Shown here: positions 1 through 38,686 of the stretch, one piece after another
How the letters are laid out: the number at the start of each line of letters is the position of its first letter
Numbering within the stretch: position 1 is the stretch's first letter
DNA from: a virus
Taxonomy: Duplodnaviria > Heunggongvirae > Uroviricota > Caudoviricetes
Length of the DNA stretch: 38,686 bases
Strand: one strand, 5' to 3'
IMG/VR virus record: IMGVR_UViG_2698536640_000025
Notes under the pieces: model-generated
Told to the model about the DNA's origin: nothing
What the model saw: only the letters and a program-made list of their open reading frames with translations
The model's database searches: none
Program-made: the position numbers and the translations under genes

Positions 1-480
1 TCATAGCGGCTGCCAGGTTATGGGTAACCACTGCCAGGCGGCACCGGGTTCCATCTGGGCCAGCTTCATGACATAACGCGGTTGTTGAGATAAAGCGTCC
101 AGCTTCGGCATTAATAAAGTTTGTGCGGCGTTATAAAAAACCGGTTCGAGATTCTTCGGCAGACTGGTCAACGTTTCGTTACGCAGCAGTTTCGCCACGC
201 CTTGTGGATTGATATAGAGCGGAACGATGCCATCAGTGGGTATTACATCCACCATTGCCGGGCGGGTTTTATTCAGTGTTTGCAGCGCGTTATTAACCAG
301 CGTGTCATCGAGGGAGAAAAGCAGCGTTTTGTTTTGCATCGCCAGCGACACGCGGAAAAAATAATCCGACATTAATTGATCGGGTTGCGCCGCCTGCGCT
401 TTCGGATACTGGCCGTATCGGGAACTCACTTCGCGACGCCAGATTTGCCCTTCGCCCTGCTGAGTCTGGCTTACCGGCAA
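1..480 (-). CDS. Hypothetical protein in the left chromosomal flank (159-aa ORF from a TTG; an in-frame ATG near 372 would give 123 aa starting MSDYFF). Identity not recognised; may be a host gene or a fragment truncated by the prophage.
   Basis: ORF track; stop codon at 1..3 on minus strand; start adjacent to the putative attL region 481..581. No motif recognised. Confidence 0.35.
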   Translation of the reverse strand: MPVSQTQQGEGQIWRREVSSRYGQYPKAQAAQPDQLMSDYFFRVSLAMQNKTLLFSLDDTLVNNALQTLNKTRPAMVDVIPTDGIVPLYINPQGVAKLLRNETLTSLPKNLEPVFYNAAQTLLMPKLDALSQQPRYVMKLAQMEPGAAWQWLPITWQPL

Positions 481-581
481 AACACCTTCTGGAGATTTAA
501 CACACCTTACTCCCCTTGATGATTTACTTATTTTTCAATGACTAAATCAAAACAAGGGGAGCAAATTAACGCAAATTACAA

Positions 582-1574
582 CTAGTCAATGGACAGTTTA
601 TGGACACTATCAGCCAGCGGATTAAAGCTAATCGCATCCTGTAAAAAGTCCGGTGAAAAATGCGCATACGTCATCGTTTGTTGAATCGTGGCGTGCCCAA
701 GGATTCGCTGTAACGTAACGATATTTCCGCCGTTCATCATGAAATGCGTGGCGAACGTGTGACGCATAACGTGAGTCGCCTGACCTTTGGGTAAATCCGG
801 TTTCACCTCCTGAAGGATATCCCGAAAACGGATGTAATCAGCCTGGTACAATAGCCCGGTTTTTCGGGTTTTTATCAACGAAAGCACCGTATCAGAAACA
901 GGAACCGCGCGGGATTTTCCATTCTTTGTGTTAAAGAACATTACGCGGTTACCAACGATATGCTCACCACGTAAGCCAGCTGCTTCCCCCCACCTTGCGC
1001 CAGTGGAAAGACACAGAACAGCAACACGACGCGCATCCCCCTCGAGTCGTTCAAGCAGCCGATCAATCTCATCATCTGAAAGAAAGGCCATTTCTGTATT
1101 CCTGACCTTGAGCTTACGTATTCCACGCACCGGGTTTTCGTTATGGAAAACCTCCGCATCAATCAGCGAGGTAAACATTGCAGACAAGGCGCACAAATCA
1201 CGATTAACACTGGAGGGCATTAATCCGGCCTGTAATTTGTCTGAACGATACCCGAGCATAAACTTTCGCGTCATCTCACTGGCGCGGGGGTCCCTCATCT
1301 CACGGTTTATTTTTTCCAGCCTGACCCTGTAAGTATCCCCGTAAGGCTGATTCCGGCCATCAAGCACCCACCAGGCATCTATCAGTTCGGATAACCGACG
1401 CTGATCAGCTGGCTTGGCCTGCCACGGTTTATCGTGGAAATTCTGCAAAACATACCTTTCAAACTCCTGTGCCTTTGACTTCAGGGTAAAAATCTTACGG
1501 ATCCGCTTTCCTTCCGTCCCTTGCGGTCTTACATCAACCTTATAACGCCCGTCTTTGAGTTGCTTAATCGACAT
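582..1574 (-). CDS. int: Tyrosine integrase, P2/186 Int family
   Basis: Protein MSIKQLKDGRYKVDVRPQG... resembles the 186/P2 Int N-terminus; C-terminal catalytic region with R..HxxR..Y context (HVMRHTFATH, LGHATIQQTMTYAH). Start placed at the internal ATG of track ORF 582..1589. Confidence 0.9.
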   Translation of the reverse strand: MSIKQLKDGRYKVDVRPQGTEGKRIRKIFTLKSKAQEFERYVLQNFHDKPWQAKPADQRRLSELIDAWWVLDGRNQPYGDTYRVRLEKINREMRDPRASEMTRKFMLGYRSDKLQAGLMPSSVNRDLCALSAMFTSLIDAEVFHNENPVRGIRKLKVRNTEMAFLSDDEIDRLLERLEGDARRVAVLCLSTGARWGEAAGLRGEHIVGNRVMFFNTKNGKSRAVPVSDTVLSLIKTRKTGLLYQADYIRFRDILQEVKPDLPKGQATHVMRHTFATHFMMNGGNIVTLQRILGHATIQQTMTYAHFSPDFLQDAISFNPLADSVHKLSID

Positions 1575-1643
1575 GATTAGCCCCTCCAACGGATGAATCA
1601 GCCGTACACTCTCTACGGGATGAAACCCGCTCGATGTACAGCG

Positions 1644-1985
1644 TTAGCCAGCATTGCGACGAGATCGGGGTGATTTTTGGGTAATGCCGATTGAAACCTG
1701 ATCGCCCTCCGACTGAATGGAGCCATCAAGAGAGAGAGCCGGGGCAACCTGCCCGGCAGCGGGAAATGTTTTGTCGTGAAGTATCCACATAGTGTATTTT
1801 TCGAATCGCTCGACTTGGATTACTTTTTCTACAACCTCAATTCGCGCAGGTTTATATCCAGACTCATAATTTCCTATAGTTCCTACAGAAACTCCCGTTA
1901 CTTGCGAAAACTGAGATTGTGTAAGGTTTTCCGCGTTTCTGATTGCCTTTAGTTTTTTGGCGTAATCTCTTGACATGTTCACCAT
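1644..1985 (-). CDS. Immunity repressor, P2 C-type (XRE-family HTH)
   Basis: About 113 aa; HTH segment LTQSQFSQVTGVSVGTIGNYESG; divergent from the cox-like gene as in P2; GAGGA Shine-Dalgarno upstream of the ATG at about 1985 (alternative ATG at about 1976). Confidence 0.7.
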   Translation of the reverse strand: MVNMSRDYAKKLKAIRNAENLTQSQFSQVTGVSVGTIGNYESGYKPARIEVVEKVIQVERFEKYTMWILHDKTFPAAGQVAPALSLDGSIQSEGDQVSIGITQKSPRSRRNAG

Positions 1986-2008
1986 ACGATGAGTATCCTC
2001 TATTCGAA

Positions 2009-2026
2009 CTTCACCACAGGGTGAAG
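2009..2026. promoter_or_regulatory. Perfect inverted repeat CTTCACC-acag-GGTGAAG in the C/cox-like divergent control region; candidate repressor operator
   Basis: Read directly in the 1986..2088 intergenic region between the divergent repressor and early operon. Confidence 0.35.
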
Positions 2027-2088
2027 TAAACAAATCAAAACAAACCTTCATGATGCGCGACAAGCGCACCAACGCAAGAGGATAGCAA

Positions 2089-2613
2089 ATGCGGAAGTCA
2101 ATTGCCGATAAAGAGTTATCTGACACACAAGCCCTTCAGGAAAACGACAGCATCACCGAATCCGTTGGCGCGGCAAACGACGATGAACACCAAGAGGAAA
2201 AGAAAAAACGCACCTACAAAAAAGGGGCAACCTTGCGACTGGATGGCCCGGTAGCCGGACTTTGCTCACTTGAAAAAGGGGCAGCCTATATCGGGTTGAC
2301 AAAAGCTGCATTGCGCGTGGCGCTTCAGCGAAATCAGATGCCTGGACACAAGACCCGTTCAAACCCTGAAGATGAAAATTCGGATGGCGTATGGTGGTTT
2401 AACGCCAGAGAGTGGGACAAGCTGGCTGACGAACTACCAGAATGCGAGCCGCCAGAATGGCACAACTGGAAAAGCTACTGGACGTACGACCGACAGAAAA
2501 GAAAGTTTTCCCCGGCAAACAAAGAAGACTGCCAGACCATCAATGGAAAGCGGGTTTACACAGGAAGAAAGTCAAAACTGGAGCAACACCAATACAGCGA
2601 AGGCAACCAGTGA
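2089..2613 (+). CDS. First early-operon gene; putative Cox/Apl-like excisionase-type regulator with N- and C-terminal extensions (174 aa)
   Basis: Position immediately rightward of the repressor; internal segment LEKGAAYIGLTKAALRVALQ resembles an excisionase/Cox-type HTH; GAGGA RBS before the ATG. Functional name is an inference. Confidence 0.45.
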   Translation: MRKSIADKELSDTQALQENDSITESVGAANDDEHQEEKKKRTYKKGATLRLDGPVAGLCSLEKGAAYIGLTKAALRVALQRNQMPGHKTRSNPEDENSDGVWWFNAREWDKLADELPECEPPEWHNWKSYWTYDRQKRKFSPANKEDCQTINGKRVYTGRKSKLEQHQYSEGNQ

Positions 2614-2664
2614 CATCAAAACAAACCGGGATCATTAAGAGCATCGGGATTTGAATGTGTTGAC

Positions 2665-2859
2665 ATGACTGACTCCACTCAAACAAAAGACTTATACAGC
2701 GATTTACGCTTCATCATCATACAACAGCAATCAGGCAGGATGGATCCAACACGTGCAAGCAAGGCCTGGAAAGAAGCCCTTACCGATCAGGGGATCGATG
2801 TAATTAGCGAAGTCATGGCTGAAGTGATTTTTAGGCTGACAAGAGACGAATCACTGTAA
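2665..2859 (+). CDS. Hypothetical early protein (64 aa)
   Basis: ORF track; same strand and tight packing with the early operon. Confidence 0.35.
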   Translation: MTDSTQTKDLYSDLRFIIIQQQSGRMDPTRASKAWKEALTDQGIDVISEVMAEVIFRLTRDESL

Positions 2860-2884
2860 TCATCGCATAAGGACCGAGTGAAGA

Positions 2885-3208
2885 ATGAAGCAACAACGAA
2901 ATGCACGCATCAATAACAACACCGAACGCCACGTTGCACGCCAGCACTTCCGTAAAAATAGTGCGACCGCAACCACTGAAATCCATACCACACCAGACGG
3001 TCATCCGGTAAAACAAACCGGAAAGCACACCTGGGCGATTGGCGACACTGGCATCGTTATTCACAAAAGTTTTCGTAGCCCTGTTACTGGCAGATTTAAT
3101 TTTACCCTGACTCGCGGAGATGATTACTTCGGACAGGACTTCACATTTTTTGAAGCGTTAAGAACGGTCGATCGGTTAATGACTGGTCGTAATTTTCACG
3201 CTAAATGA
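2885..3208 (+). CDS. Hypothetical early protein (107 aa)
   Basis: ORF track; RBS-like GAGTGA before the ATG. Confidence 0.45.
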   Translation: MKQQRNARINNNTERHVARQHFRKNSATATTEIHTTPDGHPVKQTGKHTWAIGDTGIVIHKSFRSPVTGRFNFTLTRGDDYFGQDFTFFEALRTVDRLMTGRNFHAK

Positions 3209-3221
3209 TACAGATGAAAAC

Positions 3222-3437
3222 ATGGAAACATACAAAATTAAAAATATTGAACACCATGACGGTTTTTTCAGCACTGAACATGTTGCTTGTGTTGTCAGGA
3301 TTTTCAATGAAGTAGATGTGATTTTGAAGCAAAACATAAAGCTTGAAATCATCGCAAAAAGCGAAGCCGACGCCATTGAAATAAAAAAAGCTATTGAACG
3401 CCAGATAATGCCGTTGACAAGTATCATTGCATTTTAA
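3222..3437 (+). CDS. Hypothetical early protein (71 aa), AT-rich
   Basis: ORF track; ATG start; lies in an AT-rich stretch. Confidence 0.4.
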   Translation: METYKIKNIEHHDGFFSTEHVACVVRIFNEVDVILKQNIKLEIIAKSEADAIEIKKAIERQIMPLTSIIAF

Positions 3438-3455
3438 GCAACAGGAAAAATAACC

Positions 3456-3695
3456 ATGACCAGAAATTACAAAGAAATCGTCAATCAGATCATTAAGGCT
3501 TACAGCCACCGCATCGCAAAATCACCCGAGTTCATACGCATAATGGAGACGCGCTCATTAATGCAAGGACTGAACGGGTTGGCACTGGCCGCATTGGCAG
3601 CTAACGATATTGATGCCACTATCGAAATAAACAACCTGTTATTAGACATTGAAAAAGGCGGAAACATAGAACCCTACAATCTGGAGGCCGCATGA
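3456..3695 (+). CDS. Hypothetical early protein (79 aa)
   Basis: ORF track; ATG start 19 nt after the previous stop. Confidence 0.45.
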   Translation: MTRNYKEIVNQIIKAYSHRIAKSPEFIRIMETRSLMQGLNGLALAALAANDIDATIEINNLLLDIEKGGNIEPYNLEAA

Positions 3696-3817
3696 GCGTA
3701 TTTCTTTCGTGGGTAATTCTGATTATCTCCGTGCTTATGACAATCGGCATTATGCGAATTATCCACACACTGAAGGATATCGAATTATTCTTTACCGGCG
3801 ATAAACGCCGTAAATAA
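3692..3817 (+). CDS. Small hydrophobic peptide (41 aa, MSVFLSWVILIISVLMTIGIMRIIHTLKDIELFFTGDKRRK), single predicted TM helix
   Basis: Hand translation; ATGA start/stop overlap with the upstream gene; below the ORF-track length cutoff. Confidence 0.3.
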   Translation: MSVFLSWVILIISVLMTIGIMRIIHTLKDIELFFTGDKRRK

Positions 3818-3829
3818 AGCGAAAACCTT

Positions 3830-3931
3830 ATGAAGAATGTAAAAGCAATACTCACCATCGCCACTGTATGGGTGATATTTCAGGTGAGTGCGCTTATCTG
3901 GTTAGCCCTGAAGAATCTGGGGATAATCTGA
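3830..3931 (+). CDS. Small hydrophobic peptide (33 aa, MKNVKAILTIATVWVIFQVSALIWLALKNLGII), single predicted TM helix
   Basis: Hand translation; weak RBS; AT-rich context. Confidence 0.25.
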   Translation: MKNVKAILTIATVWVIFQVSALIWLALKNLGII

Positions 3932-4019
3932 AGCCGAAAGCAGGCGCGGAATAACACCAGAAAACACACGAACAATTAATTAAGGCATTCATGCCTTCGG
4001 ATTCCCTTTGTCTTTTTTC

Positions 4020-4262
4020 ATGAGTCAACAAATGAGAACAGCCGAATCACCCGGCAGAAAAATAACCGCCAGACCAGCTAACCATCATGCACATATCAGC
4101 ATTGCCGCAAGAAAAGCCGAGCGTGCGCATATCTGCGAATTGCTGCATGACCTGGTTAACACAGCGAGAGAGAAGCACACCTCCCCGGAGGAAACCTGTT
4201 CATCCATTGAACGACTGATTGCAATACTCGCCAACCCAGACGAACTGAAGGGGTGCGCATAA
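4020..4262 (+). CDS. Hypothetical early protein (about 80 aa)
   Basis: ORF track 4008..4262; first ATG at about 4020; stop overlaps the exonuclease start (TAATG). Confidence 0.4.
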   Translation: MSQQMRTAESPGRKITARPANHHAHISIAARKAERAHICELLHDLVNTAREKHTSPEETCSSIERLIAILANPDELKGCA

Positions 4263-4843
4263 TGAACCATCTCATGATTGACACCGAAACACTGGGTAAC
4301 GGACCGGACGCAGCCATATTCGCGATTGGGGCGGTGTTTTTCGACCCGTTCACCGGAAAGCTGGGCAAGCAGTTTGAGAAATTCATCGACCCGGTGGATT
4401 CAGAACGCAACGGCGGAACCGTCAATGCAGCCACCGCTGTATGGTGGGCCGGACAATCCGTGGAAGCCAGAGCCTGCCTGCGCAACGCAGATGGAACAGA
4501 GCTGGCAGCAGTGACCGAATTTCTGGCGTTCATTTCACGCAATATGCATGACGAAAGCCCGGGCAATTCACTGAACATATGGTGTAAGGGCGCATCCTTC
4601 GATTTCCCGATCCTGAAATCCGCCATAACACGCACAGCCGGAGAAAAAAGCATCCCCTGGTGCTACTGGAACGAGCGCTGTATGCGCCCGCTTATCGCCA
4701 TGGCTGAATCAACTGGATGGAAAATGCCAGGCAGATCAGGCAAAGAGACCATTGCTCACACCGCGCTGGGCGACGCCGTTTACCAGGCAAAGGTCGTGTC
4801 AGAAATCTGGCAGCGCTTCACAACACCATTCCTGAACATATGA
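4262..4843 (+). CDS. DEDDh-type 3'-5' exonuclease (DnaQ-like)
   Basis: Exo I motif MIDTETLG and Exo III-like HTALGDAVYQA; about 193 aa. Confidence 0.8.
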   Translation: MNHLMIDTETLGNGPDAAIFAIGAVFFDPFTGKLGKQFEKFIDPVDSERNGGTVNAATAVWWAGQSVEARACLRNADGTELAAVTEFLAFISRNMHDESPGNSLNIWCKGASFDFPILKSAITRTAGEKSIPWCYWNERCMRPLIAMAESTGWKMPGRSGKETIAHTALGDAVYQAKVVSEIWQRFTTPFLNI

Positions 4844-4852
4844 GGTGAAGCC

Positions 4853-5080
4853 ATGGTCGCCATCCTGAATGTGTGTTGCTGCCCCCCCCTGAACGTGGAA
4901 AGAAAAGCCCGCGCATCGCTGCGTTTATTCCGCGACGGCGTGCGGAATTTTTCACGCATAAAACCCCACGACTACCTGGTAATAAGAATCGGTTTTCGCT
5001 GGCGATTGCTGAGCAAAAACAACGGGGCGTCATGGGATTTATTAACGCACGAAACCTATAACAAAGAGGCCGCGTTATGA
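4853..5080 (+). CDS. Hypothetical small protein (75 aa)
   Basis: ORF track; GAGGTGA RBS; ATGA overlap with the dam start; unusual composition. Confidence 0.3.
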   Translation: MVAILNVCCCPPLNVERKARASLRLFRDGVRNFSRIKPHDYLVIRIGFRWRLLSKNNGASWDLLTHETYNKEAAL

Positions 5081-6021
5081 GCAAAGAACTGTTATCCGGC
5101 ACGCCGCTTAAATGGGTGGGCGGAAAAAGTCGCATCATGAACACACTGAAGGCGCATCTGCCAGAAGCAGACTGCCTGGTTGAGCCGTTTGTGGGTGGCG
5201 CATCGGTATTCATGAACACCAGTTACAAGCGTTACATCCTGGGTGATTCCAATGGTGCGCTGATTAATTTCTACCGGCAAGCCAGGGACAACACCGACAG
5301 CCTGATCGACGAGGCGAAAACCCTGTTCCTGAACCACAACAACAGGGGTGACTATCTCATCATTCGCGAAACCTTTAACGCAGAGAATCATGCCTTCCTG
5401 AACAGCAGAACGGGAATAAGCGACCGCCGTGAACTGCGACTGGCCGCCATGTTTTTGTACCTGAACCGACACAGCTTTAACGGTTTGTTCCGCGTGAACG
5501 GAAAAGGCGATTTTAACGTGCCTTTCGGCTGCTACCGCAAGCCCTACTTCCCTGAGCGGGAAATCCGCGCATTTGCAGACAAGGCAAACAGCACCCGAAC
5601 GCTGCTTATCCACGCAGATTTTAAGGATACGCTGAACTCTGCCAGTCACCTGTTCGGCATGGGCAACACGCTTTGCGTGTACTGTGATCCCCCTTACCTG
5701 CGATTCAGTGGCCGGGACAATTTCACCGCCTACGGAAAACCATTCGATGAAGACGAGCACGTTCGTCTGAGGGCAGCGCTTGACCGCCTTTCACAGGAAA
5801 CGGGCGGCATGACCAGCATCACCATATCCAATTCCGACACACCGGAAACCAGACGCATTTATCAGGGTTACCGGATGAACGCCATCCAGGCACCACGAAG
5901 CGTTGGCGCAAGAACCCGGGAATCAGCACCGGAGGTTATCGCCACCCTGAGATGCATCACATCCGCCTTATCAACGGTTCGCACTTCTGCGCCACGAACA
6001 TGGAAGAAGTACGCGTGCTGA
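5077..6021 (+). CDS. dam: DNA adenine methyltransferase (Dam family, N6-adenine MTase)
   Basis: AdoMet-binding motif EPFVGGASV and catalytic DPPY motif (CDPPYL); AAAGAGG RBS. Confidence 0.9.
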   Translation: MSKELLSGTPLKWVGGKSRIMNTLKAHLPEADCLVEPFVGGASVFMNTSYKRYILGDSNGALINFYRQARDNTDSLIDEAKTLFLNHNNRGDYLIIRETFNAENHAFLNSRTGISDRRELRLAAMFLYLNRHSFNGLFRVNGKGDFNVPFGCYRKPYFPEREIRAFADKANSTRTLLIHADFKDTLNSASHLFGMGNTLCVYCDPPYLRFSGRDNFTAYGKPFDEDEHVRLRAALDRLSQETGGMTSITISNSDTPETRRIYQGYRMNAIQAPRSVGARTRESAPEVIATLRCITSALSTVRTSAPRTWKKYAC

Positions 6022-6049
6022 CAGCAACACGCAATACGGGAGGTAAAGC

Positions 6050-6400
6050 ATGGCAGTGATTTATATCGCCGGTCCCATGACCGGATGCAAAGACCACAAC
6101 AGGACGGCATTTTGCGTGGAGGACCTGAAACTTCGGTGCGCCGGAAACATCGTTCTTAATCCTGCCGTACTGCCTGACGGATTAAGCCAGCAGCAGTACA
6201 TGAGCATTTGTATTCCGATGCTCATGTGTGCCGATGCCATTTACTTACTGGAAGGCTGGGTGGATTCAGCTGGCGCGCGGGCGGAGTACGTAATGGCACT
6301 CAAACTGAACATGCCAGTGTCATTCCCGGAAAACCGGGCAGCCGGAGAAACCATCGCGCAGCTGCTTCACAAATCAAAAGCCGCACAGGCGACTGAGTAA
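6050..6400 (+). CDS. DUF4406-like protein (nucleoside 2-deoxyribosyltransferase-like fold)
   Basis: N-terminus MAVIYIAGPMTG typical of the DUF4406 family common in P2-like prophages. Confidence 0.65.
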   Translation: MAVIYIAGPMTGCKDHNRTAFCVEDLKLRCAGNIVLNPAVLPDGLSQQQYMSICIPMLMCADAIYLLEGWVDSAGARAEYVMALKLNMPVSFPENRAAGETIAQLLHKSKAAQATE

Positions 6401-6838
6401 CCGACCGGAGATCGAAACATGATTGCGCGAAGAGCTGCCAACCGCCTCACAGGCTTTATTCCAGGCAAGGTTGATCATGCACTCCATCACGGGGCTGTCA
6501 CTTTCCTCAACAAAGGAGAGGCGCGCAATCATGCATTCCGGAGTGAGCACGTGGCGCTGGCTAATCAGTCTTTGATAGCTAAGCGCCTGCCATTCAGCCT
6601 TTTCAGCTCTGATAGAAAGAGAGGCAGCCATGACCTGCCACACCAGAAAGAGCACCACACTGGCGAAAACAAACGTTGCGCTGTCGCAAAAAATGAATGC
6701 GGCAACAATCGCAAGGAAAGCGCTAATCCTCAGAACCAAGGAAGCGCGACGGTGGAGAAGGCTTGTCATGTGTTCAAGCCAGTAGCTGTACCACAGGTCA
6801 AAAAGAATTTCGTAATCAGAAGGGAGCTTATCACTCAT
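6374..6838 (-). CDS. Membrane protein (about 154 aa, two predicted TM helices) encoded antisense to the early operon
   Basis: Track ORF 6374..7021; internal ATG start MSDKLPSDYEIL...; hydrophobic segments LVLRISAFLAIVAAFIF and ATFVFASVVLFLVWQVMAA; 3' end overlaps DUF4406 by about 27 nt. Confidence 0.5.
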   Translation of the reverse strand: MSDKLPSDYEILFDLWYSYWLEHMTSLLHRRASLVLRISAFLAIVAAFIFCDSATFVFASVVLFLVWQVMAASLSIRAEKAEWQALSYQRLISQRHVLTPECMIARLSFVEESDSPVMECMINLAWNKACEAVGSSSRNHVSISGRLLSRLCGF

Positions 6839-7221
6839 CAGAAACACCCCGCGTATGCAGACAATCACCAGTTGCCAGGTGATATTAATTCGCCACATTC
6901 TAACCACATCAGCACGCAACACAAAAACCGCTTGCCAGCGCTCGTCGTGTCGGGTTACATTTCCGCTGCACCTCATAAAACGGGTGCCGGGATTTCCACC
7001 CTGCTGACTAGCAAAGCGCACTACCGCGCCAGCGGTTTTTTTGTGCGTACTGTATTGCCACGTTTTTTTCGCATCAGAATTATGGCGGGGCGTACGGGGC
7101 CGACTTCGGTCGGGCCGGGTTCTTTGCTAGCCGGTTGTGGAAACCCTGTACGTCTCGCCACCCCGAGTTTTCCACCTCCGGTTGGTGAGTTTTCAAAACT
7201 TACTAGCAAAGAGGCCACACC

Positions 7222-7443
7222 ATGGCAAACCGCAAGCAACAGCGCGCCCGCGCTGAGCGTCTTCACATCCGCAGCGAAATCAACCGCAGACTTTTCCGCG
7301 CAACACGCGTCGCGCAAATCATGCATATCAACATGCTGCATGAGCGCACGCACGCACTATCAAACCGTTACTGCGCTGCCGTCTTCAGCTATCTGGCCGA
7401 AGACCTGGCAGAACTGCAAAGCCTCATCAACCAGCACCGATAA
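7222..7443 (+). CDS. Hypothetical basic protein (73 aa)
   Basis: ORF track; AAAGAGG RBS; arginine-rich N-terminus. Confidence 0.45.
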   Translation: MANRKQQRARAERLHIRSEINRRLFRATRVAQIMHINMLHERTHALSNRYCAAVFSYLAEDLAELQSLINQHR

Positions 7444-7511
7444 ACCACATCCGGAAGCTATCCCACACCTGCACGCGGGAGGCTTCCGCACATCTGTTAC
7501 CGGAGGTTCTC

Positions 7512-7928
7512 ATGAAGAGCGTTAAGGGACTTTCAGATATTCAGGACTTCTTTAACTGGATGTGGGCGGTGGATCCCCTGCTGGCTTCCCGCCTGAACAA
7601 CTGGCACGACTATTACCGCCGCGCCTGTAAACAGGCCGCCCGCAGCATCACCACATACGGGGATTTCTCCTTCACCGTTGACGGTCGTTACCGCGTGGAC
7701 GTGAAAGGTGACGGTGATGGCTTTGGTTTATTTCACATCAACGGCACCGACAGTACCGCCATCAGCTGGTCATCGTCAGAGATGGCACTGGTTCTGGAAA
7801 TGACAACCCACAGCGTGGCCGTGAAAGGCATATACACCGCAGAAGACTTTATCGGTGAATACCAGCGCCTTCTCGTGCTGTACCGCGCGGCGTTTCAGGA
7901 GGTCACTGGCGGGGAGTACGACGCATGA
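7512..7928 (+). CDS. Hypothetical protein (138 aa) immediately upstream of gpA
   Basis: ORF track; stop overlaps the gpA start (ATGA). Confidence 0.5.
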   Translation: MKSVKGLSDIQDFFNWMWAVDPLLASRLNNWHDYYRRACKQAARSITTYGDFSFTVDGRYRVDVKGDGDGFGLFHINGTDSTAISWSSSEMALVLEMTTHSVAVKGIYTAEDFIGEYQRLLVLYRAAFQEVTGGEYDA

Positions 7929-10438
7929 GTGACCGCAATGCACAGCTGGCGTACCCGTGGAACGCACCGCTACCGGTTATCGATCCTGAAACGTTCGGCA
8001 GAGCACAACCAACCGCATTACGCCAGGCCATTCAGAGCTACATCAACGAGGACATTCGCATTGATGCCAGACTGGATGAAGAAACCGTCTCCTTCCTGAC
8101 AAACACAGACGAAGGCAAGCGAATTAATTCGCATCTTCACCACGACGAAGAGCGTCGGGTCAGACTGGAAAAACTGGCGAAGCACAAACGCGAGAATCCG
8201 CCCACGGTGGTATCGGAAGCCATGGCAGAACTTCGCGCCCTGCCCTCGTTTCTTGGCAACGTGCTCATTCGTGATCTGGCGCGTTTAAACCGCAAACAAC
8301 AAAGCGCCCGCAATGAAGGCGTGAAAAACAACAACACTCACGTGGCCGATAACTTCGTTCGCCGTGGACTGCGCACACGCCTGAAACGCATCGAACAGGT
8401 GAATGAATGCTTCGCCACGACGGCATTCAAAGCCACCGCAGCGCGTCATCGCCTTGATGAATTACTCATGCTGCCACAACTCAACCGTGATCAAATTCAG
8501 CGCCTTGCCACACTAACGGCGGCGGCATTTTCCACCGAACTGGAACGCATATGTGATGAAGTTACTGAGCGGACAGGAAAAGGCGACGATAACCTGTTTA
8601 CCTGGTTGCTGACTTACCAGCAGCTGGCGCGCATGGCAATAAAACTGGGCGTGAACCCACCATACTGGCCGTCACTCGAGATCAGACGTGACCGCCGCAC
8701 GGCACCAGACCCTGAACGGGTACCGGGCGCGGTAATGCGTATCACCTGCGCCACCTGGTGGAACAACCAGCTGCGCCACCTCGCTGATCTCTGGCGGGAG
8801 GAATTACTGCGTGCCGCCGGAAGAGTATCGCGCAAGGCATCCCCCTACATCAGCCATGAGTCACTCCAGGAATTCCGGGAGAAACGCCAGCGCACCCGTG
8901 ATTTTCTCAAAAGCTGGGACATTGAAAACGAAGACGGTGAACGCCTGAGCCTGGAGGACGTGTACTGGTCAGGGCTGGGGAATCCGCGCAACCGCCGCAA
9001 CGAGATGATGGCCTGCGTCAGAGGGATGGAACAGGTCGCCGAATCGCGTGGTGACTCCGCGTTCTTCGTGACAGTGACCTGCCCTTCCCGCTTTCACAGC
9101 GTAAACGAGGACGGCAGCCTGAACCAGAAATACAACGGTGCCACCGTGCGCGATGCCAGTGATTATCTGGTTTACGACGTCTTTGCAGCTGCAAGAAAAA
9201 AACTCAACAAAGAAGGCCTGAGCTGGTACGGGGTGCGCACCGTTGAGCCACACCATGACGGCACACCGCACTGGCACATGCTGGTATTCACCGCCCCGGA
9301 CAATGAAGAACGCATCATTGAAATCATGCGTGACGCAGCAATCAAATCAGATCGCGCAGAACTGGGGAATGATATTTCTCCGCGCTTCAAGTGCGAAAAA
9401 ATCGACCCGGCAAAAGGCACACCGGCAAGCTACATCGCAACCTATATTGGCAAGAACCTGGACGCCAGCACCTTTCACGACAATGACCCGAAAACCGGCA
9501 AACCTTACGCCGATAAAGAATCGGGAAAAACCATGGCGGAAACCGTGGAAAACGCCATTGCCTGGGCGAGTCTCCACCGCATCCGGCAGTTCCAGTTCTT
9601 CGGTATCCCGCCCCGCCAGGTATGGCGTGAACTCCGCCGCCTTGCCGGACAAATGGAGCGTAACCCCGCATCACCGAAGCGCCTGGACCATGACGACATT
9701 GACGCCATTCTGGCCGCCGCTGACGTGGGGTGTTTTGCCACCTACATCAACCGTCAGGGCGGCGTGCTCATTCCACGCAACCTGTACCTGATCCGCACCG
9801 CATACGAAACCGCAGATGAGGCCAACGACTACGGCGAATTCCCGCAGCGCATCTACGGAATTTGTGCCCCGTCGCTCGGCGAGCGCTACACCATCTGCAC
9901 CCATCCGGACGAGTGGAAACTGGTCAGAAAAGAAGCGAAAGCCGACAACAGCACGGACGAGGATTTTGACGTTGGGGGCGGCTTCGCCGCACCTTGGACT
10001 CGTGGCAATAACTGTCCCCATGATGAAAAAACAGACACCGGAGAGGGTAAAACCCCACCACCGGAAACCAGGAAAGAACAAAAACTGACCATCCCGGAAG
10101 GTGATTTGAGCGAATGGTTAAGGTCACTGACCCCCACAGAGAGAAAACAACTCACCAGGCAGCTGAAAGATGCGCCATCTGACACAAAAACCGTGAAAAC
10201 CGGCGGCCCCACCACGCCCGATGACGTCATACATGTGCGTACAGCATTGCCGCTGACTGACGTCACCACCACCGTAATCAAGTCGGCACTGAGCACGACG
10301 GGCGAGGAGCTACACAGTGGCGCAGCACTTTCCGTACACAGAGGTGCACGCGTTCGCCTGCCTGACGGGCGGATTGTGCACTGGGATGAAAAATCACGAA
10401 GCCTGGTGGCAGCAGATCAACCGGAGGTTAACCCATGA
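7925..10438 (+). CDS. A: Replication initiation endonuclease, P2 gpA family (rolling-circle initiator)
   Basis: 837 aa; HUH-type metal-binding motif HHDGTPHWHMLVF and tyrosine motif YIATYIGKNLD; position matches P2 gene A. Confidence 0.9.
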   Translation: MSDRNAQLAYPWNAPLPVIDPETFGRAQPTALRQAIQSYINEDIRIDARLDEETVSFLTNTDEGKRINSHLHHDEERRVRLEKLAKHKRENPPTVVSEAMAELRALPSFLGNVLIRDLARLNRKQQSARNEGVKNNNTHVADNFVRRGLRTRLKRIEQVNECFATTAFKATAARHRLDELLMLPQLNRDQIQRLATLTAAAFSTELERICDEVTERTGKGDDNLFTWLLTYQQLARMAIKLGVNPPYWPSLEIRRDRRTAPDPERVPGAVMRITCATWWNNQLRHLADLWREELLRAAGRVSRKASPYISHESLQEFREKRQRTRDFLKSWDIENEDGERLSLEDVYWSGLGNPRNRRNEMMACVRGMEQVAESRGDSAFFVTVTCPSRFHSVNEDGSLNQKYNGATVRDASDYLVYDVFAAARKKLNKEGLSWYGVRTVEPHHDGTPHWHMLVFTAPDNEERIIEIMRDAAIKSDRAELGNDISPRFKCEKIDPAKGTPASYIATYIGKNLDASTFHDNDPKTGKPYADKESGKTMAETVENAIAWASLHRIRQFQFFGIPPRQVWRELRRLAGQMERNPASPKRLDHDDIDAILAAADVGCFATYINRQGGVLIPRNLYLIRTAYETADEANDYGEFPQRIYGICAPSLGERYTICTHPDEWKLVRKEAKADNSTDEDFDVGGGFAAPWTRGNNCPHDEKTDTGEGKTPPPETRKEQKLTIPEGDLSEWLRSLTPTERKQLTRQLKDAPSDTKTVKTGGPTTPDDVIHVRTALPLTDVTTTVIKSALSTTGEELHSGAALSVHRGARVRLPDGRIVHWDEKSRSLVAADQPEVNP

Positions 10439-10839
10439 CACGATTCCATTGCGTACTCCAGCGCCATGATTTCAGCACGATCATGAACGCACGCATTCCG
10501 GCACTGACACTGAGCGGCGTCAGTGTTCGACCGCAGCCAGGCGACGAACTGGAAATCACGATCGCCAGTCCCGATCGCAGCACAGACACCGTTATGACCG
10601 ACATCCTGACTGCAAGAATCAACACCGACAGAAGCGCATTCATCGTTGCCGTGCGCCCTCGTCGCGCCATATCAGAGCCTGAACCACTGACTCCCGTAGG
10701 AAAAATCATGCAGGCATACCACGAAAAACAGACCAGAAAACTCAACGAAGAACTGGCAAGAACGCTGGCCGTCGTTAACCGAAAAGCGGCAATTGTCAGC
10801 TATGTGCATTCGGCCGCCAGCAGGCAATCACGCAGGTAA
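10435..10839 (+). CDS. Hypothetical protein (134 aa) downstream of gpA
   Basis: ORF track; ATGA overlap with the gpA stop. Confidence 0.5.
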   Translation: MTRFHCVLQRHDFSTIMNARIPALTLSGVSVRPQPGDELEITIASPDRSTDTVMTDILTARINTDRSAFIVAVRPRRAISEPEPLTPVGKIMQAYHEKQTRKLNEELARTLAVVNRKAAIVSYVHSAASRQSRR

Positions 10840-10887
10840 CAAAAGACCATGAACATGACCAGAAACAGCAAACCGAAGGAGCACACC

Positions 10888-11058
10888 ATGAACGACATCA
10901 GGAGGATCAGCGACAAAGAGCTTACGAAAATGATTGAGTCGGCGCAGCAGCTGCTTTCACGACGAAATCCGGTTGTGGAAGAAACATGGTGGGAAAATTT
11001 ACTGGCAGCACTGACCGAACTCCGCGAACGCCGGAACAACGAAGGAGCCGCCAAATGA
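10888..11058 (+). CDS. Hypothetical small protein (56 aa from internal ATG)
   Basis: Track ORF 10849..11058; strong AAGGAG RBS before the internal ATG at about 10888. Confidence 0.4.
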   Translation: MNDIRRISDKELTKMIESAQQLLSRRNPVVEETWWENLLAALTELRERRNNEGAAK

Positions 11059-11393
11059 AGACACCCAGAATGACCGGAAAGGTAATCATTTTACGCTACC
11101 TGGAAACGCACGCACGCTTCAGCGCGCCAGAGCTGGTTGAAAAACTGGGCGTGAAAAGGACCATCATTAATCAGGCCGCCGGAAAGATGGTACGCGAAGG
11201 GCTGCTGGTTGTGGACGGGTACACGGACAAGATAACGCATTACCGGAAGCCAACGGAAAAGGAACGACTGGAGCTGGAGCGGCGGGCTGAACAGCAACAA
11301 AAGCCGTCCGTAATCCAGGACTGCAAGCGAAGCGAAATCATGAAGCGAATTCTGTTTATCTACGGCGCTGGCGAAGAGCTGCCAGTCATCTAA
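11055..11393 (+). CDS. Putative winged-helix DNA-binding protein (112 aa)
   Basis: ATGA overlap with the upstream stop; segment VKRTIINQAAGKMVREGLLVVDGY resembles MarR/wHTH recognition helix plus wing. Function inferred. Confidence 0.45.
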   Translation: MKTPRMTGKVIILRYLETHARFSAPELVEKLGVKRTIINQAAGKMVREGLLVVDGYTDKITHYRKPTEKERLELERRAEQQQKPSVIQDCKRSEIMKRILFIYGAGEELPVI

Positions 11394-11425
11394 CCCCAAC
11401 AATAAAACCAACACGGGAGACAAAT

Positions 11426-11743
11426 ATGCCAACACAGGTTGCAACAGAGGGACGACTGGCAGCAGACCCGAACACAAGGAGAACAACCAAAGGAACCAAC
11501 GTCACAACGGCACAACTGGCGGTATCACTACCCTGCCATGGCGCAGAACAGCCAACCACAATGTGTCTTTACCTTATTTCATTCGGGAAGCAGCACGAAG
11601 AACTGGCAAAACACAGAAAAGGCGATCTGATTCTGGTGCACGGAAACTTGCAGGTAAACAGGTATCAGGACAAGTACGGGCAACAGAAAGAGGGCTGGCA
11701 GCTGCTGACGCAAAGCATTATCAGCTCAAGAACCGGGCGATGA
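11426..11743 (+). CDS. SSB-like OB-fold protein (105 aa)
   Basis: GRLAADPNTRRTTKGTNVTTAQLAV...LILVHGNLQVNRYQDKYGQQKEGWQLL resembles the SSB OB-fold core; GGGAGA RBS. Confidence 0.5.
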   Translation: MPTQVATEGRLAADPNTRRTTKGTNVTTAQLAVSLPCHGAEQPTTMCLYLISFGKQHEELAKHRKGDLILVHGNLQVNRYQDKYGQQKEGWQLLTQSIISSRTGR

Positions 11744-11753
11744 CTTCACGCAT

Positions 11754-11793
11754 GTTACCCTCAGCAGCGAGGGTAACACAGGATTTCTTTTTT
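11754..11793 (+). terminator. Rho-independent terminator closing the early operon (stem GTTACCCTC/GAGGGTAAC, then a T-tract)
   Basis: Perfect 9-bp stem with 6-nt loop followed by TTTCTTTTTT, read directly. Confidence 0.55.
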
Positions 11794-12329
11794 CAGTCAA
11801 ACCGAAATCGGCCGCTTGTCGCGTATGCATAGGTGACCACCGCACCCAGCGCATTCACACGCTTCTTCACATAAATCACATTACCATCCTGATAGTCACC
11901 GTATGGGTAGCAAATAAAGATTGTTTTTTGCAAATCAGGATCATCAACAAATGCCCCTGAACAACTTTTTGAGCTACCGCGACTGTACTCATAGGGAGCG
12001 GAATAGAATGAATCTTCACCCGGAAGAAAATATATCAGCGTAACCAGGAGGGTAAACAGAATCATCCAGGTAAGAAGGCACATACCCGAAAAAAACTTAA
12101 GATACGATGTAACCCCGGTAAATTTAGACCGATCAACCAGGTTCTTTTTCAACAGGCACAGTGAGACAAAAACCGAAAGCACCACAGACACTGAAACAAG
12201 GCAGTTTGTCGTGAACGAATAAAGGTAGGTAATTCTGTAAACATCGTTTCGCCACCAAATAAAAAGAAAAATCCCCCCCAAAACAGAAAGCGTGACAAAA
12301 GTTAAATAAGGATATGAGTAATTTTTCAC
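11793..12329 (-). CDS. AT-rich accessory gene: membrane protein with three predicted TM helices and an 80-aa C-terminal domain (about 178 aa; track ORF extends to 12437)
   Basis: Hydrophobic segments LTFVTLSVLGGIFLFIWW, LVSVSVVLSVFVSLCLL, MCLLTWMILFTLLVTLIYFL; GTG start with GGTGAG RBS proposed at about 12329; strongly AT-rich relative to neighbours; lies at the P2 tin/old position. Confidence 0.55.
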   Translation of the reverse strand: MKNYSYPYLTFVTLSVLGGIFLFIWWRNDVYRITYLYSFTTNCLVSVSVVLSVFVSLCLLKKNLVDRSKFTGVTSYLKFFSGMCLLTWMILFTLLVTLIYFLPGEDSFYSAPYEYSRGSSKSCSGAFVDDPDLQKTIFICYPYGDYQDGNVIYVKKRVNALGAVVTYAYATSGRFRFD

Positions 12330-12874
12330 AGTTCTCACCCGGCAATACACCACTGATTCAGACAGATGATTATCATCACCACCCACCCCCAAAAATCGCA
12401 AGATAAAAAATGCACAAAAGCGCACGAAATTGCACAATTTTTCTTATGTGTTTCATCCCCATTCAGCCCAGTAACGGCGCTGGCTGAGGCCGGTTTGCAC
12501 GGTGCACGAAAAACGAGGCAATTGCAGCGCGCAGGCGACGAGGGAAGGGCGCCCGAATTGAGGGATGGAAGGCGGGTTGCTTTATTTGGGCTCGTATGGC
12601 GCGTGATACGCACGCAGTAAAGTCAGTTTTGAAAAACCACATCAAAACATGGTCAGGGAAACAGGCCGTCAGAATGCGTCTGATTGCGTCTGGCGAGGTC
12701 GGAGATCGGGAGGGAAACGGACGTGACGAACGGGATAAAAAAGAGAGACAAAAATCACTGAAATCATAAAGTTAATAGAATTTAAAGTATCAGTCATTCA
12801 CGGGTGAAAACTTGCGCACAATATGAGGTGAGCGCAGAATACAGGCTGGCATAAACAGACCAAAGGAGAGCGAC

Positions 12875-13378
12875 ATGAGCCATTTTCGCGATTTGTACCT
12901 GGCAAACAAAAAGAGCCGGGACGCGAGGCGGGAGGTTACAGGGATTCTGCGCAATCAGGCTGAAAAGCTGGTTGCTTTTTATGAGCAGTGGCTGGAATTG
13001 CCTTCAGAGACATGGGAAGACAAAGACGGCGAGCATCATCGTTACGTTGATACGGGGTTTCCGTGCAGAAACGATCGGGACTTCAGGCCATTTCCGGTAA
13101 ATATGATTGCAACCGACACAGATAACATATTCCGGATGGCTGTAAGAACATGGGTTGACTCACACGATGAAGGAGAGTCGGTAAACATAGTCCTGGCAAT
13201 GGAGTTACATTCCGTCGGAAAAGACGGTGTATCTCTTCGGGTTCGCGTGGAAGATGATACCTCCATTCGCGTGGTCATCAACGGAGACGGTGACAGGGAA
13301 TGGCTGCCGATAGTAAACAGTATGAAGATGCATATTATCAGCAAGCTGCAAAGAAGAACGCCATCCGCATTCCGTTAA
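12875..13378 (+). CDS. Accessory hotspot gene: uncharacterised soluble protein (167 aa)
   Basis: ATG with strong AAGGAG RBS; promoter-like TTGCGC-17-CAGAAT upstream; no recognisable motif; between the replication module and the portal gene. Confidence 0.6.
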   Translation: MSHFRDLYLANKKSRDARREVTGILRNQAEKLVAFYEQWLELPSETWEDKDGEHHRYVDTGFPCRNDRDFRPFPVNMIATDTDNIFRMAVRTWVDSHDEGESVNIVLAMELHSVGKDGVSLRVRVEDDTSIRVVINGDGDREWLPIVNSMKMHIISKLQRRTPSAFR

Positions 13379-13393
13379 GAGAGCTGGAGAGTC

Positions 13394-13416
13394 GGGGCAT
13401 AAATTTTTTATGCCCC
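13394..13416. other. Stem-loop (GGGGCATA / TATGCCCC) in the 65-bp gap between the hotspot gene and portal gene Q; no flanking T-tract
   Basis: Read directly; could be a weak bidirectional terminator or part of a packaging (cos) region. Confidence 0.3.
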
Positions 13417-13443
13417 GGCGAAGCAGCAGACAAGCGAAGCGCG

Positions 13444-14487
13444 TCAGCTGGCGTTATCCAGAAGCAGGGCATAGGGGTTAAAGCGCATCACCTCAACGCC
13501 AAGCCATTCATTGACATGCTTCATGGCCTCCATGACAGGTTGCAACTCGTTGATGAAAAACACCCTCGCCGCTTTCTCAACGTCACCAAACGCCGCATTC
13601 CCGTCAGGCATTGCCCCCATCAGTTGAGGTGGTACACGATGGGCAGCAAGGATATCGTCGCGGGCGCTCCCCTTGATGTTCAGGAATTCATCCTTTGCGG
13701 TTATCTGCTGGAACGGCAGTATTTGCACACCATCCTTGCCACCACCCGGCGCATGAAGAAACAGGTTTTTAAACGCCCCGCGACCACGGGAATCCGTAAG
13801 CGTTTTTTTAATGGCCTCGACACTTTCCGCATTCGCCTGAGGTGTGCCTACATAGATAATACACCCGGCATGCGAGCCGTTATCGTAGTAGAGCTTGCGG
13901 AATGTATCCGCTGAGTTTGACAGGCTGACAGACAGCAACCCGCCGATATATTCCGGCATCCCGTAGATCTCCTGATTAATATCAGGATTAAGCACGTGGC
14001 ACACAGTCCCTTTCCTGAAACTGAACTCCGTACCGTCGTCGTTGAGATACCAGTAGGTATCCAGGTCACTTCCCCTGCGTGTATATTTTGCCAGTGCCGG
14101 GCGAAGCAGGAGTGGTTCCCCCAGCCTGTTACGCCGCACTTCAAGATAGGCATTACCAAACACAAACCAGTCGAGCGCAAAGGCTGAAAACGCCTGGCGG
14201 GACAGCAGAGGGTGAGGAACAAAGCACCCGTTCAGGGCGTTGCGCTTGAAGTACAAAGCCGACTGATGCCAGGACGCACGACGGGATGCACGGGCGATAG
14301 CGTTCCAGTCCATGGGGGTATCAAAGTAGCGCCCGTTATCTGCACATGACATGTTATCCAGGAGATCCATGTGGCTGACTTCATAGGGCCCATCAAAGGT
14401 GAATGCGCTGAGTGCAGGCGTTGATTTCAGTGCATCGTGTAACGAATCCTGCCCCCGCTTTCCGGTGTATTTTTTGCGTTTACTCAT
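13444..14487 (-). CDS. Q: Portal vertex protein, P2 gpQ family
   Basis: 347 aa; leftward orientation next to terminase P as in P2. Confidence 0.9.
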   Translation of the reverse strand: MSKRKKYTGKRGQDSLHDALKSTPALSAFTFDGPYEVSHMDLLDNMSCADNGRYFDTPMDWNAIARASRRASWHQSALYFKRNALNGCFVPHPLLSRQAFSAFALDWFVFGNAYLEVRRNRLGEPLLLRPALAKYTRRGSDLDTYWYLNDDGTEFSFRKGTVCHVLNPDINQEIYGMPEYIGGLLSVSLSNSADTFRKLYYDNGSHAGCIIYVGTPQANAESVEAIKKTLTDSRGRGAFKNLFLHAPGGGKDGVQILPFQQITAKDEFLNIKGSARDDILAAHRVPPQLMGAMPDGNAAFGDVEKAARVFFINELQPVMEAMKHVNEWLGVEVMRFNPYALLLDNAS

Positions 14488-14492
14488 TGTGT

Positions 14493-16241
14493 TCAGAACT
14501 CCATTGCAAAGCCGCGATTATCCTCACGCTCCGCACCAATTGGCTCATTGATAACAGCAAGCATGGTTGCCCAGGCGAGGTCACCATGGCTGACGCCACG
14601 GGAGCGGTCGGTGTCGTAGGTGATATAGCCGCCGGGTGTCTGTATTTTTCGCACCGATGCGAATGCCTGGATCAGGTCACGTTCACTGCGGTCATACTCC
14701 CAGCGTCCGGCACGCACCACCTGAAGCATTTTCATGACCAGTGCCCGCTTGGAGGCGATATTGAAGTTGTACGGTACGGCCATCGGGAAAAACTTTTTCA
14801 CAATCTGATAAACCCCCTCCCCGTTCCCGCCGGTCACATCAATGCCGATATGTTTCACGTTATATTTTTGGGTGTATTCCTCAATCAGTGCGGCCTGCTG
14901 TTCAAACTCCATCCCCTGAACCCTGACAGTTTCCACCGTGCGAAAACGCCCACCGGCAACAAGGGGCGGCACGCACACCGACAGTGCCCCGCAGTCCCCC
15001 TTCCCGCTGCTGCCGTTGGCGTCATACCCAAGCCAGACCTCCCTCACCCCCATAGGGCGGGCAGCAAAAGGTTTCCAGTCAGGCCATTCGTCATAGCCGT
15101 CAACACCGCAGCCGGTGAGCGCACTCAGGCTGAAGGCTGCCTCACCATCACGGACAAATTCGCACATGTACAGATTACGAAATTCACTTTCTGTATTTTC
15201 GCCGCGAATAACACCAATATTGGTGTACCGCCATCCGTTAGCGACAGCATCCTCAATAGTGACAATCTGCCGCCATGTTTCGTCAGGAAAGAGCACGCCC
15301 CCCTTCAGATGCGCATGTGAAACATCAAACTCACTGCGTTTTGAGCGTGGCTGTTCGCTGTTCCAGCGGTCCCCCGTCCAGAACTGATACGCCTCATGTG
15401 TTTCACCTGACGGTGTTGAAAAGTAGGTTCGCGTAAGCCCTTCCAGTGTCGCCATTGCCCCAGCAACCTTCCTGAGTTCCACAAAGTTACTGACCCAGAA
15501 AAATTCATCAAATTTAAGGTGTCCGGTATACGACTGAGCGGTTGCTGCCGATGTGCCAAGGAAGTGAAGCTCTGCACCGTTAGACAAAACAATCTTGTCA
15601 CCCCCTTTCAGTTCGACATCAACTTCCAGCGCCGCCTGCTGAATAAAGTGTTTGAACTGATACGCCTGGCGACGGGATGCGGACAAAAATATCTGGTTGC
15701 GCTGGTACCCGGCGGAGACATCATCACGCAGTGCATCAAGGAGTGCTTCGCGCGCAAAATACCAGGTCGCACCAATCTGACGCGACTTCAGGATCATGCG
15801 GTTGCGGTGATGGCGGTTGTCGTACCATTCGCGCTGATGCCAGGCCAGTGACGGCAGGATTTTTTCCCTGAGTGCGACAATCTGCTCTTCGGTGAAGTGA
15901 TTTTTCAGTTTGCGCCTGCGGGGCTTCTTACCGGAAACAGCCTGTTCTCCCTGACCGTCATTCAGTTTTTTCAGCTGGCGCGTCAGCAGGTCAATTTCCT
16001 TAAAGTCACCGCCGCTTTTATCCGGTTTGGCGGTGAGCTGTATCAGGCGTGCATCAATGGACTGGGTGACCCGCTGGATCGGGGGAGTGGCATCCCACTC
16101 ATCGCGTTTTTTCCACGAATAAATCGTGTTCTGGTTTATTCCCATCAGCTGAGCGATATCCGCCGGGGTATACCCCTGCCAGTAAAGCTGTTTCGCCCGC
16201 ATACGAATAAAGACATCCTGGATCATTGCACCCCCTGACAT
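14493..16241 (-). CDS. P: Terminase large (ATPase) subunit, P2 gpP family
   Basis: Track ORF 14493..16331; internal ATG start proposed near 16241 (or 16226); divergent from O as in P2. Confidence 0.9.
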   Translation of the reverse strand: MSGGAMIQDVFIRMRAKQLYWQGYTPADIAQLMGINQNTIYSWKKRDEWDATPPIQRVTQSIDARLIQLTAKPDKSGGDFKEIDLLTRQLKKLNDGQGEQAVSGKKPRRRKLKNHFTEEQIVALREKILPSLAWHQREWYDNRHHRNRMILKSRQIGATWYFAREALLDALRDDVSAGYQRNQIFLSASRRQAYQFKHFIQQAALEVDVELKGGDKIVLSNGAELHFLGTSAATAQSYTGHLKFDEFFWVSNFVELRKVAGAMATLEGLTRTYFSTPSGETHEAYQFWTGDRWNSEQPRSKRSEFDVSHAHLKGGVLFPDETWRQIVTIEDAVANGWRYTNIGVIRGENTESEFRNLYMCEFVRDGEAAFSLSALTGCGVDGYDEWPDWKPFAARPMGVREVWLGYDANGSSGKGDCGALSVCVPPLVAGGRFRTVETVRVQGMEFEQQAALIEEYTQKYNVKHIGIDVTGGNGEGVYQIVKKFFPMAVPYNFNIASKRALVMKMLQVVRAGRWEYDRSERDLIQAFASVRKIQTPGGYITYDTDRSRGVSHGDLAWATMLAVINEPIGAEREDNRGFAMEF

Positions 16242-16292
16242 TAACAGGGCAAGATTAAGCCTCAGCAATACCGCCTGATACCAGCCCGCGTT

Positions 16293-16310
16293 GTCCCCGT
16301 CGCCATACAA
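16293..16310. promoter_or_regulatory. TGT-N12-ACA dyad (Ogr/Delta-type late-activator site) in the divergent P/O control region
   Basis: TGTccccgtcgccatACA read directly, about 80 nt upstream of the O start codon, consistent with a site centred near -55 of a late promoter. Confidence 0.5.
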
Positions 16311-16381
16311 CTTAAGCACCTTGAGACACACCGTTATCTGCCGCCATCATGGGAAAAACGACCAGGTTATGGAGAATTTCC

Positions 16382-17218
16382 ATGGGAAGCAAAAACACGC
16401 CAGAGCGCAAAAAATTTCGCGTTGCCGTTTCCGGTTCAACCATCGACGGACGTGAAATTTCTGGTGAAATGCTGCGTCAGGCCGCAGAAAACTATGACCC
16501 GTCCGTTTACGCCTCCCGGGTGAACATTGAGCACGTCCTTTCGATGTGGCCATCCAGTGAACTCTGCGCAGTGGGTGATCTGATCGCTCTGTCAACTGAT
16601 GAAATCACCGAAGGGAAACTGGCAGGGCGTACAGCGTTATATGCCGAAATTGAACCCACCGACCGCATGAAAAACATGATTGCTGACGGGAAAAAAGTGT
16701 ATTCGAGCATTGAGATGTTGCCTGAGCTGGACGCCGTCAAGGGGCCTTACATTGTGGGTCTGGCAATGACCGACACGCCAGCAAGTCTGGGCACTGAACG
16801 CCTGGAGTTTGCCGCACAGCAACGCGCCAGCATCATGCAGTTCAGTAAGTGCACAACAGAACCCCCCATGTTCACCGTCGCCATGGAAGCAGAGATGCTT
16901 ACCACCACAGAACAGCGAACGGAAGAGAGCCGTCAGTGGTTCAGCCGCGTCATGGCACTCATCAGCAAAACACGCACAGCGGATGGCGAGCAGTTCAGCC
17001 AGCTGCGCGACGTTGTGGAAAACATCGCATCCGATCATGCAGATCTTATCGACCGTTTCAGCACTCTGGAGCAGAAACATGCCCTCGACAAAACGGCGCT
17101 GGATGAGCTCAGTCACGAGCTTGCAGCACTGAAAGCGCAACTGAGAAACCAGGATGCCGATCCACAGCAGCGTTTTACTTCCGCTGGCGGCACTGACCAG
17201 ACACTGGCTGAATTCTGA
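16382..17218 (+). CDS. O: Capsid scaffolding protein, P2 gpO family
   Basis: Track ORF 16349..17218; internal ATG start with GGAG RBS; sequence resembles P2 gpO. Confidence 0.85.
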   Translation: MGSKNTPERKKFRVAVSGSTIDGREISGEMLRQAAENYDPSVYASRVNIEHVLSMWPSSELCAVGDLIALSTDEITEGKLAGRTALYAEIEPTDRMKNMIADGKKVYSSIEMLPELDAVKGPYIVGLAMTDTPASLGTERLEFAAQQRASIMQFSKCTTEPPMFTVAMEAEMLTTTEQRTEESRQWFSRVMALISKTRTADGEQFSQLRDVVENIASDHADLIDRFSTLEQKHALDKTALDELSHELAALKAQLRNQDADPQQRFTSAGGTDQTLAEF

Positions 17219-17235
17219 CAGGAGAAGAGTAATTT

Positions 17236-18336
17236 ATGGCCCGTTTATCCCTTTCCCGTGAAGGACGTGACAGTCTGGAACGCTATATGATTCAGCAGGC
17301 ATCGCTGGCTGGTATCACAACAGAGCGCCTGGGTAAAACCTTCAGCGTGGATCCATCCATTCAGCAGAAGATGGAGAACGCCATCAAGGAAAGCGCCGGA
17401 CTGTTACAGGAAATCAATTTTATCGGTGTGGATGACCAGGAAGGTGAAAAAGTCCTGATTGACACCAGCGGCCCCATTGCCAGCACGAACGCAACGAGCG
17501 ACGGAGTGAAACGCCGCAATCCTGCATCAGTTGCTGATCTGGATGCACGCCGTTACCGCTGCGAGCAGGTGAACTACGATACCTTCATCAGCTACGCACA
17601 GATTGACGCATGGAGCAGCCAGAAAAACTTTCAGCAACTGCTGAGCGCGCAAATCACCCGCCAGGTAGCCCTGGATCGAATCATGATTGGTTTCAACGGG
17701 GAGTCACACGCGCTGATTTCCGATCGTGCCACTAACCCTCTCCTGCAGGACGTCAACCCGGGCTGGCTGAAACACATCCGCGACAAGGCTGCCACCCGCG
17801 TGGTTAAAGGGATGACCCTGACCCGTCGCGATGATGAAAACAAACTGGTGGCAAAAGGTGACTATGGTAACCCGGATGCCATGGTGCACGACATCCGCTC
17901 ATCCGTGCTGGATGAATGGCATAAGGACGCACCGGATCTGGTCGTACTGATGGGGCGGGATCTGTTCAATACACTGCGTCTTCCCATGATTAACGCCATC
18001 AGCACCACCAACCCGAACACTGAGCTTGTTGCCGGGCAGCTGATTGTGGCGTCCCGTACCGTCGGTGGTCTTCAGACGTATCTTGCGCCGTACTTCCCGA
18101 AAGACGCCATGCTCATCACGTCGCTGAAAAACCTGTCGATCTACTTCCAGAAAGGCTCACTGCGCCGTTTCATTCGCGAGGAGCCGGAATACAACCGTAT
18201 CGCGACTTACCAGTCCATGAATGACTGCTACGTGGTGGAAGACTACGGAAAATGCGCGCTGATTGAGGGGATCACCTTCGCAGGTGAAGATCCGGACAAC
18301 AACGCCGAAAGCGGACAGCCGCAACCCGAAGCATAA
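17236..18336 (+). CDS. N: Major capsid protein, P2 gpN family
   Basis: 366 aa; similarity to P2 gpN (LITSLKNLSIYF, YVVEDY segments). Confidence 0.9.
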   Translation: MARLSLSREGRDSLERYMIQQASLAGITTERLGKTFSVDPSIQQKMENAIKESAGLLQEINFIGVDDQEGEKVLIDTSGPIASTNATSDGVKRRNPASVADLDARRYRCEQVNYDTFISYAQIDAWSSQKNFQQLLSAQITRQVALDRIMIGFNGESHALISDRATNPLLQDVNPGWLKHIRDKAATRVVKGMTLTRRDDENKLVAKGDYGNPDAMVHDIRSSVLDEWHKDAPDLVVLMGRDLFNTLRLPMINAISTTNPNTELVAGQLIVASRTVGGLQTYLAPYFPKDAMLITSLKNLSIYFQKGSLRRFIREEPEYNRIATYQSMNDCYVVEDYGKCALIEGITFAGEDPDNNAESGQPQPEA

Positions 18337-18376
18337 CCCGGACGGGCGCGCCGCGCCCGTTAACAGGAGCTGAGAA

Positions 18377-19174
18377 ATGCTGACACCGGCACAACGCTAT
18401 GTGCAACAGGCGGTGGCCCGCAACCGGGTGACCATGAACGCCCGGGAAACACAACGGGAAAGAACCGCACATGAACAGGTCCTTCACCAGTTAAGGCTGG
18501 CACAGATGCAGCTGAAGGGTATTCAGTCAAACGTCGCCAGGGCAGAGCTTAAAAAACATCTGTTGCCTGACTTTGAAGGGTGGATTGAAGGCACCCTGGC
18601 AGGAGACAGCGGACGCCAGGATGAGGTCATCACCACCATGATGGTGTGGGCCATTGACTGCCGTGACTACCCGCTGGCACTGCGTATCGGGGAGTACGTG
18701 ATCCGCCATGGTCTGGCGCTGCCGGATAACTTTGGCCGTGACGCCGCCACGGTACTGGCTGAAGAGATTACTGACGCCGTTCTGACGCAGGCCACAACGG
18801 ACAGCGAGGCGGATTTGTCTGTGTACACCGCCATGCTTGATGAGCTGAACCACCTGGTCAGTGAGCAGGATATGCCGGACCAGGTCAGGTCAAAACTGCA
18901 CAAGGCACGCGCATTTTCCCGCCGCGCCTCCTCCTCTCCCGATGATCTGCGTCTGTCGCTGAGCCTGTTACGTGAAGCCATGCGGATCAATCCGGCTTCG
19001 GGAGTGAAGCGTGAAATTGCCACGCTGGAGCGCGCGGTCAGGAAACTGGCAGACGGAAATCAGGTGGTGCCTGCATCCACAACGGGCAGGAAAACCACCA
19101 CCGGCGGGAAAAAGAGCAGCGCAAAAAAGAAAAGCGCTGCCAGCCAGAAAAAAGCCGCGCGCAAAACAAACTGA
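18377..19174 (+). CDS. M: Terminase small (endonuclease) subunit, P2 gpM family
   Basis: 265 aa; position and size match P2 gpM; lysine-rich C-terminus. Confidence 0.8.
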   Translation: MLTPAQRYVQQAVARNRVTMNARETQRERTAHEQVLHQLRLAQMQLKGIQSNVARAELKKHLLPDFEGWIEGTLAGDSGRQDEVITTMMVWAIDCRDYPLALRIGEYVIRHGLALPDNFGRDAATVLAEEITDAVLTQATTDSEADLSVYTAMLDELNHLVSEQDMPDQVRSKLHKARAFSRRASSSPDDLRLSLSLLREAMRINPASGVKREIATLERAVRKLADGNQVVPASTTGRKTTTGGKKSSAKKKSAASQKKAARKTN

Positions 19175-19278
19175 TTTAACGAACCGCACCTCGTCGGCAG
19201 GCGGCGCAACCGGTGATCTGAACAGGCTTCGCGTTCTTTTTACCGGTTGCCCACCGCCTGATTTTTACGGAGACAGGC

Positions 19279-19773
19279 ATGAGTCTGATAGCCAGACCCC
19301 GCGTGAACAGCGCTGACACAGATACCACCGACACCGATGACGGCGACGCCATGGTGAGCGCGGGTGACTTCTGGCCGGCGATCTCACTGCATGAAATTCG
19401 CCTGGCTTCCCGCATTCCGGGGAGGACAACAACAACCCGTCTGTTACATGCAGCAACGGAAGCGGTCGCCCATGTGATCGCCGAACTGGAGCTCTGGAAA
19501 CGTGAGCGGATGGCTGAAGGCGCGGCATCACTGGCTGACGTTCCGGCCACGCAGGTGAACGGAGAGAGTGTACACGTCCACCGCTACCGCAGGGCCGTTT
19601 TCGCACTCACCCGCGCGTTTGTACTGGAGCGCACCCGGGATGTGGATACCACCGATAAAGGCGACCGCAGGGCTGACGCGCTGGACATGCAGGTTGAGGA
19701 TTTGTGGCGGGATGCCCGCTGGGCAATATCAGACATACGCGGTGTCACCCGCATTTATGCGGAGCTGGTCTGA
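19279..19773 (+). CDS. L: Head completion/stabilisation protein, P2 gpL family
   Basis: 164 aa; position after M as in P2. Confidence 0.75.
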   Translation: MSLIARPRVNSADTDTTDTDDGDAMVSAGDFWPAISLHEIRLASRIPGRTTTTRLLHAATEAVAHVIAELELWKRERMAEGAASLADVPATQVNGESVHVHRYRRAVFALTRAFVLERTRDVDTTDKGDRRADALDMQVEDLWRDARWAISDIRGVTRIYAELV

Positions 19774-19973
19774 TGAAAGTAATGGCTCTGGACGGTGACA
19801 CCGTCGATTTACTCTGTCAGCGCCATTACGGCACCACGCAGGGGGTGACTGAGGCGGTACTGGCCGCCAATCCGGGGATTTCAGCCGTCATGTTTCTGCA
19901 TGCCGGACAGGAAGTGGAGCTGCCGGAGCTGCAGGGGCAGACCCGGCGTGAAATGATCCAGTTGTGGGGGTGA
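19773..19973 (+). CDS. X: Tail protein X, P2 gpX family (66 aa)
   Basis: Internal ATG of track ORF 19704..19973; ATGA overlap with the L stop. Confidence 0.7.
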   Translation: MKVMALDGDTVDLLCQRHYGTTQGVTEAVLAANPGISAVMFLHAGQEVELPELQGQTRREMIQLWG

Positions 19974-19975
19974 GA

Positions 19976-20260
19976 ATGTTTCAGCGGCTTTGTGATCACA
20001 TCACGTTCTGGGCGTCAGTGACGACAGCCGGTATCGGCGTGATGACGCTGAGCGAAAAAATTGCCGTGGCCGGTTTTGTGCTGGGAACGCTGTCACTGCT
20101 TCGTGCCTGGCTTCACCGCCGCAGGATGGAGATCGCCCAGGCAAGGCGCAACGAACTGATTGAAAAAATCCTTATGCAGTCAGAAGGAAGGGAGCTGAAC
20201 GACGCAGAGCGCCGGGCAATGATGCTTCTGAAGCAGGATGAGCACGATGGCCGGACCTAA
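19976..20260 (+). CDS. Holin, probable pinholin type (two TM helices, 94 aa)
   Basis: GGGGTGAG RBS; TM segments ITFWASVTTAGIGVM and IAVAGFVLGTLSLLRAWL; immediately precedes a SAR endolysin. Confidence 0.6.
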   Translation: MFQRLCDHITFWASVTTAGIGVMTLSEKIAVAGFVLGTLSLLRAWLHRRRMEIAQARRNELIEKILMQSEGRELNDAERRAMMLLKQDEHDGRT

Positions 20261-20789
20261 GCGTTACGCCGTGGCCGCCATTGTGGCGCTGGGGATCTCC
20301 CTGGCTCCCGGAGAACTGAGAACCTCCCGCGAGGCACAAATCAAAATTGCCACATGGGAGGAGTGCCGGGCCCGACCCTACCGTGATCTGGTGGGGGTCG
20401 GTACGGTCGGATGCGGATCCACCGGTAACGTGGAAAACCGCCTGTACACACAGGAGGAAGTGGCCGGGCGGTGGATCAACGATATGCGCCGCGCTGAGAA
20501 CTGCATCACACAGAATTTCAGGGGGCAGCAGATGCCGCAGTCTGCATTCGAAGCCATGACGGACGCCGCCTTTAACCTGGGCTGCCGGAATCTGATGTGG
20601 TTTAAAAACAAAAACGGCACGCCGCAACGCACCACCATCTGGAAACACGCGCAGACACGGCAATGGCGCCTCATGTGTTACCGGCTGACAGATTTTGTGA
20701 ACAGTGGCGGAACGCGCACGCAGGGACTGGTTAACCGCCGGAATGATTTTAAGAACTGGTGCCTGAAAGACGCGGGAGCGCAGCCATGA
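20238..20789 (+). CDS. SAR (signal-anchor-release) endolysin, phage 21 R-like lysozyme
   Basis: N-terminal signal-anchor AVAAIVALGISLAP followed by an E...D...T catalytic context resembling P21 R. Confidence 0.8.
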   Translation: MSTMAGPKRYAVAAIVALGISLAPGELRTSREAQIKIATWEECRARPYRDLVGVGTVGCGSTGNVENRLYTQEEVAGRWINDMRRAENCITQNFRGQQMPQSAFEAMTDAAFNLGCRNLMWFKNKNGTPQRTTIWKHAQTRQWRLMCYRLTDFVNSGGTRTQGLVNRRNDFKNWCLKDAGAQP

Positions 20790-21211
20790 AACTGAACATT
20801 ATCCTTTGTGCGCTGCTGCTGACCATTTCGCTGCAGGCAATGGTGGTCATCCGGGCCTATCGCTCAGGTCAGGAGAGCACCCGTTATGAAGCGCTGGAAA
20901 AAGCCGTGAAAGAGAGCAATACGACCGTCCGGGAGTTGCTTAAGGCCACGGCGGAGACACAGTCAGCGCTGGCCGCTATCCGGCGCGAAGATCAGGAGCG
21001 TGCAGCCAGAGGGGAAGAACGACGTGAAACGATGCGGAAAAACTTACAGGCGGATGAGTGCGCACGCACTTCTCCCCCTGCTGATGTTGCTGACAGCCTG
21101 CAACAACACGCCAGCGCCGCTGAAAACCGGCGTCATTTGCGGGAGCGTGCCGGAAAGTCTGACCAGACAGACACCGGTACCGGTGCTGCCGCAACACATG
21201 ATATGGGCTGA
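20786..21211 (+). CDS. Inner-membrane spanin (Rz/LysB-like)
   Basis: N-terminal TM MKLNIILCALLLTISLQAMVVI then charged coiled-coil-like region; ATGA overlap with the endolysin stop. Confidence 0.7.
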   Translation: MKLNIILCALLLTISLQAMVVIRAYRSGQESTRYEALEKAVKESNTTVRELLKATAETQSALAAIRREDQERAARGEERRETMRKNLQADECARTSPPADVADSLQQHASAAENRRHLRERAGKSDQTDTGTGAAATHDMG

Positions 21212-21329
21212 TGTGGCTGACTGGGGAGACCGACTGGTAGATGCCCTGGACAGTTGTAATGCCGATAAAGCCGCCATTGCCGGGCTGGAGCGGCAGCGGA
21301 CAGCACGAATGAACACTCATGAAAAATAA
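21054..21329 (+). CDS. Outer-membrane lipoprotein spanin (Rz1/LysC-like), overlapping the Rz-like gene in another frame
   Basis: Lipobox LLTAC in MSAHALLPLLMLLTACNN; embedded/overlapping arrangement as in P2 lysB/lysC. Confidence 0.7.
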   Translation: MSAHALLPLLMLLTACNNTPAPLKTGVICGSVPESLTRQTPVPVLPQHMIWADVADWGDRLVDALDSCNADKAAIAGLERQRTARMNTHEK

Positions 21330-21339
21330 CGGAGTCACT

Positions 21340-23385
21340 ATGGTACCGAAACATTATCAGCTTGTGACGGCAATGACGAACAAGGAACTTGCCGAAAAAC
21401 TTGCGCCCATGCTCAGGGAAGGATGGGGACTTCTTGGGGGACCTGTCTCAGCATCAGAGCCGGGAGCACCATTTTACCTGATGCAGGCACTGGTCACTGA
21501 CAGAGACCTGCCATCAGCCATTCCGGTACCAGAAGGCGAGGAAAACCCCGTACCGGGCACTACCGACGGATACGACACTGGACACACAACTGAGCCAGAG
21601 TTTTATTATGTGGTGCCACTGGCTGGTCAGTCCAATGGCATGGCATACGGTGAGGGGCTGCCATTACCCGATACATTCGACAGTCCTGATCCACGAATTA
21701 AACAGTTAGCGCGTCGCAGTACGGTAACACCGGGCGGCGCTGCATGTACCTATAACGATATTATTCCGGCAGATCACTGTCTCCATGATGTACAGGATAT
21801 GAGCAGCCTTAATCATCCGAACGCCGATCTGTCAAAAGGTCAGTATGGCTGCGTCGGACAGGGTTTACATATTGCCAAAAAATTACTGGCGTTTATCCCG
21901 AAAAATGCAGGGATCCTCCTGGTACCTTGCTGTCGTGGAGGGTCAGCGCTTACTTCCGGCGCTGAGGGGGCATTCAGTGAATCTTCAGGAGCAACGGCCG
22001 AATCATCCCTGTGGGGCGTCGGCAAACCGCTGTATAACGATCTGCTTACCCGTACAAAAGCCGCGCTGGATAAAAACCCCAAAAACGTCCTGTTATCCGT
22101 GGTCTGGATGCTGGGAGAGTTTGATCTGAAATCAGCAACATACGCACAGCACCCGCAATTATTCCTGAACATGGTGAATCAGTTCCGCGCCGATCTCAGC
22201 GCATATGCTGCACAGTGCACCGGAGGCAACGCATCACTTGTTCCCTGGATTTGCGGCGATACCACCTATATCTGGAAACAACAATATACCTCTCAGTACC
22301 CGGTGGTTTACGGTGCATATCAGAACAAAGAAGCGCAAAAAATTTATTTTGTGCCCCTGATGACCGATGAGAAAGGTGCTAACACGCCAACAAACCTGCC
22401 TGCCGAAGATCCTGACCTGGCAGAAGCCGGTTATTACGGTGCTGCATCCCGTAGTAACGGAAACTGGACCTCTTCAGATCGCGCCACGCATTTCAGTTCA
22501 TGGGCCCGCCGCGGCATTATTTCTGACCGCCTGGCAACGGCGATCCTGATGCATGCCGGGAAGACCGTCGCCTTCCTGAAAGGTGCACCCGCACCGTTCA
22601 GCGTGGTCGCAGTACCTCCCGCCACGGCCGGTTCAGACAGCACCACCACGGAAAGCCCGCAGCCCTACACACCTGCACCTCAGCCGGGCGCAGGTACGCA
22701 GTCATCACCGGCAAGAACAACGGCCGTCGCTTATCGCGCAGACGCACAGGAAGGGAAACTGAAAGAACAGGGCTGGACAGGGGCAGATGGAAAAGCCTCC
22801 GTCGTAAATGACTCTGCTGCTGAGAGCGGTAAAGCCATGCGAGTGGAAAAAGTCCAGGGGCAACAAACAGCCTGGAAAATCGCCCACGATGTGCCTGCAA
22901 GTAAAGCAGCTGAATTACTTCAGAAAGGCGGGGAAATTGCCTTTCGTTTCAAAATCCCGGAAGGTGTTCAGCTGGCAGAAAACCGCTTCGCCATGGCTCT
23001 GCACTGGCCGGTTTCTCAGCTACCTGAAAACGTTGTTCTGGAAGGCAGCGCAGGAAACGATATGCTGGCCGCCTTCTTCATCCAGAGCGACAGCGCAAAC
23101 CTGAATCTGATGCAGCACAAACAACAGAATGCAAAACTGGGAACCTTCGGGGCATTTAATCATAACTGGCACAACGTGGTGTTCCGGTTTGCCGGAAATA
23201 ACAGCATCAGCGTGACACCGGTCATCAACGGTCAGACCCAGGCGGCCTTTAATCTGGCGAAATGCCCGGCGGCAGGACTGGATAACGACAAACTGCTGAT
23301 CACGGATATCACCAGTAACAAGGACACCTACCCCGTGCTGATTGAGTATGTGACGGTGGATATCAATAACAGCAACGCCGCATAA
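21340..23385 (+). CDS. Putative NanS-p-like sialate O-acetylesterase (DUF1737-like N-terminus, SGNH/SASA esterase domain, Pro/Thr-rich linker, C-terminal carbohydrate-binding-like domain); moron gene
   Basis: GQSNG block-I esterase motif (PLAGQSNGMAYGEG); N-terminal HYQLVTAMTNKELAEKLAPMLREGWGLLG; linker PPATAGSDSTTTESPQPYTPAPQP; GGAG RBS; occupies the gap between lysC and R that is empty in P2. Confidence 0.65.
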   Translation: MVPKHYQLVTAMTNKELAEKLAPMLREGWGLLGGPVSASEPGAPFYLMQALVTDRDLPSAIPVPEGEENPVPGTTDGYDTGHTTEPEFYYVVPLAGQSNGMAYGEGLPLPDTFDSPDPRIKQLARRSTVTPGGAACTYNDIIPADHCLHDVQDMSSLNHPNADLSKGQYGCVGQGLHIAKKLLAFIPKNAGILLVPCCRGGSALTSGAEGAFSESSGATAESSLWGVGKPLYNDLLTRTKAALDKNPKNVLLSVVWMLGEFDLKSATYAQHPQLFLNMVNQFRADLSAYAAQCTGGNASLVPWICGDTTYIWKQQYTSQYPVVYGAYQNKEAQKIYFVPLMTDEKGANTPTNLPAEDPDLAEAGYYGAASRSNGNWTSSDRATHFSSWARRGIISDRLATAILMHAGKTVAFLKGAPAPFSVVAVPPATAGSDSTTTESPQPYTPAPQPGAGTQSSPARTTAVAYRADAQEGKLKEQGWTGADGKASVVNDSAAESGKAMRVEKVQGQQTAWKIAHDVPASKAAELLQKGGEIAFRFKIPEGVQLAENRFAMALHWPVSQLPENVVLEGSAGNDMLAAFFIQSDSANLNLMQHKQQNAKLGTFGAFNHNWHNVVFRFAGNNSISVTPVINGQTQAAFNLAKCPAAGLDNDKLLITDITSNKDTYPVLIEYVTVDINNSNAA

Positions 23386-23531
23386 GAAAAAAGAGGCTCC
23401 CGGCAGGCAAGACTGAGAGGAAAAGATACCTGACGGGAGCGCAAGAGGAATTATGGAGAGTGTTTATTATTGTTATTCATTTTTTTTAAAACGCCAGACA
23501 TCGTTATGTCAATCATTTGTGTGAGGTGATT

Positions 23532-23705
23532 ATGTTATTCATTCATCAGATCATGCTGTATTTCTGTACTGCCGTCTGCGCGCTGTATCTGATCAGCGGC
23601 GGTTACAGTGTTATCAGAAATTATTTTCAGCGAAAAATTGACGAGCGCGCCGCTGAAAAAATCAGTCAGAAGTCTGCACAACAGAACAACCAGAACATGC
23701 CATAA
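23532..23705 (+). CDS. Small membrane protein (57 aa, one TM helix)
   Basis: GAGGTGA RBS; MLFIHQIMLYFCTAVCALYLISGGYSVI hydrophobic N-terminus; AT-rich upstream region. Confidence 0.4.
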   Translation: MLFIHQIMLYFCTAVCALYLISGGYSVIRNYFQRKIDERAAEKISQKSAQQNNQNMP

Positions 23706-23720
23706 CACACAGGAGGGGGC

Positions 23721-24188
23721 ATGCTGAAAATTAACACCCTGCGCGACGCCATGACTGACGCCTGCCCATGGTGTCGCGCCAACCCGGAGAAATTCACTGT
23801 GTATGTGAATAACGGAGGCATTGAGACGACCGGCGAATCCCCCTCATATCTTTACCGTTACACGCTTGGGATCTTTGTCATGGACTTCACGCAGGATCTC
23901 GATGAACTGATGGTGCCGCTGATGCGCTGGCTGTACCGCAATCAGCCTGATCTCCTGCTTAATCCGGAGAAAAACAGGGATATCAAATTTTCTGTTGCCA
24001 TCAATGACGACGACAGCACCGATATCCTGCTGGAAATCCCGGTATGGGAGCGGGTGATTATCCGCCGTAATGATGATGGCACTGTTCACGCAGAACACAT
24101 CGGAGAGCCGCCTGTCAGCCGGGCCCTGGAAGCATGGCGCGTCACCCTCGAAGATGTCACATGGGGTCAGAATGATGGCTCCGGATGA
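23721..24188 (+). CDS. R: Tail completion protein, P2 gpR family
   Basis: 155 aa; C-terminal HIGEPPVSRALEAWRVTLEDVTWG resembles P2 gpR. Confidence 0.8.
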   Translation: MLKINTLRDAMTDACPWCRANPEKFTVYVNNGGIETTGESPSYLYRYTLGIFVMDFTQDLDELMVPLMRWLYRNQPDLLLNPEKNRDIKFSVAINDDDSTDILLEIPVWERVIIRRNDDGTVHAEHIGEPPVSRALEAWRVTLEDVTWGQNDGSG

Positions 24189-24816
24189 CCTGCACAGACT
24201 GGACGGTCTCTTTCAGGAGATCCTCAGTGGTCTGTCCGCTGCCGGTATAAACAAAACAGCACGTGCTGTCGGTCAGGCTGTCCGCGCCGCGCAACAAAAG
24301 CGTATACGTTCGCAACAATCACCGGACGGTAACCGGTGGCCAGCCCGTAAAAAACGTGTATTCCGTGTCCAGGCAGGTGTGGTGTTCATCTGGAACGGCA
24401 CTCAGGTGAGACGACTGAAAAACTGGCGGACAACAACCGGCCGGTACGGCCCCATGATCACCGGTTACGACACGGAGCGCCGGGGAATACGCTCGTTCCA
24501 CAAAGCCGATATTGAAGAATACCTGGAAATTGACACCCGCAGGCGAACGCAGAGCGCCATTAAGCGTCCACCCATGTTTGAGCAGCTTCGGACAAACCGC
24601 TTTCTGAAGGTAAAAACCGATCCCGGCGGCGTCAGCGTGGGATTTGAAGGCCGCGCAGCCCGCATTGCCCGCGTTCATCAGTTCGGCGAAGTGTCACTGG
24701 TCTCTGCCGGTAATGCCGTCCGCTATCCGCAACGCGAACTGCTGGGATTCAGTGAAGCCGACAGACAGAAAGTGACGGAAATCATTATCAACAACCTGTG
24801 GAGAAACACCCGTTGA
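24172..24816 (+). CDS. S: Tail completion / virion morphogenesis protein, P2 gpS family
   Basis: Start MMAPDDLHRLDG overlapping the R stop; longer than P2 gpS (about 214 aa). Confidence 0.75.
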   Translation: MMAPDDLHRLDGLFQEILSGLSAAGINKTARAVGQAVRAAQQKRIRSQQSPDGNRWPARKKRVFRVQAGVVFIWNGTQVRRLKNWRTTTGRYGPMITGYDTERRGIRSFHKADIEEYLEIDTRRRTQSAIKRPPMFEQLRTNRFLKVKTDPGGVSVGFEGRAARIARVHQFGEVSLVSAGNAVRYPQRELLGFSEADRQKVTEIIINNLWRNTR

Positions 24817-25394
24817 ATGCTGAAATCATGCGACTGCTGGAAAACATGGTCCGCACCGGCGTCGTTTCGGAGGTGGATCTGAAAAACTGGCGCATTCGCG
24901 CTACCAGCGGCGGACTGACAACGGACTGGCTCCGCTGGAACTGCACACGCGCCGGGGCGTTTAAAATCTGGCTGCCCCCCTCCCCCGGTGAACAGGTGCT
25001 GTTGCTCTGCCCGGGCGGCAGTCCTGAAATGGCCGTTGTGGCTGGCAGTCTCTACAGCGAAGAACACCCGGCGCCCGGCACAAAACAGAATGAAGTGATA
25101 CTCCTTGCACCTGACGGTGCCGAGATACGCTATGACGCAGAAAAAGGCGCGCTGACGGTGAAAGGAATCAAAACCGCAGAGATCTCTGCGGAAACACGTA
25201 TTACCCTGGACACACCGGCCGTAGAGTGCACAAAACATCTGAAGGCCAGGACGTTTGAACTGACTGACGGTGGCACCATGAAAGGGGATATCACACACAG
25301 TAACGGAAACTTACTCTCAAATGGTGTTACCGTGCATACGCACGTTCATAACGGTGTTCAGTCCGGCGGAAGCATGACAGGGGGGCCGAAATGA
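24798..25394 (+). CDS. V: Baseplate assembly / spike protein, P2 gpV family
   Basis: N-terminal EIMRLLENMVRTGVVSEVD aligns with the P2 gpV N-terminus; C-terminal HTHVHNGVQSGGSMTGGP motif. Confidence 0.85.
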   Translation: MEKHPLNAEIMRLLENMVRTGVVSEVDLKNWRIRATSGGLTTDWLRWNCTRAGAFKIWLPPSPGEQVLLLCPGGSPEMAVVAGSLYSEEHPAPGTKQNEVILLAPDGAEIRYDAEKGALTVKGIKTAEISAETRITLDTPAVECTKHLKARTFELTDGGTMKGDITHSNGNLLSNGVTVHTHVHNGVQSGGSMTGGPK

Positions 25395-25756
25395 CACCGG
25401 TATGCACAGGCATGAACCCGCATGGTAGCGGATGCATCAGTGACACAGAACACCTCCGCCACTCTGTAAACAATATTCTGACCACCCCGCGCGGCAGTCG
25501 CATCATGCGAAGAGAGTATGGCAGCCTGTTACCTGAACTGCTCGATGCGCCACAAAACGACGTGACGCGTCTGCAGTGCATGAGCGCGGTGGTTATGGCG
25601 CTCGCACAGTGGGAGCCCAGGATCGCCATTAACCGGGTGGATATCGCCTGGCTGCCTGACGGACGCGCTCTGCTGGCCATCTCAGGCGTGCTCACCCGCA
25701 CAATGCAGCCCGTACAGATGAGCATTCCGCTGAGGGGGAGTAATGCCGACAATTGA
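25391..25756 (+). CDS. W: Baseplate wedge protein, P2 gpW family
   Basis: 121 aa; RGSRIMRREYGSLLPELLD matches the gpW/GPW_gp25 family. Confidence 0.85.
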   Translation: MTPVCTGMNPHGSGCISDTEHLRHSVNNILTTPRGSRIMRREYGSLLPELLDAPQNDVTRLQCMSAVVMALAQWEPRIAINRVDIAWLPDGRALLAISGVLTRTMQPVQMSIPLRGSNADN

Positions 25757-26639
25757 CCTGTCTCAGTTACCACGTCCGCAGATCATTGAATCACTGGATT
25801 ATGAGAGCATACTGAAAGACGTGAAGGCCTTTATGATTGATGCCTTCCCTGAAAACATGCGCAGTGCCGTCAGCGCAGCCATTGCGCTGGAATCAGAGCC
25901 ACTCAACATCATTGCTCAGGCCATCGCCTTTCGCGAAATGCTGCTCCGTCAGCGGATCAACGATGCAGCGGCGGGGTGCATGCTCAGCCATGCCGTATCC
26001 ACAGACCTGGATAATCTCGCCGCTATCGTGAATGCGAAACGCCTTGAACTGAAACCTGCTACTGATACAGAAGCTGCCATCATGGAGAGCGACAGCGCGT
26101 TCCGTCTGCGGGCACAATCCGGATTTGAAGGTTTCAGCGTCGCAGGCCCCTCTGCTGCATATGAATATTTTGCCCGCAGTGCCAGCGGTCTTGTTGCCGA
26201 TGCACGGGCAACCAGTCCGTCACCTGCGACGGTCATTGTCTCCATTCTCTCAACGGAAGGAGACGGCACAGCGTCACCGGAATTAATCGCGACCGTCAGC
26301 CGGGCTCTCAATGATGAAACTGTGCGCCCCCTGGCCGACAGACTCACGGTACAGAGTGCGACCATCGTCAGTTACGATATTGAGGCCGTACTCTATTTTT
26401 ATCCTGGCCCGGAATCTGAACCCATTCTTGCCGCCGCCAGAGATGCACTTGACACATGGCTGAAGACTCAGAATGCCATAGGGCGTGATGTGGCCCGCTC
26501 TGCCATTATGGCAACGCTACACGTACCGGGCGTTCAGCGAGTCGAGCTGAAGAAACCAGCGCAGAATGTGGTGATCAGTAACACCCAGTCAGCCCGCTGC
26601 ACATCCCGGAACATCTCTGCAGGTGGCACCGATGAATAA
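25743..26639 (+). CDS. J: Baseplate protein, P2 gpJ family
   Basis: 298 aa; position and size as in P2. Confidence 0.85.
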   Translation: MPTIDLSQLPRPQIIESLDYESILKDVKAFMIDAFPENMRSAVSAAIALESEPLNIIAQAIAFREMLLRQRINDAAAGCMLSHAVSTDLDNLAAIVNAKRLELKPATDTEAAIMESDSAFRLRAQSGFEGFSVAGPSAAYEYFARSASGLVADARATSPSPATVIVSILSTEGDGTASPELIATVSRALNDETVRPLADRLTVQSATIVSYDIEAVLYFYPGPESEPILAAARDALDTWLKTQNAIGRDVARSAIMATLHVPGVQRVELKKPAQNVVISNTQSARCTSRNISAGGTDE

Positions 26640-27255
26640 CCGACTGCTGCCGCCATCATCGCCCTCCTTCCTGCATCATTCGGAACAGGGCGCTCAGCGC
26701 CTGTCAGAGCTGCCGATCCATATCAACACCCTCTGGAACCCCGACACCTGCCCAGCCCATCTGCTGCCATGGCTTGCCTGGGCGCTTTCCGTTGACCGCT
26801 GGGATGAAACATGGAGTGAAGAGGCACGTCGTCAGATCATCCGTGACTCGTGGCATATTCACCGCCACAAAGGCACCATCAGCGCCATGCGTCGGGCTGT
26901 GGAGCCCTTCGGCGCGATACTGAGTATTACAGAATGGTGGGAGAACAACGATCCGCCGGGGTCATTCAGGCTGGATATTGACATATCGGAGCGCGGACTG
27001 ACAGAGGAAACCCGGCAGGAGATGGAGCGAATGATTACCACCGTTCGCCCGGTAAGCCGACACCTTGCCGCCATGAAAATGACCTACGTTGCACGGGGTG
27101 TATCCCGCATAACCGGGGCCACGCTGACCGGGGAAACCATCGTGGTATATCCGGCAGCAGAACTGACAAGCCCGCTGTCAGTCAGTGGTGACATCCACCC
27201 GGGCGGAGTCACCTATGAAGGCATCACAGTAACCATCAGACCGGACAAGGAGTAA
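26623..27255 (+). CDS. I: Baseplate/tail protein, P2 gpI family
   Basis: 210 aa; follows J and precedes tail fibre H. Confidence 0.8.
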   Translation: MAPMNNRLLPPSSPSFLHHSEQGAQRLSELPIHINTLWNPDTCPAHLLPWLAWALSVDRWDETWSEEARRQIIRDSWHIHRHKGTISAMRRAVEPFGAILSITEWWENNDPPGSFRLDIDISERGLTEETRQEMERMITTVRPVSRHLAAMKMTYVARGVSRITGATLTGETIVVYPAAELTSPLSVSGDIHPGGVTYEGITVTIRPDKE

Positions 27256-28595
27256 TGATGGCCGCAAAATACAAAACCATTATCACAAATGCCGGCACAG
27301 CAGCCCTCGCAGCTGCGGTGTTACCGGATGGAGAAAAGATCACGCTGACACATATCGCCGTCGGAGACGGTAACGGTAAACCCACAGAACCACTGGCCAC
27401 GCAAACCGCTCTCGTTAAAGAGGTCTGGCGGGGCGAGGTCAGCAGGGTCAGCCGTGACGCGGAAAACACCAGTTTTTTAACCGCCGAAGTGATCATTCCT
27501 GCGAATGAAGGAGGATTCTGGATCCGCGAAATCGGTCTGTTTGACAGCAAAGGCACACTCATCGCCGTGGGTAATGTTGCGGAAGGTTACAAACCGCAGC
27601 TTGATGAGGGCTCAGGCAGAGAACAGGTATTCCGCATGGTGATTCTGCTGAGCAACGAAGCCTCTGTAAATCTGACAGCCGACTCATCAACCACCATGGC
27701 AACACAGGCTGGCGTGGCAGAAATGATAAAGCAGCATGAACAAAACGGTAAACACCCGGATGCCACAACCACCAGTAAAGGATTTACTCAGCTCAGTAGT
27801 GAAACCGACAGTGATGATGAAACCCGGGCAGCCACACCCAAAGCAATAAAAGCACTTAAGGCGCTGACAGTAACAAGACCAACAGCCCCCCTCGCCGTGG
27901 ATCTGAATACACTGGGGAGACCTGAACATCATGGTGACTACTATCAGCCCAACAACAACGGCGCCACTACAGCACATCACTACCCGGTAACATCAGCCGG
28001 ATCATTATCCATCAGGATGGGCGCATGGGGATTCTGCCAGCAGGAATACACCGCCTGGAATCCACCACGAAAATTTATCCGGACAGTGACAGGTAACTTC
28101 ACCGGCAACGGGCCATGGTCTGAATGGAAGGAGGTTGCCATACTCCCCCTCACGCAGACCGGCGACGCCTCCCTGACAGAGCGAGGTATTGTTCAGCTAA
28201 GCAGCGCAACGGACAGTGACAGTGAAGTGCTGGCTGCCACACCAAAAGCTGTGAAGACGGCCATGACGGCAGCAGAAAACGCCGGGCAGAAAGCACGGCA
28301 AGCACTGGAGGCTGCACAGGCAAAAACACAGCGGACACTCTGGGATGTGGGCAGCTTTATTCTGGCGGCAACGGATGCCGAAGGGGAGTGGCCAGCCAAA
28401 ATTGATATAACGGCCGGAAACACCCGCCCGGGCAGTAAACTCAGACTGATAAGCCTGACTCATTCCGAAGGCAACTTCGGCCCCCGTGAATCCATGCAAA
28501 ACTGGAACACAAACCGCAGGCCACCGGGCACGTGGCGGGCCTGCGCTGACATTTATGCAGGCGCAGGAATCGGAATATTTGAGCGCATTGCCTGA
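27255..28595 (+). CDS. H: Tail fibre protein, P2 gpH family (446 aa; shorter than P2 gpH, divergent C-terminus)
   Basis: Conserved N-terminus MMAAKYKTIITNAGTAALAAAV...; two copies of the fibre motif GxxQLSSxTDSDxExxAATPKAxK. Confidence 0.8.
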   Translation: MMAAKYKTIITNAGTAALAAAVLPDGEKITLTHIAVGDGNGKPTEPLATQTALVKEVWRGEVSRVSRDAENTSFLTAEVIIPANEGGFWIREIGLFDSKGTLIAVGNVAEGYKPQLDEGSGREQVFRMVILLSNEASVNLTADSSTTMATQAGVAEMIKQHEQNGKHPDATTTSKGFTQLSSETDSDDETRAATPKAIKALKALTVTRPTAPLAVDLNTLGRPEHHGDYYQPNNNGATTAHHYPVTSAGSLSIRMGAWGFCQQEYTAWNPPRKFIRTVTGNFTGNGPWSEWKEVAILPLTQTGDASLTERGIVQLSSATDSDSEVLAATPKAVKTAMTAAENAGQKARQALEAAQAKTQRTLWDVGSFILAATDAEGEWPAKIDITAGNTRPGSKLRLISLTHSEGNFGPRESMQNWNTNRRPPGTWRACADIYAGAGIGIFERIA

Positions 28596-28606
28596 CGGAG
28601 AGACTC

Positions 28607-29194
28607 ATGCACACAATCAAATCAGCAAGAAATGCCGCTTATAACCGTGACGGCACTATCGACTGTGAGATCCAGTTTGAAGGGGAGGAGAGCTGGCTGC
28701 CCTATACGGCAACCGAATATGACAACTCGCCACACGGCAAAAAACTCTGGGGCGAACTGAAAGCAGGAAATCACGGCCCTGTATCTGAATACCAGGAAAA
28801 CGACACTGACAGGGAAAACGCCAGACGCCTGAAAAACGACGAAATCAACGCCTGGCGTAATGCGATGGAAGCGGCGAGTTACACCTTTGAACATAACGGC
28901 AGGAAATGGGACTACGGGAAGTCAACGCAGGCCCGCCTTGAGCCTTCCGTTGCTGCCGCAAAAGCGGGGATCCTGCCGCTGGATTTTTTCTGGACTGATG
29001 CACAGAACAACGATGTTCCTGTTTCTGCTGATGAGCTGATTGCCCTCAGCGATGCAGCCGCAAAAGCCCTGTTTGCCAAAGGGATGGAAATTCACATTCG
29101 CCAGCGTAACATGAAAAAAGAGATCGCCGCCCTGAACGATACGGCGGCGATTCTGGACTATAAGGTTGGCTGGGGAAAAGAAGCCGAAGCCTGA
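28607..29194 (+). CDS. G: Tail fibre assembly protein (gpG/Tfa family)
   Basis: 195 aa; position after H; Tfa-like C-terminal region (WTDAQNNDVPVSADEL...). Confidence 0.75.
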   Translation: MHTIKSARNAAYNRDGTIDCEIQFEGEESWLPYTATEYDNSPHGKKLWGELKAGNHGPVSEYQENDTDRENARRLKNDEINAWRNAMEAASYTFEHNGRKWDYGKSTQARLEPSVAAAKAGILPLDFFWTDAQNNDVPVSADELIALSDAAAKALFAKGMEIHIRQRNMKKEIAALNDTAAILDYKVGWGKEAEA

Positions 29195-29204
29195 ACAGTG
29201 ACCT

Positions 29205-29696
29205 TCACAACATGAGACCAGACAGCGCAGAGGACGCCGACGACAGGGCCGACGACGCGCTGTTTTTTAATCCTGCCATCAGATCACCCACCGAGCCCGA
29301 CTGAAGACGCTCACGCAGATCTTCATTGCATCGCTGAAAGCTGACAGTGAACTCAATTTTGCGGGCCATGCCATAGCGATCCAGCTCCTGACGGGTGGTC
29401 CTGATTTCCGTAATGACATACATCCCGTAAATCTGTCCGACACCATCAATCAGTGGCCAGGGTAATCCTGTGTAGGCCAGGGTGTTCAGGGCAGTCAGTG
29501 ACACCTCCCCGCCGGTGATTTCCGGACAGAGCACACCGGACATCGTGATGTGATCTTCACCAGAGCCAATATACTGCCAGGAGGATGAACGGTTAACCCG
29601 TTCATTACTGACGTGTCGCCAGCGTTTACTCTGTTCCACCTGCTGATGCGGCAGGGTACTTAACTGAAACACAAACATCCCATAAATCATCATCAT
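29205..29696 (-). CDS. U: Tail protein, P2 gpU family
   Basis: Track ORF 29205..29741; internal ATG start (MMMIYGMFVFQLSTLP) matching the P2 gpU N-terminus. Confidence 0.75.
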   Translation of the reverse strand: MMMIYGMFVFQLSTLPHQQVEQSKRWRHVSNERVNRSSSWQYIGSGEDHITMSGVLCPEITGGEVSLTALNTLAYTGLPWPLIDGVGQIYGMYVITEIRTTRQELDRYGMARKIEFTVSFQRCNEDLRERLQSGSVGDLMAGLKNSASSALSSASSALSGLML

Positions 29697-29706
29697 CTTT
29701 TTCACC

Positions 29707-32535
29707 TCAGTCGCGATCGCGGAAGCTGCCGGTTCCGGCACGTGCCATTCTGTTCATTTCCGCCCTGACAGCGTCACCAACCATGCGCGCCAGTTCCCGG
29801 GGATTATGCGAACTCACCCCGTGAAGATGCACATGTATCTCCCCCTGAAAGGCGCTGGCGAAGGTTTCCTGCTGGTGCATTCGTGGCGCCGGGCGTGCCG
29901 TCGGCCATTGCTGCACCTGAATCTCCTCCTGTGGCAGCGCGCGCATTCCGCCGGAAGACGGCGCAACGACAGGTTCATGCCACTGCCCCCGGACCGCCAG
30001 CGCCCGTGGAAGATGTTTAAACACAATATCTCCGGGTCCGATACGTTTACGGTTTTCAGCCAGCAGACCACCGGTATTCCCCTCAATGCCTTTCAGGTGA
30101 CGGAGAACGTTACGGTTACCGTCCGGCGCTATCCCCGCAGGGAGCGCCACCGGCGGAGGCTGTGTACCGGAGGCGCCGGAAGGCACACTGGCCCCACCAG
30201 GAGGCGACCAGTGCCACGCCTTCTGAACCATTTTTTTCTGTTCCGGATCCCACTCCCATGCCACCGGCGTTTTACGGGCCTCATCCAGTTTTCGCTTAAC
30301 CCGCTCAGCTTCACCGGGCAGAACACCGAGTTTTTCCAGCACCCACGCCAGACCGTCAATCAGAGCTTTCAGGGGCGAAAAAACCGTGGCTAACGCACCG
30401 GCCAGAGTACTCCCGAACATCTGCCCGGCAGAGGTGCACTGCTCAAGCAAATCACGCGTGGAGGAGACCGGCGTTAACAGGGATTTAAACCATCCCAGAA
30501 TACGGGACAGTGCCCCTGAAACCAGATCCAGCAGCGGCGCAAAACGGGAGGCTGTCGCCATGAAGGGCGCCAGTGCTGACTGTACCCCTTCAATAAATCC
30601 GCTCACAAACGCCCTGACCCGATCCCAGTAGCGCCAGATCAGCAGAGCACCACCGACCAGGGCTCCCACCGCCACCACAACCGGCCAGGTCAGCGCCCCC
30701 AGCGCAGCCCCCACGGCTGAAATCACACCCGTCAGTCCGCCAAACAGCGTACCGGCAACAGAGAGTCCGGCCGGGATCGCGCGAAGCAGGGCAAGCCCCA
30801 GACGCAGTTTCAGTAACGGTGCGACAACCATCCAGGCCGCAACGGACAACGCCCCCATCGCTGTGGTTAACGCCAGCACCGCTCCCGTCGTCAGCGCAAT
30901 CATTCGCACCAGTTCCGGATGCGCATTCACCCACGCCTGCAGACGCTCACCCCACGCTGTGGCCATCCGGACAAGCCCACGCAGATCGTCCGTAATCTCC
31001 CCGATAATCCCACTTCTCAGCGCGCTGAACGTCCCGGTAAGCCGCGCCACATCACCACTCAGATTGTCACGCAGGGTTTGCCCCATCCGGTCCGCCACAC
31101 CAGACACGTCAGCCATACGGTCAGACACCCGCGCCAGCGCGCCAAGAAAGGCAGGGATTTGATCGACAGACAGATCTTCAACCGGTGTACCAAAAAGTGC
31201 GATGGCCGCATTGGCCCGCTCAGCCGGATCGACGATCTGCAACAGACCCGAGGCTGTTTTCTGCAGCGCAGCCCGTGCAGCCGTTCCACCACTGGCTACA
31301 GCCGATGACATCCTGGCTGCATCCAGCCCGATAAGCGCATACGCTTCAGCACTCGCCTTTGACATATCGGAGCCGCGAATACTGAACTCCTTGATGGCAT
31401 CGCCGGTTTTATCCAGCGCAAACTTCCCCTGCTGCGCCATATCCGCAAGGAGCGTCATGGTTTCCGACCCTGTCAGCCCCATGTTACGAAAATGGGTCGA
31501 ATACTCGTGAAGGATCTCAGGCAGCTCATCGCGCATAACCGGCCCCATGCGCTGCATGCCCGCCACCATCAGATCAACCGCCTCGTCACTGCTGCGTGCA
31601 AGACCGTTTTTGATCATGATGGCAGCCGCCTGAATGTGCTGCGGGATATCGCCCCCCATCACGGCCTGCATATCCAGCATTTTTCGGGTGATTCGGGTCA
31701 GTTCATTCTCACTAACCGCCCCCAGCCCACCCAGAGTGGAGCGGACAGCACCCACAGCTTCAGCCGCCAGTTGTGCATCCGGTGTGATACCGGTATGAAC
31801 CATGTGGTTTATAACCCCGGTATACCCCACGGCATCTGACGCGCCCTCTCCTGCCTGAGCCGCAATGACGGCACCATGACGCTGGAGATCCATCACCGGC
31901 GCAACAGCACGCCCGCCAGCGTAAAGTCCTGCTGCACCGGCAGCCAGTGCCGCCGCACCGGCATTACGTATCCGCCCGAGTCGCTCCTGCGCCTGTTCAT
32001 AGCGTTGCTGTGCACGGGTCACCTGTGCGAGCGCCTGCCGCTGTCGCGCCAGCTCTTCGTTATACTCTGCCGTCCGGCGAATGGCTGCCTGTATGGTCTG
32101 ACTGCTGCCCTCTGCGGCAATACCGTGTCTCTCCAGCTCCCGGCGTGAATCCTCCAGGCGTCGCTGATGTACATCCCTCACCCGGTTCAGACGTTCAAGC
32201 CGGGTGGTCAGCGAAGCCATCATTTCACGCTGCCGTTCACTGAGCACGGTACCCTCACGCTCCGCCTGCTGCAGACGGTTCAGTTGCTGCTGAACAGCGG
32301 CAATTTTCCGGGTGGCTTCGTCAAATTTAGTCTGTGCCGCAGCAAAGGCTTCACTCTGCCGTTCAAGCGAGCGGATGGAGTCCTGAGTTTCACGGAGGGA
32401 ATCAGAAAGCGCGCCCACGGTTTCGCGGGCGCGCCTGAGAGGTTGTGTCAGGGTGTCTGCCGCCGCCAGAGCAACCCTGATATGCAGATTATTCATCATG
32501 ATTGTGACTTCCGCTTCTGGCAGCCGCCCGCTCAC
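29707..32535 (-). CDS. T: Tail tape measure protein, P2 gpT family
   Basis: 942 aa; coiled-coil N-terminal region and Gly/Ala-rich hydrophobic central segments; GTG start. Confidence 0.85.
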   Translation of the reverse strand: MSGRLPEAEVTIMMNNLHIRVALAAADTLTQPLRRARETVGALSDSLRETQDSIRSLERQSEAFAAAQTKFDEATRKIAAVQQQLNRLQQAEREGTVLSERQREMMASLTTRLERLNRVRDVHQRRLEDSRRELERHGIAAEGSSQTIQAAIRRTAEYNEELARQRQALAQVTRAQQRYEQAQERLGRIRNAGAAALAAGAAGLYAGGRAVAPVMDLQRHGAVIAAQAGEGASDAVGYTGVINHMVHTGITPDAQLAAEAVGAVRSTLGGLGAVSENELTRITRKMLDMQAVMGGDIPQHIQAAAIMIKNGLARSSDEAVDLMVAGMQRMGPVMRDELPEILHEYSTHFRNMGLTGSETMTLLADMAQQGKFALDKTGDAIKEFSIRGSDMSKASAEAYALIGLDAARMSSAVASGGTAARAALQKTASGLLQIVDPAERANAAIALFGTPVEDLSVDQIPAFLGALARVSDRMADVSGVADRMGQTLRDNLSGDVARLTGTFSALRSGIIGEITDDLRGLVRMATAWGERLQAWVNAHPELVRMIALTTGAVLALTTAMGALSVAAWMVVAPLLKLRLGLALLRAIPAGLSVAGTLFGGLTGVISAVGAALGALTWPVVVAVGALVGGALLIWRYWDRVRAFVSGFIEGVQSALAPFMATASRFAPLLDLVSGALSRILGWFKSLLTPVSSTRDLLEQCTSAGQMFGSTLAGALATVFSPLKALIDGLAWVLEKLGVLPGEAERVKRKLDEARKTPVAWEWDPEQKKMVQKAWHWSPPGGASVPSGASGTQPPPVALPAGIAPDGNRNVLRHLKGIEGNTGGLLAENRKRIGPGDIVFKHLPRALAVRGQWHEPVVAPSSGGMRALPQEEIQVQQWPTARPAPRMHQQETFASAFQGEIHVHLHGVSSHNPRELARMVGDAVRAEMNRMARAGTGSFRDRD

Positions 32536-32704
32536 GCCAGGCGACCACCTCTGCAGGCGTCATTGCAAATATCTCTGCGGGCGGCCAGTTAAAAATAACA
32601 GCAATATCCGCAACGGGATCTTCAATACAGTCAAAGCAAAGACAGGTTACGGCTCTGCCGTGTTCTCCGGTGCCGGTGCATTCGACCCCGAGGGTGCGAA
32701 AAAA
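32495..32704 (-). other. Programmed -1 frameshift extension (E' / gpE+E') with slippery heptamer TTTTTTC at about 32698..32704
   Basis: The -1 frame after the slippery site stays open for about 68 codons and ends overlapping the T start, as in P2 E/E'. Confidence 0.5.
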
Positions 32705-33036
32705 TTAACCGCCGCCGAGCTCAGCGCCGTAAAATCCGCCGTATTCATGGCATACATTTCGGCCTCCTTAAGTTTTGGCTCTGTCACACGCGCAAGCCAG
32801 GTGACCATGGCATCACAGTTCATGTTGTAAAGCGCAAGCAAAGACAGCCCACGCAGCGATCCGGCCTGATTCGCCAGCGGTCCGATTTTAATTTCACTGT
32901 ACGACACATCTCCGCGCACAACAGGCACCGTCAGCTTCACCACGTTCTTAGGTGCAGCCGTAGCGGCAACCGCCACCGCGGAAGCCTCCCCGTTACTGAC
33001 GGCAGTGTCAGTGGTCATTTCCGTTTCTTTATCCAT
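32647..33036 (-). CDS. E: Tail assembly chaperone, P2 gpE family
   Basis: 129 aa; GGAG RBS; sits between tube FII and tape measure T; contains the frameshift site near its 3' end. Confidence 0.7.
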   Translation of the reverse strand: MDKETEMTTDTAVSNGEASAVAVAATAAPKNVVKLTVPVVRGDVSYSEIKIGPLANQAGSLRGLSLLALYNMNCDAMVTWLARVTEPKLKEAEMYAMNTADFTALSSAAVNFFAPSGSNAPAPENTAEP

Positions 33037-33083
33037 TTTCAGTCTCCACGGCTGGATCCCCGCCGTTCTCTGTTAAACAATAA

Positions 33084-33593
33084 TCAGAAGCCCAGCATCG
33101 AGCGGGTGCGATCCGGCAGCACATCCTTACCGTCAATGCGCCAGATAAAATTCAGCACATCAAATTCGATTTTTTCCCGATCATCCACGCTCAGTCTGTA
33201 CCAGGTGTTTTTCATCGAATAACTGTGCTCAGTGTCTTCACCCTGCTTCGCCTCCCCCATATCGATTTCAGTGATGCGCCCGCGGACCTCAATATCCACA
33301 TATCTGATATCCGCATCCGAATAGTACTCACCGGAAAAGCGAAGACGGACTTCATCAAGTGACCCGGCATAACGGGAGAAAAGGTGGGCATCTGCGCCGC
33401 CTACCGCAAAAGAGAGATCCAGTGCACCATCATCAAGACCAAAGTCGACGGAAACACTGCCGGGCATCCCGGCACCACGGAAGGACTCCGTTTTTCGGGT
33501 CAGTTTAGGCGGCGTGAAGGACGTCACCCGCCCCAGCTTGTTTTCGCCATCGATGTACACCGTGAAAACGCGAAGTTTGTTTGGTACCGCCAT
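33084..33593 (-). CDS. FII: Tail tube protein, P2 gpFII family
   Basis: 169 aa; immediately downstream of sheath gene FI. Confidence 0.85.
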   Translation of the reverse strand: MAVPNKLRVFTVYIDGENKLGRVTSFTPPKLTRKTESFRGAGMPGSVSVDFGLDDGALDLSFAVGGADAHLFSRYAGSLDEVRLRFSGEYYSDADIRYVDIEVRGRITEIDMGEAKQGEDTEHSYSMKNTWYRLSVDDREKIEFDVLNFIWRIDGKDVLPDRTRSMLGF

Positions 33594-34789
33594 TACTCAC
33601 CTCCCAGTGATGCAAATGCACCGTCAAAGAACTCATCAGTAAACGTCTGGTGAAGCTCCAGATCTTCAAGCGGTGGTACCGGCGTATATCTGTAGCGGAT
33701 CCGCACAATCCCCTGACGCAGATCCGTTGTGCCGTTATCCACCACGTCATACCAGCACTCTGCCCCGATAAGTTTACCCGCTGTCACAAGGGCACTCAGT
33801 TTTGCCCGGATATCGCTTAACACATCCTTCACGTTCGACGGCGTCAGCGGCTTGTCCACGGTTTCAAACTGCGATTCGGCGATGGTATCCGCCAGCGACT
33901 GCGCCGTACGCGTGTAGGTCTCAAAGGTGTAGGTAGTGGTGTCGAGAGTCCGGTTACCCCAGAAACGGAAGCCGTTACGTTTAATGAGTGTGGTGATCTC
34001 CTTGTCATTGAGGGTTTCCGCGTCACTGTCCTCTGCCTGGAGCGACCAGAACACCGGCACAGAAATACCCAGGACATTATTCACTGCCACATTGGACAGG
34101 GATTTATGCCAGCCCTGCTCGTGGTCAATCTTCGCACGCAACCCGCACGCATACGCAGATGCAGGAAAAGCCTCATTCTGGCCACTGTTAGGGTTGTACG
34201 CGATAAAATCAGGCCAGATCAGCATAACTTCACGGTGAGCAAGATCGGCGCGCCAGGTGACAGCCTCCTGCACGGTATTACAGCCGGGACAGCCCGCATA
34301 CACAAAGGCACGCAGCTTTTTCGCGACGGTTACCAGTGCCGCCACCACCTCTTTGGTGTCAAGCGATGGCACAGCCAGGATCCTGGGACGAACACCAACA
34401 GCCTCATTCTGTTCAGCCACCAGGAGCGCCTGCATGCCTGTATAGGTTCCGTCATTTTTGACCTCACCAATAACAAGCTGCGTTTGTGTCGGCTGACCAT
34501 CCCCCTCCTTCGCAGCAGCAACCCGCACCACAACAACTCTGGTGCTGACCTGATCGGCAATAGCTTTCAGACTTTTGTACAGCGTGCCGGTTTTCCCGGC
34601 CTTACCCAGCACATCCATAACGCGCGTCAGGAGCACCGGCTTATCCAGCGGAAATGTTTTTGCATCAGCATCATCAGCAACAGCCACGATACCAATCACA
34701 CTGGAGTCAATATCATTAATGGCCGTGACCAGATCCGCATTCTCCCGGACCCGCACGCCATGGAAACGGGTTTCAGCCATATTATTCAC
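33593..34789 (-). CDS. FI: Contractile tail sheath protein, P2 gpFI family
   Basis: 398 aa; strong similarity to P2 FI (LRAKIDHEQGWHKSLSNV, GFRFWGNRT, YTPVPPLEDL). Confidence 0.9.
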   Translation of the reverse strand: MNNMAETRFHGVRVRENADLVTAINDIDSSVIGIVAVADDADAKTFPLDKPVLLTRVMDVLGKAGKTGTLYKSLKAIADQVSTRVVVVRVAAAKEGDGQPTQTQLVIGEVKNDGTYTGMQALLVAEQNEAVGVRPRILAVPSLDTKEVVAALVTVAKKLRAFVYAGCPGCNTVQEAVTWRADLAHREVMLIWPDFIAYNPNSGQNEAFPASAYACGLRAKIDHEQGWHKSLSNVAVNNVLGISVPVFWSLQAEDSDAETLNDKEITTLIKRNGFRFWGNRTLDTTTYTFETYTRTAQSLADTIAESQFETVDKPLTPSNVKDVLSDIRAKLSALVTAGKLIGAECWYDVVDNGTTDLRQGIVRIRYRYTPVPPLEDLELHQTFTDEFFDGAFASLGGE

Positions 34790-34892
34790 CCTGCATTCGT
34801 GTGAGTTCAGCAGAGATCTTTACGAACACGGGGAGCTTTTTCACGAACTGCGGTTTCTCGCAATACACATACAACCCAAACTCATTCCGGTG

Positions 34893-34910
34893 GTGTTTCT
34901 GGTATGCAAC
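34893..34910. promoter_or_regulatory. Near-consensus late-activator dyad (TGT-N12-ACT) about 110 nt upstream of the leftward FI start
   Basis: TGTttctggtatgcaACT read in the FI/D divergent intergenic region; one mismatch to TGT-N12-ACA. Confidence 0.25.
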
Positions 34911-34934
34911 TGTGGCGGGAAAAACGGAGGAATT

Positions 34935-36059
34935 ATGGTATTGCTGAACGGTAACACGGTTTATTCCCCCCTGAAAGAACTGGTGAAAATGCCTGATTTC
35001 AGCGTTTCACTGGACAGGGAGCAGGATAAAAACACACTTCAGGAACTGAATAACCGGGTGATATCGCTTTCCATGACAGACAACCGGGGGTTTGAAGCAG
35101 ACAGGGTCACTCTTGTGCTGGATGATGCCGACGGGCAGCTGGCTCTCCCCGGGCGGGGAACACACATCAGAGTCATGCTGGGATGGAAGGGAGAACCTCT
35201 GGTTGATAAAGGCACCTACATTGTTGATGAGGTCGCTCATGAAGGACCTCCGGAGCGGCTGACACTGAGTGCAAACAGCGCAGACTTCAGGGAGGAATTT
35301 AACGTCAAACGGGAAGTATCCTGGCACGACGTGACTGTTGAACGCGTGGTTTCCGCTATTGCCCACCGTTACGGACTGAAAGCCCAGATAAGCGATATGC
35401 TTATGGATATTGAAATCGATCATGCCGACCAGACGGAAGAAAGCGACATATCATTCCTTACCCGCATGGCTGATATGCTGGGAGCCATCACTACCGTCAA
35501 AAATGGCTGTCTGCTGTTCATTCTGCCGGGTGGCGGCGTGACAGCTGACGGGCGCCCACTCCCCTCATTTGCACTGGCACGCAGTGACGGAGACAGTCAC
35601 CAGTTCAGAATAGCCGATCGCCAGGCATACACAGGGGTGAAGGCGTACTGGCTGGATTTGAATCATGGCAAAAAGAAAGCCGTCAACATAAAAAAACGAA
35701 AAACTCACGCTGAAAAGAGCAGCAGCCGGGAAGGCAGCTACATGGAGGGGGCAGAAGGTAACGTGTTCGTTCTGAGAAAAACCTACCCAAATGAAATTGC
35801 TGCACAGCGCGCAGCTGCCGCCAGGTGGCAGCAATTACAGCGCGGTGCGGCTGAATTCTCCATCACGCTGGCCCGGGGCAGAGCGGAGCTTTACCCTGAA
35901 ATGCATGGCACGGTAACCGGCTTTAAAACCGAAATAGACAATCAGGACTGGCTCATTGCAAAAGTGGAACACAATATCGACGGAAGCGGCTTCACCACAA
36001 GGCTTGAACTGGAGGCAAGAATACCCGAGTGGATAGCCGAAAAGGAAAGCAATGGTTAG
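34935..36059 (+). CDS. D: Tail protein D, P2 gpD family
   Basis: Track ORF 34575..36059; internal ATG with GGAGGA RBS; about 374 aa. Confidence 0.85.
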   Translation: MVLLNGNTVYSPLKELVKMPDFSVSLDREQDKNTLQELNNRVISLSMTDNRGFEADRVTLVLDDADGQLALPGRGTHIRVMLGWKGEPLVDKGTYIVDEVAHEGPPERLTLSANSADFREEFNVKREVSWHDVTVERVVSAIAHRYGLKAQISDMLMDIEIDHADQTEESDISFLTRMADMLGAITTVKNGCLLFILPGGGVTADGRPLPSFALARSDGDSHQFRIADRQAYTGVKAYWLDLNHGKKKAVNIKKRKTHAEKSSSREGSYMEGAEGNVFVLRKTYPNEIAAQRAAAARWQQLQRGAAEFSITLARGRAELYPEMHGTVTGFKTEIDNQDWLIAKVEHNIDGSGFTTRLELEARIPEWIAEKESNG

Positions 36060-36103
36060 AATGGCGACGAGTTCAACCCCAGTTCAGCCAGGGGGGTATA
36101 TCA

Positions 36104-36406
36104 ATGTTTCATTGTCCATTCTGCGGCGCATCTGCCCGGATCCGTACCAGTAAAGCCGCCAATGATACCGGCACCATCCGCTACAAATACTATCAGTGCA
36201 ATAACCTTGAGTGCAGCGCCACATTTTCAACAATGGAAAGTGTGCACAGAATTATTGGCCAGCCTCAGTTGATCTTCCACGATAAAGATATTCCACGGGA
36301 GACAATGCGCAAATCCCATCAGGGACGCAGTCAGTTAACGCTACAACTGGAGGATTGCGGTATGGCTTTAAAACCAGTACATTACGCGCGGGTGCCTTTC
36401 GGCTGA
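36104..36406 (+). CDS. ogr: Late transcription activator, Ogr/Delta zinc-finger family, with C-terminal extension (about 100 aa vs 72 in P2)
   Basis: MFHCPFCG...(22)...CNNLEC = CX2C-X22-CX4C zinc finger; the last about 9 codons are encoded by the first hok repeat. Confidence 0.75.
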   Translation: MFHCPFCGASARIRTSKAANDTGTIRYKYYQCNNLECSATFSTMESVHRIIGQPQLIFHDKDIPRETMRKSHQGRSQLTLQLEDCGMALKPVHYARVPFG

Positions 36407-36726
36407 CGGCTGGAAGGAAAACCTGAAGGCCGGATGTGGAAAGGCCCCGAGTCAAACATATTGTTTAACCCGAGGCCCTAACCATTCCTACCCTAGACAA
36501 GTGGAAGGTTAGCGCCTCCCTGTAAAAGGAGTCAAGCGCTATGCCGCAAAAAACGATCATCGTGAGCATTTTATGCTTAACCATGTTGTTGGCCATCTGG
36601 ATGATACACCGTTCGCCGTGTGAGTTCAGACTTAACATCATGTGGTCAGAATTTGCGGCGTTCTTGCAGTGTAAACAGTAAGAAACCGCAGCGGGGGTGA
36701 AAGCCCCCGCTATCCGGTTGTCGGGT
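36381..36726. repeat. Tandem direct repeat copy 1 (about 346 bp), a hok/sok-like type I toxin-antitoxin locus
   Basis: About 85 percent identical to copy 2 over its length; period about 477 bp; contains a hok-like ORF and a GC stem-loop after it. Confidence 0.8.
36541..36681 (+). CDS. Hok/Gef-family membrane toxin (46 aa, MPQKTIIVSILCLTMLLAIWMIHRSPCEFRLNIMWSEFAAFLQCKQ)
   Basis: Single TM followed by a CE(F/I)R...EFAAF pattern typical of the Hok family; AAGGAG RBS. Confidence 0.7.
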   Translation: MPQKTIIVSILCLTMLLAIWMIHRSPCEFRLNIMWSEFAAFLQCKQ

Positions 36727-36762
36727 TCAGTCGATATGGCACCCCTTTCTCCATTGGATTAC

Positions 36763-36786
36763 AGACGTATTTGCCCGCAATATGCG
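36763..36786 (+). terminator. Rho-independent terminator after hok-like locus 1 (GCCCGCA-ata-TGCGGGC + T6)
   Basis: Read directly. Confidence 0.6.
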
Positions 36787-36857
36787 GGCTTTTTTGCCGC
36801 CCTCCCCCTAAACAGTTTCAACACTGAGCATTGCGCGCACAAAGGGAAATCAGTAGA

Positions 36858-37200
36858 TTACACGTGGGTGCCTTTCGGCTGACGGCTGGAAGGATTACCT
36901 GAAGGCCGGATGTGAAAAGGCCCCGAGTCAAACATTTGTTTAACCCGAGGCCCTAACCATCTAACCTTCGCAAGTGGAAGGTTAGCGCCTCTCCAACAAA
37001 GGAGCAAGCGCTATGTCGCAAAAATCGCTTATGGCCATCACGTTCTGCGTGACGGCAATCCTCATCATCTGGATGTTACATGGTTCGCTGTGTGAAATAC
37101 GGATGAACATCTGGGGAGCGGAGTTTGCGGCGTTCTTACAGTGTAAGCAGTAAGGAAACCGCGACGGGGGAGTAATCCCCCGTCAATCGGTTGTCAGGGT
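36858..37200. repeat. Tandem direct repeat copy 2 (about 343 bp), hok/sok-like locus
   Basis: Matches copy 1 with scattered substitutions. Confidence 0.8.
37013..37153 (+). CDS. Hok/Gef-family membrane toxin (46 aa, MSQKSLMAITFCVTAILIIWMLHGSLCEIRMNIWGAEFAAFLQCKQ)
   Basis: SLCEIR and EFAAF motifs as in Hok; AAGGAG RBS. Confidence 0.75.
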   Translation: MSQKSLMAITFCVTAILIIWMLHGSLCEIRMNIWGAEFAAFLQCKQ

Positions 37201-37247
37201 AAGGCCGAAAGTAGCACCCTCACACGCAAGTCACAAAGAAAAATAAA

Positions 37248-37279
37248 GCCCGCAGCGTAAAAACTGCGGGCTTTTTTTG
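37248..37279 (+). terminator. Rho-independent terminator after hok-like locus 2 (GCCCGCAG...CTGCGGGC + T7)
   Basis: Read directly. Confidence 0.6.
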
Positions 37280-37348
37280 TTTCAAAGATGGGCATTATAT
37301 GGACACCTGAAAATAAATCCCTTTTATTTTCAGTTAATTAACCTCATG

Positions 37349-37374
37349 CAAAAAGCGCCCGCAGGCGCTTTTTA
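37349..37374 (-). terminator. Bidirectional stem-loop terminator downstream of serS (AGCGCC-cgca-GGCGCT flanked by A5 and T5)
   Basis: Read directly; about 20 nt after the serS stop codon. Confidence 0.6.
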
Positions 37375-37393
37375 GATTCAGAAAAATTGGGTA

Positions 37394-38686
<1,293 letters not shown>

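Follow-up and report, generated by a model that had tools for sequence, protein, structure and literature searches.

An IsrK-C4 RNA module and an oppositely oriented membrane-protein gene in the early region of a P2-like Escherichia coli prophage

The early operon of P2-like phages is read in one direction, and a small membrane-protein gene facing the other way, with a long stretch of apparently non-coding DNA behind it, raises the question of whether the two form a single locus. The window analysed here is a 38,686 nt stretch of DNA (IMG/VR record IMGVR_UViG_2698536640_000025), and its host element is a P2-like E. coli prophage of the P88/Xuanwuvirus type. In a previous inspection, referred to here as the sequence-only reading, the ~380 bp at 6839..7221 were taken as the control region of the membrane-protein gene, and the whole was compared with a moron or, alternatively, with a regulatory RNA locus. 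The locus very probably consists of two independent units lying back to back, a plus-strand RNA immunity switch with an anti-repressor gene (6932..7443) and a minus-strand cargo cassette (6374..~6927). The RNA module is of a known kind, while the membrane-protein family is uncharacterised. The prophage shows signs of being defective, the terminase gene being frameshifted and the tail fibre gene in fragments, and any function of the membrane gene may therefore be vestigial.

The minus-strand membrane-protein gene

The 154 aa ORF reported by the sequence-only reading was found on the minus strand at 6374..6838 (ATG at 6838..6836) and overlaps the 3'-end of the DUF4406 gene (6050..6400), as had been described, by 27 nt. 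Its product matches PHROG 6315 (E 1.3e-65). The dN/dS value of this frame is 0.21 and those of the other five frames are at least 0.47; judged by its substitution pattern, the ORF is a genuine gene under purifying selection. PGAP calls a longer product of 215 aa (6374..7021), the ORF of which would enter the IsrK gene described below, but the family alignments and a conserved Shine-Dalgarno (SD) position support the 154 aa start. Reading of the sequence upstream (6839..6927) suggested a probable 5' region with a -35-like TTGTGT (6924..6919), a 16 nt spacer, a putative -10 TAGAAT (6902..6897) and an SD-like GGGG (6850..6847). In the 38% identical L092 allele the last two are TATAAT and, at an equal distance from the start, GGAGG. 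A consensus promoter scan did not flag the putative -35 and -10. A terminator-like hairpin with a T-run is predicted at the stop codon (6369..6394, minus strand; stem 6394..6379, then TTTGATTTGT).

An exhaustive HMMER search gathered the relatives of the protein into 21 clusters, all of ~150–200 aa except one of 211 aa and three that are short or incomplete, and homologues occur in Fels-2, a Yersinia phage and lambdoid prophages. The literature on STM2733/STM2734 offered nothing specific.

Hydropathy analysis disclosed two adjacent hydrophobic stretches (~aa 33–51 and 54–73), in agreement with the two transmembrane (TM) segments noted previously. The AlphaFold2 model (pLDDT 88.9) displays a long transmembrane helical hairpin (helices 8–50 and 54–93) and further helices at 100–111, 119–133 and 143–152, and the product is predicted to be an inner-membrane helical hairpin with both termini cytoplasmic. 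In the family alignment the conserved residues (F13, Y17, E22, R31, Q84, Y88, D114-S115 and A125) are cytoplasmic and the TM segments variable. Hydropathy and model together give an architecture of the SLATT type, namely two TM helices flanked by cytoplasmic helices.

The window protein itself matched no SLATT model in Pfam, PADLOC or NCBIfam, where a sub-threshold DUF6239 was its sole result, nor any model in these collections for known exclusion or defence families (SieB, Old, Tin and the PADLOC set). NCBIfam SLATT_4 was matched by nine of the 20 family members (best E 1.8e-4, below the curated threshold), the window protein not among them, and SLATT_1 by three of the 20, also below its curated threshold. 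One member each matched SLATT_4 (E 0.11) and SLATT_3 (E 0.64) in Pfam, and the PADLOC models of CBASS '2TM' effectors gave a best E of 1.3e-4 with family members, again below the curated threshold. SLATT proteins account for five of the top 14 fold matches in BFVD, all of them weak (E 0.009–0.1), while fold searches of the PDB with the 154 aa protein returned generic helical hairpins only and sequence searches of the PDB nothing useful. The family is small and, on profile signals that are all sub-threshold, remotely SLATT-like.

The membrane gene is optional. It is carried by 16 of 82 P88-like loci, in three divergent alleles, and direct comparison with P88 and with P2, one of the phages named for this purpose in the sequence-only reading, found it in neither. 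Its orientation is opposite to that of the early operon in the window, in each of eight other prophage contexts in which genes had been called and in every one of the 16 carrying P88-like loci, and the proposal of a moron, in the sense of variable cargo oriented opposite to the early operon, was thus borne out. No neighbour of the gene is conserved among the window and the eight further contexts; a 161 aa neighbour in L099, considered as a paralogue or partner, was dropped as a probably spurious ORF. The gene abuts the immunity switch in 13 of the 16 carrying P88-like loci, in the window and in L092-L094. It is far from any IsrK or C4 in Fels-2, Yersinia, Erwinia and lambdoid prophages, and so has no fixed partner. 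The GC content of the cassette is 0.48–0.52 against 0.55, only a slight drop that is not diagnostic.

The IsrK and C4 RNAs and their target

The plus strand upstream of the next rightward gene carries an IsrK-C4 RNA module (6932..7221). A promoter-like site (TTGCCA-18-TACATT, 6932..6961), predicted to serve both IsrK and the transcript that reads through it, was identified in a promoter scan; both hexamers are invariant or nearly so in 53 modules, and the site, which L092 has too, is followed after 7 nt by the start of the Rfam IsrK match. IsrK (6968..7042), the equivalent of P4 seqA, scores 58.9 bits with RF01394 against a gathering threshold of 50, and an intrinsic terminator is predicted at its end (7023..7042). 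After 35 nt it is followed by the C4 antisense RNA (7078..7165), the equivalent of P4 CI RNA, with 80.3 bits for RF01695 against a gathering threshold of 45; the match is full length (model positions 1–87 of 87, E 2.4e-14). Membership of both RNA families is thus directly observed, and the RNA ends are predictions. The C4 structure was recovered by an MFE fold and comprises a long closing stem, hairpin 1 (7098..7116), the hairpin-2 loop b' (7120..7130) and the junction a' (7137..7143). A possible second promoter before C4 (7055..7083) was not relied on, since the majority of relatives have TCGCCA as its -35, and no LexA box was seen by eye near the IsrK promoter.

The gene that follows (7222..7443, plus strand) encodes a 73 aa derepression protein homologous to P4 epsilon. 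It matches PHROG 3688 (E 7e-39) and, by a narrow margin, Pfam PF25738 Derepression (28.2 bits against a cut-off of 27), and BLASTP aligns it to P4 epsilon with 32% identity over 50 aa (E 8e-8). From its sequence and position, this anti-repressor homologue is probably what the RNA module controls. That it would act on the prophage repressor is indicated indirectly, by the identification of the repressor (1644..1985) as a homologue of P2 C (E 5e-22 in sequence comparison). The replication gene A lies downstream (7925..10438), and a 138 aa ORF after the anti-repressor gene (orf138), considered as a homologue of P4 orf151, showed no similarity to it.

The leader of the 73 aa protein gene contains a C4 target at 7169..7214, made up of site a2 (7169..7175) and site b2 (7203..7213), the latter covering three of the four bases of the SD GAGG (7211..7214), which stands 8 nt before the ATG at 7222. 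A second copy of the target is present in IsrK, as site a1 in its hairpin-2 loop (6993..6999, complementary to C4 a') and site b1 (7008..7016, complementary to C4 b'). The C4 patches b' and a' form 11 and 7 pairs with b2 and a2, and 9 and 7 pairs with b1 and a1. These sites are the true repeats of the region, TTTCCAC (6993..6999 and 7169..7175) and CTAGCAAAG (7008..7016 and 7203..7211), both complementary to C4, and had been missed by the sequence-only reading. The direct repeats that it had listed instead, CCGGTTGTGG (7131..7140) and CCGGTTGGTG (7178..7187), are present but share only 7 exact bases, no more than expected by chance, and since the second copy is CTGGATGGTG in most relatives the decamer repeat is not conserved. 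Its GC hairpin is real, as GGCCGACttcgGTCGGGCC at 7098..7116 is hairpin 1 of the Rfam C4 RNA.

A scan of genome contigs for the anti-repressor gave two loci, and related modules were gathered from IMG/VR instead. Comparison of 53–54 distinct modules revealed a nearly invariant scaffold in which six patches co-vary, with 7 types of a', 16 types of b' and 25 combinations, a ready-made natural test set for the diversification of RNA-based immunity types. Over 53 modules, 97.2% of cells are paired between C4 and the leader; shuffles gave 70.9%, with none of 500 as high, and slid controls did not exceed 52.7%. The compensatory cells number 230, with compensatory changes at 10 of the 18 pairs. For C4 and IsrK, 99.4% of cells are paired and 234 are compensatory. 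Some IsrK-C4 match occurs in 1,900 of 5,426 complete E. coli genomes, and the full-length form, of the kind preceding the epsilon-like gene, in 1,178 of them. A literature search for IsrK or C4 in P2-like phages returned nothing specific.

These data bear on two simpler accounts of the region. As 6839..7221 sits upstream of the membrane ORF, which the PGAP call stretches as far as 7021, and includes the putative -10 box, all of it could be a promoter or 5'-UTR belonging to that ORF; this is very improbable, because two plus-strand RNAs above their gathering thresholds occupy 6968..7165, their co-varying pairing partners lie on the same strand, and the RNA module is also present in P88 and in the 66 of 82 related loci devoid of the membrane gene. 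Moreover, megablast homology to P88-type phages, which lack the membrane gene, starts at ~6902, so that only ~65–130 nt of the upstream DNA are left to the cassette. No evidence of protein coding was found in the ~380 bp, in line with their description as non-coding, but they are for the most part the plus-strand IsrK-C4 module of the next rightward gene, and no more than the ~130 bp next to the membrane gene (6839..6967) can serve as its control DNA. The suggestion of a regulatory RNA locus was accordingly correct in kind, though wrong in the strand and target that it implied. It is scarcely conceivable, on the other hand, that the real early gene is the long plus-strand ORF at 6419..7525 (368 aa) and the minus-strand ORF its shadow. 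The plus-strand frame is open, and early-strand ORFs are annotated over the homologous region in Fels-2 and Yersinia phage vB_YenM_42.18, yet its dN/dS is 1.1–1.2 against 0.21 for the minus frame, and the ORF would have to cross two RNA genes and then the anti-repressor gene. Among the relatives, the similarity of the early-strand ORFs is slight or absent (E 3.5e-7 to 57), against E 1e-12 to 1e-31 for the minus-frame proteins; a conserved plus-strand frame, which the sequence-only reading had named as an observation that would count against its gene, was thus not found.

In public records the region is wrongly annotated. IsrK and C4 are unannotated here and the PGAP membrane ORF runs into IsrK; spurious CDSs lie over IsrK and C4 in P88, and opposite the membrane gene in Fels-2 and a Yersinia phage.

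Proposed working of the switch and role of the cargo

It is proposed that the constitutive-looking promoter drives IsrK, which would end at its own terminator, and that read-through transcripts bring the C4 RNA, probably released by processing. The exposed patches b' and a' would pair with b2 and a2 in the anti-repressor leader and hide its SD; with the SD occluded the anti-repressor would not be made, and the P2 C-type repressor would remain active. As IsrK has a second copy of the target sites, it could bind C4 through a1 and b1, in cis or in trans, and this pairing may shift the balance in favour of anti-repressor synthesis and of prophage derepression. The direction of the IsrK effect varies by system, IsrK being an activator in Gifsy-1 and needed for immunity in P4. 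The patch sequences would set the specificity type, as in the heteroimmunity of P1 and P7.

The membrane gene runs head-on to the early promoter, so its expression would be possible only with the early operon repressed, that is in the lysogen, and lytic transcription would oppose it. The invariable antisense placement likewise suggests a lysogen-only function. Tentatively, the 154 aa protein may act at the membrane to protect the lysogen, as an effector of exclusion or abortive infection. A more specific and rather doubtful version is that the family is a stand-alone, SLATT-like, pore-type branch present in several temperate lineages (P2-like and lambdoid), in which one gene, set head-on against the phage's own early operon and gated by convergent transcription, would provide exclusion or abortive infection. 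Such an effector would be armed in the lysogen only and disarmed by the lytic transcription of its own prophage, and its conserved cytoplasmic helices would be a built-in sensor, doing the sensing that other SLATT systems leave to a partner enzyme. With one gene of 154 codons, the family is a cheap experimental target.

Each of the two units admits a different interpretation. The C4 and IsrK RNAs could act chiefly as in P4, with C4 pairing leading to premature transcription termination before gene A, which would stay silent, and thus to replication immunity instead of or alongside a translational brake. The order IsrK, C4, epsilon-like gene, orf and replication gene parallels seqA-CI-...-epsilon-orf151-alpha of P4, whose CI RNA works through termination (PMC4825925; PMC3632133), and this reading has a real though less than even chance. 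Against it, the direct overlap of b2 with the SD is the mark of a translational block of the P1 type, no intrinsic terminator was flagged in a scan of the plus strand between C4 and the gene, and orf138 is unrelated to P4 orf151. For the membrane protein, a role outside defence is rather unlikely, whether as a regulator of induction or lysis timing, as an anchor, or as a toxin checked by the convergent early transcript in an addiction-like manner. Cytoplasmic conserved residues combined with variable TM segments would fit a protein-binding role, and the gene adjoins the immunity switch in most of the carrying loci and overlaps the early operon head-on; the copies distant from IsrK and C4, however, speak against a fixed partner, and the SLATT-like signals favour an effector. 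Termination and translational block are not mutually exclusive modes of C4 action.

Relation to known systems

Known SLATT effectors act together with a partner sensor. The membrane-protein family resembles SLATT 2TM effectors in being small, with a TM helical hairpin and flanking cytoplasmic helices, in the sub-threshold matches of many members to SLATT_4, SLATT_1 and CBASS 2TM profiles and the viral SLATT fold matches, and in its occurrence in conflict-related mobile DNA. It differs from them in having no match at a curated threshold and in being always a lone gene opposed to a phage early operon: beside it, neither the window nor any of the eight further contexts has a gene for a nucleotide-signal generator or cyclase, SLOG, reverse transcriptase or similar partner. 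With the P2-like morons old, tin and fun it shares the character of optional, oppositely oriented cargo, but it has no sequence relation to any of them. P2-like phages also carry prophage-expressed cargo in the gpA-gpQ defence hotspot (PMC9122126), whereas the membrane gene is placed within the early operon, on the upstream side of gene A.

The RNA module is close to that of P4, where IsrK and C4 have their counterparts in seqA and CI (PMC3632133). IsrK and C4 Rfam matches are found upstream of epsilon in P4 itself (seqA-CI-seqC), the site order is identical (a1, b1, RNA with b' and a', a2, b2-SD-ATG), and an epsilon homologue and then a replication gene follow downstream. P4, however, is a satellite, and the host element here is a helper-type P2-like phage with virion genes. 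Here the ribosome-binding site (RBS) that would be occluded, just 57 nt beyond C4, is that of the epsilon-like gene, whereas in P4 the occluded RBS serves the operon's first ORF, with epsilon ~245 nt downstream. IsrK and C4 are separated by ~108 nt in P4, three times the distance seen here, and orf138 shows no relation to orf151.

Citron and Schuster (1990) are said to have described, for the c4 RNAs of P1 and P7, two-patch pairing over the RBS in the control of an anti-repressor. The P1 c4 RNA blocks ant (PMC8198154). The module shares with the immI region of P1/P7 (c4-icd-ant1/2) a C4-family RNA derived from the transcript of its own target, two-patch pairing at the RBS with an anti-repressor under control, and patch sequences that fix the immunity type, for which the 25 combinations offer a parallel. 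It is unlike immI in that the anti-repressor is a 73 aa epsilon-like protein and not Ant, no icd-like leader ORF is present, and a C1-type operator is not evident at the promoter.

The IsrK of Gifsy-1 promotes both translation of the anti-repressor and induction of the prophage, and Hfq binding and trans-activation of anti-repressor translation by IsrK are known for that system only (PMC4825925). The Gifsy-1 arrangement isrK-orf45/STnc1160-anrP likewise has an IsrK with its own promoter and a leaky terminator (both predicted here); its read-through transcript holds a C4-like RNA followed by the anti-repressor, and its IsrK is complementary to the downstream RNA (PMC4825925). Gifsy-1 is a lambdoid element with an unrelated anti-repressor and with coupling via a 45-codon ORF; no conserved ORF equivalent to the latter was seen in the RNA module of the window.

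A comparable element is Sp13 of E. coli O157 Sakai, a P2-like, mitomycin-inducible prophage with a P4 epsilon-like gene, already proposed as the cause of this inducibility, and a repressor without a peptidase motif (PMC2669165). It is the same kind of prophage, and O157 genomes match the module at ~85% identity with the 'derepression protein' annotated; the IsrK and C4 RNAs, not described in PMC2669165, set the present account apart. An RNA switch of this kind may help to explain the inducibility of some P2-type prophages with an uncleavable repressor.

A plus-strand RNA module

Scanning the whole window with Rfam returned exactly two matches, both above the gathering score and both within the interval (6839..7221) between the minus-strand membrane gene and the next rightward gene. 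IsrK was found at 6968..7042 (plus strand, 58.9 bits against a gathering score of 50), and C4 antisense RNA, matched over the full model, at 7078..7165 (plus strand, 80.3 bits against 45). A sigma-70-like promoter site, TTGCCA-18-TACATT, at 6932..6961 on the same strand ends seven bases before IsrK, and a predicted intrinsic terminator (7023..7042, plus strand) forms the 3' end of this RNA. The gene that follows (7222..7443, plus strand) encodes a 73 aa protein that matches Pfam Derepression just above the cut-off and shares 32% identity over 50 residues (E 8e-8) with epsilon, the anti-repressor encoded by satellite phage P4. What had been described as a structured intergenic region is an RNA immunity switch of a known type that serves the next rightward gene, and not, as the sequence-only reading had it, the control region of the minus-strand gene. 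The features that had been joined there into one locus are real, but the membrane gene and the RNA switch are two unrelated units.

The GC hairpin reported earlier was located at 7098..7116 and is hairpin 1 of C4. The direct repeats did not hold up: the two decamers (repeat family D8) have only seven exact bases in common and the second copy is CTGGATGGTG in most relatives in the module alignment, so that this similarity is treated as chance. The first decamer corresponds to the 3' arm of C4 hairpin 2 and the junction behind it. An unbiased search disclosed two other direct repeats, 6987..7000 with 7163..7176 and 7004..7016 with 7199..7211, which four inverted pairings join to 7120..7146. The IsrK terminator (7028..7044) is also 88% complementary to a 17 nt stretch, 6919..6935, overlapping the -35 element of the IsrK promoter; read on the minus strand, this pairing (I2) would give a weak element resembling a terminator, immediately upstream of the putative promoter of the membrane gene.

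The window spans an entire P2-like prophage, and an identical stretch is contained in the chromosome of E. coli STEC2018-607. Its closest named relatives are the P88-type phages (Xuanwuvirus, Peduoviridae), and it includes an integrase, a P2 C-type repressor (1644..1985, minus strand; 36% identity to P2 C, E 5e-22), a Cox-like protein, a rightward early operon whose last gene encodes a gpA-type replication endonuclease (7925..10438), and P2-type virion genes. The prophage is probably defective, since PGAP flags the terminase large subunit (about 14493..16225) as frameshifted and finds only fragments of the tail-fibre gene (about 27257..28258). The early operon also encodes a 75 aa protein with a ParE-like toxin domain (4853..5080, plus strand; Pfam PF24732, E 1e-17), with no obvious adjoining antitoxin. 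Two genes without a Pfam match (11793..12329, minus strand, and 12875..13378, plus strand) lie between the SSB and portal genes, at the position of the gpA-gpQ interval, which is a defence hotspot of P2-like phages (PMC9122126). A 681 aa DUF6645 protein is encoded between the lysis and tail genes (about 21339..23384, plus strand), and two Hok/Gef family toxin genes (about 36540..37152) adjoin serS at the right end.

Three-way pairing and its variants

The loop of C4 hairpin 2 (b', 7120..7130) is complementary to 7203..7213 in the anti-repressor leader, a site covering all but one base of the Shine-Dalgarno sequence GAGG, 8 nt before the ATG, while 7169..7175 is the complement of the C4 junction (a', 7137..7143). 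The two leader targets, b2 and a2, are repeated in IsrK, as b1 in the linker (7008..7016) and as a1 in the loop of the second hairpin (6993..6999). By analogy with known systems, the module would be transcribed constitutively and C4 processed from the transcript; pairing of C4 would occlude the ribosome binding site of the anti-repressor gene, possibly with termination before gene A, and IsrK would titrate or refold C4.

Modules were compared across 80 IMG/VR loci encoding the anti-repressor together with E. coli, Salmonella and phage loci, giving 53-54 distinct aligned modules. The scaffold is almost invariant, the six patches accounting for most of the variation, and there are shorter variable stretches within the promoter spacer and the IsrK-C4 interval; there are 7 types of a', 16 of b' and 25 combinations. 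Between C4 and the leader 97.2% of cells are paired, against 70.9% when shuffled and 52.7% in the best slid register, with 230 compensatory cells and changes on both sides in 10 of 18 pairs. For C4 and IsrK the corresponding values are 99.4%, 68.8% and 51.7%, with 234 compensatory cells and two-sided changes in 11 of 16 pairs. Neither score was reached in 500 shuffles (0/500 each), a control that overstates significance because the aligned sequences are related; the slid register and the independent type combinations are free of this problem. As far as sequence evidence goes, we take the three-way pairing of C4, leader and IsrK as established, and the interest of the module lies in this natural library of pairing types.

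Several loci depart from the usual arrangement. E. coli G1/2 (NZ_CP060083; L005, 2169..3394) carries two complete tandem modules of differing pairing type, the first (a TTTCCAC, b CAAACGAAG) preceding a truncated derepression gene and the second (a TTCGCAG, b CTAGCAAAG) a full one. Hairpin 2 is duplicated in the C4 RNA of UViG_2582580934_000004 (IMG/VR; L087, 83..405), and its two distinct b' loops, ATTCTTTGCTCT and GTTCTTGTGTAG, may confer dual specificity. In the recombinant module of L015 (181..486), a1 and b1 mismatch their own C4 patches (longest runs 4 and 5 pairs) and the downstream sites do match them; L028 has a deletion in a1. A P88-type enterobacterial module with a 76% identical anti-repressor, on a 226 kb contig titled Vagococcus sp. 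WN89Y (NZ_JBQPOM010000071.1, L010), a Gram-positive attribution, probably reflects contamination or a mislabelled assembly. A 306 nt IsrK-C4 query matches 7 places in the single chromosome of the window's genome (NZ_CP075697.1), and 1,900 of the 5,426 complete E. coli genomes contain some kind of match, frequently ahead of Rha-family regulators or within stretches that PGAP annotates as 'ash family protein'.

The minus-strand membrane gene

The open reading frame proposed on the minus strand (6374..6838, 154 aa) is present, shares 27 nt with the DUF4406 gene that it overlaps, and encodes the two neighbouring hydrophobic segments expected of a two-TM protein. Comparative evidence indicates that the gene is genuine. 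Against alleles about 80% identical in protein, dN/dS was 0.21 in the minus frame and at least 0.47, mostly above 1, in the other five, the long plus-strand frame giving 1.1-1.2. PHROG 6315 gives an end-to-end match to the protein (E 1.3e-65), and distant homologues (24-38% pairwise identity) in another P88-type prophage, Fels-2 and a Yersinia Firavirus all match pairwise in the minus frame (E 1e-12 to 1e-31). Annotated early-strand frames over the homologous DNA have little or no similarity between relatives. A conserved gene in the plus frame, which would have told against the sequence-only reading, is not what these comparisons show. Support for a start at 6838 comes from the agreement of family N-termini and from an equally spaced Shine-Dalgarno-like element in the window (GGGG) and in a divergent allele (GGAGG). 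The 215 aa PGAP model (6374..7021, WP_244495808.1), which enters IsrK, is probably over-extended, and the coding sequences annotated across IsrK/C4 in P88 (L002, 5033..5221) and over the membrane gene in Fels-2 (L007, 3408..3812) and Yersinia phage vB_YenM_42.18 (L008, 3309..3974) are probably misannotations.

HMMER, run exhaustively against 1.8 billion representatives, yielded only 21 clusters; all measure about 150-200 aa except three short or partial entries (76-91 aa) and a single one with 211 aa. The AlphaFold2 model is confident (17-sequence alignment; pLDDT 88.9, pTM 0.80) and displays two helices of about 40 residues in a hairpin with a hydrophobic centre, then three short helices. Both termini are probably intracellular, as positive charges flank the cytoplasmic sides; conservation in the family alignment resides in the cytoplasmic parts, the TM segments being variable. 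PDB searches gave no informative solved structure. Below curated thresholds, 9 of 20 family members match NCBIfam SLATT_4 (best E 1.8e-4) and 3 of 20 SLATT_1; three PADLOC CBASS '2TM' effector models are matched by 2, 1 and 1 members (best E 1.3e-4, sub-threshold), and Pfam SLATT_4 and SLATT_3 by one each (E 0.11 and 0.64, sub-threshold). Five of the top 14 matches of a BFVD fold search are annotated as SLATT proteins (E 0.009-0.1). These signals are weak and point in the same direction; as the window protein itself matches none of the SLATT or PADLOC models and no match reaches a curated threshold, the family is named SLATT-like and is not filed as a SLATT member.

The gene lies in a temperate-phage early region, on the strand opposite the early lytic operon, in the window and in 8/8 further contexts with called genes, a consistency that makes the family of interest. 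These further contexts are P88-type prophages in three places (L092-L094), Fels-2, a Yersinia phage, an Erwinia P2-like prophage and lambdoid prophages of Pseudomonas, Citrobacter and one metagenome, the last two with the gene adjoining cI. Among 82 P88-type loci 16 carry it, as three divergent alleles always antisense to the early operon, and in 13 of the 16 it directly abuts the IsrK promoter; P88 has an SPFH gene at this site. These observations place the boundary between variable early cargo and a conserved block for immunity and replication immediately upstream of the IsrK promoter. The earlier suggestion of a moron was borne out in that this is a genuine moron-like cargo gene of a small uncharacterised family, positioned outside the gpA-gpQ hotspot.

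Since its head-on placement would confine free transcription to times when the early promoter is repressed, we tentatively propose a lysogen-expressed function, for which exclusion or abortive infection would be the likeliest candidates. SLATT proteins are predicted pore-forming effectors, normally paired with a partner sensor (PMC9226505); no such partner was found at this locus. The gene may instead act in induction or lysis control, or be addiction-like.

Comparison with known RNA switches

The locus is overall well explained and its novelty is modest. In P4, IsrK and C4 matches also lie upstream of epsilon, and the order of sites is that of the window: a1, b1, RNA, a2, b2-SD-ATG. The P4 system comprises seqA, CI RNA and seqC, of which IsrK and C4 are structural homologues (PMC3632133; PMC4825925). 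In P1, the anti-repressor Ant is blocked by c4 RNA (PMC8198154), and in Gifsy-1, IsrK supplied in trans activates translation of the anti-repressor and induction of the prophage (PMC4825925). P2 is without the IsrK-C4 module, whereas P88 carries it, and O157 genomes match the window module at about 85% identity. A P4 epsilon-like gene was noted in 2009 in Sp13, a P2-like prophage of O157 Sakai, and was put forward to account for the mitomycin inducibility of Sp13 despite a repressor without a peptidase motif (PMC2669165). Because of these parallels with P4, P1, Gifsy-1 and Sp13, the IsrK-C4 module of the window belongs to a known kind.

Follow-up and report, generated by a model that had tools for sequence, protein, structure and literature searches.

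What occupies the stretch between the replication genes and the portal gene of a P2-family prophage, and do two neighbouring genes found there, neither with an assignable motif, act as one system or as two? The window analysed here, a DNA of 38,686 nucleotides (IMG/VR virus record IMGVR_UViG_2698536640_000025), contains such a stretch, the accessory region next to cos in an E. coli prophage that is P88-like, belongs to the P2 family and is related to Xuanwuvirus. The gpA-gpQ hotspot adjoining cos is itself already published (PMC9122126, Rousset et al. 2022; PMC13586616, Moura de Sousa et al. 2026), and in P2-like elements it carries a recognisable complete defence system in 49% of cases and at least one defence-associated gene in 81% (PMC13586616). 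The exact arrangement found here, WP_000801013 ... WP_032330900, is also already catalogued, as 'hypothetical', in a supplementary table that is evidently Table S5A of Rousset et al. 2022 (PMC9122126). The two genes, here called A and B, are absent from the systems tested in PMC9122126 and from the supplements of PMC9519451 (Vassallo 2022), and their accession numbers and PHROG identifiers returned no match in full-text literature or in those supplements. No experiment or homology ties A or B to any function, and we infer a defence or exclusion role for either of them purely from position.

Genes and flanks of the interval

The first-pass annotation had described two oppositely oriented genes between an SSB-like gene with its terminator and portal gene Q: an AT-rich minus-strand gene for a three-TM membrane protein and a plus-strand gene for a 167-aa soluble protein, neither with an assignable motif. 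These descriptions held up, and the features of the region are as follows.

11426-11743, plus strand: SSB gene, last gene of the early/replication operon and left flank of the hotspot (Pfam SSB, E = 2.6e-12)
11753-11793, plus strand: terminator-like hairpin and T-run 3' of the SSB gene (fold -16 kcal/mol, z = -4.0, then UUUCUUUUUU)
11793-12329, minus strand: gene A, GTG start, 178 aa, three TM segments; on the right-arm side of the putative cos site, in the tin/old slot
12330-12404, minus strand: region upstream of gene A, with an inferred promoter (-10-like GATAAT at 12369-12374, found by eye)
12405-12552: putative cos region (TGCAC repeats at 12411, 12431, 12496 and 12503, and GCGCAC at about 12421)
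12553-12725: non-coding flank to the right of cos, the putative left end of the packaged chromosome, kept up to the insertion point in the B-less prophages L004 and L002
12726-13380, plus strand: B cassette, a 655-bp insertion with a weak sigma-70-like promoter, the Shine-Dalgarno sequence AGGAG at about 12864-12868, and gene B
12875-13378, plus strand: gene B, a 167-aa soluble protein modelled as alpha/beta
13391-13419: GC hairpin in the gap separating B from the end of portal gene Q (-24.5 kcal/mol, z = -5.2), the analogue of P2 tQ
13444-14487, minus strand: portal gene Q, right flank of the hotspot (Pfam Phage_portal, E = 2.4e-18)

Both flanks are well anchored. RefSeq annotates the gene at 11426-11743 as SSB in identical prophages, and portal gene Q is about 80% identical in nucleotide sequence to the P88/Xuanwuvirus portal. 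With gpA at 7925-10438, the cargo sits between the replication module (gpA and the genes downstream of it) and portal gpQ, and RefSeq-annotated prophages show the same order of gpA, SSB, cargo and portal. The stop codon of gene A abuts the terminator-like site after SSB, and at the other end the GC hairpin is kept in all P88-like loci, with B present or absent. In base composition both cassettes fall below the phage backbone (53-56% G+C), gene A at 42% and the B cassette at 47%. An Rfam scan of the window gave no match in the interval, its matches elsewhere in the window being isrK and C4 only. A 57-aa open reading frame at 12596-12769 was discarded; it straddles the junction of the B cassette.

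A putative cos site between the two genes

The first-pass annotation overlooked a cos site lying inside the interval. The block at 12405-12552, which ends in a cosN-like 19-mer (GGCGACGAGGGAAGGGCGC, 12534-12552), hardly differs between the four cargo variants compared (the window and prophages L002, L003 and L004). P2 cosR/cosL and the P4 right end both align to this block, their annotated physical ends (three TGCAT repeats ... TGCAT-AAAA ... GGCGAGGCGGGGAAAGCAC) falling in register with it, and a Novemvirus phage and a P4-like satellite align with it as well. From these alignments we infer both the cos assignment and the putative positions of the nicks. We also considered whether the TGCAC repeats might be no more than an operator of gene A, and rejected this, the block being shared with unrelated cargo, a satellite and the mapped ends of P2 and P4.

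Since the region between them would be cos, A and B are expected to be placed one at each end of the packaged chromosome. The putative cos site divides the gpA-gpQ hotspot into two slots that, judging from sequence comparison, evolve separately, and cassettes adjoining cos bring along pieces of the cos-left block.

Exchange of cargo between conserved flanks

The interval had been called a variable hotspot, with a proposal to compare it across P2-like prophages, and the comparison bears this description out: closely related P88-like prophages with shared, conserved flanks hold at least seven different cargos. Among these are A alone, DUF4760 with B, a TumE/HVO_A0114 toxin-antitoxin pair with B, A with three other genes, and ParM/StbA partition genes; for DUF4760 we found no functional literature. 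The locus resembles the old/tin hotspot of P2 in lying between the replication genes and portal Q, in adjoining cos and in its rapidly swapped cargo. The first-pass annotation had assigned both genes to the P2 tin/old position. This is right for gene A, which matches in orientation too and reads away from cos, whereas gene B occupies a spot that is geneless in P2, where just 167 bp and the tQ terminator lie on the corresponding side of cos. The B slot, between cos and portal Q, is vacant in P2 and in most relatives.

The likeness to P2 is one of place and not of protein, as A and B are unrelated to Old (AAA/TOPRIM) or Tin. Pfam finds no ATPase or TOPRIM domain in A or B, BLASTP of B against Tin gives E = 1.7 and no similarity, and gene A, encoding a three-TM protein, is unlike both.

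Gene A as a candidate superinfection-exclusion gene

The open reading frame listed by the scan for gene A (11793-12437, 214 aa) is too long. We place the start at the GTG at 12329, because homologues begin with MK(N/K)(Y/D)SYPYL and the identical RefSeq protein, WP_000801013.1, has 178 aa. Hydropathy gives three hydrophobic segments and the AF2 model three helices, although the model is of low confidence (pLDDT 65) and a fold search on it was uninformative. Topology is predicted from hydropathy and charge only: loop 2 is charged +4 net and so should lie on the cytoplasmic side, an orientation that would make the C-terminal 76-aa domain periplasmic. Conservation is concentrated in this domain (70%, versus 28-61% in the TM segments), and it contains a pair of cysteines, C123 and C140, invariant among homologues. 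It is probably a small beta-rich module, with the Cys pair forming a disulfide. Full-length relatives are 50-58% identical to A, and a one-TM variant (P0028) retains TM3 and the C-terminal domain.

The only PHROG match of A is phrog_1416, of unknown function (E = 1e-49). The protein reaches threshold for no Pfam, NCBIfam or PADLOC family, PADLOC-DB returned no family at E <= 1 for A, B or SSB, and PDB sequence searches with profiles of the A and B families gave nothing below E = 1.9.

The promoters that the first-pass annotation had assigned to both genes are not borne out by a consensus scan, which returned 2 sites against 2.2 expected, neither of them usefully placed. B does have a weak sigma-70-like pair upstream whose position is kept in relatives. 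The GATAAT upstream of A aligns with a GGTAAAT element 5' of its homologues, and the geometry of the region resembles that of P2, where transcription of old-tin begins about 150 bp from cosR. Expression of A in the lysogen is an assumption, since no consensus promoter was found.

The A family is widespread and mobile. In P2-like prophages of Salmonella and E. coli it has different neighbours each time, and in the lambdoid phages 434 and mEp332 and in CP-933K of O157:H7 it lies between xis and exo, opposite the pL operon. Relatives at 99% identity or more occur in 22 genomes and the wider family in 478 of 5426 complete E. coli genomes (about 9%); O157:H7 strains, including EDL933, make up the majority of the A-family matches listed.

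We propose that the lysogen would produce A and that three TM helices would hold the protein in the inner membrane with its C-terminal domain in the periplasm, from where it would block genome entry of incoming phages, as known superinfection-exclusion proteins do. This reading is suggested by the fact that the conserved part of A is the Cys-pair domain predicted to be periplasmic, and we consider it a substantial possibility, if still somewhat short of probable.

One parallel in design is SieA of P22. SieA is of similar size (162-164 aa, against 178 aa for A), has three predicted TM segments, is a prophage moron with its own upstream region and is proposed to block DNA delivery at the inner membrane, as we propose for A. 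The two nevertheless differ in several respects. The conserved SieA motif FxRYPxEAxxFNK is cytoplasmic (PMC10883804) and is absent from A, in which the conserved part is instead the predicted periplasmic domain; the loop arrangement is unlike that of SieA; SieA is encoded between genes 16 and 9 in P22-like phages and A elsewhere; and hhalign of the A profile against SieA gave a probability of 0.2%, that is, no sequence relationship.

A second parallel comes from T4 Sp, lactococcal Sie2009 and Ltp, in which a TM anchor carries a small extracytoplasmic domain with a conserved surface. Compared by description, the architecture of A is of this kind and the one-TM variant P0028 has exactly such a layout, although no homology of these proteins to A was detected in PHROGs or Pfam.

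A may instead be some other membrane protein of lysogenic conversion, which we regard as rather unlikely: one that aborts infection or depolarises the membrane, one that serves envelope or stress fitness, or one that inhibits a periplasmic enzyme, for instance a lysozyme or transglycosylase. Its moron position in several prophage types would suit any function expressed in a lysogen, and its frequency among E. coli genomes, with mostly O157:H7 among the matches listed, could reflect host fitness; yet homology to any known envelope factor was absent from the Pfam, NCBIfam and PDB profile searches. An abortive-infection effector should come with a sensor or partner gene, and A appears to have none, because its neighbours vary. 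A pore-type effector is hard to reconcile with conservation that is strongest in the predicted periplasmic domain and not in the TM helices. The C-terminal domain also has a short SxSGA motif, presumably resembling that of the MliC/PliC lysozyme inhibitors, but Pfam gives no such match.

Gene B as a candidate conflict factor

The exact boundaries of the B cassette are given by the empty site in L004, which joins GGAAACGGACGTCA to GGAGCTGGAGAGTCGGGG. Within the cassette, the promoter-like pair TTGCGC-17-CAGAAT (12812-12817 and 12835-12840) is weak, and its position is kept in the relatives of 77% and 46% identity. The Shine-Dalgarno sequence is strong, and no TGT-N12-ACA element of an Ogr-type late promoter was seen upstream by eye. 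The protein of 167 aa (pI 6.1) has no hydrophobic segment, and full-length relatives range from 77% and 46% down to about 25% identity. Its only PHROG match is phrog_5091, of unknown function. We found in it no catalytic, enzymatic or nucleotide-binding motif and no Pfam, NCBIfam or PADLOC family at threshold, and tblastn against 50,697 phage records gave no match.

The structure model of B is confident: a two-layer alpha/beta fold with an N-terminal helix, a seven-stranded sheet and a C-terminal helix. Foldseek of this model against BFVD found nothing at E <= 0.001. The nearest folds are the FP domain (Fbxo7/PI31), actin-capping protein and type III secretion chaperones, in which, as in B, two alpha/beta layers form a sandwich and the helices pack against one side of an antiparallel sheet; each of them is a protein-protein interaction module. 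Large cadherin and beta-propeller repeat proteins also came up in a representative search with B, and were rejected as compositional matches because Pfam shows unrelated repeat families matching its short V/D/G-rich strand region. Profile, structure and defence-database searches had been proposed at the outset; PADLOC, Pfam/NCBIfam and PDB sequence searches gave no match for either protein.

The genomic setting of its relatives adds to this picture. Lambda and the Stx phages have a late-operon moron slot between the Q antiterminator with tR' and the holin, which is the slot of stx. Scanning genomes with an alignment of a 177-aa subfamily of B, we found that 11 of 12 loci have this subfamily downstream of the Q antiterminator and ahead of the lysis genes, co-oriented with the late operon. 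In the eight of those 11 loci whose upstream region we aligned, it begins about 55 nt after a terminator-like GC hairpin with T-run, the hairpin being conserved in most. Since it comes first after the late terminator and precedes the holin, the lambdoid B family would be made late in lytic growth. B differs from stx-slot morons in having neither a signal peptide nor a toxin-like domain, and B itself is not in the Q-to-lysis slot: it is carried by a P2-family phage, adjoining cos, with a weak promoter of its own.

Given a confident alpha/beta model free of catalytic motifs and a late gene position in lambdoid phages, B most likely works by binding another protein, and would do so during lytic growth. 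Its function is probably conflict-related, whether in defence or in counter-defence. The expected late expression in lambdoid prophages would favour a lytic-phase role, in which B might neutralise a defence of the host or else a rival phage or satellite. The late-operon place of the lambdoid family fits such a role better than classic prophage-expressed immunity, although in P88-like phages B appears to be under its own weak sigma-70-type promoter and not under late control.

That B is instead a defence or exclusion factor of the classic kind, a single protein expressed from the prophage with a role like that of P2 Tin, strikes us as unlikely. B does sit in a hotspot rich in defence cargo (PMC13586616), it is rare and patchy as such cargo is, and in P88-like phages it has a conserved weak promoter of its own and belongs to no operon. 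However, it resembles neither Tin nor any PADLOC model and lacks enzymatic and nucleotide-binding motifs, and its lambdoid relatives should be silent in the lysogen because they lie behind a terminator in a Q-dependent late operon.

Two single-gene morons and not one system

The interval, then, consists of two independent single-gene morons, one on each side of cos. Taken as a whole, with the roles proposed above for A and B, this explanation seems to us evenly balanced between right and wrong. The first-pass annotation had treated both genes as one cargo, a view that fails on two counts: cos appears to lie between them, and they assort independently. Among 5426 complete E. coli genomes, B was found in 11, at 13 places in all, and three different right-arm cargos accompany it: A, DUF4760 and the TumE/HVO_A0114 pair. 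A and B occur together in six records, and a second A+B copy in STEC2018-607 brings this to at least seven places; each family is also found alone in lambdoid prophages, at different loci, A between xis and exo and B after the late terminator, before the holin. Functionally, A and B are not a pair. Because they travel independently, they are reasonable candidates for phage-conflict functions and not a new two-gene defence system.

It is very improbable that either gene, or both, is a passenger without function or a remnant in decay in a region tolerant of insertions. No function is known for either and B is rare, but A and B are intact, are kept at full length down to 25-50% identity in several genera and have good ribosome-binding sites, the predicted structure of B is compact and confident, and the conserved columns already suggest purifying selection; PMC13586616, moreover, describes pseudogenes as rare in such hotspots.

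Least probable of all is one two-gene defence system, with A as membrane effector and B as cytoplasmic sensor transcribed divergently from a shared control region: A and B are adjacent and divergent in the window and at those seven or more places, and one prophage has DUF4760, another small membrane protein, opposite B in the place of A, but A is unrelated to the DUF4760 protein, B also accompanies the TumE toxin-antitoxin pair with no membrane protein there, most A-carrying genomes have no B, the 'shared control region' is the putative cos site, and these distribution data largely refute the reading.

Implications for hotspot biology

These results leave the current understanding of how such hotspots work unchanged. 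The split into two slots by cos is nonetheless useful to anyone mining them, and the pieces of the cos-left block offer a marker for tracing the transfer of cargo from P2-family to lambdoid phages. A more ambitious view would make A the founding member of a new superinfection-exclusion family, with a disulfide-bonded periplasmic domain and common to P2-family and lambdoid prophages, and B a new late single-protein factor of counter-defence or competition that marks a second cargo slot; that both hold is doubtful. If they did, the B slot between cos and the portal would be a second slot, previously undistinguished, at the very left of the packaged chromosome. Should either gene prove active, the catalogue of phage-conflict functions would gain a small single-gene module. 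Of the two, A would be of greater use, as its family is present in hundreds of E. coli and Salmonella prophages, including those of many O157:H7 strains, and with so wide a distribution it could, if active, affect the host range of therapeutic and typing phages.

A packaging site divides the interval

The window holds a P2-family prophage in which integrase, repressor, early operon and SSB gene are followed by portal, terminase and capsid genes, and its portal region shares about 80% nucleotide identity with P88/Xuanwuvirus phages. Both genes placed between the SSB gene and portal gene Q by the first-pass annotation are present there, a minus-strand gene (A) and a plus-strand gene (B). The minus-strand ORF as listed encodes 214 aa, too long for A; since homologues begin with MK(N/K)(Y/D)SYPYL and the identical protein in RefSeq (WP_000801013.1) has 178 aa, we assign A to a GTG start.

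Features of the interval and its surroundings
7925-10438, gpA, part of the early operon
11426-11743, SSB gene, left flank of the interval
11793-12329, minus strand, gene A, GTG start, 178 aa
12726-13380, B cassette, 655 bp, an insertion bounded by the conserved cos-right flank and the tQ-like hairpin
12875-13378, plus strand, gene B, 167-aa soluble protein, strong Shine-Dalgarno sequence
13391-13419, tQ-like hairpin, conserved, right of the B cassette
13444-14487, minus strand, portal gene Q, right flank of the interval

The 545-bp spacer between A and B contains a block (12405-12552) that we take to be the cos packaging site, its exact nick positions being set by alignment only. Positions 12405-12520, which hardly differ among the four cargo variants that were aligned (the window, L002, L003 and L004), carry TGCAC repeats and are followed by a cosN-like GGCGACGAGGGAAGGGCGC at 12534-12552. 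The physical ends of P2 in its annotated genome have the same layout, with TGCAT repeats, 24 nt and the cohesive end GGCGAGGCGGGGAAAGCAC, as does the right end of satellite P4, and the window, P2, P4, Enterobacter phage phiT5282H (Novemvirus) and a P4-like satellite in E. coli ECCNB12-2 (L025) align in register. The spacer was rejected as a shared promoter region of A and B, as it holds the cos block. Because cos sits between them, A lies at the right-arm end and B at the left-arm end. The P2 tin/old position previously claimed for both genes therefore fits A, which takes the place of P2 old and tin and is likewise oriented away from cos (in P2 the old-tin mRNA begins about 150 bp from cosR), but not B, which lies across cos, in a stretch that in P2 comprises just 167 bp and the tQ terminator. 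Of the promoter-like sequences ascribed to each gene, a consensus scan recovered nothing above chance, but a weak TTGCGC-17-CAGAAT pair upstream of B, kept in position in relatives with diverged surroundings, offers modest evidence for a sigma-70 promoter of its own.

Outside the interval, a MarR-type winged-helix gene just upstream of the SSB gene (10986-11393) matches a 'Ren-like exclusion protein' family (phrog_142, E 2.8e-29); since every P88-like prophage examined has it, it counts as a core gene and not as cargo. In the early region, Rfam detects an isrK Hfq-binding RNA (6968-7042, 58.9 bits) in tandem with a C4 antisense RNA (7078-7165, 80.3 bits), overlapping the 5' part of a 368-aa ORF (6419-7525) with regulator-like PHROG matches. 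The two RNAs may form an antisense immunity module of the P1/P7/P4 type, here within a P2-family prophage.

Cargo varies independently on the two sides of cos

Comparison of loci bore out a variable hotspot, with near-identical flanks enclosing different cargos across prophages. Searching complete E. coli genomes with the interval gave 1143 matching records, only 6 of which contain it whole, and Novemvirus relatives carry still other genes there.

Cargos found between the same flanks
A alone
DUF4760 protein and B
A and three other genes
TumE/HVO_A0114 toxin-antitoxin pair and B
ParM/StbA partition genes and a 196-aa protein, in P88_4B11

Neighbours in the window, A and B were nevertheless not upheld as one cargo: they are split by cos and assort independently. 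Among 5426 complete E. coli genomes, B occurs at 13 places in 11, A at ≥99% identity in 22, and the wider A family in 478; B was seen with three right-arm cargos (A, DUF4760 and TumE/HVO_A0114), and A without B is common, either alone or with three other genes. That the two form a joint two-gene system is very improbable. Alignment with prophages devoid of B reveals an empty site and precise cassette boundaries, and relatives of B with 77% and 46% identity occupy the same slot between cos and the portal gene in other P88-like prophages.

E. coli STEC2018-607 (NZ_CP075697.1) carries the prophage region twice, at about 4.37 Mb and about 0.87 Mb; both copies contain A and B, and a large terminase gene annotated as frameshifted. 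The DUF4760 protein (L003, the prophage pairing it with B, 3251-3748) stands in for A in some prophages. The hotspot table of Rousset et al. 2022 (PMC9122126) names it at least 197 times, and the literature searched gives it no function; it represents a further common but uncharacterised gene of the tin/old slot.

Possible transfer of A and the late-gene context of B

Solo members of the A family occupy this hotspot in P2-like prophages of Salmonella and E. coli, where the neighbouring genes differ from case to case. The family also occurs solo between xis and exo, oriented against the pL operon, in the lambdoid phages 434, mEp332 and 2B8 and in O157:H7 CP-933K. A degenerate copy of the TGCAC block still lies upstream of A in lambdoid phages, and those carrying such remnants have no P2-type cos.

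Cos-left TGCAC blocks in comparison loci
L005 (phage 434), 4860-4975, partial or degenerate, directly upstream of the A-family gene
L020 (EDL933 CP-933K), 5570-5700, partial or degenerate, directly upstream of the A-family gene
L016, 4895-4925, partial or degenerate, directly upstream of the A-family gene
L004 (a cargo variant), 4712-4743 and 7639-7670, two places

In one P88-like prophage the block is present twice, flanking a three-gene insertion, with a partial copy by A and a complete copy by the insertion. This doubling and the remnants upstream of A suggest that recombination within the cos-left block exchanges cargo cassettes, and that lambdoid phages acquired A from a P2-family phage along with part of this block.

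The B family includes a 177-aa subfamily spread across Enterobacterales (Salmonella, Yersinia, Serratia, Kosakonia, Citrobacter, Rouxiella, Symbiopectobacterium and Izhakiella). In 11 of 12 loci the gene has a Q-type antiterminator on one side and holin/lysozyme genes on the other, all on one strand; eight of the 11 were aligned over their upstream region, and a GC hairpin with a T-run about 55 nt upstream is conserved in most of the eight. By analogy with lambda tR', the subfamily would be a Q-dependent late gene at these loci, in the slot where Stx phages carry stx. In a Kosakonia prophage (L014/L015, 3998-5517), a gene pair for a Ser/Thr protein kinase and a PP2C phosphatase, placed upstream of holin with the Q antiterminator on one side and the B homologue on the other, is another accessory module of the lambdoid late-operon slot.

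Proposed functions of A and B

The description of A as AT-rich with three TM helices held (G+C 42% against 53-56% for the backbone; three hydrophobic segments), as did the lack of an assignable motif in either protein: Pfam, NCBIfam and PADLOC scans gave nothing above threshold, and the one PHROG match each (phrog_1416 for A, phrog_5091 for B) is to a family of unknown function. With a net charge of +4, the TM2-TM3 loop of A should be cytoplasmic and the 76-residue C-terminal domain periplasmic. This domain, beta-rich in the model and bearing two invariant cysteines, is conserved more strongly than any other part of A (70% identity, compared with 28-61% in the TM segments), and a one-TM variant retains only TM3 and this domain. 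The model is of low confidence and a fold search with it was uninformative. P22 SieA was rejected as a relative, being unrelated, and the DUF4760 protein, which stands in A's place in one prophage, is likewise unrelated to A.

Given the anchor, the conserved, putatively periplasmic domain and the occurrence of A as a solo moron (a prophage-borne accessory gene) in several prophage types, we tentatively predict, at slightly under even chances, an entry-blocking superinfection-exclusion protein. Expressed from the prophage, its membrane anchor would display the small conserved domain in the periplasm and block genome entry from that face. An abortive-infection, envelope-fitness or enzyme-inhibitor role for A is a less likely alternative.

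The model of B is confident (pLDDT 89, pTM 0.84) and combines a seven-stranded sheet with a long helix at the N-terminus and another helix at the C-terminus; B has no similarity to P2 Tin, and a search for a catalytic signature found none. In phmmer, its V/D/G-rich C-terminal strand region (about residues 100-160) matches multi-repeat cadherin, Big_9 and beta-propeller proteins with E down to 3e-17 (P0050-P0054, P0058, P0060). These were rejected as kin, Pfam showing unrelated repeat families and thus compositional matches, and they could mislead automated annotation. From the missing catalytic signature and the late-gene context in lambdoid phages, we propose that B would be a protein-binding factor that acts in the lytic phase, in conflict between phage and host or between phages; a conflict-related function, whether defence or counter-defence, is fairly probable.

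The gpA-gpQ hotspot, 'adjacent to the cos site', was described by Rousset et al. 2022 (PMC9122126) and also by Moura de Sousa et al. 2026 (PMC13586616). The WP_000801013/WP_032330900 arrangement is labelled 'hypothetical' in a supplementary table of PMC9122126 (evidently Table S5A) and lies outside the systems tested there. The earlier claim of an undescribed cargo thus survives in part: the hotspot, its variability and its cos link are published and the arrangement is catalogued, whereas A and B represent two orphan families that lack a functional assignment and make sound, if ordinary, candidates for experiments. What is added is anatomical: the division of the locus by cos into two slots, the precise limits of the cassette, and a relic of the cos-left block that would trace transfer into lambdoid phages.

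What the first reader, a model, noticed from the sequence alone, without database searches (positions are those of the whole stretch)
11793..12437. AT-rich minus-strand gene encoding a three-TM membrane protein with a C-terminal domain
Its base composition is visibly lower in GC than the flanking phage genes, suggesting separate horizontal acquisition. The product has three hydrophobic helices followed by an 80-aa Cys/Tyr/Gly-containing domain (ICYPYGDYQDGNVIYVKK...). Small membrane proteins in this hotspot are often superinfection-exclusion or abortive-infection effectors. The true start is uncertain (GTG at about 12329 with a GGTGAG RBS, or ATG further in).
Basis: partly seen in the sequence, partly recalled or inferred. 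Interest (0 to 1): 0.65.

Follow-up and report, generated by a model that had tools for sequence, protein, structure and literature searches.

The report
Uncharacterised prophage inner-membrane protein gene
This is a real, horizontally acquired cargo gene of a P2-like E. coli prophage; it encodes a small inner-membrane protein whose conserved domain probably faces the periplasm, from a common but unstudied family that may block infection by other phages, though its function is untested.

Summary
A 178-codon gene lies on the minus strand at 11793-12329. It starts at GTG 12329, preceded by a GGTGAG ribosome-binding site. Its GC content is 42% against 54% for the window. It encodes three hydrophobic helices followed by a conserved C-terminal beta domain of about 75 residues.

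It is under purifying selection (dN/dS 0.08-0.25). It sits in the known cargo hotspot of P2-like phages between replication gene A and portal gene Q, at the position that old occupies in P2.

Relatives are found in three settings:
- the same hotspot in E. coli, Salmonella and Klebsiella P2-like prophages;
- between xis and exo in lambdoid phages such as 434 and Sakai Sp3 (ECs_0804), an allele present in 915 of 5426 complete E. coli genomes;
- as lone chromosomal or megaplasmid genes in other Enterobacterales.

No Pfam, NCBIfam or PADLOC family matches, and no fold match is significant. Only PHROG 1416 (function unknown) matches.

Charge distribution and two near-invariant cysteines indicate an N-in, C-out topology with a disulfide-stapled periplasmic domain.

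My best guess, at 0.4 confidence, is a lysogen-expressed protein that acts at the periplasmic face to block phage genome entry. Nothing here tests that function, and a non-phage envelope role is nearly as likely. The find is moderately interesting.

The parts
11793..12329 (-). Protein-coding gene: 178 codons plus stop, GTG start; product identical to WP_000801013.1
   Evidence: annotation; relatives start at the homologous position; substitutions cluster upstream; dN/dS 0.08-0.25
12334..12339 (-). Ribosome-binding site GGTGAG, four bases before the GTG start
   Evidence: Sequence read directly; invariant between the window and strain STEC17-183 while the sequence further upstream varies
12330..12437 (-). 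Upstream extension of the 214-codon ORF: not coding. It holds the 5' leader, an unidentified promoter and part of the phage backbone
   Evidence: About ten substitutions per 100 bases here against one in the 537-base gene. Relatives do not share this extension. The TTG at 12437 is simply the first repeat unit
12252..12308 (-). Transmembrane helix 1 (residues 8-26, ending in the 93%-conserved Trp26)
   Evidence: Hydropathy; AlphaFold2 helix 6-29; conservation
12147..12209 (-). Transmembrane helix 2 (residues 41-61)
   Evidence: Hydropathy; AlphaFold2 helix 38-61
12024..12092 (-). Transmembrane helix 3 (residues 80-102)
   Evidence: Hydropathy; AlphaFold2 helix 73-101
11796..12023 (-). Conserved C-terminal beta domain (residues 103-178; five strands). 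Cys123 (11961-11963) and Cys140 (11910-11912) bracket a hairpin. Predicted to be periplasmic
   Evidence: strands 105-116, 125-130, 135-140, 151-158, 162-171. (Cys123 in 28 of 29 and Cys140 in 29 of 29 sequences; charge bias). (most conserved long segment). (PHROG 1416 covers residues 89-178)
12273..12279 (-). G7 homopolymer run in codons 17-19. It reads G9 (a frameshift) in one of 22 complete genomes
11752..11779 (.). 11-bp-stem hairpin between the convergent SSB gene and this gene. A T-run follows it only on the plus strand, so it is a terminator for the early operon and at best a partial one for this gene
   Evidence: -20.6 kcal/mol, z -3.7; sequence
12369..12374 (-). GATAAT, a candidate -10 element 40 to 45 bases before the start. 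It lies at about the position where relatives have TGnTAA(A/T)TT. No convincing -35. Inferred only
   Evidence: The consensus scan found no promoter here or upstream of the gene in 434 and a Salmonella relative
12411..12437 (-). Three TTGTGCA-like units at 10-base spacing. Part of the phage backbone beside cos, not of the cargo
   Evidence: unique in the window, 0 expected by chance. (present in a prophage that lacks the gene). (P2 has three ATGCA units at the same place, overlapping the inferred -35 of the mapped old-tin promoter)
12534..12552 (.). Probable cohesive-end (cos) site, 13 of 19 bases identical to P2 cosR. It marks the boundary of the hotspot
   Evidence: Assigned by similarity and position only

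Best explanation
The gene is a self-contained piece of prophage cargo (a moron). It lies in the cos-proximal hotspot of a P2-like prophage and is transcribed against the lytic early operon, so it is probably expressed mainly in the lysogen.

Its product is a 178-residue inner-membrane protein with both the short N-terminus and the basic loop between helices 2 and 3 in the cytoplasm. The conserved loop between helices 1 and 2, and a conserved five-stranded beta domain of about 75 residues stapled by a Cys123-Cys140 disulfide, face the periplasm.

The conserved, and therefore functional, part is on the periplasmic side, and almost nothing conserved is left in the cytoplasm. So the most likely action is at the outer face of the inner membrane. 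There it would bind either an incoming phage's genome-delivery machinery or the host membrane component that this machinery uses, and so block DNA entry. That is superinfection exclusion of the kind performed by P22 SieA, T4 Imm and HK97 gp15.

Shown here: the gene is real, it was acquired horizontally, and its architecture, conservation pattern and distribution are as described. Inferred: topology, disulfide, expression in the lysogen. Speculative: the exclusion function and its target.
For: Real gene under purifying selection.

Foreign composition compared with the phage backbone.

It occupies the A-Q hotspot at the position of old in P2. Gene start to cos is 205 bp here and 195 bp in P2. 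This hotspot is documented as rich in anti-phage cargo (PMC9122126).

The same family recurs at this hotspot in E. coli, Salmonella and Klebsiella P2-like prophages, always convergent with the early operon. It also recurs in lambdoid phages between xis and exo, opposite to the pL operon and, in 434, bracketed by terminator-like hairpins. Both arrangements fit expression in the lysogen.

A confident model (pLDDT 93.7) shows three helices plus a beta domain, with a short strand from loop 1.

Mean Lys+Arg counts are 1.6 (N-terminus) plus 3.8 (loop 2) against 1.8 (loop 1), which predicts N-in, C-out. Cys123 and Cys140 are conserved in 28 of 29 and 29 of 29 sequences.

The C-terminal domain is the most conserved long segment, while the helices keep only their hydrophobic character.

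There is no conserved partner gene, so the protein works alone.

P22 SieA is a precedent: a stand-alone three-helix inner-membrane protein of about 162 residues that blocks DNA delivery (PMC10883804).
Against: There is no experimental or homology-based link to any exclusion or defence protein. PADLOC gives nothing. hhalign against SieA gives probability 0.3. Fold searches give nothing significant.

The hotspot also carries non-defence cargo such as partition systems and toxins. Published machine-learning predictions call only 15-32% of unknown P2 proteins antiviral (PMC13586616).

More distant relatives are lone genes in ordinary chromosomal or megaplasmid settings. Examples are Citrobacter beside rstB-tus, Phytobacter, Pantoea, Proteus and a Pseudomonas-like contig, with host-like GC in Phytobacter and Pantoea.

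No promoter was found by the consensus scan.

Four of 22 genomes carry two copies; in STEC2018-607 they lie in two P2-like prophages. So the protein evidently does not prevent double lysogeny by its own kind of phage.

Topology and disulfide are predictions.
Confidence: 0.4

Rival explanations
1. It is a lysogenic-conversion or accessory envelope protein unrelated to phages. Its periplasmic domain might protect the cell against a periplasm-acting threat, for example as an immunity-like inhibitor of a bacteriocin, a type VI effector or a lysozyme. Or it might modulate a host envelope component, giving the lysogen a fitness benefit.
For: Relatives are stand-alone chromosomal or megaplasmid genes in Citrobacter, Phytobacter, Pseudescherichia, Pantoea, Proteus and a Pseudomonas-like contig, with host-like GC in Phytobacter and Pantoea. 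The P2 hotspot is known to carry non-defence cargo. The conserved part is periplasmic and disulfide-bonded, as expected of a periplasmic binding protein. There is no defence-family match.
Against: No toxin or effector gene is linked to it in any context examined. It matches no known immunity or inhibitor family. Its repeated capture by two unrelated groups of temperate phages, at sites expressed in the lysogen, is more typical of inter-phage competition genes, but this is only a prior.
Confidence: 0.3
2. It is an abortive-infection effector. The three helices form or trigger a membrane lesion when infection is sensed, killing the cell before the phage completes its cycle.
For: Small multi-helix membrane proteins act as suicide effectors in several defence systems (as discussed in PMC9122126). 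It lies in a defence hotspot. One of 29 family members gave a very weak RexB match (E = 0.09).
Against: There is no partner sensor gene. The predicted cytoplasmic parts are a seven-residue N-terminus and a poorly conserved 15-residue loop, which leaves nothing obvious to sense infection inside the cell. The helices are the least conserved parts and the periplasmic domain the most conserved. The RexB match is not significant.
Confidence: 0.12
3. It serves the phage's own cycle, for example by modulating lysis timing, genome ejection or release, rather than the lysogen.
For: Three-helix membrane proteins include class I holins. The gene lies beside cos and the packaging genes.
Against: The prophage has its own lysis cassette elsewhere, at about 19975-21328. 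The gene is absent from most related P2-like prophages: 22 genomes hold it, while 1142 match some part of a 2-kb query spanning this locus. So it is dispensable. It is transcribed against the early operon. The predicted topology (N-in, C-out) is the reverse of a class I holin. It also occurs in chromosomes without any phage.
Confidence: 0.06
4. It is not a functional gene but a chance or decaying ORF in AT-rich filler DNA.
For: One of 22 genomes has a frameshift in the G7 run. No promoter was found.
Against: dN/dS is 0.08-0.25 over comparisons from 54% to 78% amino-acid identity. A profile search found 58 clusters, whose full-length members share the same architecture. The structure prediction is very confident. 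The exact protein is seen on at least 999 contigs.
Confidence: 0.02

Closest known systems
P22 SieA (superinfection exclusion protein A)
   Same: Both are stand-alone, prophage-expressed inner-membrane proteins of similar size (162-164 against 178 residues) with three predicted transmembrane helices. Both are encoded on the strand opposite the neighbouring lytic genes. SieA blocks DNA delivery by interfering with ejection proteins, which is the mechanism proposed here.
   Different: No sequence relationship (hhalign probability 0.3). The layout differs: in SieA the hydrophilic segment of about 55 residues lies between helices 1 and 2 and there is no C-terminal domain. This protein carries a 75-residue C-terminal beta domain with a conserved cysteine pair.
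P2 old and tin (cargo at the same site in phage P2)
   Same: They occupy the same position and orientation, between the end of the early operon and cos, and are transcribed towards gene A. The gene start is about 200 bp from cos in both phages, and a triple short repeat lies upstream in both. Old and tin are lysogenic-conversion genes that exclude other phages.
   Different: The proteins are unrelated. Old is a cytoplasmic ATPase-nuclease, and tin is annotated only as blocking T-even phage growth. Neither is described as a membrane protein.
PHROG 1416 (phage protein family of unknown function)
   Same: Strong match (E = 1e-49; 28 of 29 family members match). This is the only library family that contains the protein.
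   Different: The PHROG profile is 90 residues long and covers only helix 3 and the C-terminal domain. This is probably because gene callers pick a downstream ATG when the true start is GTG, as in the 112-residue call P0026. It has no assigned function.
Short NfeD-like proteins (E. coli YbbJ, B. subtilis YuaF)
   Same: Similar size and gross layout: N-terminal transmembrane helices followed by a small C-terminal beta-barrel domain. YuaF's layout is recalled from my own knowledge. One weak fold match to an NfeD-like viral protein came from the first, poorer model (E = 0.12).
   Different: No Pfam NfeD match in any of 29 members. hhalign against YbbJ gives probability 1.3. There is no adjacent stomatin/flotillin (SPFH) gene. 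From my own knowledge, the NfeD domain is thought to be cytoplasmic, whereas this domain is predicted to be periplasmic.
HK97 gp15, T4 Imm and T4 Sp (small membrane exclusion proteins)
   Same: From general knowledge: small membrane-anchored proteins, made by a resident or already-infecting phage, that act at the inner membrane or periplasm to stop genome entry.
   Different: They have one or two helices and are much smaller. No library family annotated with an exclusion function was recovered in any search. Direct comparison with these three proteins was not run.
SNIPE (membrane-bound nuclease that cuts phage DNA during injection)
   Same: It is a constitutively membrane-localised defence that acts at the site of genome injection (PMC13190303).
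   Different: SNIPE carries a nuclease domain. This protein has no enzymatic domain, and its conserved part is predicted to lie outside the cytoplasm.

Membership tests
PHROG 1416 | Significant match to the family profile | tested here: met
   E = 1.2e-49 over residues 89-178 of the 178-residue protein; 28 of 29 aligned relatives also match
Cargo of the P2-like A-Q hotspot (Rousset et al. 2022) | Located between the replication gene A operon and portal gene Q, next to cos | tested here: met
   gpA 7925-10438, SSB 11426-11743, target 11793-12329, cos-like site 12534-12552, portal 13444-14487
Cargo of the P2-like A-Q hotspot (Rousset et al. 2022) | Variable occupancy: different genes at the same site in otherwise similar prophages | tested here: met
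   22 of 5426 genomes hold the gene, while 1142 match some part of a 2-kb query spanning this locus. Alternative cargo includes DUF4760, TumE/HVO_A0114 and DUF6516 proteins
Moron (autonomous promoter-gene-terminator cassette) | Deviant base composition and orientation opposite to the flanking phage operon | tested here: met
   GC 42% against 54%; GC3 0.45 against 0.54-0.65; convergent with the early operon
Moron (autonomous promoter-gene-terminator cassette) | Own promoter and own terminator | tested here: inconclusive
   No consensus promoter was found, only a candidate GATAAT. The downstream hairpin lacks a T-run on this strand. The 434 allele has a good terminator-like hairpin
P22 SieA family | Sequence homology to SieA types A-C | tested here: not met
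   hhalign probability 0.3 against P22 SieA
P22 SieA family | Blocks DNA delivery by superinfecting phage | not testable with these tools
   Needs plating and DNA-entry assays
Known anti-phage defence systems (PADLOC-DB 2.0.0) | Match to any defence-protein model | tested here: not met
   No hit for the protein. Among 29 relatives, the only hit was one RexB match at E = 0.09. The library dates from 2023
NfeD-like membrane proteins | Match to the NfeD domain, or homology to YbbJ | tested here: not met
   No Pfam NfeD match in 29 members; hhalign probability 1.3 against YbbJ
NfeD-like membrane proteins | Operon partner of the stomatin/flotillin (SPFH) family | tested here: not met
   No such neighbour in any context, in contrast to ybbJ-qmcA
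Class I holin | Three helices with N-out, C-in topology, encoded in the lysis cassette | tested here: not met
   Predicted N-in, C-out. The lysis genes lie at about 19975-21328
Pfam / NCBIfam curated families | Score above the curated cut-off for any family | tested here: not met
   Best Pfam hit 15 bits against a cut-off of 27. No NCBIfam hit

The most novel reading that the evidence does not exclude
The family would be a new, structurally distinct class of single-protein, periplasm-facing barrier to phage genome entry. Both contractile-tailed (P2-like) and long-tailed (lambdoid) temperate phages have captured it. Counting all alleles, it is carried by roughly a fifth of complete E. coli genomes, including O157:H7 Sakai prophage Sp3. 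Its disulfide-stapled beta domain would recognise a conserved feature of the injection process or of a host inner-membrane entry factor.
Probability: 0.3. Interest if true: 0.6.

Novelty: new variant of a known kind. Interest (0 to 1): 0.4.

Why it matters
Small membrane proteins made by prophages are a poorly charted part of bacterial immunity, because sequence searches rarely recognise them.

This family is common. The lambdoid allele alone is in 915 of 5426 complete E. coli genomes. Members also occur in Salmonella and Klebsiella prophages and on Pantoea megaplasmids. Yet it has no curated family, no name and no paper that I could find.

A confident structural model and a clear topology prediction make it directly testable. 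If it blocks genome entry, it would add a new fold to the short list of exclusion proteins, and it would matter for choosing phages for therapy against E. coli, Salmonella and Klebsiella. If it does not, it is one more lysogenic-conversion envelope protein of unknown role.

Tried and rejected
- **Library searches.** Pfam, NCBIfam and PADLOC on the protein and on 29 relatives gave nothing above threshold.
- **Solved structures by sequence.** Nothing.
- **Direct homology tests.** P22 SieA and the NfeD-like YbbJ are both unrelated.
- **Profile searches.** A search of 1.84 billion representatives found only 58 clusters, nearly all the same family or fragments of it. The two long hits (P0089, P0092) are repetitive proteins and not informative. 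A second, alignment-based search of 5.8 billion sequences added no annotated relatives.
- **Fur box.** A Fur-box-like sequence over the candidate -10 (13 of 19 bases, 12362-12380) is not significant; 13 equally good matches occur in the window.
- **TTGTGCA repeats.** I first took them for a regulatory element of the cargo. They belong to the phage backbone beside cos.
- **Rfam.** Nothing in 11300-13600.
- **Literature.** Searches by accession (WP_000801013, WP_000120056), by Sakai locus tag (ECs0804), by phage name and by topic found no study of this protein. Brenes and Laub 2025 (Cell Host Microbe), on prophage defences against temperate phages, is not held in the library and could not be checked.
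- **Model coordinates.** They are not exposed, so I could not measure the Cys-Cys distance.
Full report
**Setting**

The window is a P2-like (P88-type) E. coli prophage. The order of features is:
- integrase, 582-1574
- the early operon, ending with replication gene A (7925-10438), three small genes including a MarR-family gene, and an SSB gene (11426-11743)
- the gene under study
- a cos-like site
- portal (13444-14487) and terminase genes on the minus strand
- the late genes, ogr, and finally serS

The window matches E. coli STEC2018-607 at 855304-893989 (100% identity over the first 7900 bases).

**The observation**

The minus-strand ORF at 11793-12437 exists, but only 11793-12329 is the gene. 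Four results fix the start at GTG 12329:
- GGTGAG lies four bases upstream.
- NCBI's pipeline annotates the same start (WP_000801013.1, 178 residues).
- Relatives with ATG starts begin at the homologous MK(N/K)xSYPYL.
- Between the window and a near-identical prophage, about ten substitutions fall in the 100 bases upstream of 12340. Only one change, a synonymous one, falls in the 537-base gene.

GC content is 42.1% against 53.7% for the window, in the lowest 2% of equal-sized windows. Third-position GC is 0.45 against 0.54-0.65 in neighbouring phage genes.

Hydropathy gives three segments: residues 8-26, 41-61 and 80-102.

Pairwise dN/dS against relatives is 0.08-0.25, in both the helical part and the C-terminal part. 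So this is a real gene under purifying selection.

**Structure and topology**

With only six sequences the AlphaFold2 model was mediocre (pLDDT 69). With 29 diverse relatives it became very confident (pLDDT 93.7, pTM 0.82). It shows:
- helices 6-29, 38-61 and 73-101
- a short strand at 34-36 in the first loop
- five strands at 105-116, 125-130, 135-140, 151-158 and 162-171

Across the family the mean Lys+Arg count is 1.6 in the N-terminus and 3.8 in loop 2, against 1.8 in loop 1. By the positive-inside rule this predicts that the N-terminus and loop 2 are cytoplasmic and that loop 1 and the C-terminal domain are periplasmic.

Cys123 and Cys140 flank the second and third strands. They are conserved in 28 of 29 and 29 of 29 sequences, and no other cysteine is conserved. 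That fits a periplasmic disulfide.

The C-terminal domain is the best-conserved long segment (mean top-residue frequency 0.53). The helices and loop 2 are poorly conserved (0.28-0.42). Topology and disulfide remain inferences. I had no dedicated topology predictor and no access to model coordinates.

**What it resembles**

No curated family matches in Pfam, NCBIfam or PADLOC, either for the protein or for 29 relatives. The only library match is PHROG 1416, a 90-residue profile of unknown function that covers helix 3 and the C-terminal domain.

Sequence searches of solved structures found nothing. Fold searches found nothing significant; the weak hints are small OB-like beta-barrels.

P22 SieA is the best-studied exclusion protein with three helices and similar size (PMC10883804). 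It is unrelated in sequence and differently arranged. The NfeD-like YbbJ has a similar gross layout but is also unrelated and has a different genomic partner.

**Distribution**

A profile search of 1.84 billion representative proteins found 58 clusters. The full-length ones are about 150-200 residues long and have the same architecture. A second search added nothing annotated. Every source calls the protein "hypothetical" or "transmembrane protein".

Three kinds of context appear.

1. The A-Q hotspot of P2-like prophages in E. coli, Salmonella and Klebsiella. The gene is always next to the end of the early operon and convergent with it, sometimes alongside other cargo.
2. Lambdoid phages (434, 2B8, mEp332, many IMG/VR contigs, and Sakai prophage Sp3 as ECs_0804). 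Here it lies between xis and exo, opposite to the pL operon, and in 434 it is bracketed by terminator-like hairpins.
3. Lone genes in ordinary chromosomal or megaplasmid settings, in Citrobacter, Phytobacter, Pseudescherichia, Pantoea, Proteus and a Pseudomonas-like contig. GC is host-like in Phytobacter and Pantoea.

No partner gene is conserved.

Among complete E. coli genomes, megablast hits to each allele were found in:

| Allele | Genomes with a hit (of 5426) |
|---|---|
| Window allele | 22 |
| P2-borne second allele | 160 |
| 434-type allele | 915 |

The 160 for the second allele include 83 hits at only 60-80% identity, so these sets may overlap.

The 434-type allele and the second P2-borne allele share 78% amino-acid identity and a similar upstream region. 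That region includes a degenerate copy of repeats that belong to the P2 backbone. This suggests the cassette moved from a P2-like phage into lambdoid phages.

**Local anatomy**

A probable cos site lies at 12534-12552, with 13 of 19 bases identical to P2 cosR.

Between cos and the gene are three TTGTGCA-like units at 10-base spacing (12411-12437). They are unique in the window, with none expected by chance. They persist in a prophage that carries different cargo, so they are backbone. P2 has three ATGCA units at the same place, overlapping what I take to be the -35 of its mapped old-tin promoter.

The gene therefore sits where old sits in P2. I could not identify its promoter with confidence. 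GATAAT at 12369-12374 lies at about the position where relatives have TGnTAA(A/T)TT, but the consensus scans found nothing.

An 11-bp-stem hairpin at 11752-11779 separates the gene from the convergent SSB gene. Its T-run is on the plus strand.

A G7 run at 12273-12279 lies in codons 17-19. One of 22 genomes has G9, which breaks the frame. An assembly of another strain from the same collection shows a frameshifted terminase, so a homopolymer sequencing error is as likely as real phase variation.

**Mechanism**

Three things are shown: the gene is dispensable, mobile prophage cargo; it stands alone; and its conserved surface is the C-terminal domain. Two things are inferred: that domain faces the periplasm, and the gene is expressed when the convergent lytic operon is repressed, that is, in the lysogen.

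From this the most economical mechanism is action at the outer face of the inner membrane, and for prophage cargo at this site the most likely such action is blocking the entry of another phage's genome. I put this at 0.4.

A non-phage envelope role is nearly as likely (0.3), because distant relatives are ordinary cellular genes and the hotspot also carries non-defence cargo.

Abortive infection is less likely (0.12), because nothing conserved is left in the cytoplasm to sense infection.

A role in the phage's own cycle (0.06) and a non-gene (0.02) are unlikely.

Four of 22 genomes carry two copies. In STEC2018-607 the copies lie in two P2-like prophages. This argues weakly against exclusion of its own kind of phage.

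**Novelty and verdict**

The kind of thing is familiar: a small membrane protein carried as prophage cargo. This family, however, has no curated description, no detectable relative among known exclusion or defence proteins, and no literature that I could find. One relevant paper could not be read.

I class it as a new variant of a known kind and give it an interest of 0.4.

Noticed in passing
12875-13378 (+): A 167-codon gene (PHROG 5091, unknown function, no Pfam match) sits between the cos-like site and the portal gene. This is a second insertion point. It is present or absent independently of the gene under study: only six genomes have both together.
   Followed up: partly
12411-12437 (-): Three TTGTGCA-like units at exactly 10-base spacing lie next to cos. 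They are backbone rather than cargo. P2 has three ATGCA units at the same place, overlapping what I take to be the -35 of the mapped old-tin promoter, and a degenerate copy travels with the lambdoid allele. They could be a promoter element or a terminase-binding (cosB-like) element.
   Followed up: partly
12273-12279 (-): A G7 run inside codons 17-19 of the gene reads G9 (a frameshift) in STEC17-183 only. It could be a phase-variation switch or a homopolymer sequencing error.
   Followed up: partly
2711-3641: This is the second and deeper low-GC patch of the window (minimum 38.5%). It covers small early-region genes annotated DUF4761 and DUF4754.
   Followed up: no
6374-7021 (-): A 215-codon hypothetical gene lies on the strand opposite the early operon, another cargo-like insertion.
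   Followed up: no
21319-23385 (+): A 688-codon DUF6645 gene lies between the lysis genes and the tail genes, an unusually large extra gene for this position in a P2-like phage.
   Followed up: no
27257-28600 (+): In the near-identical genome the tail-fibre region is annotated as several partial fragments. This suggests a rearranged or invertible fibre segment, or an assembly problem.
   Followed up: no
36540-37152 (+) and 4853-5080 (+): Two Hok/Gef toxin genes lie after ogr at the prophage end, and a ParE-like toxin gene lies in the early region.
   Followed up: no
1-498 and 37392-38686: The prophage is flanked by a DUF2138/yfaT fragment on one side and serS on the other. From my own knowledge these are not neighbours in K-12. 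The matching strain carries two copies of the gene under study and three matches to the 2-kb hotspot query, so recombination between prophage copies may have rearranged the chromosome.
   Followed up: no
L015 6001-6519 (Citrobacter portucalensis): A relative with about 50% amino-acid identity sits in a plain chromosomal setting just upstream of what look, from their translated ORFs, like rstB, tus and fumC. There are no phage genes within 6 kb.
   Followed up: partly

Follow-up and report, generated by a model that had tools for sequence, protein, structure and literature searches.

The window (the whole 38,686-nt stretch of IMG/VR record IMGVR_UViG_2698536640_000025) was found to hold an intact-looking P2-family prophage of E. 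coli, inserted between dmsA and serS. GPO, the P2 major capsid protein, gpM, gpL, X, holin, lysozyme, LysB, LysC, gpR, gpS, V, W, J and I were all identified, in agreement with the P2-type backbone proposed in a first-pass annotation of this DNA. Positions 21340-23705, between lysC and gpR, were occupied by a two-gene cassette consisting of nanS-p and a DUF1378 gene, in the late 'O-type' operon (capsid, lysis and tail completion genes). The features of the locus were as follows:

21120..21329, + strand: lysC (Rz1-like o-spanin), left neighbour and last backbone gene before the cassette (Pfam LysC, E 4.6e-7)
21340..23385, + strand: nanS-p coding sequence, 681 aa (688 aa from the alternative in-frame ATG at 21319)
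21591..23590, + strand: patch of 2.0 kb shared with lambdoids (nanS-p/DUF1378), attributed to recent recombination, with abrupt ends of homology on both sides
23386..23531, + strand: AT-rich intergenic spacer, part of the cassette (GC 0.40)
23532..23705, + strand: DUF1378 gene, 57 aa, one predicted hydrophobic helix (Pfam PF07125, E 2.7e-27; GC 0.43)
23721..24188, + strand: gpR tail completion gene, right neighbour (Pfam P2_Phage_GpR, E 5.7e-40)

The lysC call agreed with the RefSeq annotation of an identical record, and backbone homology to other Peduoviridae restarted exactly at gpR (blastn, query position 335/336, equal to 23720/23721). The earlier statement that lysC and R of P2 have no gene between them was borne out, the two genes overlapping in that phage, and in the nearest deposited relatives the distance from the lysozyme gene to R was 550-670 nt, taken up by lysB/C only. 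The genes on either side of the nanS-p insertion are neighbours in related phages, as is characteristic of morons. The prophage also bears further cargo, for example hok/gef and TA-like genes. The DUF1378 gene (23532-23705), which is of lambdoid type and co-inherited with nanS-p, had been overlooked in the first-pass annotation; a gene of this kind lay next to nanS-p, on the downstream side, in almost every one of 80 lambdoid IMG/VR loci, and likewise in loci L002, L006 and L092. The spacer between the two genes matched lambdoid loci at 46-49 of 50 positions per block, and a hairpin within it (~23396-23440) was not significant (z = -1.27). The GC content was 0.55 in the DUF1737 part of nanS-p and 0.53 in the remainder (body) of the gene; the spacer and DUF1378 gene were at 0.40-0.43 and the flanks at 0.565-0.57.

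Start codon and probable operon membership

An uninterrupted ORF extended over 21319..23385 on the + strand, and would encode 688 aa if the first ATG were used. This ATG (21319) was located within lysC (stop codon 21327-21329) and had no Shine-Dalgarno sequence, while ATG 21340 was preceded by GGAG (21331-21334) at a spacing of 5 nt, inside the 10-nt gap separating the lysC stop from the nanS-p start. A length of 681 aa was also called by RefSeq for nanS-p in a 99.9% identical record, and ATG 21340, rather than 21319, is the likely start. The 681 aa quoted in the first-pass annotation fits both ATG 21340 and the RefSeq call, so the start coordinate given there (21319) was 21 nt too far upstream.

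In a crude consensus search of 19900-24300, no promoter-like (sigma-70) site was detected on the + strand, and the single weak terminator-like site on that strand (20727-20741) was inside the lysozyme gene; the totals of promoter and terminator sites on both strands were no higher than in shuffled sequence, and a scan of this kind could miss a promoter that works in the lysogen but is weak or not of the sigma-70 type. The activator site of P2 late promoters (TGT-N12-ACA) occurred 9 times, relative to 9.3 expected by chance, never near the cassette, and the sole plausibly placed site (16292-16309) was upstream of gpO. In P2, the O operon extends through R and S. As the scan showed neither a promoter nor a terminator belonging to nanS-p, this is probably a late-operon gene and not a classic moron. 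The label 'moron', as applied earlier, is unsupported in its strict sense, the + strand being devoid of such sites and the start being packed against lysC. Accessory genes are likewise found amid conserved late and structural genes in the cargo slots of P2 (orf30 between S and V; Z/fun; tin/old), but these are transcribed as units of their own, in many cases from the opposite strand (orf30, fun(Z)), whereas the present cassette is co-oriented, tightly packed and apparently within the late operon.

Domain architecture and catalytic residues

All elements of the architecture proposed in the first-pass annotation (DUF1737 N-terminus, SASA block, GQSNG motif, Pro/Thr linker and beta-rich C-terminus) were present, and Pfam, run as a check of the domain assignment, matched DUF1737, SASA and DUF6645. 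The following features were mapped:

21349..21498, + strand: DUF1737 domain, P2-lineage subtype (PF08410, residues 11-60, E 1.9e-7, 31.3 bits relative to a cut-off of 24)
within 21349..21498, + strand: DUF1737 motif of P2 type, ..TAMT..EL..GW.L.G...EPG.P(F/W)YLMQA
21499..21588, + strand: first interdomain linker, acidic and Pro-rich, predicted disordered (AF2 pLDDT 27-29, residues 51-80)
21589..22551, + strand: NanS-like SGNH type II / SASA esterase domain (PDB 3PT5 and Pfam SASA)
21625-21639, + strand: GQSNG motif, located in the ORF
21628..21633, + strand: codons CAG TCC for the Gln (oxyanion hole) and nucleophile Ser; Q97/S98 (681-aa numbering) align with NanS Gln18/Ser19
22489..22491, + strand: catalytic His codon CAT; H384 (681-aa numbering) aligns with NanS His301, 3PT5 segment THFSSWARRG
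22552..22716, + strand: second linker, Pro/Thr/Ser-rich, read directly (residues ~412-466; AF2 pLDDT about 26-47 over residues 410-459)
22717..23367, + strand: C-terminal lectin-like jelly-roll domain (DUF6645), putative carbohydrate-binding module (6YP6, Pfam and AF2)

PDB 3PT5 (NanS/YjhS) aligned with residues 91-411 in the 688-aa numbering (PDB sequence search, E 5.8e-119), and Pfam SASA with residues 170-294 (E 2.1e-9, 37.8 bits, cut-off 24.8). For the C-terminal domain, PDB 6YP6 (the same domain of a NanS-p) matched residues 467-683 (E 9.1e-60), Pfam DUF6645 (PF20350) matched residues 534-650 (E 9.2e-40), and the AF2 model was all-beta with a pLDDT of 78-92. The model was made from a 14-sequence alignment and is mediocre overall (mean pLDDT 62); its N-terminal domain was predicted at low confidence (pLDDT 43-64), with a strand at 6-11, a helix at 14-26 and a strand at 45-50, and the DUF1737 fold of phi24B comprises one helix and three antiparallel strands. 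No N-terminal hydrophobic signal sequence was present in the protein. The first linker was 20% identical to lambdoid alleles. The second linker holds a QSSPA sequence with a resemblance, and a resemblance only, to the SSP motifs of phi24B gp84, which have been proposed as autoprocessing sites (bioRxiv 10.64898/2026.04.10.717836).

A PHROG_143 match covered the full length of the protein (E 1.3e-294), a search of NCBIfam returned no match, and the Pfam, PDB and PHROG scores far exceeded chance. There were 1,562 homologues with E <= 1e-10, almost all of them E. coli or Shigella proteins with the three-domain layout, and 744 member sequences made up the 90%-identity cluster of the protein. These homology searches confirmed the predicted product as a genuine full-length prophage NanS-p of the sialic-acid O-acetylesterase family.

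Alignment of catalytic residues had been suggested earlier with a Ser/His/Asp triad as the expectation. The Ser and His were indeed conserved, and Q97, S98 and H384 were invariant across alignments of 13 and 14 diverse homologues, but the triad premise was inappropriate: NanS catalysis relies on the Ser19/His301 pair, without a catalytic Asp, and Gln18 belongs to its Gln/Gly oxyanion hole (PMC9063846). Because NanS operates via a Ser-His dyad, a triad is the wrong test. By alignment, the nanS-p protein is shown to have the catalytic Ser and His of NanS together with its oxyanion Gln. Chromosomal NanS (YjhS, PDB 3PT5) belongs to the same SGNH type II esterase fold family and has the same conserved Gln-Ser and His, but is a single-domain chain of 337 residues in the host sialic-acid regulon, whereas the protein described here is phage-borne and adds DUF1737, a C-terminal lectin-like domain and long linkers.

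Occurrence in P2-like prophages and mosaic structure

The prophage lineage studied here was present in 12 of 5,426 complete E. coli genomes, and nanS-p was kept in all 12 (98.8-99.9% identity). The gene had been described as unusual in a P2-type backbone, a view refuted by two further lineages. P88-like Peduoviridae (JJ1886/ST131, and phages vB_EcoM-705R2 and 569R5) carry nanS-p in the lysC-R slot, and the P88-like lysC–nanS-p junction was found in 375 of the 5,426 genomes (about 7%), ST131 strains included; the sister lineage L007 is the third P2-like lineage with nanS-p in this slot. These occurrences show that nanS-p recurs in P2-like prophages, at least three lineages of which carry it stably in the late operon. 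When a single genome of each species was scanned, by pattern match only, no P2-type allele was found outside E. coli; Escherichia sp. and E. albertii had only alleles of lambdoid type, while Proteus and a MAG had single-domain NanS-like genes.

The P88-like gene occupies the same position (lysC, nanS-p, gpR) and has the same P2-type DUF1737 signature as the one studied here, with identities to JJ1886 of 49% in DUF1737, 71% in the esterase and 30% in the C-terminal domain. The P88-like lineage differs in that the DUF1378 gene is missing, the nanS-p start overlaps lysC, an M15 endolysin takes the place of the lysozyme in the backbone, and nanS-p has no recent lambdoid patch. L007 was collinear with the studied prophage over 14 kb at 81% nucleotide identity, nanS-p and DUF1378 included. 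Backbone proteins were 75-93% identical to those of L007 and 49-64% identical to those of JJ1886.

NanS-p proteins of Stx and other lambdoid phages (933W L0105/z1466/933Wp42; phi24B vb_24B_21 = gp84) share the three domains and the catalytic residues, and their genes, like the one studied here, are followed by a DUF1378 gene and located in a late transcription unit. Identity to phi24B was 72% in the esterase and 48% in the C-terminal domain, and reached 97-98% over the whole body for some lambdoid alleles (L092). The position of the gene differs: in lambdoids it is located between Q/stx and the holin, while here it follows the spanin genes and precedes tail completion, in a carrier of P2-family myovirus type. 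The first-pass annotation had placed the lambdoid gene after the lysis genes, when it is actually upstream of them, the order in L002, L006 and L092 being Q ... nanS-p, DUF1378, DUF826, S, R, Rz. The same arrangement, downstream of Q/stx and upstream of DUF1378-DUF826-holin-endolysin-Rz, has been described for lambdoid/Stx phages (PMC10462455). This canonical position was not found in the present prophage, position being a matter of context and not family-defining, and the DUF826 neighbour of the lambdoids was absent.

The first-pass annotation missed the mosaic structure of the gene, whose N-terminal module is P2-specific and whose body is shared with lambdoids. The 2.0-kb patch was 96.95% identical to L092 and 94.1% to L002, and within 21727-22880 (1.15 kb) just 4 mismatches separated it from L092 (99.7% identity), whereas the N-terminal 84 aa were only ~38% identical to the L092 allele. 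For the DUF1737 module, no E. coli nucleotide matches were obtained beyond the 12 genomes with the same prophage; its closest protein matches (50%) were in Peduoviridae phages, and its identity was 89% to L007, 49% to JJ1886 and 36-38% to lambdoid alleles. On these comparisons, the module is shown to be P2-lineage-specific, with a divergence that keeps pace with that of the backbone proteins. The co-divergence of the cassette in L007, together with a DUF1737 that tracks three P2 lineages, shows, on sequence grounds, that the gene is old in this backbone and the cassette an old resident of the P2 lineage. The same alignments show a body (esterase, linker and lectin-like domain) and a 5' end of DUF1378 that have been swapped very recently with lambdoid alleles by homologous recombination. 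Divergence of the body from L007 was similar to backbone divergence, which would slightly favour vertical descent within the P2 lineage followed by export to lambdoids, although similar C-terminal domain types are widespread among the latter.

Proposed function and possible virion display

NanS-p alleles of EHEC are active Neu5,9Ac2 esterases that act on the O-glycans of mucin and allow growth on Neu5,9Ac2 (PMC8065619). For the present cassette, located in the late operon, it is probable that NanS-p is made after induction, as a lysis-released sialate esterase with a lectin-like module. A prophage-encoded activator of Ogr/Delta type would drive its transcription together with the late genes, and the protein would build up in the cytoplasm, from which it would exit only upon lysis by the products of the upstream holin, lysozyme and spanin genes. 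Outside the cell it would strip 9-O-acetyl groups from Neu5,9Ac2 on mucin glycans or from free sialic acid, assisted in glycan binding by the C-terminal lectin-like domain; with the 9-O-acetyl groups removed, sialic acid would thus become usable for surviving lysogens.

It is possible, at somewhat less than even odds, that the N-terminal DUF1737 additionally docks the enzyme on capsid hexamers, leading to virion display, a step taken solely from the phi24B cryo-EM preprint. As the NanS-p of phi24B (gp84) is held on the capsid by its DUF1737 (2026 preprint, bioRxiv 10.64898/2026.04.10.717836), the nanS-p protein here may be virion-displayed as well. Docking in phi24B occurs only on hexons at the 3-fold axes of a T=9 shell (bioRxiv 10.64898/2026.04.10.717836). 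The Tyr42 'tooth' of phi24B, its hexon-pore anchor, was not conserved in position in the nanS-p protein: the column holds a Pro, within an EPG invariant in the three aligned P2-type sequences, and the P2-type anchor loop is 2 residues longer than in phi24B, with aromatics F45/Y46 nearby. The P2 shell is T=7, a geometry with no hexon on the 3-fold axes. Among the 80 lambdoid IMG/VR loci, DUF1737 subtype B went with a phi24B-type terminase and portal in 2 of 2 cases, and C and D with one module (7 of 7), a subtype–head correlation that is partial only, as the 10-kb flanks seldom extended to the capsid gene. The commonest subtype (A) was paired with three different terminase/portal modules in the same loci, so DUF1737 subtype and head type are not one-to-one, and the subtype was not relied on as a tracker of head type in lambdoids. 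By analogy with phi24B, we tentatively suggest that DUF1737 may be a modular, capsid-specific dock, of which the P2-type subtype fixes an esterase and lectin 'payload' on P2-type capsids. If so, the heads of P2-like myoviruses, among them the prophage that is common in pandemic ST131, would bear a mucin-directed enzyme, and the payload would be traded across phage families while the anchor is retained per family.

Other explanations were weighed. The cassette could be a recently acquired, autonomous lysogenic-conversion moron, expressed in the lysogen and giving the host access to O-acetylated sialic acids of mucin, with no particle or lytic role. Its location between genes adjacent or overlapping in P2 and the nearest relatives, the drop in GC (backbone ~0.57, body 0.53, spacer and DUF1378 gene 0.40-0.43), the horizontal transfer evident from a body 97% identical to a lambdoid allele, and the growth on Neu5,9Ac2 allowed by EHEC alleles (PMC8065619) would all fit. 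We nevertheless consider it improbable, as the + strand had no promoter-like or terminator-like site belonging to the gene, the start is 10 nt past the lysC stop (and overlaps lysC in the P88-like lineage), the cassette has co-diverged in the sister lineage (81% nucleotide identity) with a DUF1737 that tracks the backbone in three P2 lineages, and expression of nanS-p homologues is raised under inducing conditions (PMC10462455). Moreover, the protein has no signal peptide and would need lysis to meet an extracellular substrate. That the gene is an unselected, decaying remnant, carried into the P2 backbone by recombination among prophages of the same host, is very improbable: it is a recombinant patchwork in a prophage with other cargo (hok/gef, TA-like), but its 681-codon frame is intact and its catalytic residues complete, the 90%-identity cluster has 744 members, all 12 complete genomes with the backbone retain it at 98.8-99.9% identity, and intact orthologues are present in two more P2-like lineages.

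Service as an enzyme displayed on the virion is unlikely as the main role; in this view its targets would be mucus or O-acetylated glycans of the bacterial surface (O-antigen, capsule or another acetylated polysaccharide), and it would aid adsorption, penetration or escape in the manner of a receptor-modifying enzyme instead of feeding the host. The gp84 of phi24B is abundant in virions and full length in fresh particles (bioRxiv 10.64898/2026.04.10.717836), O-antigen deacetylation has been floated as a possible role in a review (PMC8065619), nanS-p is found amid structural and lysis genes and is kept in three P2-like lineages, and at least 5 DUF1737 subtypes and one non-DUF1737 module occur on the same body, as would be expected for a particle-specific adaptor. 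However, the demonstrated substrates of the family are sialic acids and mucin glycans only (PMC8065619), the anchor Tyr of phi24B is not conserved here, and P2 and many relatives do without the gene, which is therefore dispensable for infection. We retain the lysis-released esterase as the probable function; the body exchange and the phi24B anchor together yield the testable prediction of a mucus-directed esterase on P2-like virions.

In the literature searched, NanS-p proteins are treated only as accessories of Stx and other EHEC prophages, and no paper connecting them with P2-like phages was found; the same enzyme family is now placed in P2-like late operons, one lineage of which is present in ~7% of complete E. 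coli genomes. The enzyme body traded by P2-like and lambdoid prophages is nearly identical at the nucleotide level, whereas DUF1737 is lineage-bound, and two assumptions, on the lambdoid nanS-p position and on the Ser/His/Asp triad, are corrected. Such genes are already held in RefSeq under generic names, for example 'DUF6645 domain-containing protein'.

The nanS-p gene and its product

An uninterrupted plus-strand reading frame was found at 21319..23385 (688 aa counted from the first ATG). The ATG at 21319 lies within lysC (stop codon at 21327-21329) without a ribosome-binding site in front of it, and a GGAG at 21331-21334 with a 5-nt spacer leads to an ATG at 21340. Because this ribosome-binding site precedes it and the resulting length (681 aa) agrees with the RefSeq length in a 99.9% identical chromosome, the nanS-p coding sequence is placed, on sequence criteria, at 21340..23385. 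The first-pass annotation had counted 681 aa from 21319; its length stood, and its start was moved to 21340, the start that gives 681 aa. The following features were located (residues 11-60, 91-411 and 467-683 are in 688-aa numbering, and Q97, S98 and H384 in 681-aa numbering):

Residues 11-60, DUF1737 (Pfam, E 1.9e-7)
Residues 170-294, SASA (Pfam, E 2.1e-9)
Residues 534-650, DUF6645 (Pfam, E 9.2e-40)
About residues 412-466, Pro/Thr/Ser-rich linker (read in the sequence)
21625-21639, GQSNG motif (read in the sequence)
21628-21633, plus strand, Q97/S98 codons CAG TCC
22489-22491, plus strand, H384 codon CAT

In PDB sequence searches, residues 91-411 matched E. coli NanS/YjhS (3PT5, E 5.8e-119) and residues 467-683 matched the crystallised NanS-p C-terminal domain (6YP6, E 9.1e-60), and PHROG_143 covered the protein end to end. 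The earlier assignment to the NanS-p family, with DUF1737, SASA, a linker and a beta-rich C-terminus, was borne out by Pfam, PDB and PHROG_143, the proposed Pfam check recovering DUF1737 and SASA and also DUF6645; the observation and the family assignment are confirmed at the sequence level. The AlphaFold2 (AF2) model was only moderate (mean pLDDT 62), with a confidently all-beta C-terminal domain and disordered linkers.

Catalysis by NanS depends on Ser19 and His301 with no Asp, and its oxyanion hole is formed by Gln18 and a Gly (PMC9063846). The Ser/His/Asp triad that had been proposed as a test is thus the wrong criterion for this Ser-His dyad (PMC9063846). Since Gln18, Ser19 and His301 correspond to Q97, S98 and H384 in the 3PT5 alignment, and no substitution occurs at them in either of two alignments, one of 13 and one of 14 diverse homologues, the window enzyme is predicted to be active.

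Setting and expression in P2-like prophages

The window is a prophage of the P2 family, with dmsA and serS flanking its integration site. Its late region is ordered as follows:

GPO scaffold, P2-type major capsid protein, gpM, gpL, X
Holin, lysozyme, LysB (DUF2570), LysC
nanS-p, then the DUF1378 gene (23532-23705, 57 aa, E 2.7e-27)
gpR, gpS, V, W, J, I

The gpN capsid gene is at 17236-18336. In P2, by comparison, lysC overlaps R, and the O operon spans O through S. The nearest deposited phages (Enterobacter phiT5282H, Klebsiella Kp48xx and P88-like phages) share only 65-70% nucleotide identity with the window; the distance from the lysozyme gene to R in these relatives is 550-670 nt, with room for lysB/C only, and homology restarts exactly at the gpR start (23721). 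Compared with them, the window has an additional 2.4 kb or so (21330-23720), which holds two genes. Insertion of a gene between the lysis genes and R, as annotated in the first pass, was thus upheld, though not as a single gene, the cassette including DUF1378 as a partner.

The window arrangement was present in 12 of 5,426 complete E. coli genomes (98.8-99.9% identity), and its backbone without the cassette in none of the 5,426. Strains LZSFT34 and STEC17-183 are examples that carry the prophage. The best protein matches of the N-terminal 85 aa were in Peduoviridae vB_EcoM-705R2 and vB_EcoM-569R5 and a P88-like ST131 prophage, not in Stx phages. In these and in the P88-like prophage of ST131 strain JJ1886, the gene for a 625-aa DUF1737-SASA-DUF6645 protein begins where lysC ends, and gpR comes directly after it; the P88-like lysB-lysC-nanS-p junction occurred in 375 of the 5,426 genomes (coverage at least 80%). 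The sister prophage L007, from a Logan assembly, represents a third lineage: 14 kb of it align collinearly with the window at 81% nucleotide identity, with nanS-p and DUF1378 at the same location. The gene had been considered unusual in a P2-type backbone, which does not hold: the P88-like and L007 lineages carry it in the same slot, and in E. coli the arrangement is frequent, recurs in several P2-like lineages and is old in them. A literature search found no paper reporting nanS-p as recurrent in P2-like prophages.

No sigma-70-like promoter was found on the plus strand in a scan of 19900-24300, where the one plus-strand terminator-like site was weak and lay inside the lysozyme gene; promoter and terminator totals on both strands were no higher than in shuffled sequence. 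The gene starts 10 nt past lysC (and overlaps it in JJ1886), and we infer that it is co-transcribed with the late operon. The label of moron was replaced by that of a probable late-operon gene, given the lack of a plus-strand promoter in the scan and the tight packing against lysC. Because no hydrophobic N-terminus is present, release of the protein from the cell would be expected at lysis only.

A TGT-N12-ACA dyad of the P2 late-activator type was observed at 16292-16309, about 75-90 nt upstream of gpO in the divergent terminase/gpO intergenic region, a position that fits such a site; the motif was absent near the cassette, and its count in the window was that expected by chance. An ogr/Delta-like gene is present. 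The AT-rich nanS-p/DUF1378 spacer holds an imperfect 11-bp hairpin (CTCCCGGCAGG ... CCTGACGGGAG, 23396-23440), conserved with lambdoid loci, whose folding energy is not significant (z = -1.27).

Elsewhere in the prophage, the FI..U tail block (gpU-like, tape measure, E/E', tube, sheath) is on the minus strand at 29205-34789, opposite to V-W-J-I-H and gpD/ogr on the plus strand. The block is inverted relative to P2, where FI-FII-E-T-U-D is co-oriented with V..G. In P2, S and V are separated by a terminator, an orf30 gene in the reverse orientation and an activator site. Here gpS and gpV overlap at 24813-24816, and terminator, orf30-type gene and V promoter are all missing from the junction; the O and V operons of this phage seem to have merged into one. 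At its right end, between ogr and serS, the prophage carries two toxin genes of the Hok/Gef family (37542-37682 and 38014-38154 in record L001; about 36.5-37.2 kb in the window). The annotation of the 99.9% identical chromosome lists further cargo, including a DNA adenine methylase, a 3'-5' exonuclease, a ParE-like toxin and a TumE-family toxin-antitoxin (TA) pair. In the early region the window differs in length from that chromosome.

Mosaic structure of the cassette

Identity to the window protein was computed per domain, with backbone proteins alongside.

Protein identity to the window (DUF1737; esterase; C-terminal domain; backbone)
L007 (sister P2-like): 89%; 85%; 72%; 75-93%
JJ1886 (P88-like): 49%; 71%; 30%; 49-64%
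L092 (lambdoid nanS-p locus): 38%; 98%; 97%; not applicable
phi24B: 36%; 72%; 48%; not applicable

At the nucleotide level, 21591-23590 was 96.95% identical to L092, with just 4 mismatches in 21727-22880, and 94.1% identical to the lambdoid CP027586 locus. Both patch edges are abrupt: the left one falls where the esterase domain starts, within its first codons, and the right one about 60 nt inside DUF1378. Past 23590 the window again resembles L007. DUF1378 is a chimera as well: the first ~60 nt belong to the patch shared with L092, and the remainder is closest to L007 (94% in 23560-23659). The 5' 250 nt of nanS-p had no nucleotide match in E. coli beyond the 12 genomes.

The simplest reading of these sequences is that the P2 lineage had its own nanS-p and DUF1378, and that a 2.0-kb patch was recently exchanged with a lambdoid allele by homologous recombination. 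The crossovers would lie at the points where homology begins and ends, and selection need not be invoked to explain where the left one lies. Over the long term, however, DUF1737 has indeed diverged together with the backbone.

Nearly all of 80 IMG/VR lambdoid loci had the order nanS-p, DUF1378 (DUF826, holin), and CP027586, phi24B and L092 read Q (stx) ... nanS-p, DUF1378, DUF826, holin, endolysin, Rz. The published position, upstream of the lysis genes, agrees (PMC10462455); the statement that nanS-p follows the lysis genes in enterohaemorrhagic E. coli did not hold for the loci examined, where it precedes the holin. In the window, the presence of DUF1378 downstream of nanS-p is a mark left by the lambdoid gene order. 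It encodes a small, hydrophobic protein and is almost always paired with nanS-p.

Possible function and capsid display

The EDL933 and O104:H4 NanS-p alleles are active Neu5,9Ac2 esterases that de-O-acetylate mucin glycans and enable growth on Neu5,9Ac2, and carbohydrate binding has been proposed for the lectin-like jelly roll of the NanS-p C-terminal domain (PMC8065619). Expression of nanS-p rises on induction (PMC10462455). The window protein would be made late and set free at lysis. In phi24B, NanS-p (gp84) is plentiful in the virion; fresh particles carry it at full length, and processing follows later. Its DUF1737 (residues 2-57) assembles into a hexamer, which Tyr42 anchors in the pore at the hexon centre of the T=9 shell; only hexons on 3-fold axes are occupied (2026 preprint, bioRxiv 10.64898/2026.04.10.717836).

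By analogy, the P2-type DUF1737 may tether NanS-p to the capsid, presenting a mucin-directed esterase and a lectin on flexible linkers. At the Tyr42 position, P2-type sequences have an invariant EPG in a loop longer than that of phi24B, which speaks against carrying the docking over unchanged; equally, an anchor loop altered in this way would be expected after retargeting to a different capsid. The P2 shell is T=7, and a shell of this kind has no 3-fold-axis hexons, which likewise speaks against an unchanged docking. We regard capsid display of the window protein as a tentative proposal, possible and somewhat short of probable. By its sequence the protein is a member of the known NanS-p family, not a new kind of protein; what it adds is a lineage-specific N-terminal module, a near-identical body shared with lambdoid prophages and a testable link to capsid decoration.

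Four DUF1737 subtypes were distinguished among the 80 lambdoid loci, and these were partially linked to the head module: B was found with phi24B-type heads, C and D shared a single module, and A occurred in combination with three. Such N-terminal modularity and partial head association are compatible with DUF1737 acting as an adaptor. In some lambdoid NanS-p proteins an unrelated ~110-aa N-terminal module (MSDSKWKMLSAMPGEF...), for which no Pfam match was found, replaces DUF1737 with the SASA and DUF6645 body unchanged (L050:3545-3880; also L052, L054, L059-L071 and other lambdoid loci).

Follow-up and report, generated by a model that had tools for sequence, protein, structure and literature searches.

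Inverted FI-to-U tail block of an Escherichia coli P2-family prophage as the conserved gene order of the P88-like branch

The window, which here means the whole 38,686-nucleotide stretch of viral DNA that was analysed (IMG/VR record IMGVR_UViG_2698536640_000025), carries the tail genes FI to U on the strand opposite to the tail genes on either side. As judged by comparison of gene order and sequence among relatives, this flipped block is a real, standard and long-conserved layout of a large P88-like branch, and an ordinary feature of the lineage. The main value of the result is a correction: the gene order of P2 is the wrong standard for a large proportion of P2-family prophages.

The gene map was based on the ORF listing, Pfam and PHROG scans, and the RefSeq annotation of the identical sequence in E. 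coli STEC2018-607, all of which were concordant. The prophage belongs to the P88-like branch of the P2 family (Peduoviridae) and adjoins serS in that genome. The full P2-family tail and late set was found (V, W, J, I, H, G, FI, FII, E, T, U and D). RefSeq annotates V, W, J and I, and tblastn also recovered them in P2, P88 and further relatives. These four genes share the plus strand with the tail fibre gene H (27255-28595; Pfam Phage_tail_fib and Phage_fiber_2, PHROG tail fibre families, RefSeq) and the DUF4376-type fibre assembly gene G (28607-29194; Pfam DUF4376, PHROG tail fibre families, RefSeq). On the minus strand are the gpU tail protein (29205-29696; Pfam Phage_P2_GpU, E=1e-38, RefSeq coordinates), the gpT tape measure protein (29707-32499; Pfam PhageMin_Tail, PHROG 28, RefSeq), the tail chaperone gpE (32647-33036; PHROG 103, RefSeq 'GpE family') with its extension E' (32489-32626; reading-frame analysis), the tail tube gpFII (33084-33593; Pfam Phage_tube, E=8e-49) and the tail sheath gpFI (33593-34780; Pfam Phage_sheath_1 and Phage_sheath_1C, PHROG 23, E=9e-119). 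The plus strand resumes with gpD of the late control D/baseplate hub family (34935-36059; Pfam Phage_GPD, PHROG 52, E=1e-149) and ogr, encoding an Ogr/Delta-like zinc-finger late activator (36104-36406; Pfam Ogr_Delta). V-W-J-I-H-G, D and ogr are therefore plus-strand genes and U-T-E'/E-FII-FI minus-strand genes; because strands were taken straight from the sequence, no chance model is applicable. Reading-frame analysis showed that the E' frame is open from the −1 slippery site T TTT TTC (32704-32698, minus strand) onward, and a −1 frameshift is predicted to yield both E and E+E'. All genes of the inverted block are intact, the E/E' frameshift site included.

An earlier note on this DNA had described the FI-U block as lying opposite to V-G and D, and the ORFs, Pfam, PHROG and RefSeq all agree with that. 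It had G and U converging about 10 bp apart, and the two stop codons (29192-29194 and 29205-29207) do have 10 bp between them. FI and D diverge as it stated, across 154 bp (34781-34934) and not the approximately 145 bp given. The P2 record confirmed that P2 itself keeps the V-to-D genes on a single strand. The window departs from this one-strand order (FI-FII-E-T-U-D with V-G), as FI-U is on the opposite strand, and an inversion of FI to U relative to P2, with ends on the G side and at the U/D junction, is correct as a description. D is also cut off from the F operon as claimed, being a separate unit here and the last F-operon gene in P2. The implication that this is a notable rearrangement of the present prophage did not hold. 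The note had itself named a conserved order in a recognised subgroup as the outcome that would speak against it, and such an order was found.

The inverted layout is common to five ICTV genera of Peduoviridae, namely Xuanwuvirus (P88), Reipivirus, Reginaelenavirus, Novemvirus and Senquatrovirus, and P88_4B11 is arranged as P88 is. The window shows the trait of this P88-like subgroup, with U-T-E-FII-FI antiparallel to V-G and D-ogr and with FI and D divergent. By blastn, FII-FI/D-ogr was collinear in Citrobacter PhiSM, Serratia KSP20 and many Klebsiella phages. Plaque-forming phages with the inverted layout include P88 and PhiSM (PMC5285337, PMC6456863). Loci were surveyed in GTDB species representatives with D as the anchor. 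Of 356 loci, the best 80 were taken, every one of them from Enterobacterales; 34 of these species-representative prophage loci were inverted, and these came from approximately 19 genera. Within the same best 80, the identity of D to that of the window was at least 57% for every inverted locus and at most 51% for every canonical one. Near-identical prophages in twelve complete E. coli genomes were collinear with the window over 8.5 kb at 94-100% identity. Of 30 rows sampled evenly from the 1,497 matching E. coli records, 24 were collinear over the FI/D junction, and approximately 1,200 of 5,426 complete E. coli genomes were estimated to carry the inverted layout. The P88-type layout may thus be present in a fifth of complete E. 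coli genomes, and annotation pipelines or scans ought not to report it as a rearrangement. The papers on P88, PhiSM and SEN4/5 are silent on orientation or inversion, and our literature search found no paper joining Peduoviridae, tail sheath and inversion.

The contrast with P2 is the only point in favour of an inversion that is recent, strain-specific or an artefact of assembly, and we give such an origin practically no chance. The 12 complete E. coli genomes were assembled independently and are collinear across both junctions, which in practice excludes misassembly. The same order recurs in the five phage genera and the 34 species-level loci, across 40% protein divergence. The short inverted repeats that the note had suggested looking for at the breakpoints were not found: positions 29150-29260 and 34740-34990 shared no complementary word of at least 7 nt, and none of the longer inverted pairs in the region joins the two junctions. 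The lack of repeats at the breakpoints is what would be expected of an old inversion.

At the left breakpoint, the spacer between the converging stops of G and U (29195-29204) is 10 bp long and has no cargo and no convincing terminator. A terminator scan gave 12 sites, against a shuffled-sequence background of 8.7 ± 2.9, and the G/U junction had none of them. Folding revealed a weak long-loop hairpin followed by T6 nearby (approximately 29226-29268, plus strand), inside the 3' end of U. In P88 the same junction holds an invertible fibre segment and a DNA invertase instead of the 10 bp of the window, and in Reipivirus it holds a DUF262 protein. The G/U junction is thus a variable cargo spot in the relatives and is simply empty in the window prophage. 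The proposed loss of the second P2 hotspot is consequently untrue for the lineage. The conserved layout may help to define hotspot positions in searches for defence genes in P2-like prophages.

Neighbour-joining trees separated inverted from canonical loci with bootstrap values of 100 for D, FI and U, 99 for FII and 98 for Ogr, and the window proteins D, FI, FII, U and Ogr grouped with the inverted subgroup, apart from the canonical P2-type loci. The trees were unrooted and built on the best 80 of 356 loci, from Enterobacterales throughout. The trees of the baseplate proteins J and V ignored the split, which marks the genomes as mosaic and restricts the meaning of the 'clade' to the FI-U-D-ogr modules. 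This mosaicism of P2-family genomes would suit an exchange of modules, in which the FI-U genes of the ancestor were replaced by a block from another phage inserted backwards, with no inversion in place; the window fibre genes H and G do derive from lambdoid-type modules. We regard this exchange as very improbable. Protein identity to P2 was even across the flanking genes and those of the block (V 46%, W 41%, J 52%, I 51%, U 46%, FII 45%, FI 49% and D 47%); overall, divergence was alike inside and outside the block (about 39-52% identity) with no gene lost. Moreover, D and Ogr, outside the block, split in the same way as FI, FII and U inside it, and the spacing from pF to FI is unaltered.

The direction of the change was assigned by parsimony, and the one outgroup used has the canonical gene order. 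The canonical order occurs in P2, Fels-2 (186-type) and the distant Pseudomonas phage phiCTX, whose genes run V-W-J-I-H-G-FI-FII-E-T-U-D on a single strand. Unrooted trees alone give no polarity, which leaves room for a divergent layout that is ancestral and a one-strand P2 layout that is derived. We consider that reading very improbable, given the one-strand order in phiCTX, the late genes of HP1, also all on one strand, and the greater diversity of D among canonical loci. The comparison shows that the layout is neither recent nor an assembly error, and it is best explained by a single ancient inversion. We believe, with high confidence, that one inversion took place in the ancestor of the P88-like branch and has been inherited since; the promoter would have been carried along, and its dyad would now be shared.

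The new proposal of this study concerns that last part. The data suggest that the late promoter of the F operon was moved together with the block and that its dyad is shared by FI-U and D-ogr. Late promoters of this family depend on Ogr and have the consensus TGT-N12-ACA (PMC3931495). An exact scan of the window for this consensus gave 9 matches, which is the chance level, and none in the FI-D spacer. The dyad in that spacer was located only through the alignment of relatives, and it has one mismatch (TCT) to the consensus. It is a predicted Ogr/Delta-type activator site, TCTCGCAATACACATACA (34856-34873), a TCT-N12-ACA variant that also occurs in P88 and the closest relatives of P88; at the aligned position, 25 of the 34 inverted loci have an exact TGT-N12-ACA. 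The FI ATG lies 84.5 bp and the D ATG 70.5 bp from the centre of the window dyad. In the 34 inverted loci, a single dyad lies 82.9 ± 2.3 bp from the FI ATG; canonical loci have a corresponding distance of 80.8 ± 1.3 bp, and the pF dyad of P2 is at 82.5 bp. On the other side, the distance between the dyad centre and the inferred D start averages 74 ± 8.5 bp for the full set of 34 loci; 32 of them fall within 66-81 bp, and the two outliers are at 55.5 and 110.5 bp. Of the 34 inverted loci in which a dyad was located, 32 have an inferred FI-D spacer of 140-162 bp, and miscalled D starts account for the other two. No cargo was seen in this spacer in inverted loci of at least 19 genera. The window shares the subgroup trait, with 154 bp and one central dyad.

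In the dyad-anchored alignment, the dyad and -10-like columns were kept, and the rest of the FI-D intergenic region was unconserved. For pF, the predicted -10 is AAAGAT (34816-34821, minus strand), at conserved 'AT..T' columns -49 to -45 from the dyad centre, with a predicted start at approximately 34809. For pD, the predicted -10 is AACTGT (34907-34912, plus strand), at conserved 'G..A..aT' columns +43 to +50, with a predicted start at approximately 34920. The 154-bp control region may therefore act as a bidirectional late promoter, with pF leftward and pD rightward. A consensus sigma-70 scan found no promoter in the FI-D spacer; activator-dependent promoters are expected to be missed by such a scan, so the result gives no support either. 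A second one-mismatch dyad, TGTTTCTGGTATGCAACT (34893-34910), resembles the P2 pF flank CCGGTGGT and could matter. It was the first candidate for the dyad and was set aside: 33 bp separate it from the D ATG, it lacks a partner -10, and it does not coincide with the conserved column.

A precedent exists in P2, in which one activator site (3057-3087) serves both pP and pO, with starts 56 and 55 bp on either side according to the P2 record. The FI-D spacer of the window resembles this arrangement in having a single predicted site about midway between two divergent late genes with matching spacing, and both the spacing and the conserved -10-like elements would fit a bidirectional reading of the pP/pO type. 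P2 pP/pO controls head genes; the proposed use for FI and D would be particular to the inverted lineage. The window has its own P/O spacer, with an exact TGT-N12-ACA dyad at 16292-16309 and spacing similar to that of P2 pP/pO.

We propose that the F-operon late promoter travelled with the inverted piece, its dyad still lying approximately 83 bp upstream of FI as in P2, and that D, severed from the F operon, came to begin approximately 70-80 bp beyond the same dyad on the other side. A single Ogr-bound dyad, approximately 55 bp from each predicted start, would then fire pF leftward (FI to U) and pD rightward, the latter transcript covering D and probably ogr. The F and V operons now end tail to tail at the G/U junction. 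Because P2 already shares a site at pP/pO, the spacing is conserved and the -10-like elements mirror each other, these data suggest that FI-U and D-ogr are driven divergently from one dyad. If the dyad is shared by pF and pD, this would account for the constant cargo-free FI-D spacer of approximately 150 bp while the G/U junction varies. Alternatively, the dyad may serve pF alone, and D-ogr may be expressed from its own Ogr-independent promoter or by another route. The P2 record gives ogr a promoter of its own, the window dyad is imperfect and the consensus scan confirmed no promoter, so this alternative deserves some weight, though we find it rather unlikely. D is a structural late gene and requires late expression; the dyad-to-D distance stays within 66-81 bp in nearly all loci (32/34), the mirror position (+45 to +50) has kept a -10-like element, the FI-D spacer never holds cargo and the pP/pO precedent points the same way. 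We lean, by a little, towards the sharing of the dyad in its fullest form, in which the inversion made a fifth late unit, the pF dyad was co-opted for a divergent D-ogr promoter and Ogr drives its own gene in a positive feedback. Read in this way, the lineage would be an example of a phage tolerating an operon-scale inversion, since the promoter moved along and a symmetric activator site was reusable for the stranded gene.

The nearest named system is P88 (Xuanwuvirus). It shares with the window V-W-J-I-H-G on one strand, U-T-E'-E-FII-FI on the other, then D-ogr, as well as a hok/mok locus near the attachment end, an FI-D spacer of 154-157 bp and the same TCT-N12-ACA dyad variant. Protein identity between the two is 79% for D, 76% for FI and 69% for U. 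The fibre H/G module differs, and a NanS-p-like esterase insert of the window is absent from P88. The ICTV genus criterion is at least 70% (0.70) nucleotide similarity over the genome. Intergenomic nucleotide similarity of the window to P88 is only approximately 0.29 (blastn identity × coverage) and megablast covers at most 20% of the query, which places the window outside the genus Xuanwuvirus. Reipivirus, Reginaelenavirus, Novemvirus and Senquatrovirus (Klebsiella, Enterobacter and Salmonella phages) have the same inverted block and divergent FI/D-ogr junction and are more distant, with 60-71% identity for D and 58-73% for FI; their G/U cargo differs. P2 (Peduovirus) resembles the window in its gene set, E/E' frameshift, Ogr-family activator and dyad-to-FI distance of approximately 83 bp. 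It differs in being on one strand throughout, with D last in the F operon, Z/fun between G and FI, and protein identities of only 41-52% (47% for D).

Some further observations were made on the prophage. No usable core repeat of an attachment site was found between its two ends, the longest common word being 9 nt. RefSeq marks its terminase large subunit as frameshifted, and the prophage may be defective for this reason, which is unrelated to the inversion. The cysteines of its Ogr are arranged as C-X2-C-X24-C-X4-C, and P2 Ogr has X22 in place of X24.

The window holds a P2-family prophage adjoining serS, in which genes for the integrase, the C/Cox-type switch and replication (A), for portal, terminase and capsid, for lysis, baseplate and tail, and ogr were all found. 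An 8.5-kb stretch around the inverted block matches the E. coli STEC2018-607 chromosome (NZ_CP075697.1) at 100% identity. ORF, domain and annotation coordinates from H to ogr bore out the gene identities and strands of the earlier note. H (27255-28595) and G (28607-29194) are on the plus strand, U (29205-29696), T (29707-32499), E' (32489-32626), E (32647-33036), FII (33084-33593) and FI (33593-34780) are on the minus strand, and D (34935-36059) and ogr (36104-36406) are again on the plus strand. The slippery sequence T TTT TTC of E/E' is preserved. G and U lie tail to tail with stop codons 10 bp apart, as estimated before, and FI and D are divergent, with 154 bp between the start codons instead of about 145 bp. 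All these genes are on one strand in the P2 reference record, as the note had stated, and D is the last F-operon gene there. Compared with this single-strand order, the layout equals an inversion of the FI-U segment. The inversion therefore holds as a description, but it is neither special to this prophage nor a notable rearrangement, because the order is conserved in a recognised subgroup.

The exact same order was found in P88 and P88_4B11 (genus Xuanwuvirus), and the same order in Klebsiella phages ST16-OXA48phi5.4 (Reipivirus) and 3LV2017 (Reginaelenavirus), Enterobacter phage phiT5282H (Novemvirus) and Salmonella phage SEN4 (Senquatrovirus). A sensitive blastn search with FII-FI-spacer-D-ogr gave collinear matches in these phages, and also in Citrobacter PhiSM, Serratia KSP20 and many Klebsiella phages. 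P88 and PhiSM are plaque-forming (PMC5285337, PMC6456863), which shows that a phage with this layout can function. The prophage agreed with the P88-like subgroup in every test. Its nucleotide identity multiplied by coverage to P88 was only about 0.29, and no isolated phage closer than P88 was found among the blast matches, which places it by sequence outside the genus Xuanwuvirus and within the P88-like subgroup. The inverted layout is already visible in deposited, classified genomes; no published comment on it was found in the searchable literature library.

A D-anchored search was performed with one genome per bacterial species and 10 kb of flank, and the window proteins were mapped by tblastn onto the best 80 of 356 loci. 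In 34 of the 80, U, T, E, FII and FI on the minus strand were followed by D and ogr on the plus strand; 44 were canonical, and two without FI and U were unclassed. According to record titles, the inverted loci came from Salmonella, Edwardsiella, Citrobacter, Brenneria, Kosakonia, Klebsiella, Serratia, Chania, Enterobacter, Dryocola, Providencia, Rouxiella, Hafnia, Photorhabdus, Xenorhabdus, Pectobacterium, Yersinia, Morganella and Pantoea. One contig labelled as the Gram-positive Vagococcus sp. WN89Y (L006) has a P88-like prophage of enterobacterial kind (D identity 78%), and is probably contamination or a mislabelled assembly. Among these best 80 of 356 loci, D identity to the window split cleanly, at least 57% in every inverted locus and at most 51% in every canonical one. 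Within E. coli, the block of this prophage recurs in 12 complete genomes, with 94-100% identity and without a break in collinearity at either junction. An FI/D-junction blastn matched 1,494 of 5,426 complete E. coli genomes, and 24 of 30 rows sampled at even steps spanned FI and D collinearly. This suggests that about 1,200 E. coli genomes, including ST131, O104:H4 and UMNK88 strains, carry the layout.

Neighbor-joining trees of the surveyed loci (best 80 of 356) separated inverted from canonical loci with bootstrap values of 100 for D, FI and U, 99 for FII and 98 for Ogr. The J and V trees missed this split (0 and 13), which indicates, at the level of these trees, that the V-G baseplate module recombines between the two lineages and that FI-U-D-ogr does not. 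J identity across the two groups reached 88% among these loci. Import of a foreign block would be another origin of the layout. Identity to P2 was alike in the block (U 46, FII 45 and FI 49%) and its flanks (V 46, W 41, J 52, I 51 and D 47%), and this even divergence argues against import. The one-strand order occurs in P2, Fels-2 and the distant Pseudomonas phage phiCTX, and HP1 has a different gene order, likewise on a single strand. By parsimony rather than rooted reconstruction, the simplest reading is that the P88-like branch descends from an ancestor in which a single inversion took place. No inverted repeats remain at the junctions in the window. Two Yersinia loci (L044 and L046) pass from V-W-J(-I) directly to U-D or D, without fibre, sheath, tube or tape-measure genes between, and look like deletion remnants of canonical prophages.

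P2 late promoters are Ogr-dependent and share a TGT-N12-ACA element (PMC3931495). In the P2 record annotation, a single activator site (3057-3087) serves pO and pP alike, and their start sites lie 56 and 55 bp away on its two sides. When the FI-D spacers of inverted loci were aligned, a central dyad was located in 34 of the 35 examined. It was an exact TGT-N12-ACA in 25 of the 34 and TCT-N12-ACA in seven, including the window (34856-34873) and P88; carriers of the latter also include Salmonella, Edwardsiella, Citrobacter and Pantoea coffeiphila loci. Two Providencia loci (L019 and L030) have the symmetric TCT-N12-AGA, with both half-sites changed, against TCT-N12-ACA in the window and the other loci just named, which hints that the site and Ogr specificity co-evolved. 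The distance from dyad centre to FI ATG was 82.9 ± 2.3 bp in inverted loci, 80.8 ± 1.3 bp in canonical loci and 82.5 bp in P2. These like distances indicate that the F promoter moved with the inverted block.

The dyad centre was 66-81 bp from the D ATG in 32 of 34 loci. Dyad-anchored ungapped alignment showed little conservation beyond the dyad and the short blocks beside it, except for two -10-like elements in mirror-image positions, "AT..T" at -49 to -45 on the FI side and "G..A..aT" at +43 to +50 on the D side. From both elements, starts are predicted near 34809 (minus) and 34920 (plus) in the window, at a distance of about 55-57 bp from the dyad centre. The P/O spacer of the window has an exact dyad (16292-16309) at similar distances from both genes. 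From the dyad position, the mirror elements and the P/O precedent, we propose a bidirectional late promoter, in which one Ogr site would fire the F-operon promoter pF leftward and a promoter of D, pD, rightward. D, probably with ogr 44 bp downstream, would form a fifth late unit. The inferred FI-D spacer of 140-162 bp in 32 of 34 loci fits the constraint of a shared promoter; in both outliers the deviation goes back to a miscalled D start. This shared-dyad promoter is the one modestly new, testable idea of the analysis. Another exact TGT-N12-ACA dyad (TGTCCGCGCCGCGCAACA, 24279-24296) is located within tail gene S, some 520 bp upstream of V; it may have arisen by chance or act as an internal late promoter of the V operon.

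At the G|U position, P88 has an invertible fibre segment with its invertase, Reipivirus has a DUF262 protein, and other relatives have spacers of 35-460 bp. Thus, a variable spot beside the fibre genes persists in the lineage and is empty in the window. The DUF4376-type G of the window was in none of the other surveyed loci (best 80 of 356). In DNA, its region 28813-29173 is 75-80% identical to genes for tail fibre assembly that come chiefly from lambdoid and Eib-type E. coli phages, which suggests exchange of the fibre tip module between phage families. Because this similarity ends about 20 bp before the G stop codon, the 10-bp junction is probably a by-product of that exchange. Terminator scanning and folding found no convincing terminator at the junction.

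The terminase large subunit (14494-16226) is a frameshifted pseudogene in RefSeq, yet 14493-16331 contains an open reading frame of 612 aa; a packaging defect, independent of the inversion, may be present. A truncated DUF2138 gene beside yfaT- and alpha-2-macroglobulin-like genes forms the left flank (1-600), and serS the right one. The two prophage ends share no attachment-site core repeat of more than 9 nt, which may mean that one boundary was remodelled. Between ogr and serS, a unit of about 475 bp is tandemly duplicated (36371-37320; 77-100% identity between copies), each copy with a Hok/Gef family toxin gene, whereas P88 has one MokW/hok locus at this site. In the early region, upstream of small ORFs, two segments (6968-7042 and 7078-7165) exceeded the Rfam gathering score, with matches to isrK (58.9 bits) and to the C4 antisense RNA of P1/P7-type immunity systems (80.3 bits), which suggests a c4/icd/ant-like anti-repressor module in this P2-family prophage. 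An insert between lysC and tail gene R encodes a 681-aa protein (21340-23385) whose domains are DUF1737, SASA (sialate O-acetylesterase) and DUF6645, with a DUF1378 gene (23532-23705) after it. The domain set of the 681-aa protein resembles the NanS-p esterases of Stx-converting lambdoid phages. Stx-converting phages made up more than 130 of the 262 phage records matched by a 24-kb early/head-region query including this insert, and a lambdoid-type cargo gene within the late operon of a P2-family phage is unusual.

What the first reader, a model, noticed from the sequence alone, without database searches (positions are those of the whole stretch)
36378..37290. Two diverged tandem hok/gef-family type I toxin loci between the prophage end and serS
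Two direct repeats of about 345 bp, spaced about 477 bp and about 85 percent identical, each encode a 46-aa Hok-like peptide with an AAGGAG RBS, a GC stem-loop after the ORF and a rho-independent terminator. Both ORFs look intact. It is unclear whether the pair is phage cargo beyond ogr or chromosomal; either way it is a candidate post-segregational-killing or abortive-infection module flanking the prophage.
Basis: partly seen in the sequence, partly recalled or inferred. Interest (0 to 1): 0.55.

Follow-up and report, generated by a model that had tools for sequence, protein, structure and literature searches.

The report
Two phage-borne Hok toxin cassettes
Two neighbouring copies of a small membrane-toxin gene of the well-known Hok/Sok "toxin plus antisense RNA" type sit at the very end of a P2-like prophage in E. 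coli; they belong to the phage, are already labelled Hok/Gef in public genomes, and their only unusual traits are the tandem arrangement and the lack of the usual helper reading frame (mok).

Summary
Two direct repeats (36355-36796 and 36831-37281, period 472-476 nt) each carry an intact 46-aa ORF. Both ORFs pass Pfam HOK_GEF. Each has an AAGGAG ribosome-binding site, a GC stem-loop after the ORF and a terminator. The repeats are 79-83% identical, not 85%, and the peptides 57%.

Each unit has the anatomy of a hok mRNA:
- a conserved weak promoter
- a 150-nt leader homologous to the K-12 hokC leader
- a 5' GGGUGCC that can pair with a 3' GGCACCC
- compensatory base changes in several helices
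- a predicted Sok-like antisense RNA of about 62 nt

No mok reading frame exists in either copy or is conserved in the subfamily.

The pair is phage cargo, not chromosome. The att core (37350-37365, the serS terminator) lies beyond it. K-12 has nothing there. The same ogr-hok-hok end sits at a different chromosomal site in another strain, and phage P88 carries one copy.

RefSeq annotates both peptides. The subfamily is in 1,736 of 5,426 complete E. coli genomes, but tandem arrays are in only about 19.

Verdict: an ordinary member of a known kind. The side observations are mok-independence and a hypervariable Sok-target segment. Function is untested.

The parts
36104..36406 (+). ogr/Delta-type late-gene activator (100 aa). 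Its last 17-18 codons read into the hokA promoter and the first 17 nt of the hokA mRNA.
   Evidence: Pfam Ogr_Delta, 58.3 bits. Residues 1-82 align with an 86-aa Ogr of a P88-like phage; the remainder is encoded by the cassette. Annotated as WP_016237816.1 in identical loci.
36355..36383 (+). Predicted hokA promoter: TTGCGG (36355-36360), 17-nt spacer, TACATT (36378-36383).
   Evidence: The TTGC and TA.A.T boxes keep fixed spacing in 18 of 20 cassettes (17 of those 18 with -10 TA.ATT, 1720a TACAGT) although the spacer is unrelated; Z1324 and pETEC1749 lack them. Too weak for the consensus scan. Inferred.
36390..36796 (+). hokA full-length mRNA (about 407 nt): tac GGGUGCC 36390-36396, ucb GAAAGGCCCC about 36439-36448, fbi GGCACCC 36739-36745.
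   Evidence: The Rfam RF01794 match starts at 36390 and ends at the hok AUG. The MFE fold closes the 5' end on the 3' end, z = -6.7. The 3'-truncated RNA refolds into a tac-ucb hairpin.
36541..36681 (+). hokA CDS, 46 aa: MPQKTIIVSILCLTMLLAIWMIHRSPCEFRLNIMWSEFAAFLQCKQ.
   Evidence: ORF. Pfam HOK_GEF 26.6 bits, above the 22-bit threshold. The cassette is 100% identical at the DNA level to loci annotated WP_001135719.1.
36434..36499 (-). Predicted SokA antisense RNA (about 60-65 nt): 5' single-stranded tail plus an 18-bp hairpin.
   Evidence: Fold gives z = -5.9. Its position relative to the hok AUG matches the annotated sokC of K-12. The architecture is kept in all 16 distinct variants. Not shown experimentally.
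36506..36535 (-). Predicted sokA promoter on the minus strand: -35 TTGACT (36535-36530, overlapping the hok SD), 18-nt spacer, -10 TAACCT (36511-36506).
   Evidence: Read from the sequence. The complement of the -10 lies in a block invariant in 18 of 18 cassettes. Not flagged by the consensus scan.
36684..36719 (+). 3' GC-rich stem-loop of hokA mRNA, the presumed protective end of the processed mRNA.
   Evidence: Folds. Compensatory changes occur at three of its pairs across 18 cassettes.
36773..36796 (+). Intrinsic terminator of hokA.
36831..36859 (+). Predicted hokB promoter: TTGCGC (36831-36836), 17-nt spacer, TAGATT (36854-36859).
   Evidence: Inferred.
36866..37281 (+). hokB full-length mRNA (about 416 nt): tac 36866-36872, fbi GCACCC 37214-37219, 3' stem-loop about 37157-37192, terminator 37245-37281.
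   Evidence: Rfam match 36866-37023. The fold closes 5' on 3', z = -8.4. Terminator found on both strands.
37013..37153 (+). hokB CDS, 46 aa: MSQKSLMAITFCVTAILIIWMLHGSLCEIRMNIWGAEFAAFLQCKQ.
   Evidence: ORF. Pfam HOK_GEF 30.3 bits. The peptide is identical to the one annotated WP_000078909.1.
36910..36972 (-). Predicted SokB antisense RNA. Promoter: -35 TTGCTC (37007-37002), 17-nt spacer, -10 TAACCT (36984-36979).
   Evidence: Predicted only.
37282..37349 (.). Phage attP arm between the hokB terminator and the core. Contains TATGGACAC (37298-37306), which also occurs at 599-607 next to int.
   Evidence: This stretch is shared with a strain that carries the same phage end at a different chromosomal site. 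Exact repeat.
37350..37373 (.). attR core, AAAAAGCGCCCGCAGG (37350-37365), inside the serS terminator hairpin. This is the true right end of the prophage.
   Evidence: Similarity to the K-12 empty site begins here, and similarity to the prophage at the other site ends here. The attL of strain SCU-106 shows the same 16-nt core joined to the phage int side.
37394..38686 (-). serS (host gene), convergent with the hok cassettes.

Best explanation
These are two Hok/Sok-type type I toxin-antitoxin cassettes. They are carried as accessory cargo at the att-proximal end of a P2-like (P88/Xuanwuvirus-like) prophage integrated in the serS terminator, between ogr and attP.

**Proposed mechanism (inferred by homology).**
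1. Each cassette makes a stable mRNA of about 410 nt from a weak promoter.
2. In the full-length RNA the 5' end (tac, GGGUGCC) pairs with the 3' end (fbi, GGCACCC). The hok SD is held in a CUCC:GGAG hairpin, and the AUG pairs with the 3' part of the CDS. The RNA is therefore translationally inert.
3. Slow 3' trimming back to the GC stem-loop frees tac to pair with ucb. This opens the leader.
4. A short-lived antisense RNA of about 62 nt (Sok-like) is made from a promoter overlapping the hok SD. It pairs through its 5' tail with that opened leader and blocks expression, probably with RNase III cleavage of the duplex.
5. When transcription of the cassette stops, Sok decays first. This could follow loss of the prophage, shut-off by an infecting phage, or prophage induction. 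The 46-aa peptide is then made, inserts in the inner membrane and depolarises or kills the cell.

**Departure from the R1 model.** There is no mok frame, so Sok must act without translational coupling. The options are decay, refolding, or blocking a ribosome standby region upstream of the structured hok start.

**The two copies.** They are different alleles, A-type and B-type. Their Sok 5' tails differ, so they are probably at least partly insulated from each other.

**What is shown and what is inferred.** Shown here: family membership of the peptides, RNA homology and structure signals, absence of mok, and phage ownership. Inferred: the transcripts, the toxicity, how Sok acts, and the biological role.
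For: **Family.** Pfam HOK_GEF is above threshold for both peptides. PHROG 251 matches at E 1e-18 and 1e-22. Both align to HokC through the CE.R...AAF core. RefSeq names both peptides Hok/Gef.

**RNA.**
- The Rfam hok/sok leader model hits both copies end to end at E about 1e-8, and the leaders align to K-12 hokC/sokC.
- The 5'-3' closure appears in the MFE folds, z = -6.7 and -8.4. The tac-ucb hairpin appears in the consensus and in truncated hokA.
- 10 of 83 consensus pairs show compensatory changes.
- The Sok geometry matches the annotated sokC. The tail-plus-hairpin shape is kept in 16 of 16 variants.

**Peptide under selection.** dN/dS is 0.2-0.6. Of 98 cassettes, 93 have an intact 46-aa ORF.

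**Phage cargo.** The att core lies beyond the cassettes. The same ogr-hok-hok end is at a tRNA-Lys cluster in S19-651. Single copies sit between ogr and the genome end in P88 and in related phage or prophage records (Shae_phiSM, plasmid-borne pS2122). hok is the last gene of about 24 IMG/VR proviruses.

**Experimental precedent in a prophage.** hokW-sokW of Sp5 (PMC8621323).
Against: - No expression, toxicity or antisense data exist for this subfamily.
- In R1, mok translation up to the hok SD is mandatory for Hok synthesis (PMC9841398, PMC4147584). mok is missing here, so the cassettes could be poorly translated or controlled differently.
- The Rfam scores are below the gathering threshold (44-46 against 59).
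- The narrower NCBIfam Hok/HokA models are far below their cut-offs.
- The simple sigma-70 scan flags neither the hok nor the sok promoters.
- The tac and fbi boxes are invariant, so covariation cannot test that pairing.
- Truncated hokB does not give the tac-ucb hairpin as its MFE structure.
- About 50 nt of the two Sok RNAs are nearly identical, so cross-talk is not excluded.
Confidence: 0.8

Rival explanations
1. Silent relics. The cassettes are hok-derived but can no longer be translated because the mok frame, which R1 hok needs, has been lost. On this view they persist only by hitch-hiking with the att end of phages.
For: No mok in either copy, and none conserved in 18 cassettes. At the position of the mokC ATG, copy A has ATT and copy B has ATC. 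Many chromosomal hok loci in K-12 are known to be inactivated (PMC8309996). The hok SD and AUG are both sequestered in the predicted folds.
Against: The ORF is intact at 46 aa in 93 of 98 cassettes. dN/dS is 0.2-0.6. A strong AAGGAG sits at canonical spacing. The whole RNA architecture is conserved, with compensatory changes. The subfamily is kept in 32% of complete E. coli genomes and 198 phage records. Decay would not preserve all of this.
Confidence: 0.1
2. The same molecular device, but its selected role is to help the phage's own lytic cycle (earlier or more complete lysis and release) rather than prophage addiction or defence. This was shown for hokW-sokW of the Stx2 phage Sp5.
For: In Sp5, sokW disappears and HokW appears on RecA-dependent induction, and deleting the locus halves phage release (PMC8621323). 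Here hokA lies directly downstream of, and overlaps, the late activator gene ogr on the same strand, with no terminator detected between them. Read-through in late infection is therefore conceivable.
Against: HokW is a different 51-aa subtype (PMC8621323). This prophage has its own holin/lysozyme/Rz cassette, as annotated in the near-identical prophage. Nothing here tests induction. The roles are not mutually exclusive.
Confidence: 0.25
3. A chromosomal locus. On this view the hok pair is a resident island at serS, left by earlier elements, and the P2-like prophage ends at ogr.
For: Other, non-P2 prophage backbones at serS also have one to three hok cassettes next to serS, with the same serS-proximal B-type copy.
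Against: The K-12 serS-dmsA spacer has no hok, and similarity starts only at the 16-nt core. The same ogr-hokA-hok end plus the 68-nt arm is found at a tRNA-Lys cluster, with similarity ending at the core. The attL of SCU-106 shows the matching core on the dmsA side. Sequenced phage genomes carry the cassette.
Confidence: 0.03

Closest known systems
hok/sok (parB) of plasmid R1, the paradigm type I toxin-antitoxin
   Same: - A small Hok/Gef membrane peptide.
- An mRNA of about 400 nt with a long leader.
- A 5' tac / 3' fbi closure and an alternative tac-ucb hairpin.
- A protective 3' stem-loop.
- A cis-antisense RNA of about 60 nt with a 5' tail plus hairpin, aimed at the leader well upstream of the hok start.
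(PMC9841398.)
   Different: - No mok reading frame, so there is no translational coupling.
- The peptide is 46 aa, not 52, and ends ...AAFLQCKQ.
- The locus is on a phage, not a plasmid.
- It is present as a tandem pair.
hokC (gef)/mokC/sokC of E. coli K-12
   Same: The leader is alignable base for base through tac, ucb, the Sok hairpin and the SD. The Sok position relative to the hok AUG is the same (49 and 107 nt in K-12 against about 42 and 105-107 nt here).
   Different: - The peptides are only 27-30% identical.
- The mokC ATG is replaced by ATT or ATC.
- The NCBIfam Hok-subfamily cut-off is not reached.
hokW-sokW of Stx2 prophage Sp5 (PMC8621323)
   Same: A prophage-borne hok/sok module shown to be a working type I TA. 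Stx phages also carry the 46-aa subtype, downstream of lom.
   Different: HokW is a distinct 51-aa peptide (MKQQKAM...YESEK, from the paper's primers). Its role in phage release has not been tested for the 46-aa subtype or for P2-like phages.
Tandem type I loci ibs/sib and ldr/rdl, and zorO/zorP (PMC2887945, PMC3919570)
   Same: Type I toxin cassettes duplicated head to tail in one intergenic region. The copies differ most in the antisense recognition parts.
   Different: These are unrelated toxin families that sit on the chromosome. For hok, tandem arrays are rare, at about 19 of 5,426 genomes.
tisB/istR-1 standby-site control (PMC4147584)
   Same: This is a 'works like' comparison only. The antisense RNA binds a leader region tens of nucleotides upstream of a structured start site, with no leader ORF.
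   Different: No homology. The standby mechanism is a hypothesis here, not tested.

Membership tests
Hok/Gef toxin family (Pfam PF01848) | Profile match above the curated gathering score | tested here: met
   26.6 bits (HokA) and 30.3 bits (HokB) against a cut-off of 22.
Hok/Gef toxin family (Pfam PF01848) | A peptide of about 50 aa with an N-terminal hydrophobic helix and a C-terminal tail carrying the conserved C-E-x-R ... A-A-F core and a C-terminal Cys | tested here: met
   Alignment to HokC. Invariant C27, E28, R30, A39, A40 and C44 in 8 subfamily peptides. The role of the periplasmic Cys in HokB is described in PMC8309996.
Hok/Gef toxin family (Pfam PF01848) | Toxic to the membrane when expressed | not testable with these tools
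   Requires an induction experiment.
NCBIfam Hok subfamily NF007279 / HokA equivalog NF007290 | Score above the curated cut-off | tested here: not met
   22-27 bits against 73, and 34-37 bits against 89. This is a separate subtype, not HokA-E.
hok/sok-type type I TA locus (R1 parB model) | A long mRNA whose 5' end (tac) pairs with its 3' end (fbi) | tested here: met
   GGGUGCC pairs with GGCACCC in the MFE folds, z = -6.7 and -8.4. Both boxes are invariant, so covariation gives no test.
hok/sok-type type I TA locus (R1 parB model) | An alternative tac-ucb hairpin in the 3'-processed mRNA | tested here: inconclusive
   Predicted in the 18-sequence consensus, with two covarying pairs, and in truncated hokA. 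It is not the MFE structure of truncated hokB.
hok/sok-type type I TA locus (R1 parB model) | A cis-encoded antisense RNA (Sok) with its own promoter, a 5' single-stranded tail and a terminator hairpin, complementary to the leader | tested here: inconclusive
   Supported by the structure, by a -10 box that is invariant across cassettes, and by agreement with the annotated sokC. The promoter is not flagged by the consensus scan, and there are no transcript data.
hok/sok-type type I TA locus (R1 parB model) | A mok reading frame that starts in the Sok target and is translationally coupled to hok | tested here: not met
   There are stops in all frames and no start codon in copy A. Copy B has only an ATT-initiated frame inside the hairpin loop. 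No frame is conserved across the 18 cassettes. The mokC ATG position reads ATT or ATC.
hok/sok-type type I TA locus (R1 parB model) | Rfam RF01794 at gathering score | tested here: not met
   43.9 and 45.9 bits against 59, although both are full-length matches at E 4e-8 and 1e-8. The match is on the hok-sense strand and ends at the hok AUG.
hok/sok-type type I TA locus (R1 parB model) | Stable toxin mRNA, unstable antitoxin, RNase III cleavage of the duplex | not testable with these tools
   Needs rifampicin chase and rnc mutants.
Accessory cargo of P2-like phages (ogr-attP region) | Lies inside the att boundaries and moves with the phage | tested here: met
   The core is at 37350-37365. The same phage end is at a tRNA-Lys cluster. 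Present in P88, 500465-2, PhiR44_2 and Shae_phiSM.
Catalogued anti-phage defence systems (PADLOC) | Match to a defence-system model | tested here: not met
   No hit for either peptide.

The most novel reading that the evidence does not exclude
The 46-aa phage-borne Hok subfamily may be a distinct regulatory variant of hok/sok in two respects.

1. Control would be mok-independent. Sok would act on a leader segment that ends about 25-40 nt upstream of a structured hok start, through standby-site blocking, refolding or decay.

2. The roughly 55-nt Sok-target segment behaves as a swappable, hypervariable specificity module. Its mean pairwise distance is 0.26, against 0.07 for the adjacent leader and 0.17 for the CDS. 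Some cassettes are identical everywhere else yet differ at 10-16 positions in this segment. Conversely, identical segments occur on CDS alleles that differ at 45-46 positions.

Such a module would let several cassettes, including tandem pairs like this one and up to 9 per genome, coexist without cross-neutralisation.
Probability: 0.4. Interest if true: 0.5.

Novelty: new member of a known kind. Interest (0 to 1): 0.28.

Why it matters
As found, it matters little. It is a correctly guessed, already annotated Hok/Gef pair, and the open question is settled: the pair is phage cargo.

It does mark the ogr-attP junction as a cargo slot of P2-like phages. That slot is not covered by the published P2 hotspot survey (PMC9122126).

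The subfamily could serve as a natural test case for two questions:
- How a hok-type toxin is controlled without mok.
- How antisense specificity diversifies when many paralogous type I modules share a cell.

Both questions are testable with simple genetics.

Tried and rejected
- **Rfam at gathering threshold.** It finds nothing in the region. Only the E-value mode shows the hok leader hits. The Thr_leader, trpB and STnc hits at 37187-37405 are just matches to the terminator and were dismissed.
- **Promoter scan.** The consensus scan flagged neither the hok nor the sok promoters. Its only hit (36595-36568, minus strand) lies inside the hokA CDS and is not conserved, so it was ignored.
- **mok.**
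  - I searched all frames with canonical and near-cognate start codons. Sporadic frames exist in some relatives, for example a 70-codon ATG frame in Shae_phiSM and pS2122, but none is conserved and none is in the window copies.
  - A 13-codon AUU mini-ORF in copy A ends at the hok SD. I rejected it because copy B has AUC-UAA at the same place.
- **Sok hairpin covariation.** RNAalifold on the antisense alignment recovered only the invariant lower stem, because indels misalign the upper stem. I folded each sequence separately instead.
- **The search for related loci.** An alignment found only Salmonella plus three probable contaminant contigs among species representatives.
- **Literature.**
  - Steif & Meyer 2012, 'The hok mRNA family', is not held. 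I therefore could not check whether mok-less hok loci were described there.
  - The name hokW first looked like the match, but the Sp5 HokW is a different 51-aa peptide.
- **PADLOC.** No hit.
- **Not run.** Structure prediction and the large protein searches were judged unnecessary.
Full report
**1. Observation**

The region holds two head-to-tail units.
- The repeat finder reports in-register blocks spaced 472-476 nt apart.
- A global alignment of about 470 nt gives 83% column identity. blastn gives 79.2% over 356 nt.
- Similarity starts at a TTGC box (36355 and 36831) and runs to an intrinsic terminator (36773-36796 and 37245-37281). The unit is therefore about 445 nt, not 345 nt.
- Each unit has an intact 46-aa ORF (36541-36681 and 37013-37153). 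Each ORF is preceded by AAGGAG and followed by a GC-rich stem-loop.
- Identity is uneven: 88.7% in the leader, 69.5% in the CDS and 65% in the 3'UTR. The peptides share 26 of 46 residues.
- Both units fold much better than shuffled controls, with z = -6.7 and -8.4.

The description is confirmed, with small numerical corrections.

**2. Family**

- Both peptides exceed the Pfam HOK_GEF gathering score: 26.6 and 30.3 bits against 22.
- Both match PHROG 251 'MokW-like host killing' at E 1e-18 and 1e-22.
- They align to K-12 HokC through the hydrophobic helix and the C-E-x-R ... A-A-F core at 27-30% identity.
- They fall far below the cut-offs of the narrower NCBIfam HokA and Hok-subfamily models. 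This is a separate subtype.
- RefSeq already annotates the very same peptides as 'Hok/Gef family protein': WP_001135719.1 and WP_000078909.1.

**3. Sense-strand RNA anatomy**

- The Rfam model RF01794 ('sok', 157 positions) matches both copies over its whole length on the hok-sense strand, from 36390 and 36866 to the hok AUG. The E-values are 4e-8 and 1e-8, but the scores are below the gathering score (44-46 bits against 59). What it recognises is the hok leader.
- The leaders align base for base to the K-12 hokC/mokC/sokC locus.
- Upstream, a TTGC(N) box, a 17-nt spacer and a TA.A.T box keep their positions in 18 of 20 cassettes although the spacer is unrelated (17 of those 18 have -10 TA.ATT, 1720a has TACAGT; Z1324 and pETEC1749 lack both boxes). 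This points to a weak promoter with +1 at the G of GGGUGCC.
- In the full-length RNAs the minimum-energy folds close this 5' GGGUGCC on a 3' GGCACCC. These are the tac and fbi elements of the R1 model (PMC9841398).
- I aligned 18 cassettes from E. coli genomes, phages and plasmids. The consensus fold predicts:
  - the alternative tac-ucb hairpin (columns 1-59);
  - a CUCC:GGAG hairpin that sequesters the hok SD;
  - pairing of the AUG region with the 3' part of the CDS;
  - the 3' GC stem-loop.
- 10 of the 83 consensus pairs carry compensatory double changes.
- Removing the last 75 nt or so makes hokA refold into the tac-ucb form. For hokB the prediction is less clear.

**4. Antisense RNA**

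- On the minus strand, a TTGACT (copy A) or TTGCTC (copy B) box overlaps the hok SD. It lies 18 or 17 nt from TAACCT.
- The complement of that -10 lies in a block that is invariant in 18 of 18 cassettes.
- A transcript starting about 7 nt downstream would be about 62 nt long. It would have a 12-15-nt single-stranded 5' tail and a 16-18-bp hairpin followed by UUU (z about -5.8).
- Relative to the hok AUG it spans about 42 to 105-107 nt upstream. The annotated sokC of K-12 spans 49 to 107 nt upstream of hokC.
- All 16 distinct variants keep the tail-plus-hairpin shape although the upper stem and loop sequences differ.
- The simple promoter scan does not flag these promoters, and there are no transcript data. 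Sok is therefore predicted, not shown.

**5. mok**

In R1, Sok blocks mok, and mok translation up to the hok SD is mandatory for Hok synthesis (PMC4147584, PMC9841398). That arrangement is not present here.
- All three frames upstream of hok are closed or lack a start codon in copy A.
- Copy B has only an ATT-initiated frame inside the hairpin loop.
- Across the 18 cassettes, half have no candidate frame even when near-cognate starts are allowed, and the rest have unrelated, non-conserved frames.
- At the position of the mokC ATG, copy A reads ATT and copy B reads ATC.
- This defining feature of the R1-type locus was tested and is not met.
- The peptide is nevertheless under purifying selection (dN/dS 0.2-0.6). 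Of 98 cassettes, 93 have an intact 46-aa ORF. Simple decay is therefore unlikely.

**6. Who owns the cassettes**

- The window is E. coli. The cassettes follow gpD and an Ogr/Delta zinc-finger gene of a P2-like prophage.
- The K-12 serS-dmsA spacer has no hok. Its similarity to the window begins only at AAAAAGCGCCCGCAGG..., the serS terminator (37350).
- In strain S19-651 the same ogr-hok-hok end, plus the 68 nt that follow, lies next to a tRNA-Lys/Val cluster. Similarity stops at the same core.
- In strain SCU-106 the same prophage lies between serS and dmsA. Its attL shows the 16-nt core joined to the phage int side.
- Sequenced P2-like phages (P88, 500465-2, PhiR44_2, Shae_phiSM) carry one B-type cassette after ogr.
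- In about 24 of 80 IMG/VR loci the cassette is the last gene of the predicted provirus.
- The pair is therefore phage cargo between ogr and attP. The prophage ends at 37350-37365.

**7. Population context**

- The subfamily occurs in 1,736 of 5,426 complete E. coli genomes, with up to 9 places per genome.
- It occurs in 198 phage records, mostly Stx phages where it lies downstream of lom, and in 34 plasmid records.
- Among species representatives, only Salmonella has it outside Escherichia.
- Tandem arrays are rare, at about 19 genomes.
- Copy A is closest to the TL-2011c type of Stx-phage cassette. Copy B is closest to the P88 type. The pair therefore combines two old alleles and is not a fresh duplication.
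- Arrays of A-A-B occur at serS in a different prophage backbone, with the same internal junction.
- In S19-651 the second copy is an A/B hybrid.

**8. Hypervariable Sok segment (side observation)**

- In 59 distinct cassettes, the roughly 55-nt segment between the invariant GAAAGGCCCC and AGGTTAGCGCCTC is the most divergent part of the locus. Its mean pairwise distance is 0.26. The 5' leader gives 0.066, the 3' leader 0.133 and the CDS 0.167.
- Of 37 pairs that differ at 2 or fewer positions elsewhere, 20 differ at 4-16 positions in this segment.
- The two upstream copies in strain N51 are identical in leader (87/87) and CDS (141/141) and nearly identical in the 3'UTR (69/70). They share only 49 of 64 positions in this segment.
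- Conversely, identical Sok segments sit on CDS alleles that differ at 45-46 positions.
- The two variability peaks are the Sok 5' tail and the hairpin apex.
- In the window pair, the cognate tail duplexes are -47 and -41.5 kcal/mol. The non-cognate ones are -24 and -20.5 kcal/mol. The remaining 50 nt or so are almost identical, so cross-talk is not excluded.
- In R1, Sok recognises its target through its 5' single-stranded leader (Thisted et al. 1994, as cited in PMC8309996).

**9. Mechanism I commit to**

These are two Hok/Sok-type type I toxin-antitoxin modules. The proposed sequence of events is as follows.
1. A stable, self-closed hok mRNA is made.
2. It is slowly opened by 3' trimming.
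3. It is then held in check by a short-lived antisense RNA.
4. The membrane toxin is made when transcription of the cassette ceases.

Because mok is absent, repression must work by duplex-triggered decay, by refolding, or by occupying a ribosome standby region upstream of the structured start. The last would be a 'works like tisB/istR-1' analogy (PMC4147584).

The biological pay-off cannot be decided from sequence. The candidates are prophage addiction, abortive infection on host shut-off, and help with lysis as for hokW-sokW (PMC8621323).

My confidence that the loci are functional Hok/Sok-type modules and phage cargo is about 0.8. It is much lower for any single role.

**10. Novelty and score**

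The family, the prophage location of hok loci (14 Hok genes in O157 Sakai; PMC2887945) and these exact peptides are already known. The finding is a new member of a known kind.

The less ordinary points are:
- the tandem A+B arrangement;
- the ogr-attP cargo slot, which the P2 hotspot survey does not cover (PMC9122126);
- the missing mok;
- the patchy hypervariability of the Sok target.

These lift interest modestly, to 0.28.

Noticed in passing
window 1-600: The int side of the prophage does not abut dmsA, as it does in strain SCU-106. Instead it abuts a 5'-truncated DUF2138 (yfaA-like) gene, followed by yfaT/yfaS-like genes. The junction is at the exact attP crossover point (AGATTTAACACACC at about 498). 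It is joined to GGCAAAACACCTTCTGG, which resembles the core AAAAAGCGCCCGCAGG. The same arrangement is in STEC2018-607. This suggests a secondary-site integrase event, or an inversion between two prophage copies roughly symmetric about the terminus.
   Followed up: partly
18 cassettes in alignment A3; 59 distinct cassettes from the window, L001-L015 and the IMG/VR loci (L023 onward): The roughly 55-nt Sok-complementary segment is the most variable part of the hok locus and is exchanged as a patch. Cassettes that are identical elsewhere differ at up to 16 positions in it. Identical segments occur on very different CDS alleles.
   Followed up: partly
window 36350-36406: The Ogr ORF is 100 aa. Residues 1-82 align with an 86-aa Ogr. 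The last 17-18 codons are read from the hokA promoter and mRNA start, so ogr and hokA overlap on the same strand with no terminator detected between them.
   Followed up: partly
L001 (S19-651) 3356-4373: The same phage end is integrated next to a tRNA-Lys/Val cluster and an RtT-like sRNA, with a one-base variant of the core. Its second cassette is an A-type body with a B-type 3' end, which suggests gene conversion inside the array.
   Followed up: partly
L007 (N51) 3001-4381; L008 (Bongo) 2306-3932; L009: A different prophage backbone ('baseplate complex protein' genes, no ogr) at the same serS site carries one to three hok cassettes, with the same serS-proximal B-type copy and the same internal junction. 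The hok array plus the att region seems to move between phage backbones as a module.
   Followed up: partly
window 6968-7165 (+): Two Rfam families score above their gathering thresholds in the early region of the prophage: isrK (6968-7042, 58.9 bits) and C4 antisense RNA (7078-7165, 80.3 bits).
   Followed up: no
window 599-607 and 37298-37306 (+): An exact TATGGACAC occurs just inside each prophage end, in the same orientation. These are candidate integrase arm-type sites. The count is not significant when one mismatch is allowed.
   Followed up: no
window about 4854-6022 and 21319-23385: By correspondence with the annotation of the near-identical prophage in STEC2018-607, the prophage also carries three other probable cargo genes: a ParE-family toxin-like gene next to a Dam methylase, and a 2-kb DUF6645 gene between the lysis and tail genes. 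Not verified in the window itself.
   Followed up: no
L019, L020, L021: Hok peptides 74-91% identical were found on contigs labelled Planococcaceae MAG, Vagococcus sp. and Xanthomonas pisi. Two of the three contigs are short (4.2 kb and 0.9 kb). They probably represent enterobacterial contamination of those assemblies.
   Followed up: no
Rfam RF01794, matches at window 36390-36552 and 36866-37023: The Rfam family named 'sok antitoxin' is 157 positions long. It matches the hok-sense strand from the mRNA 5' end to the hok AUG. In practice it therefore models the hok leader, not the roughly 60-nt antisense RNA.
   Followed up: no
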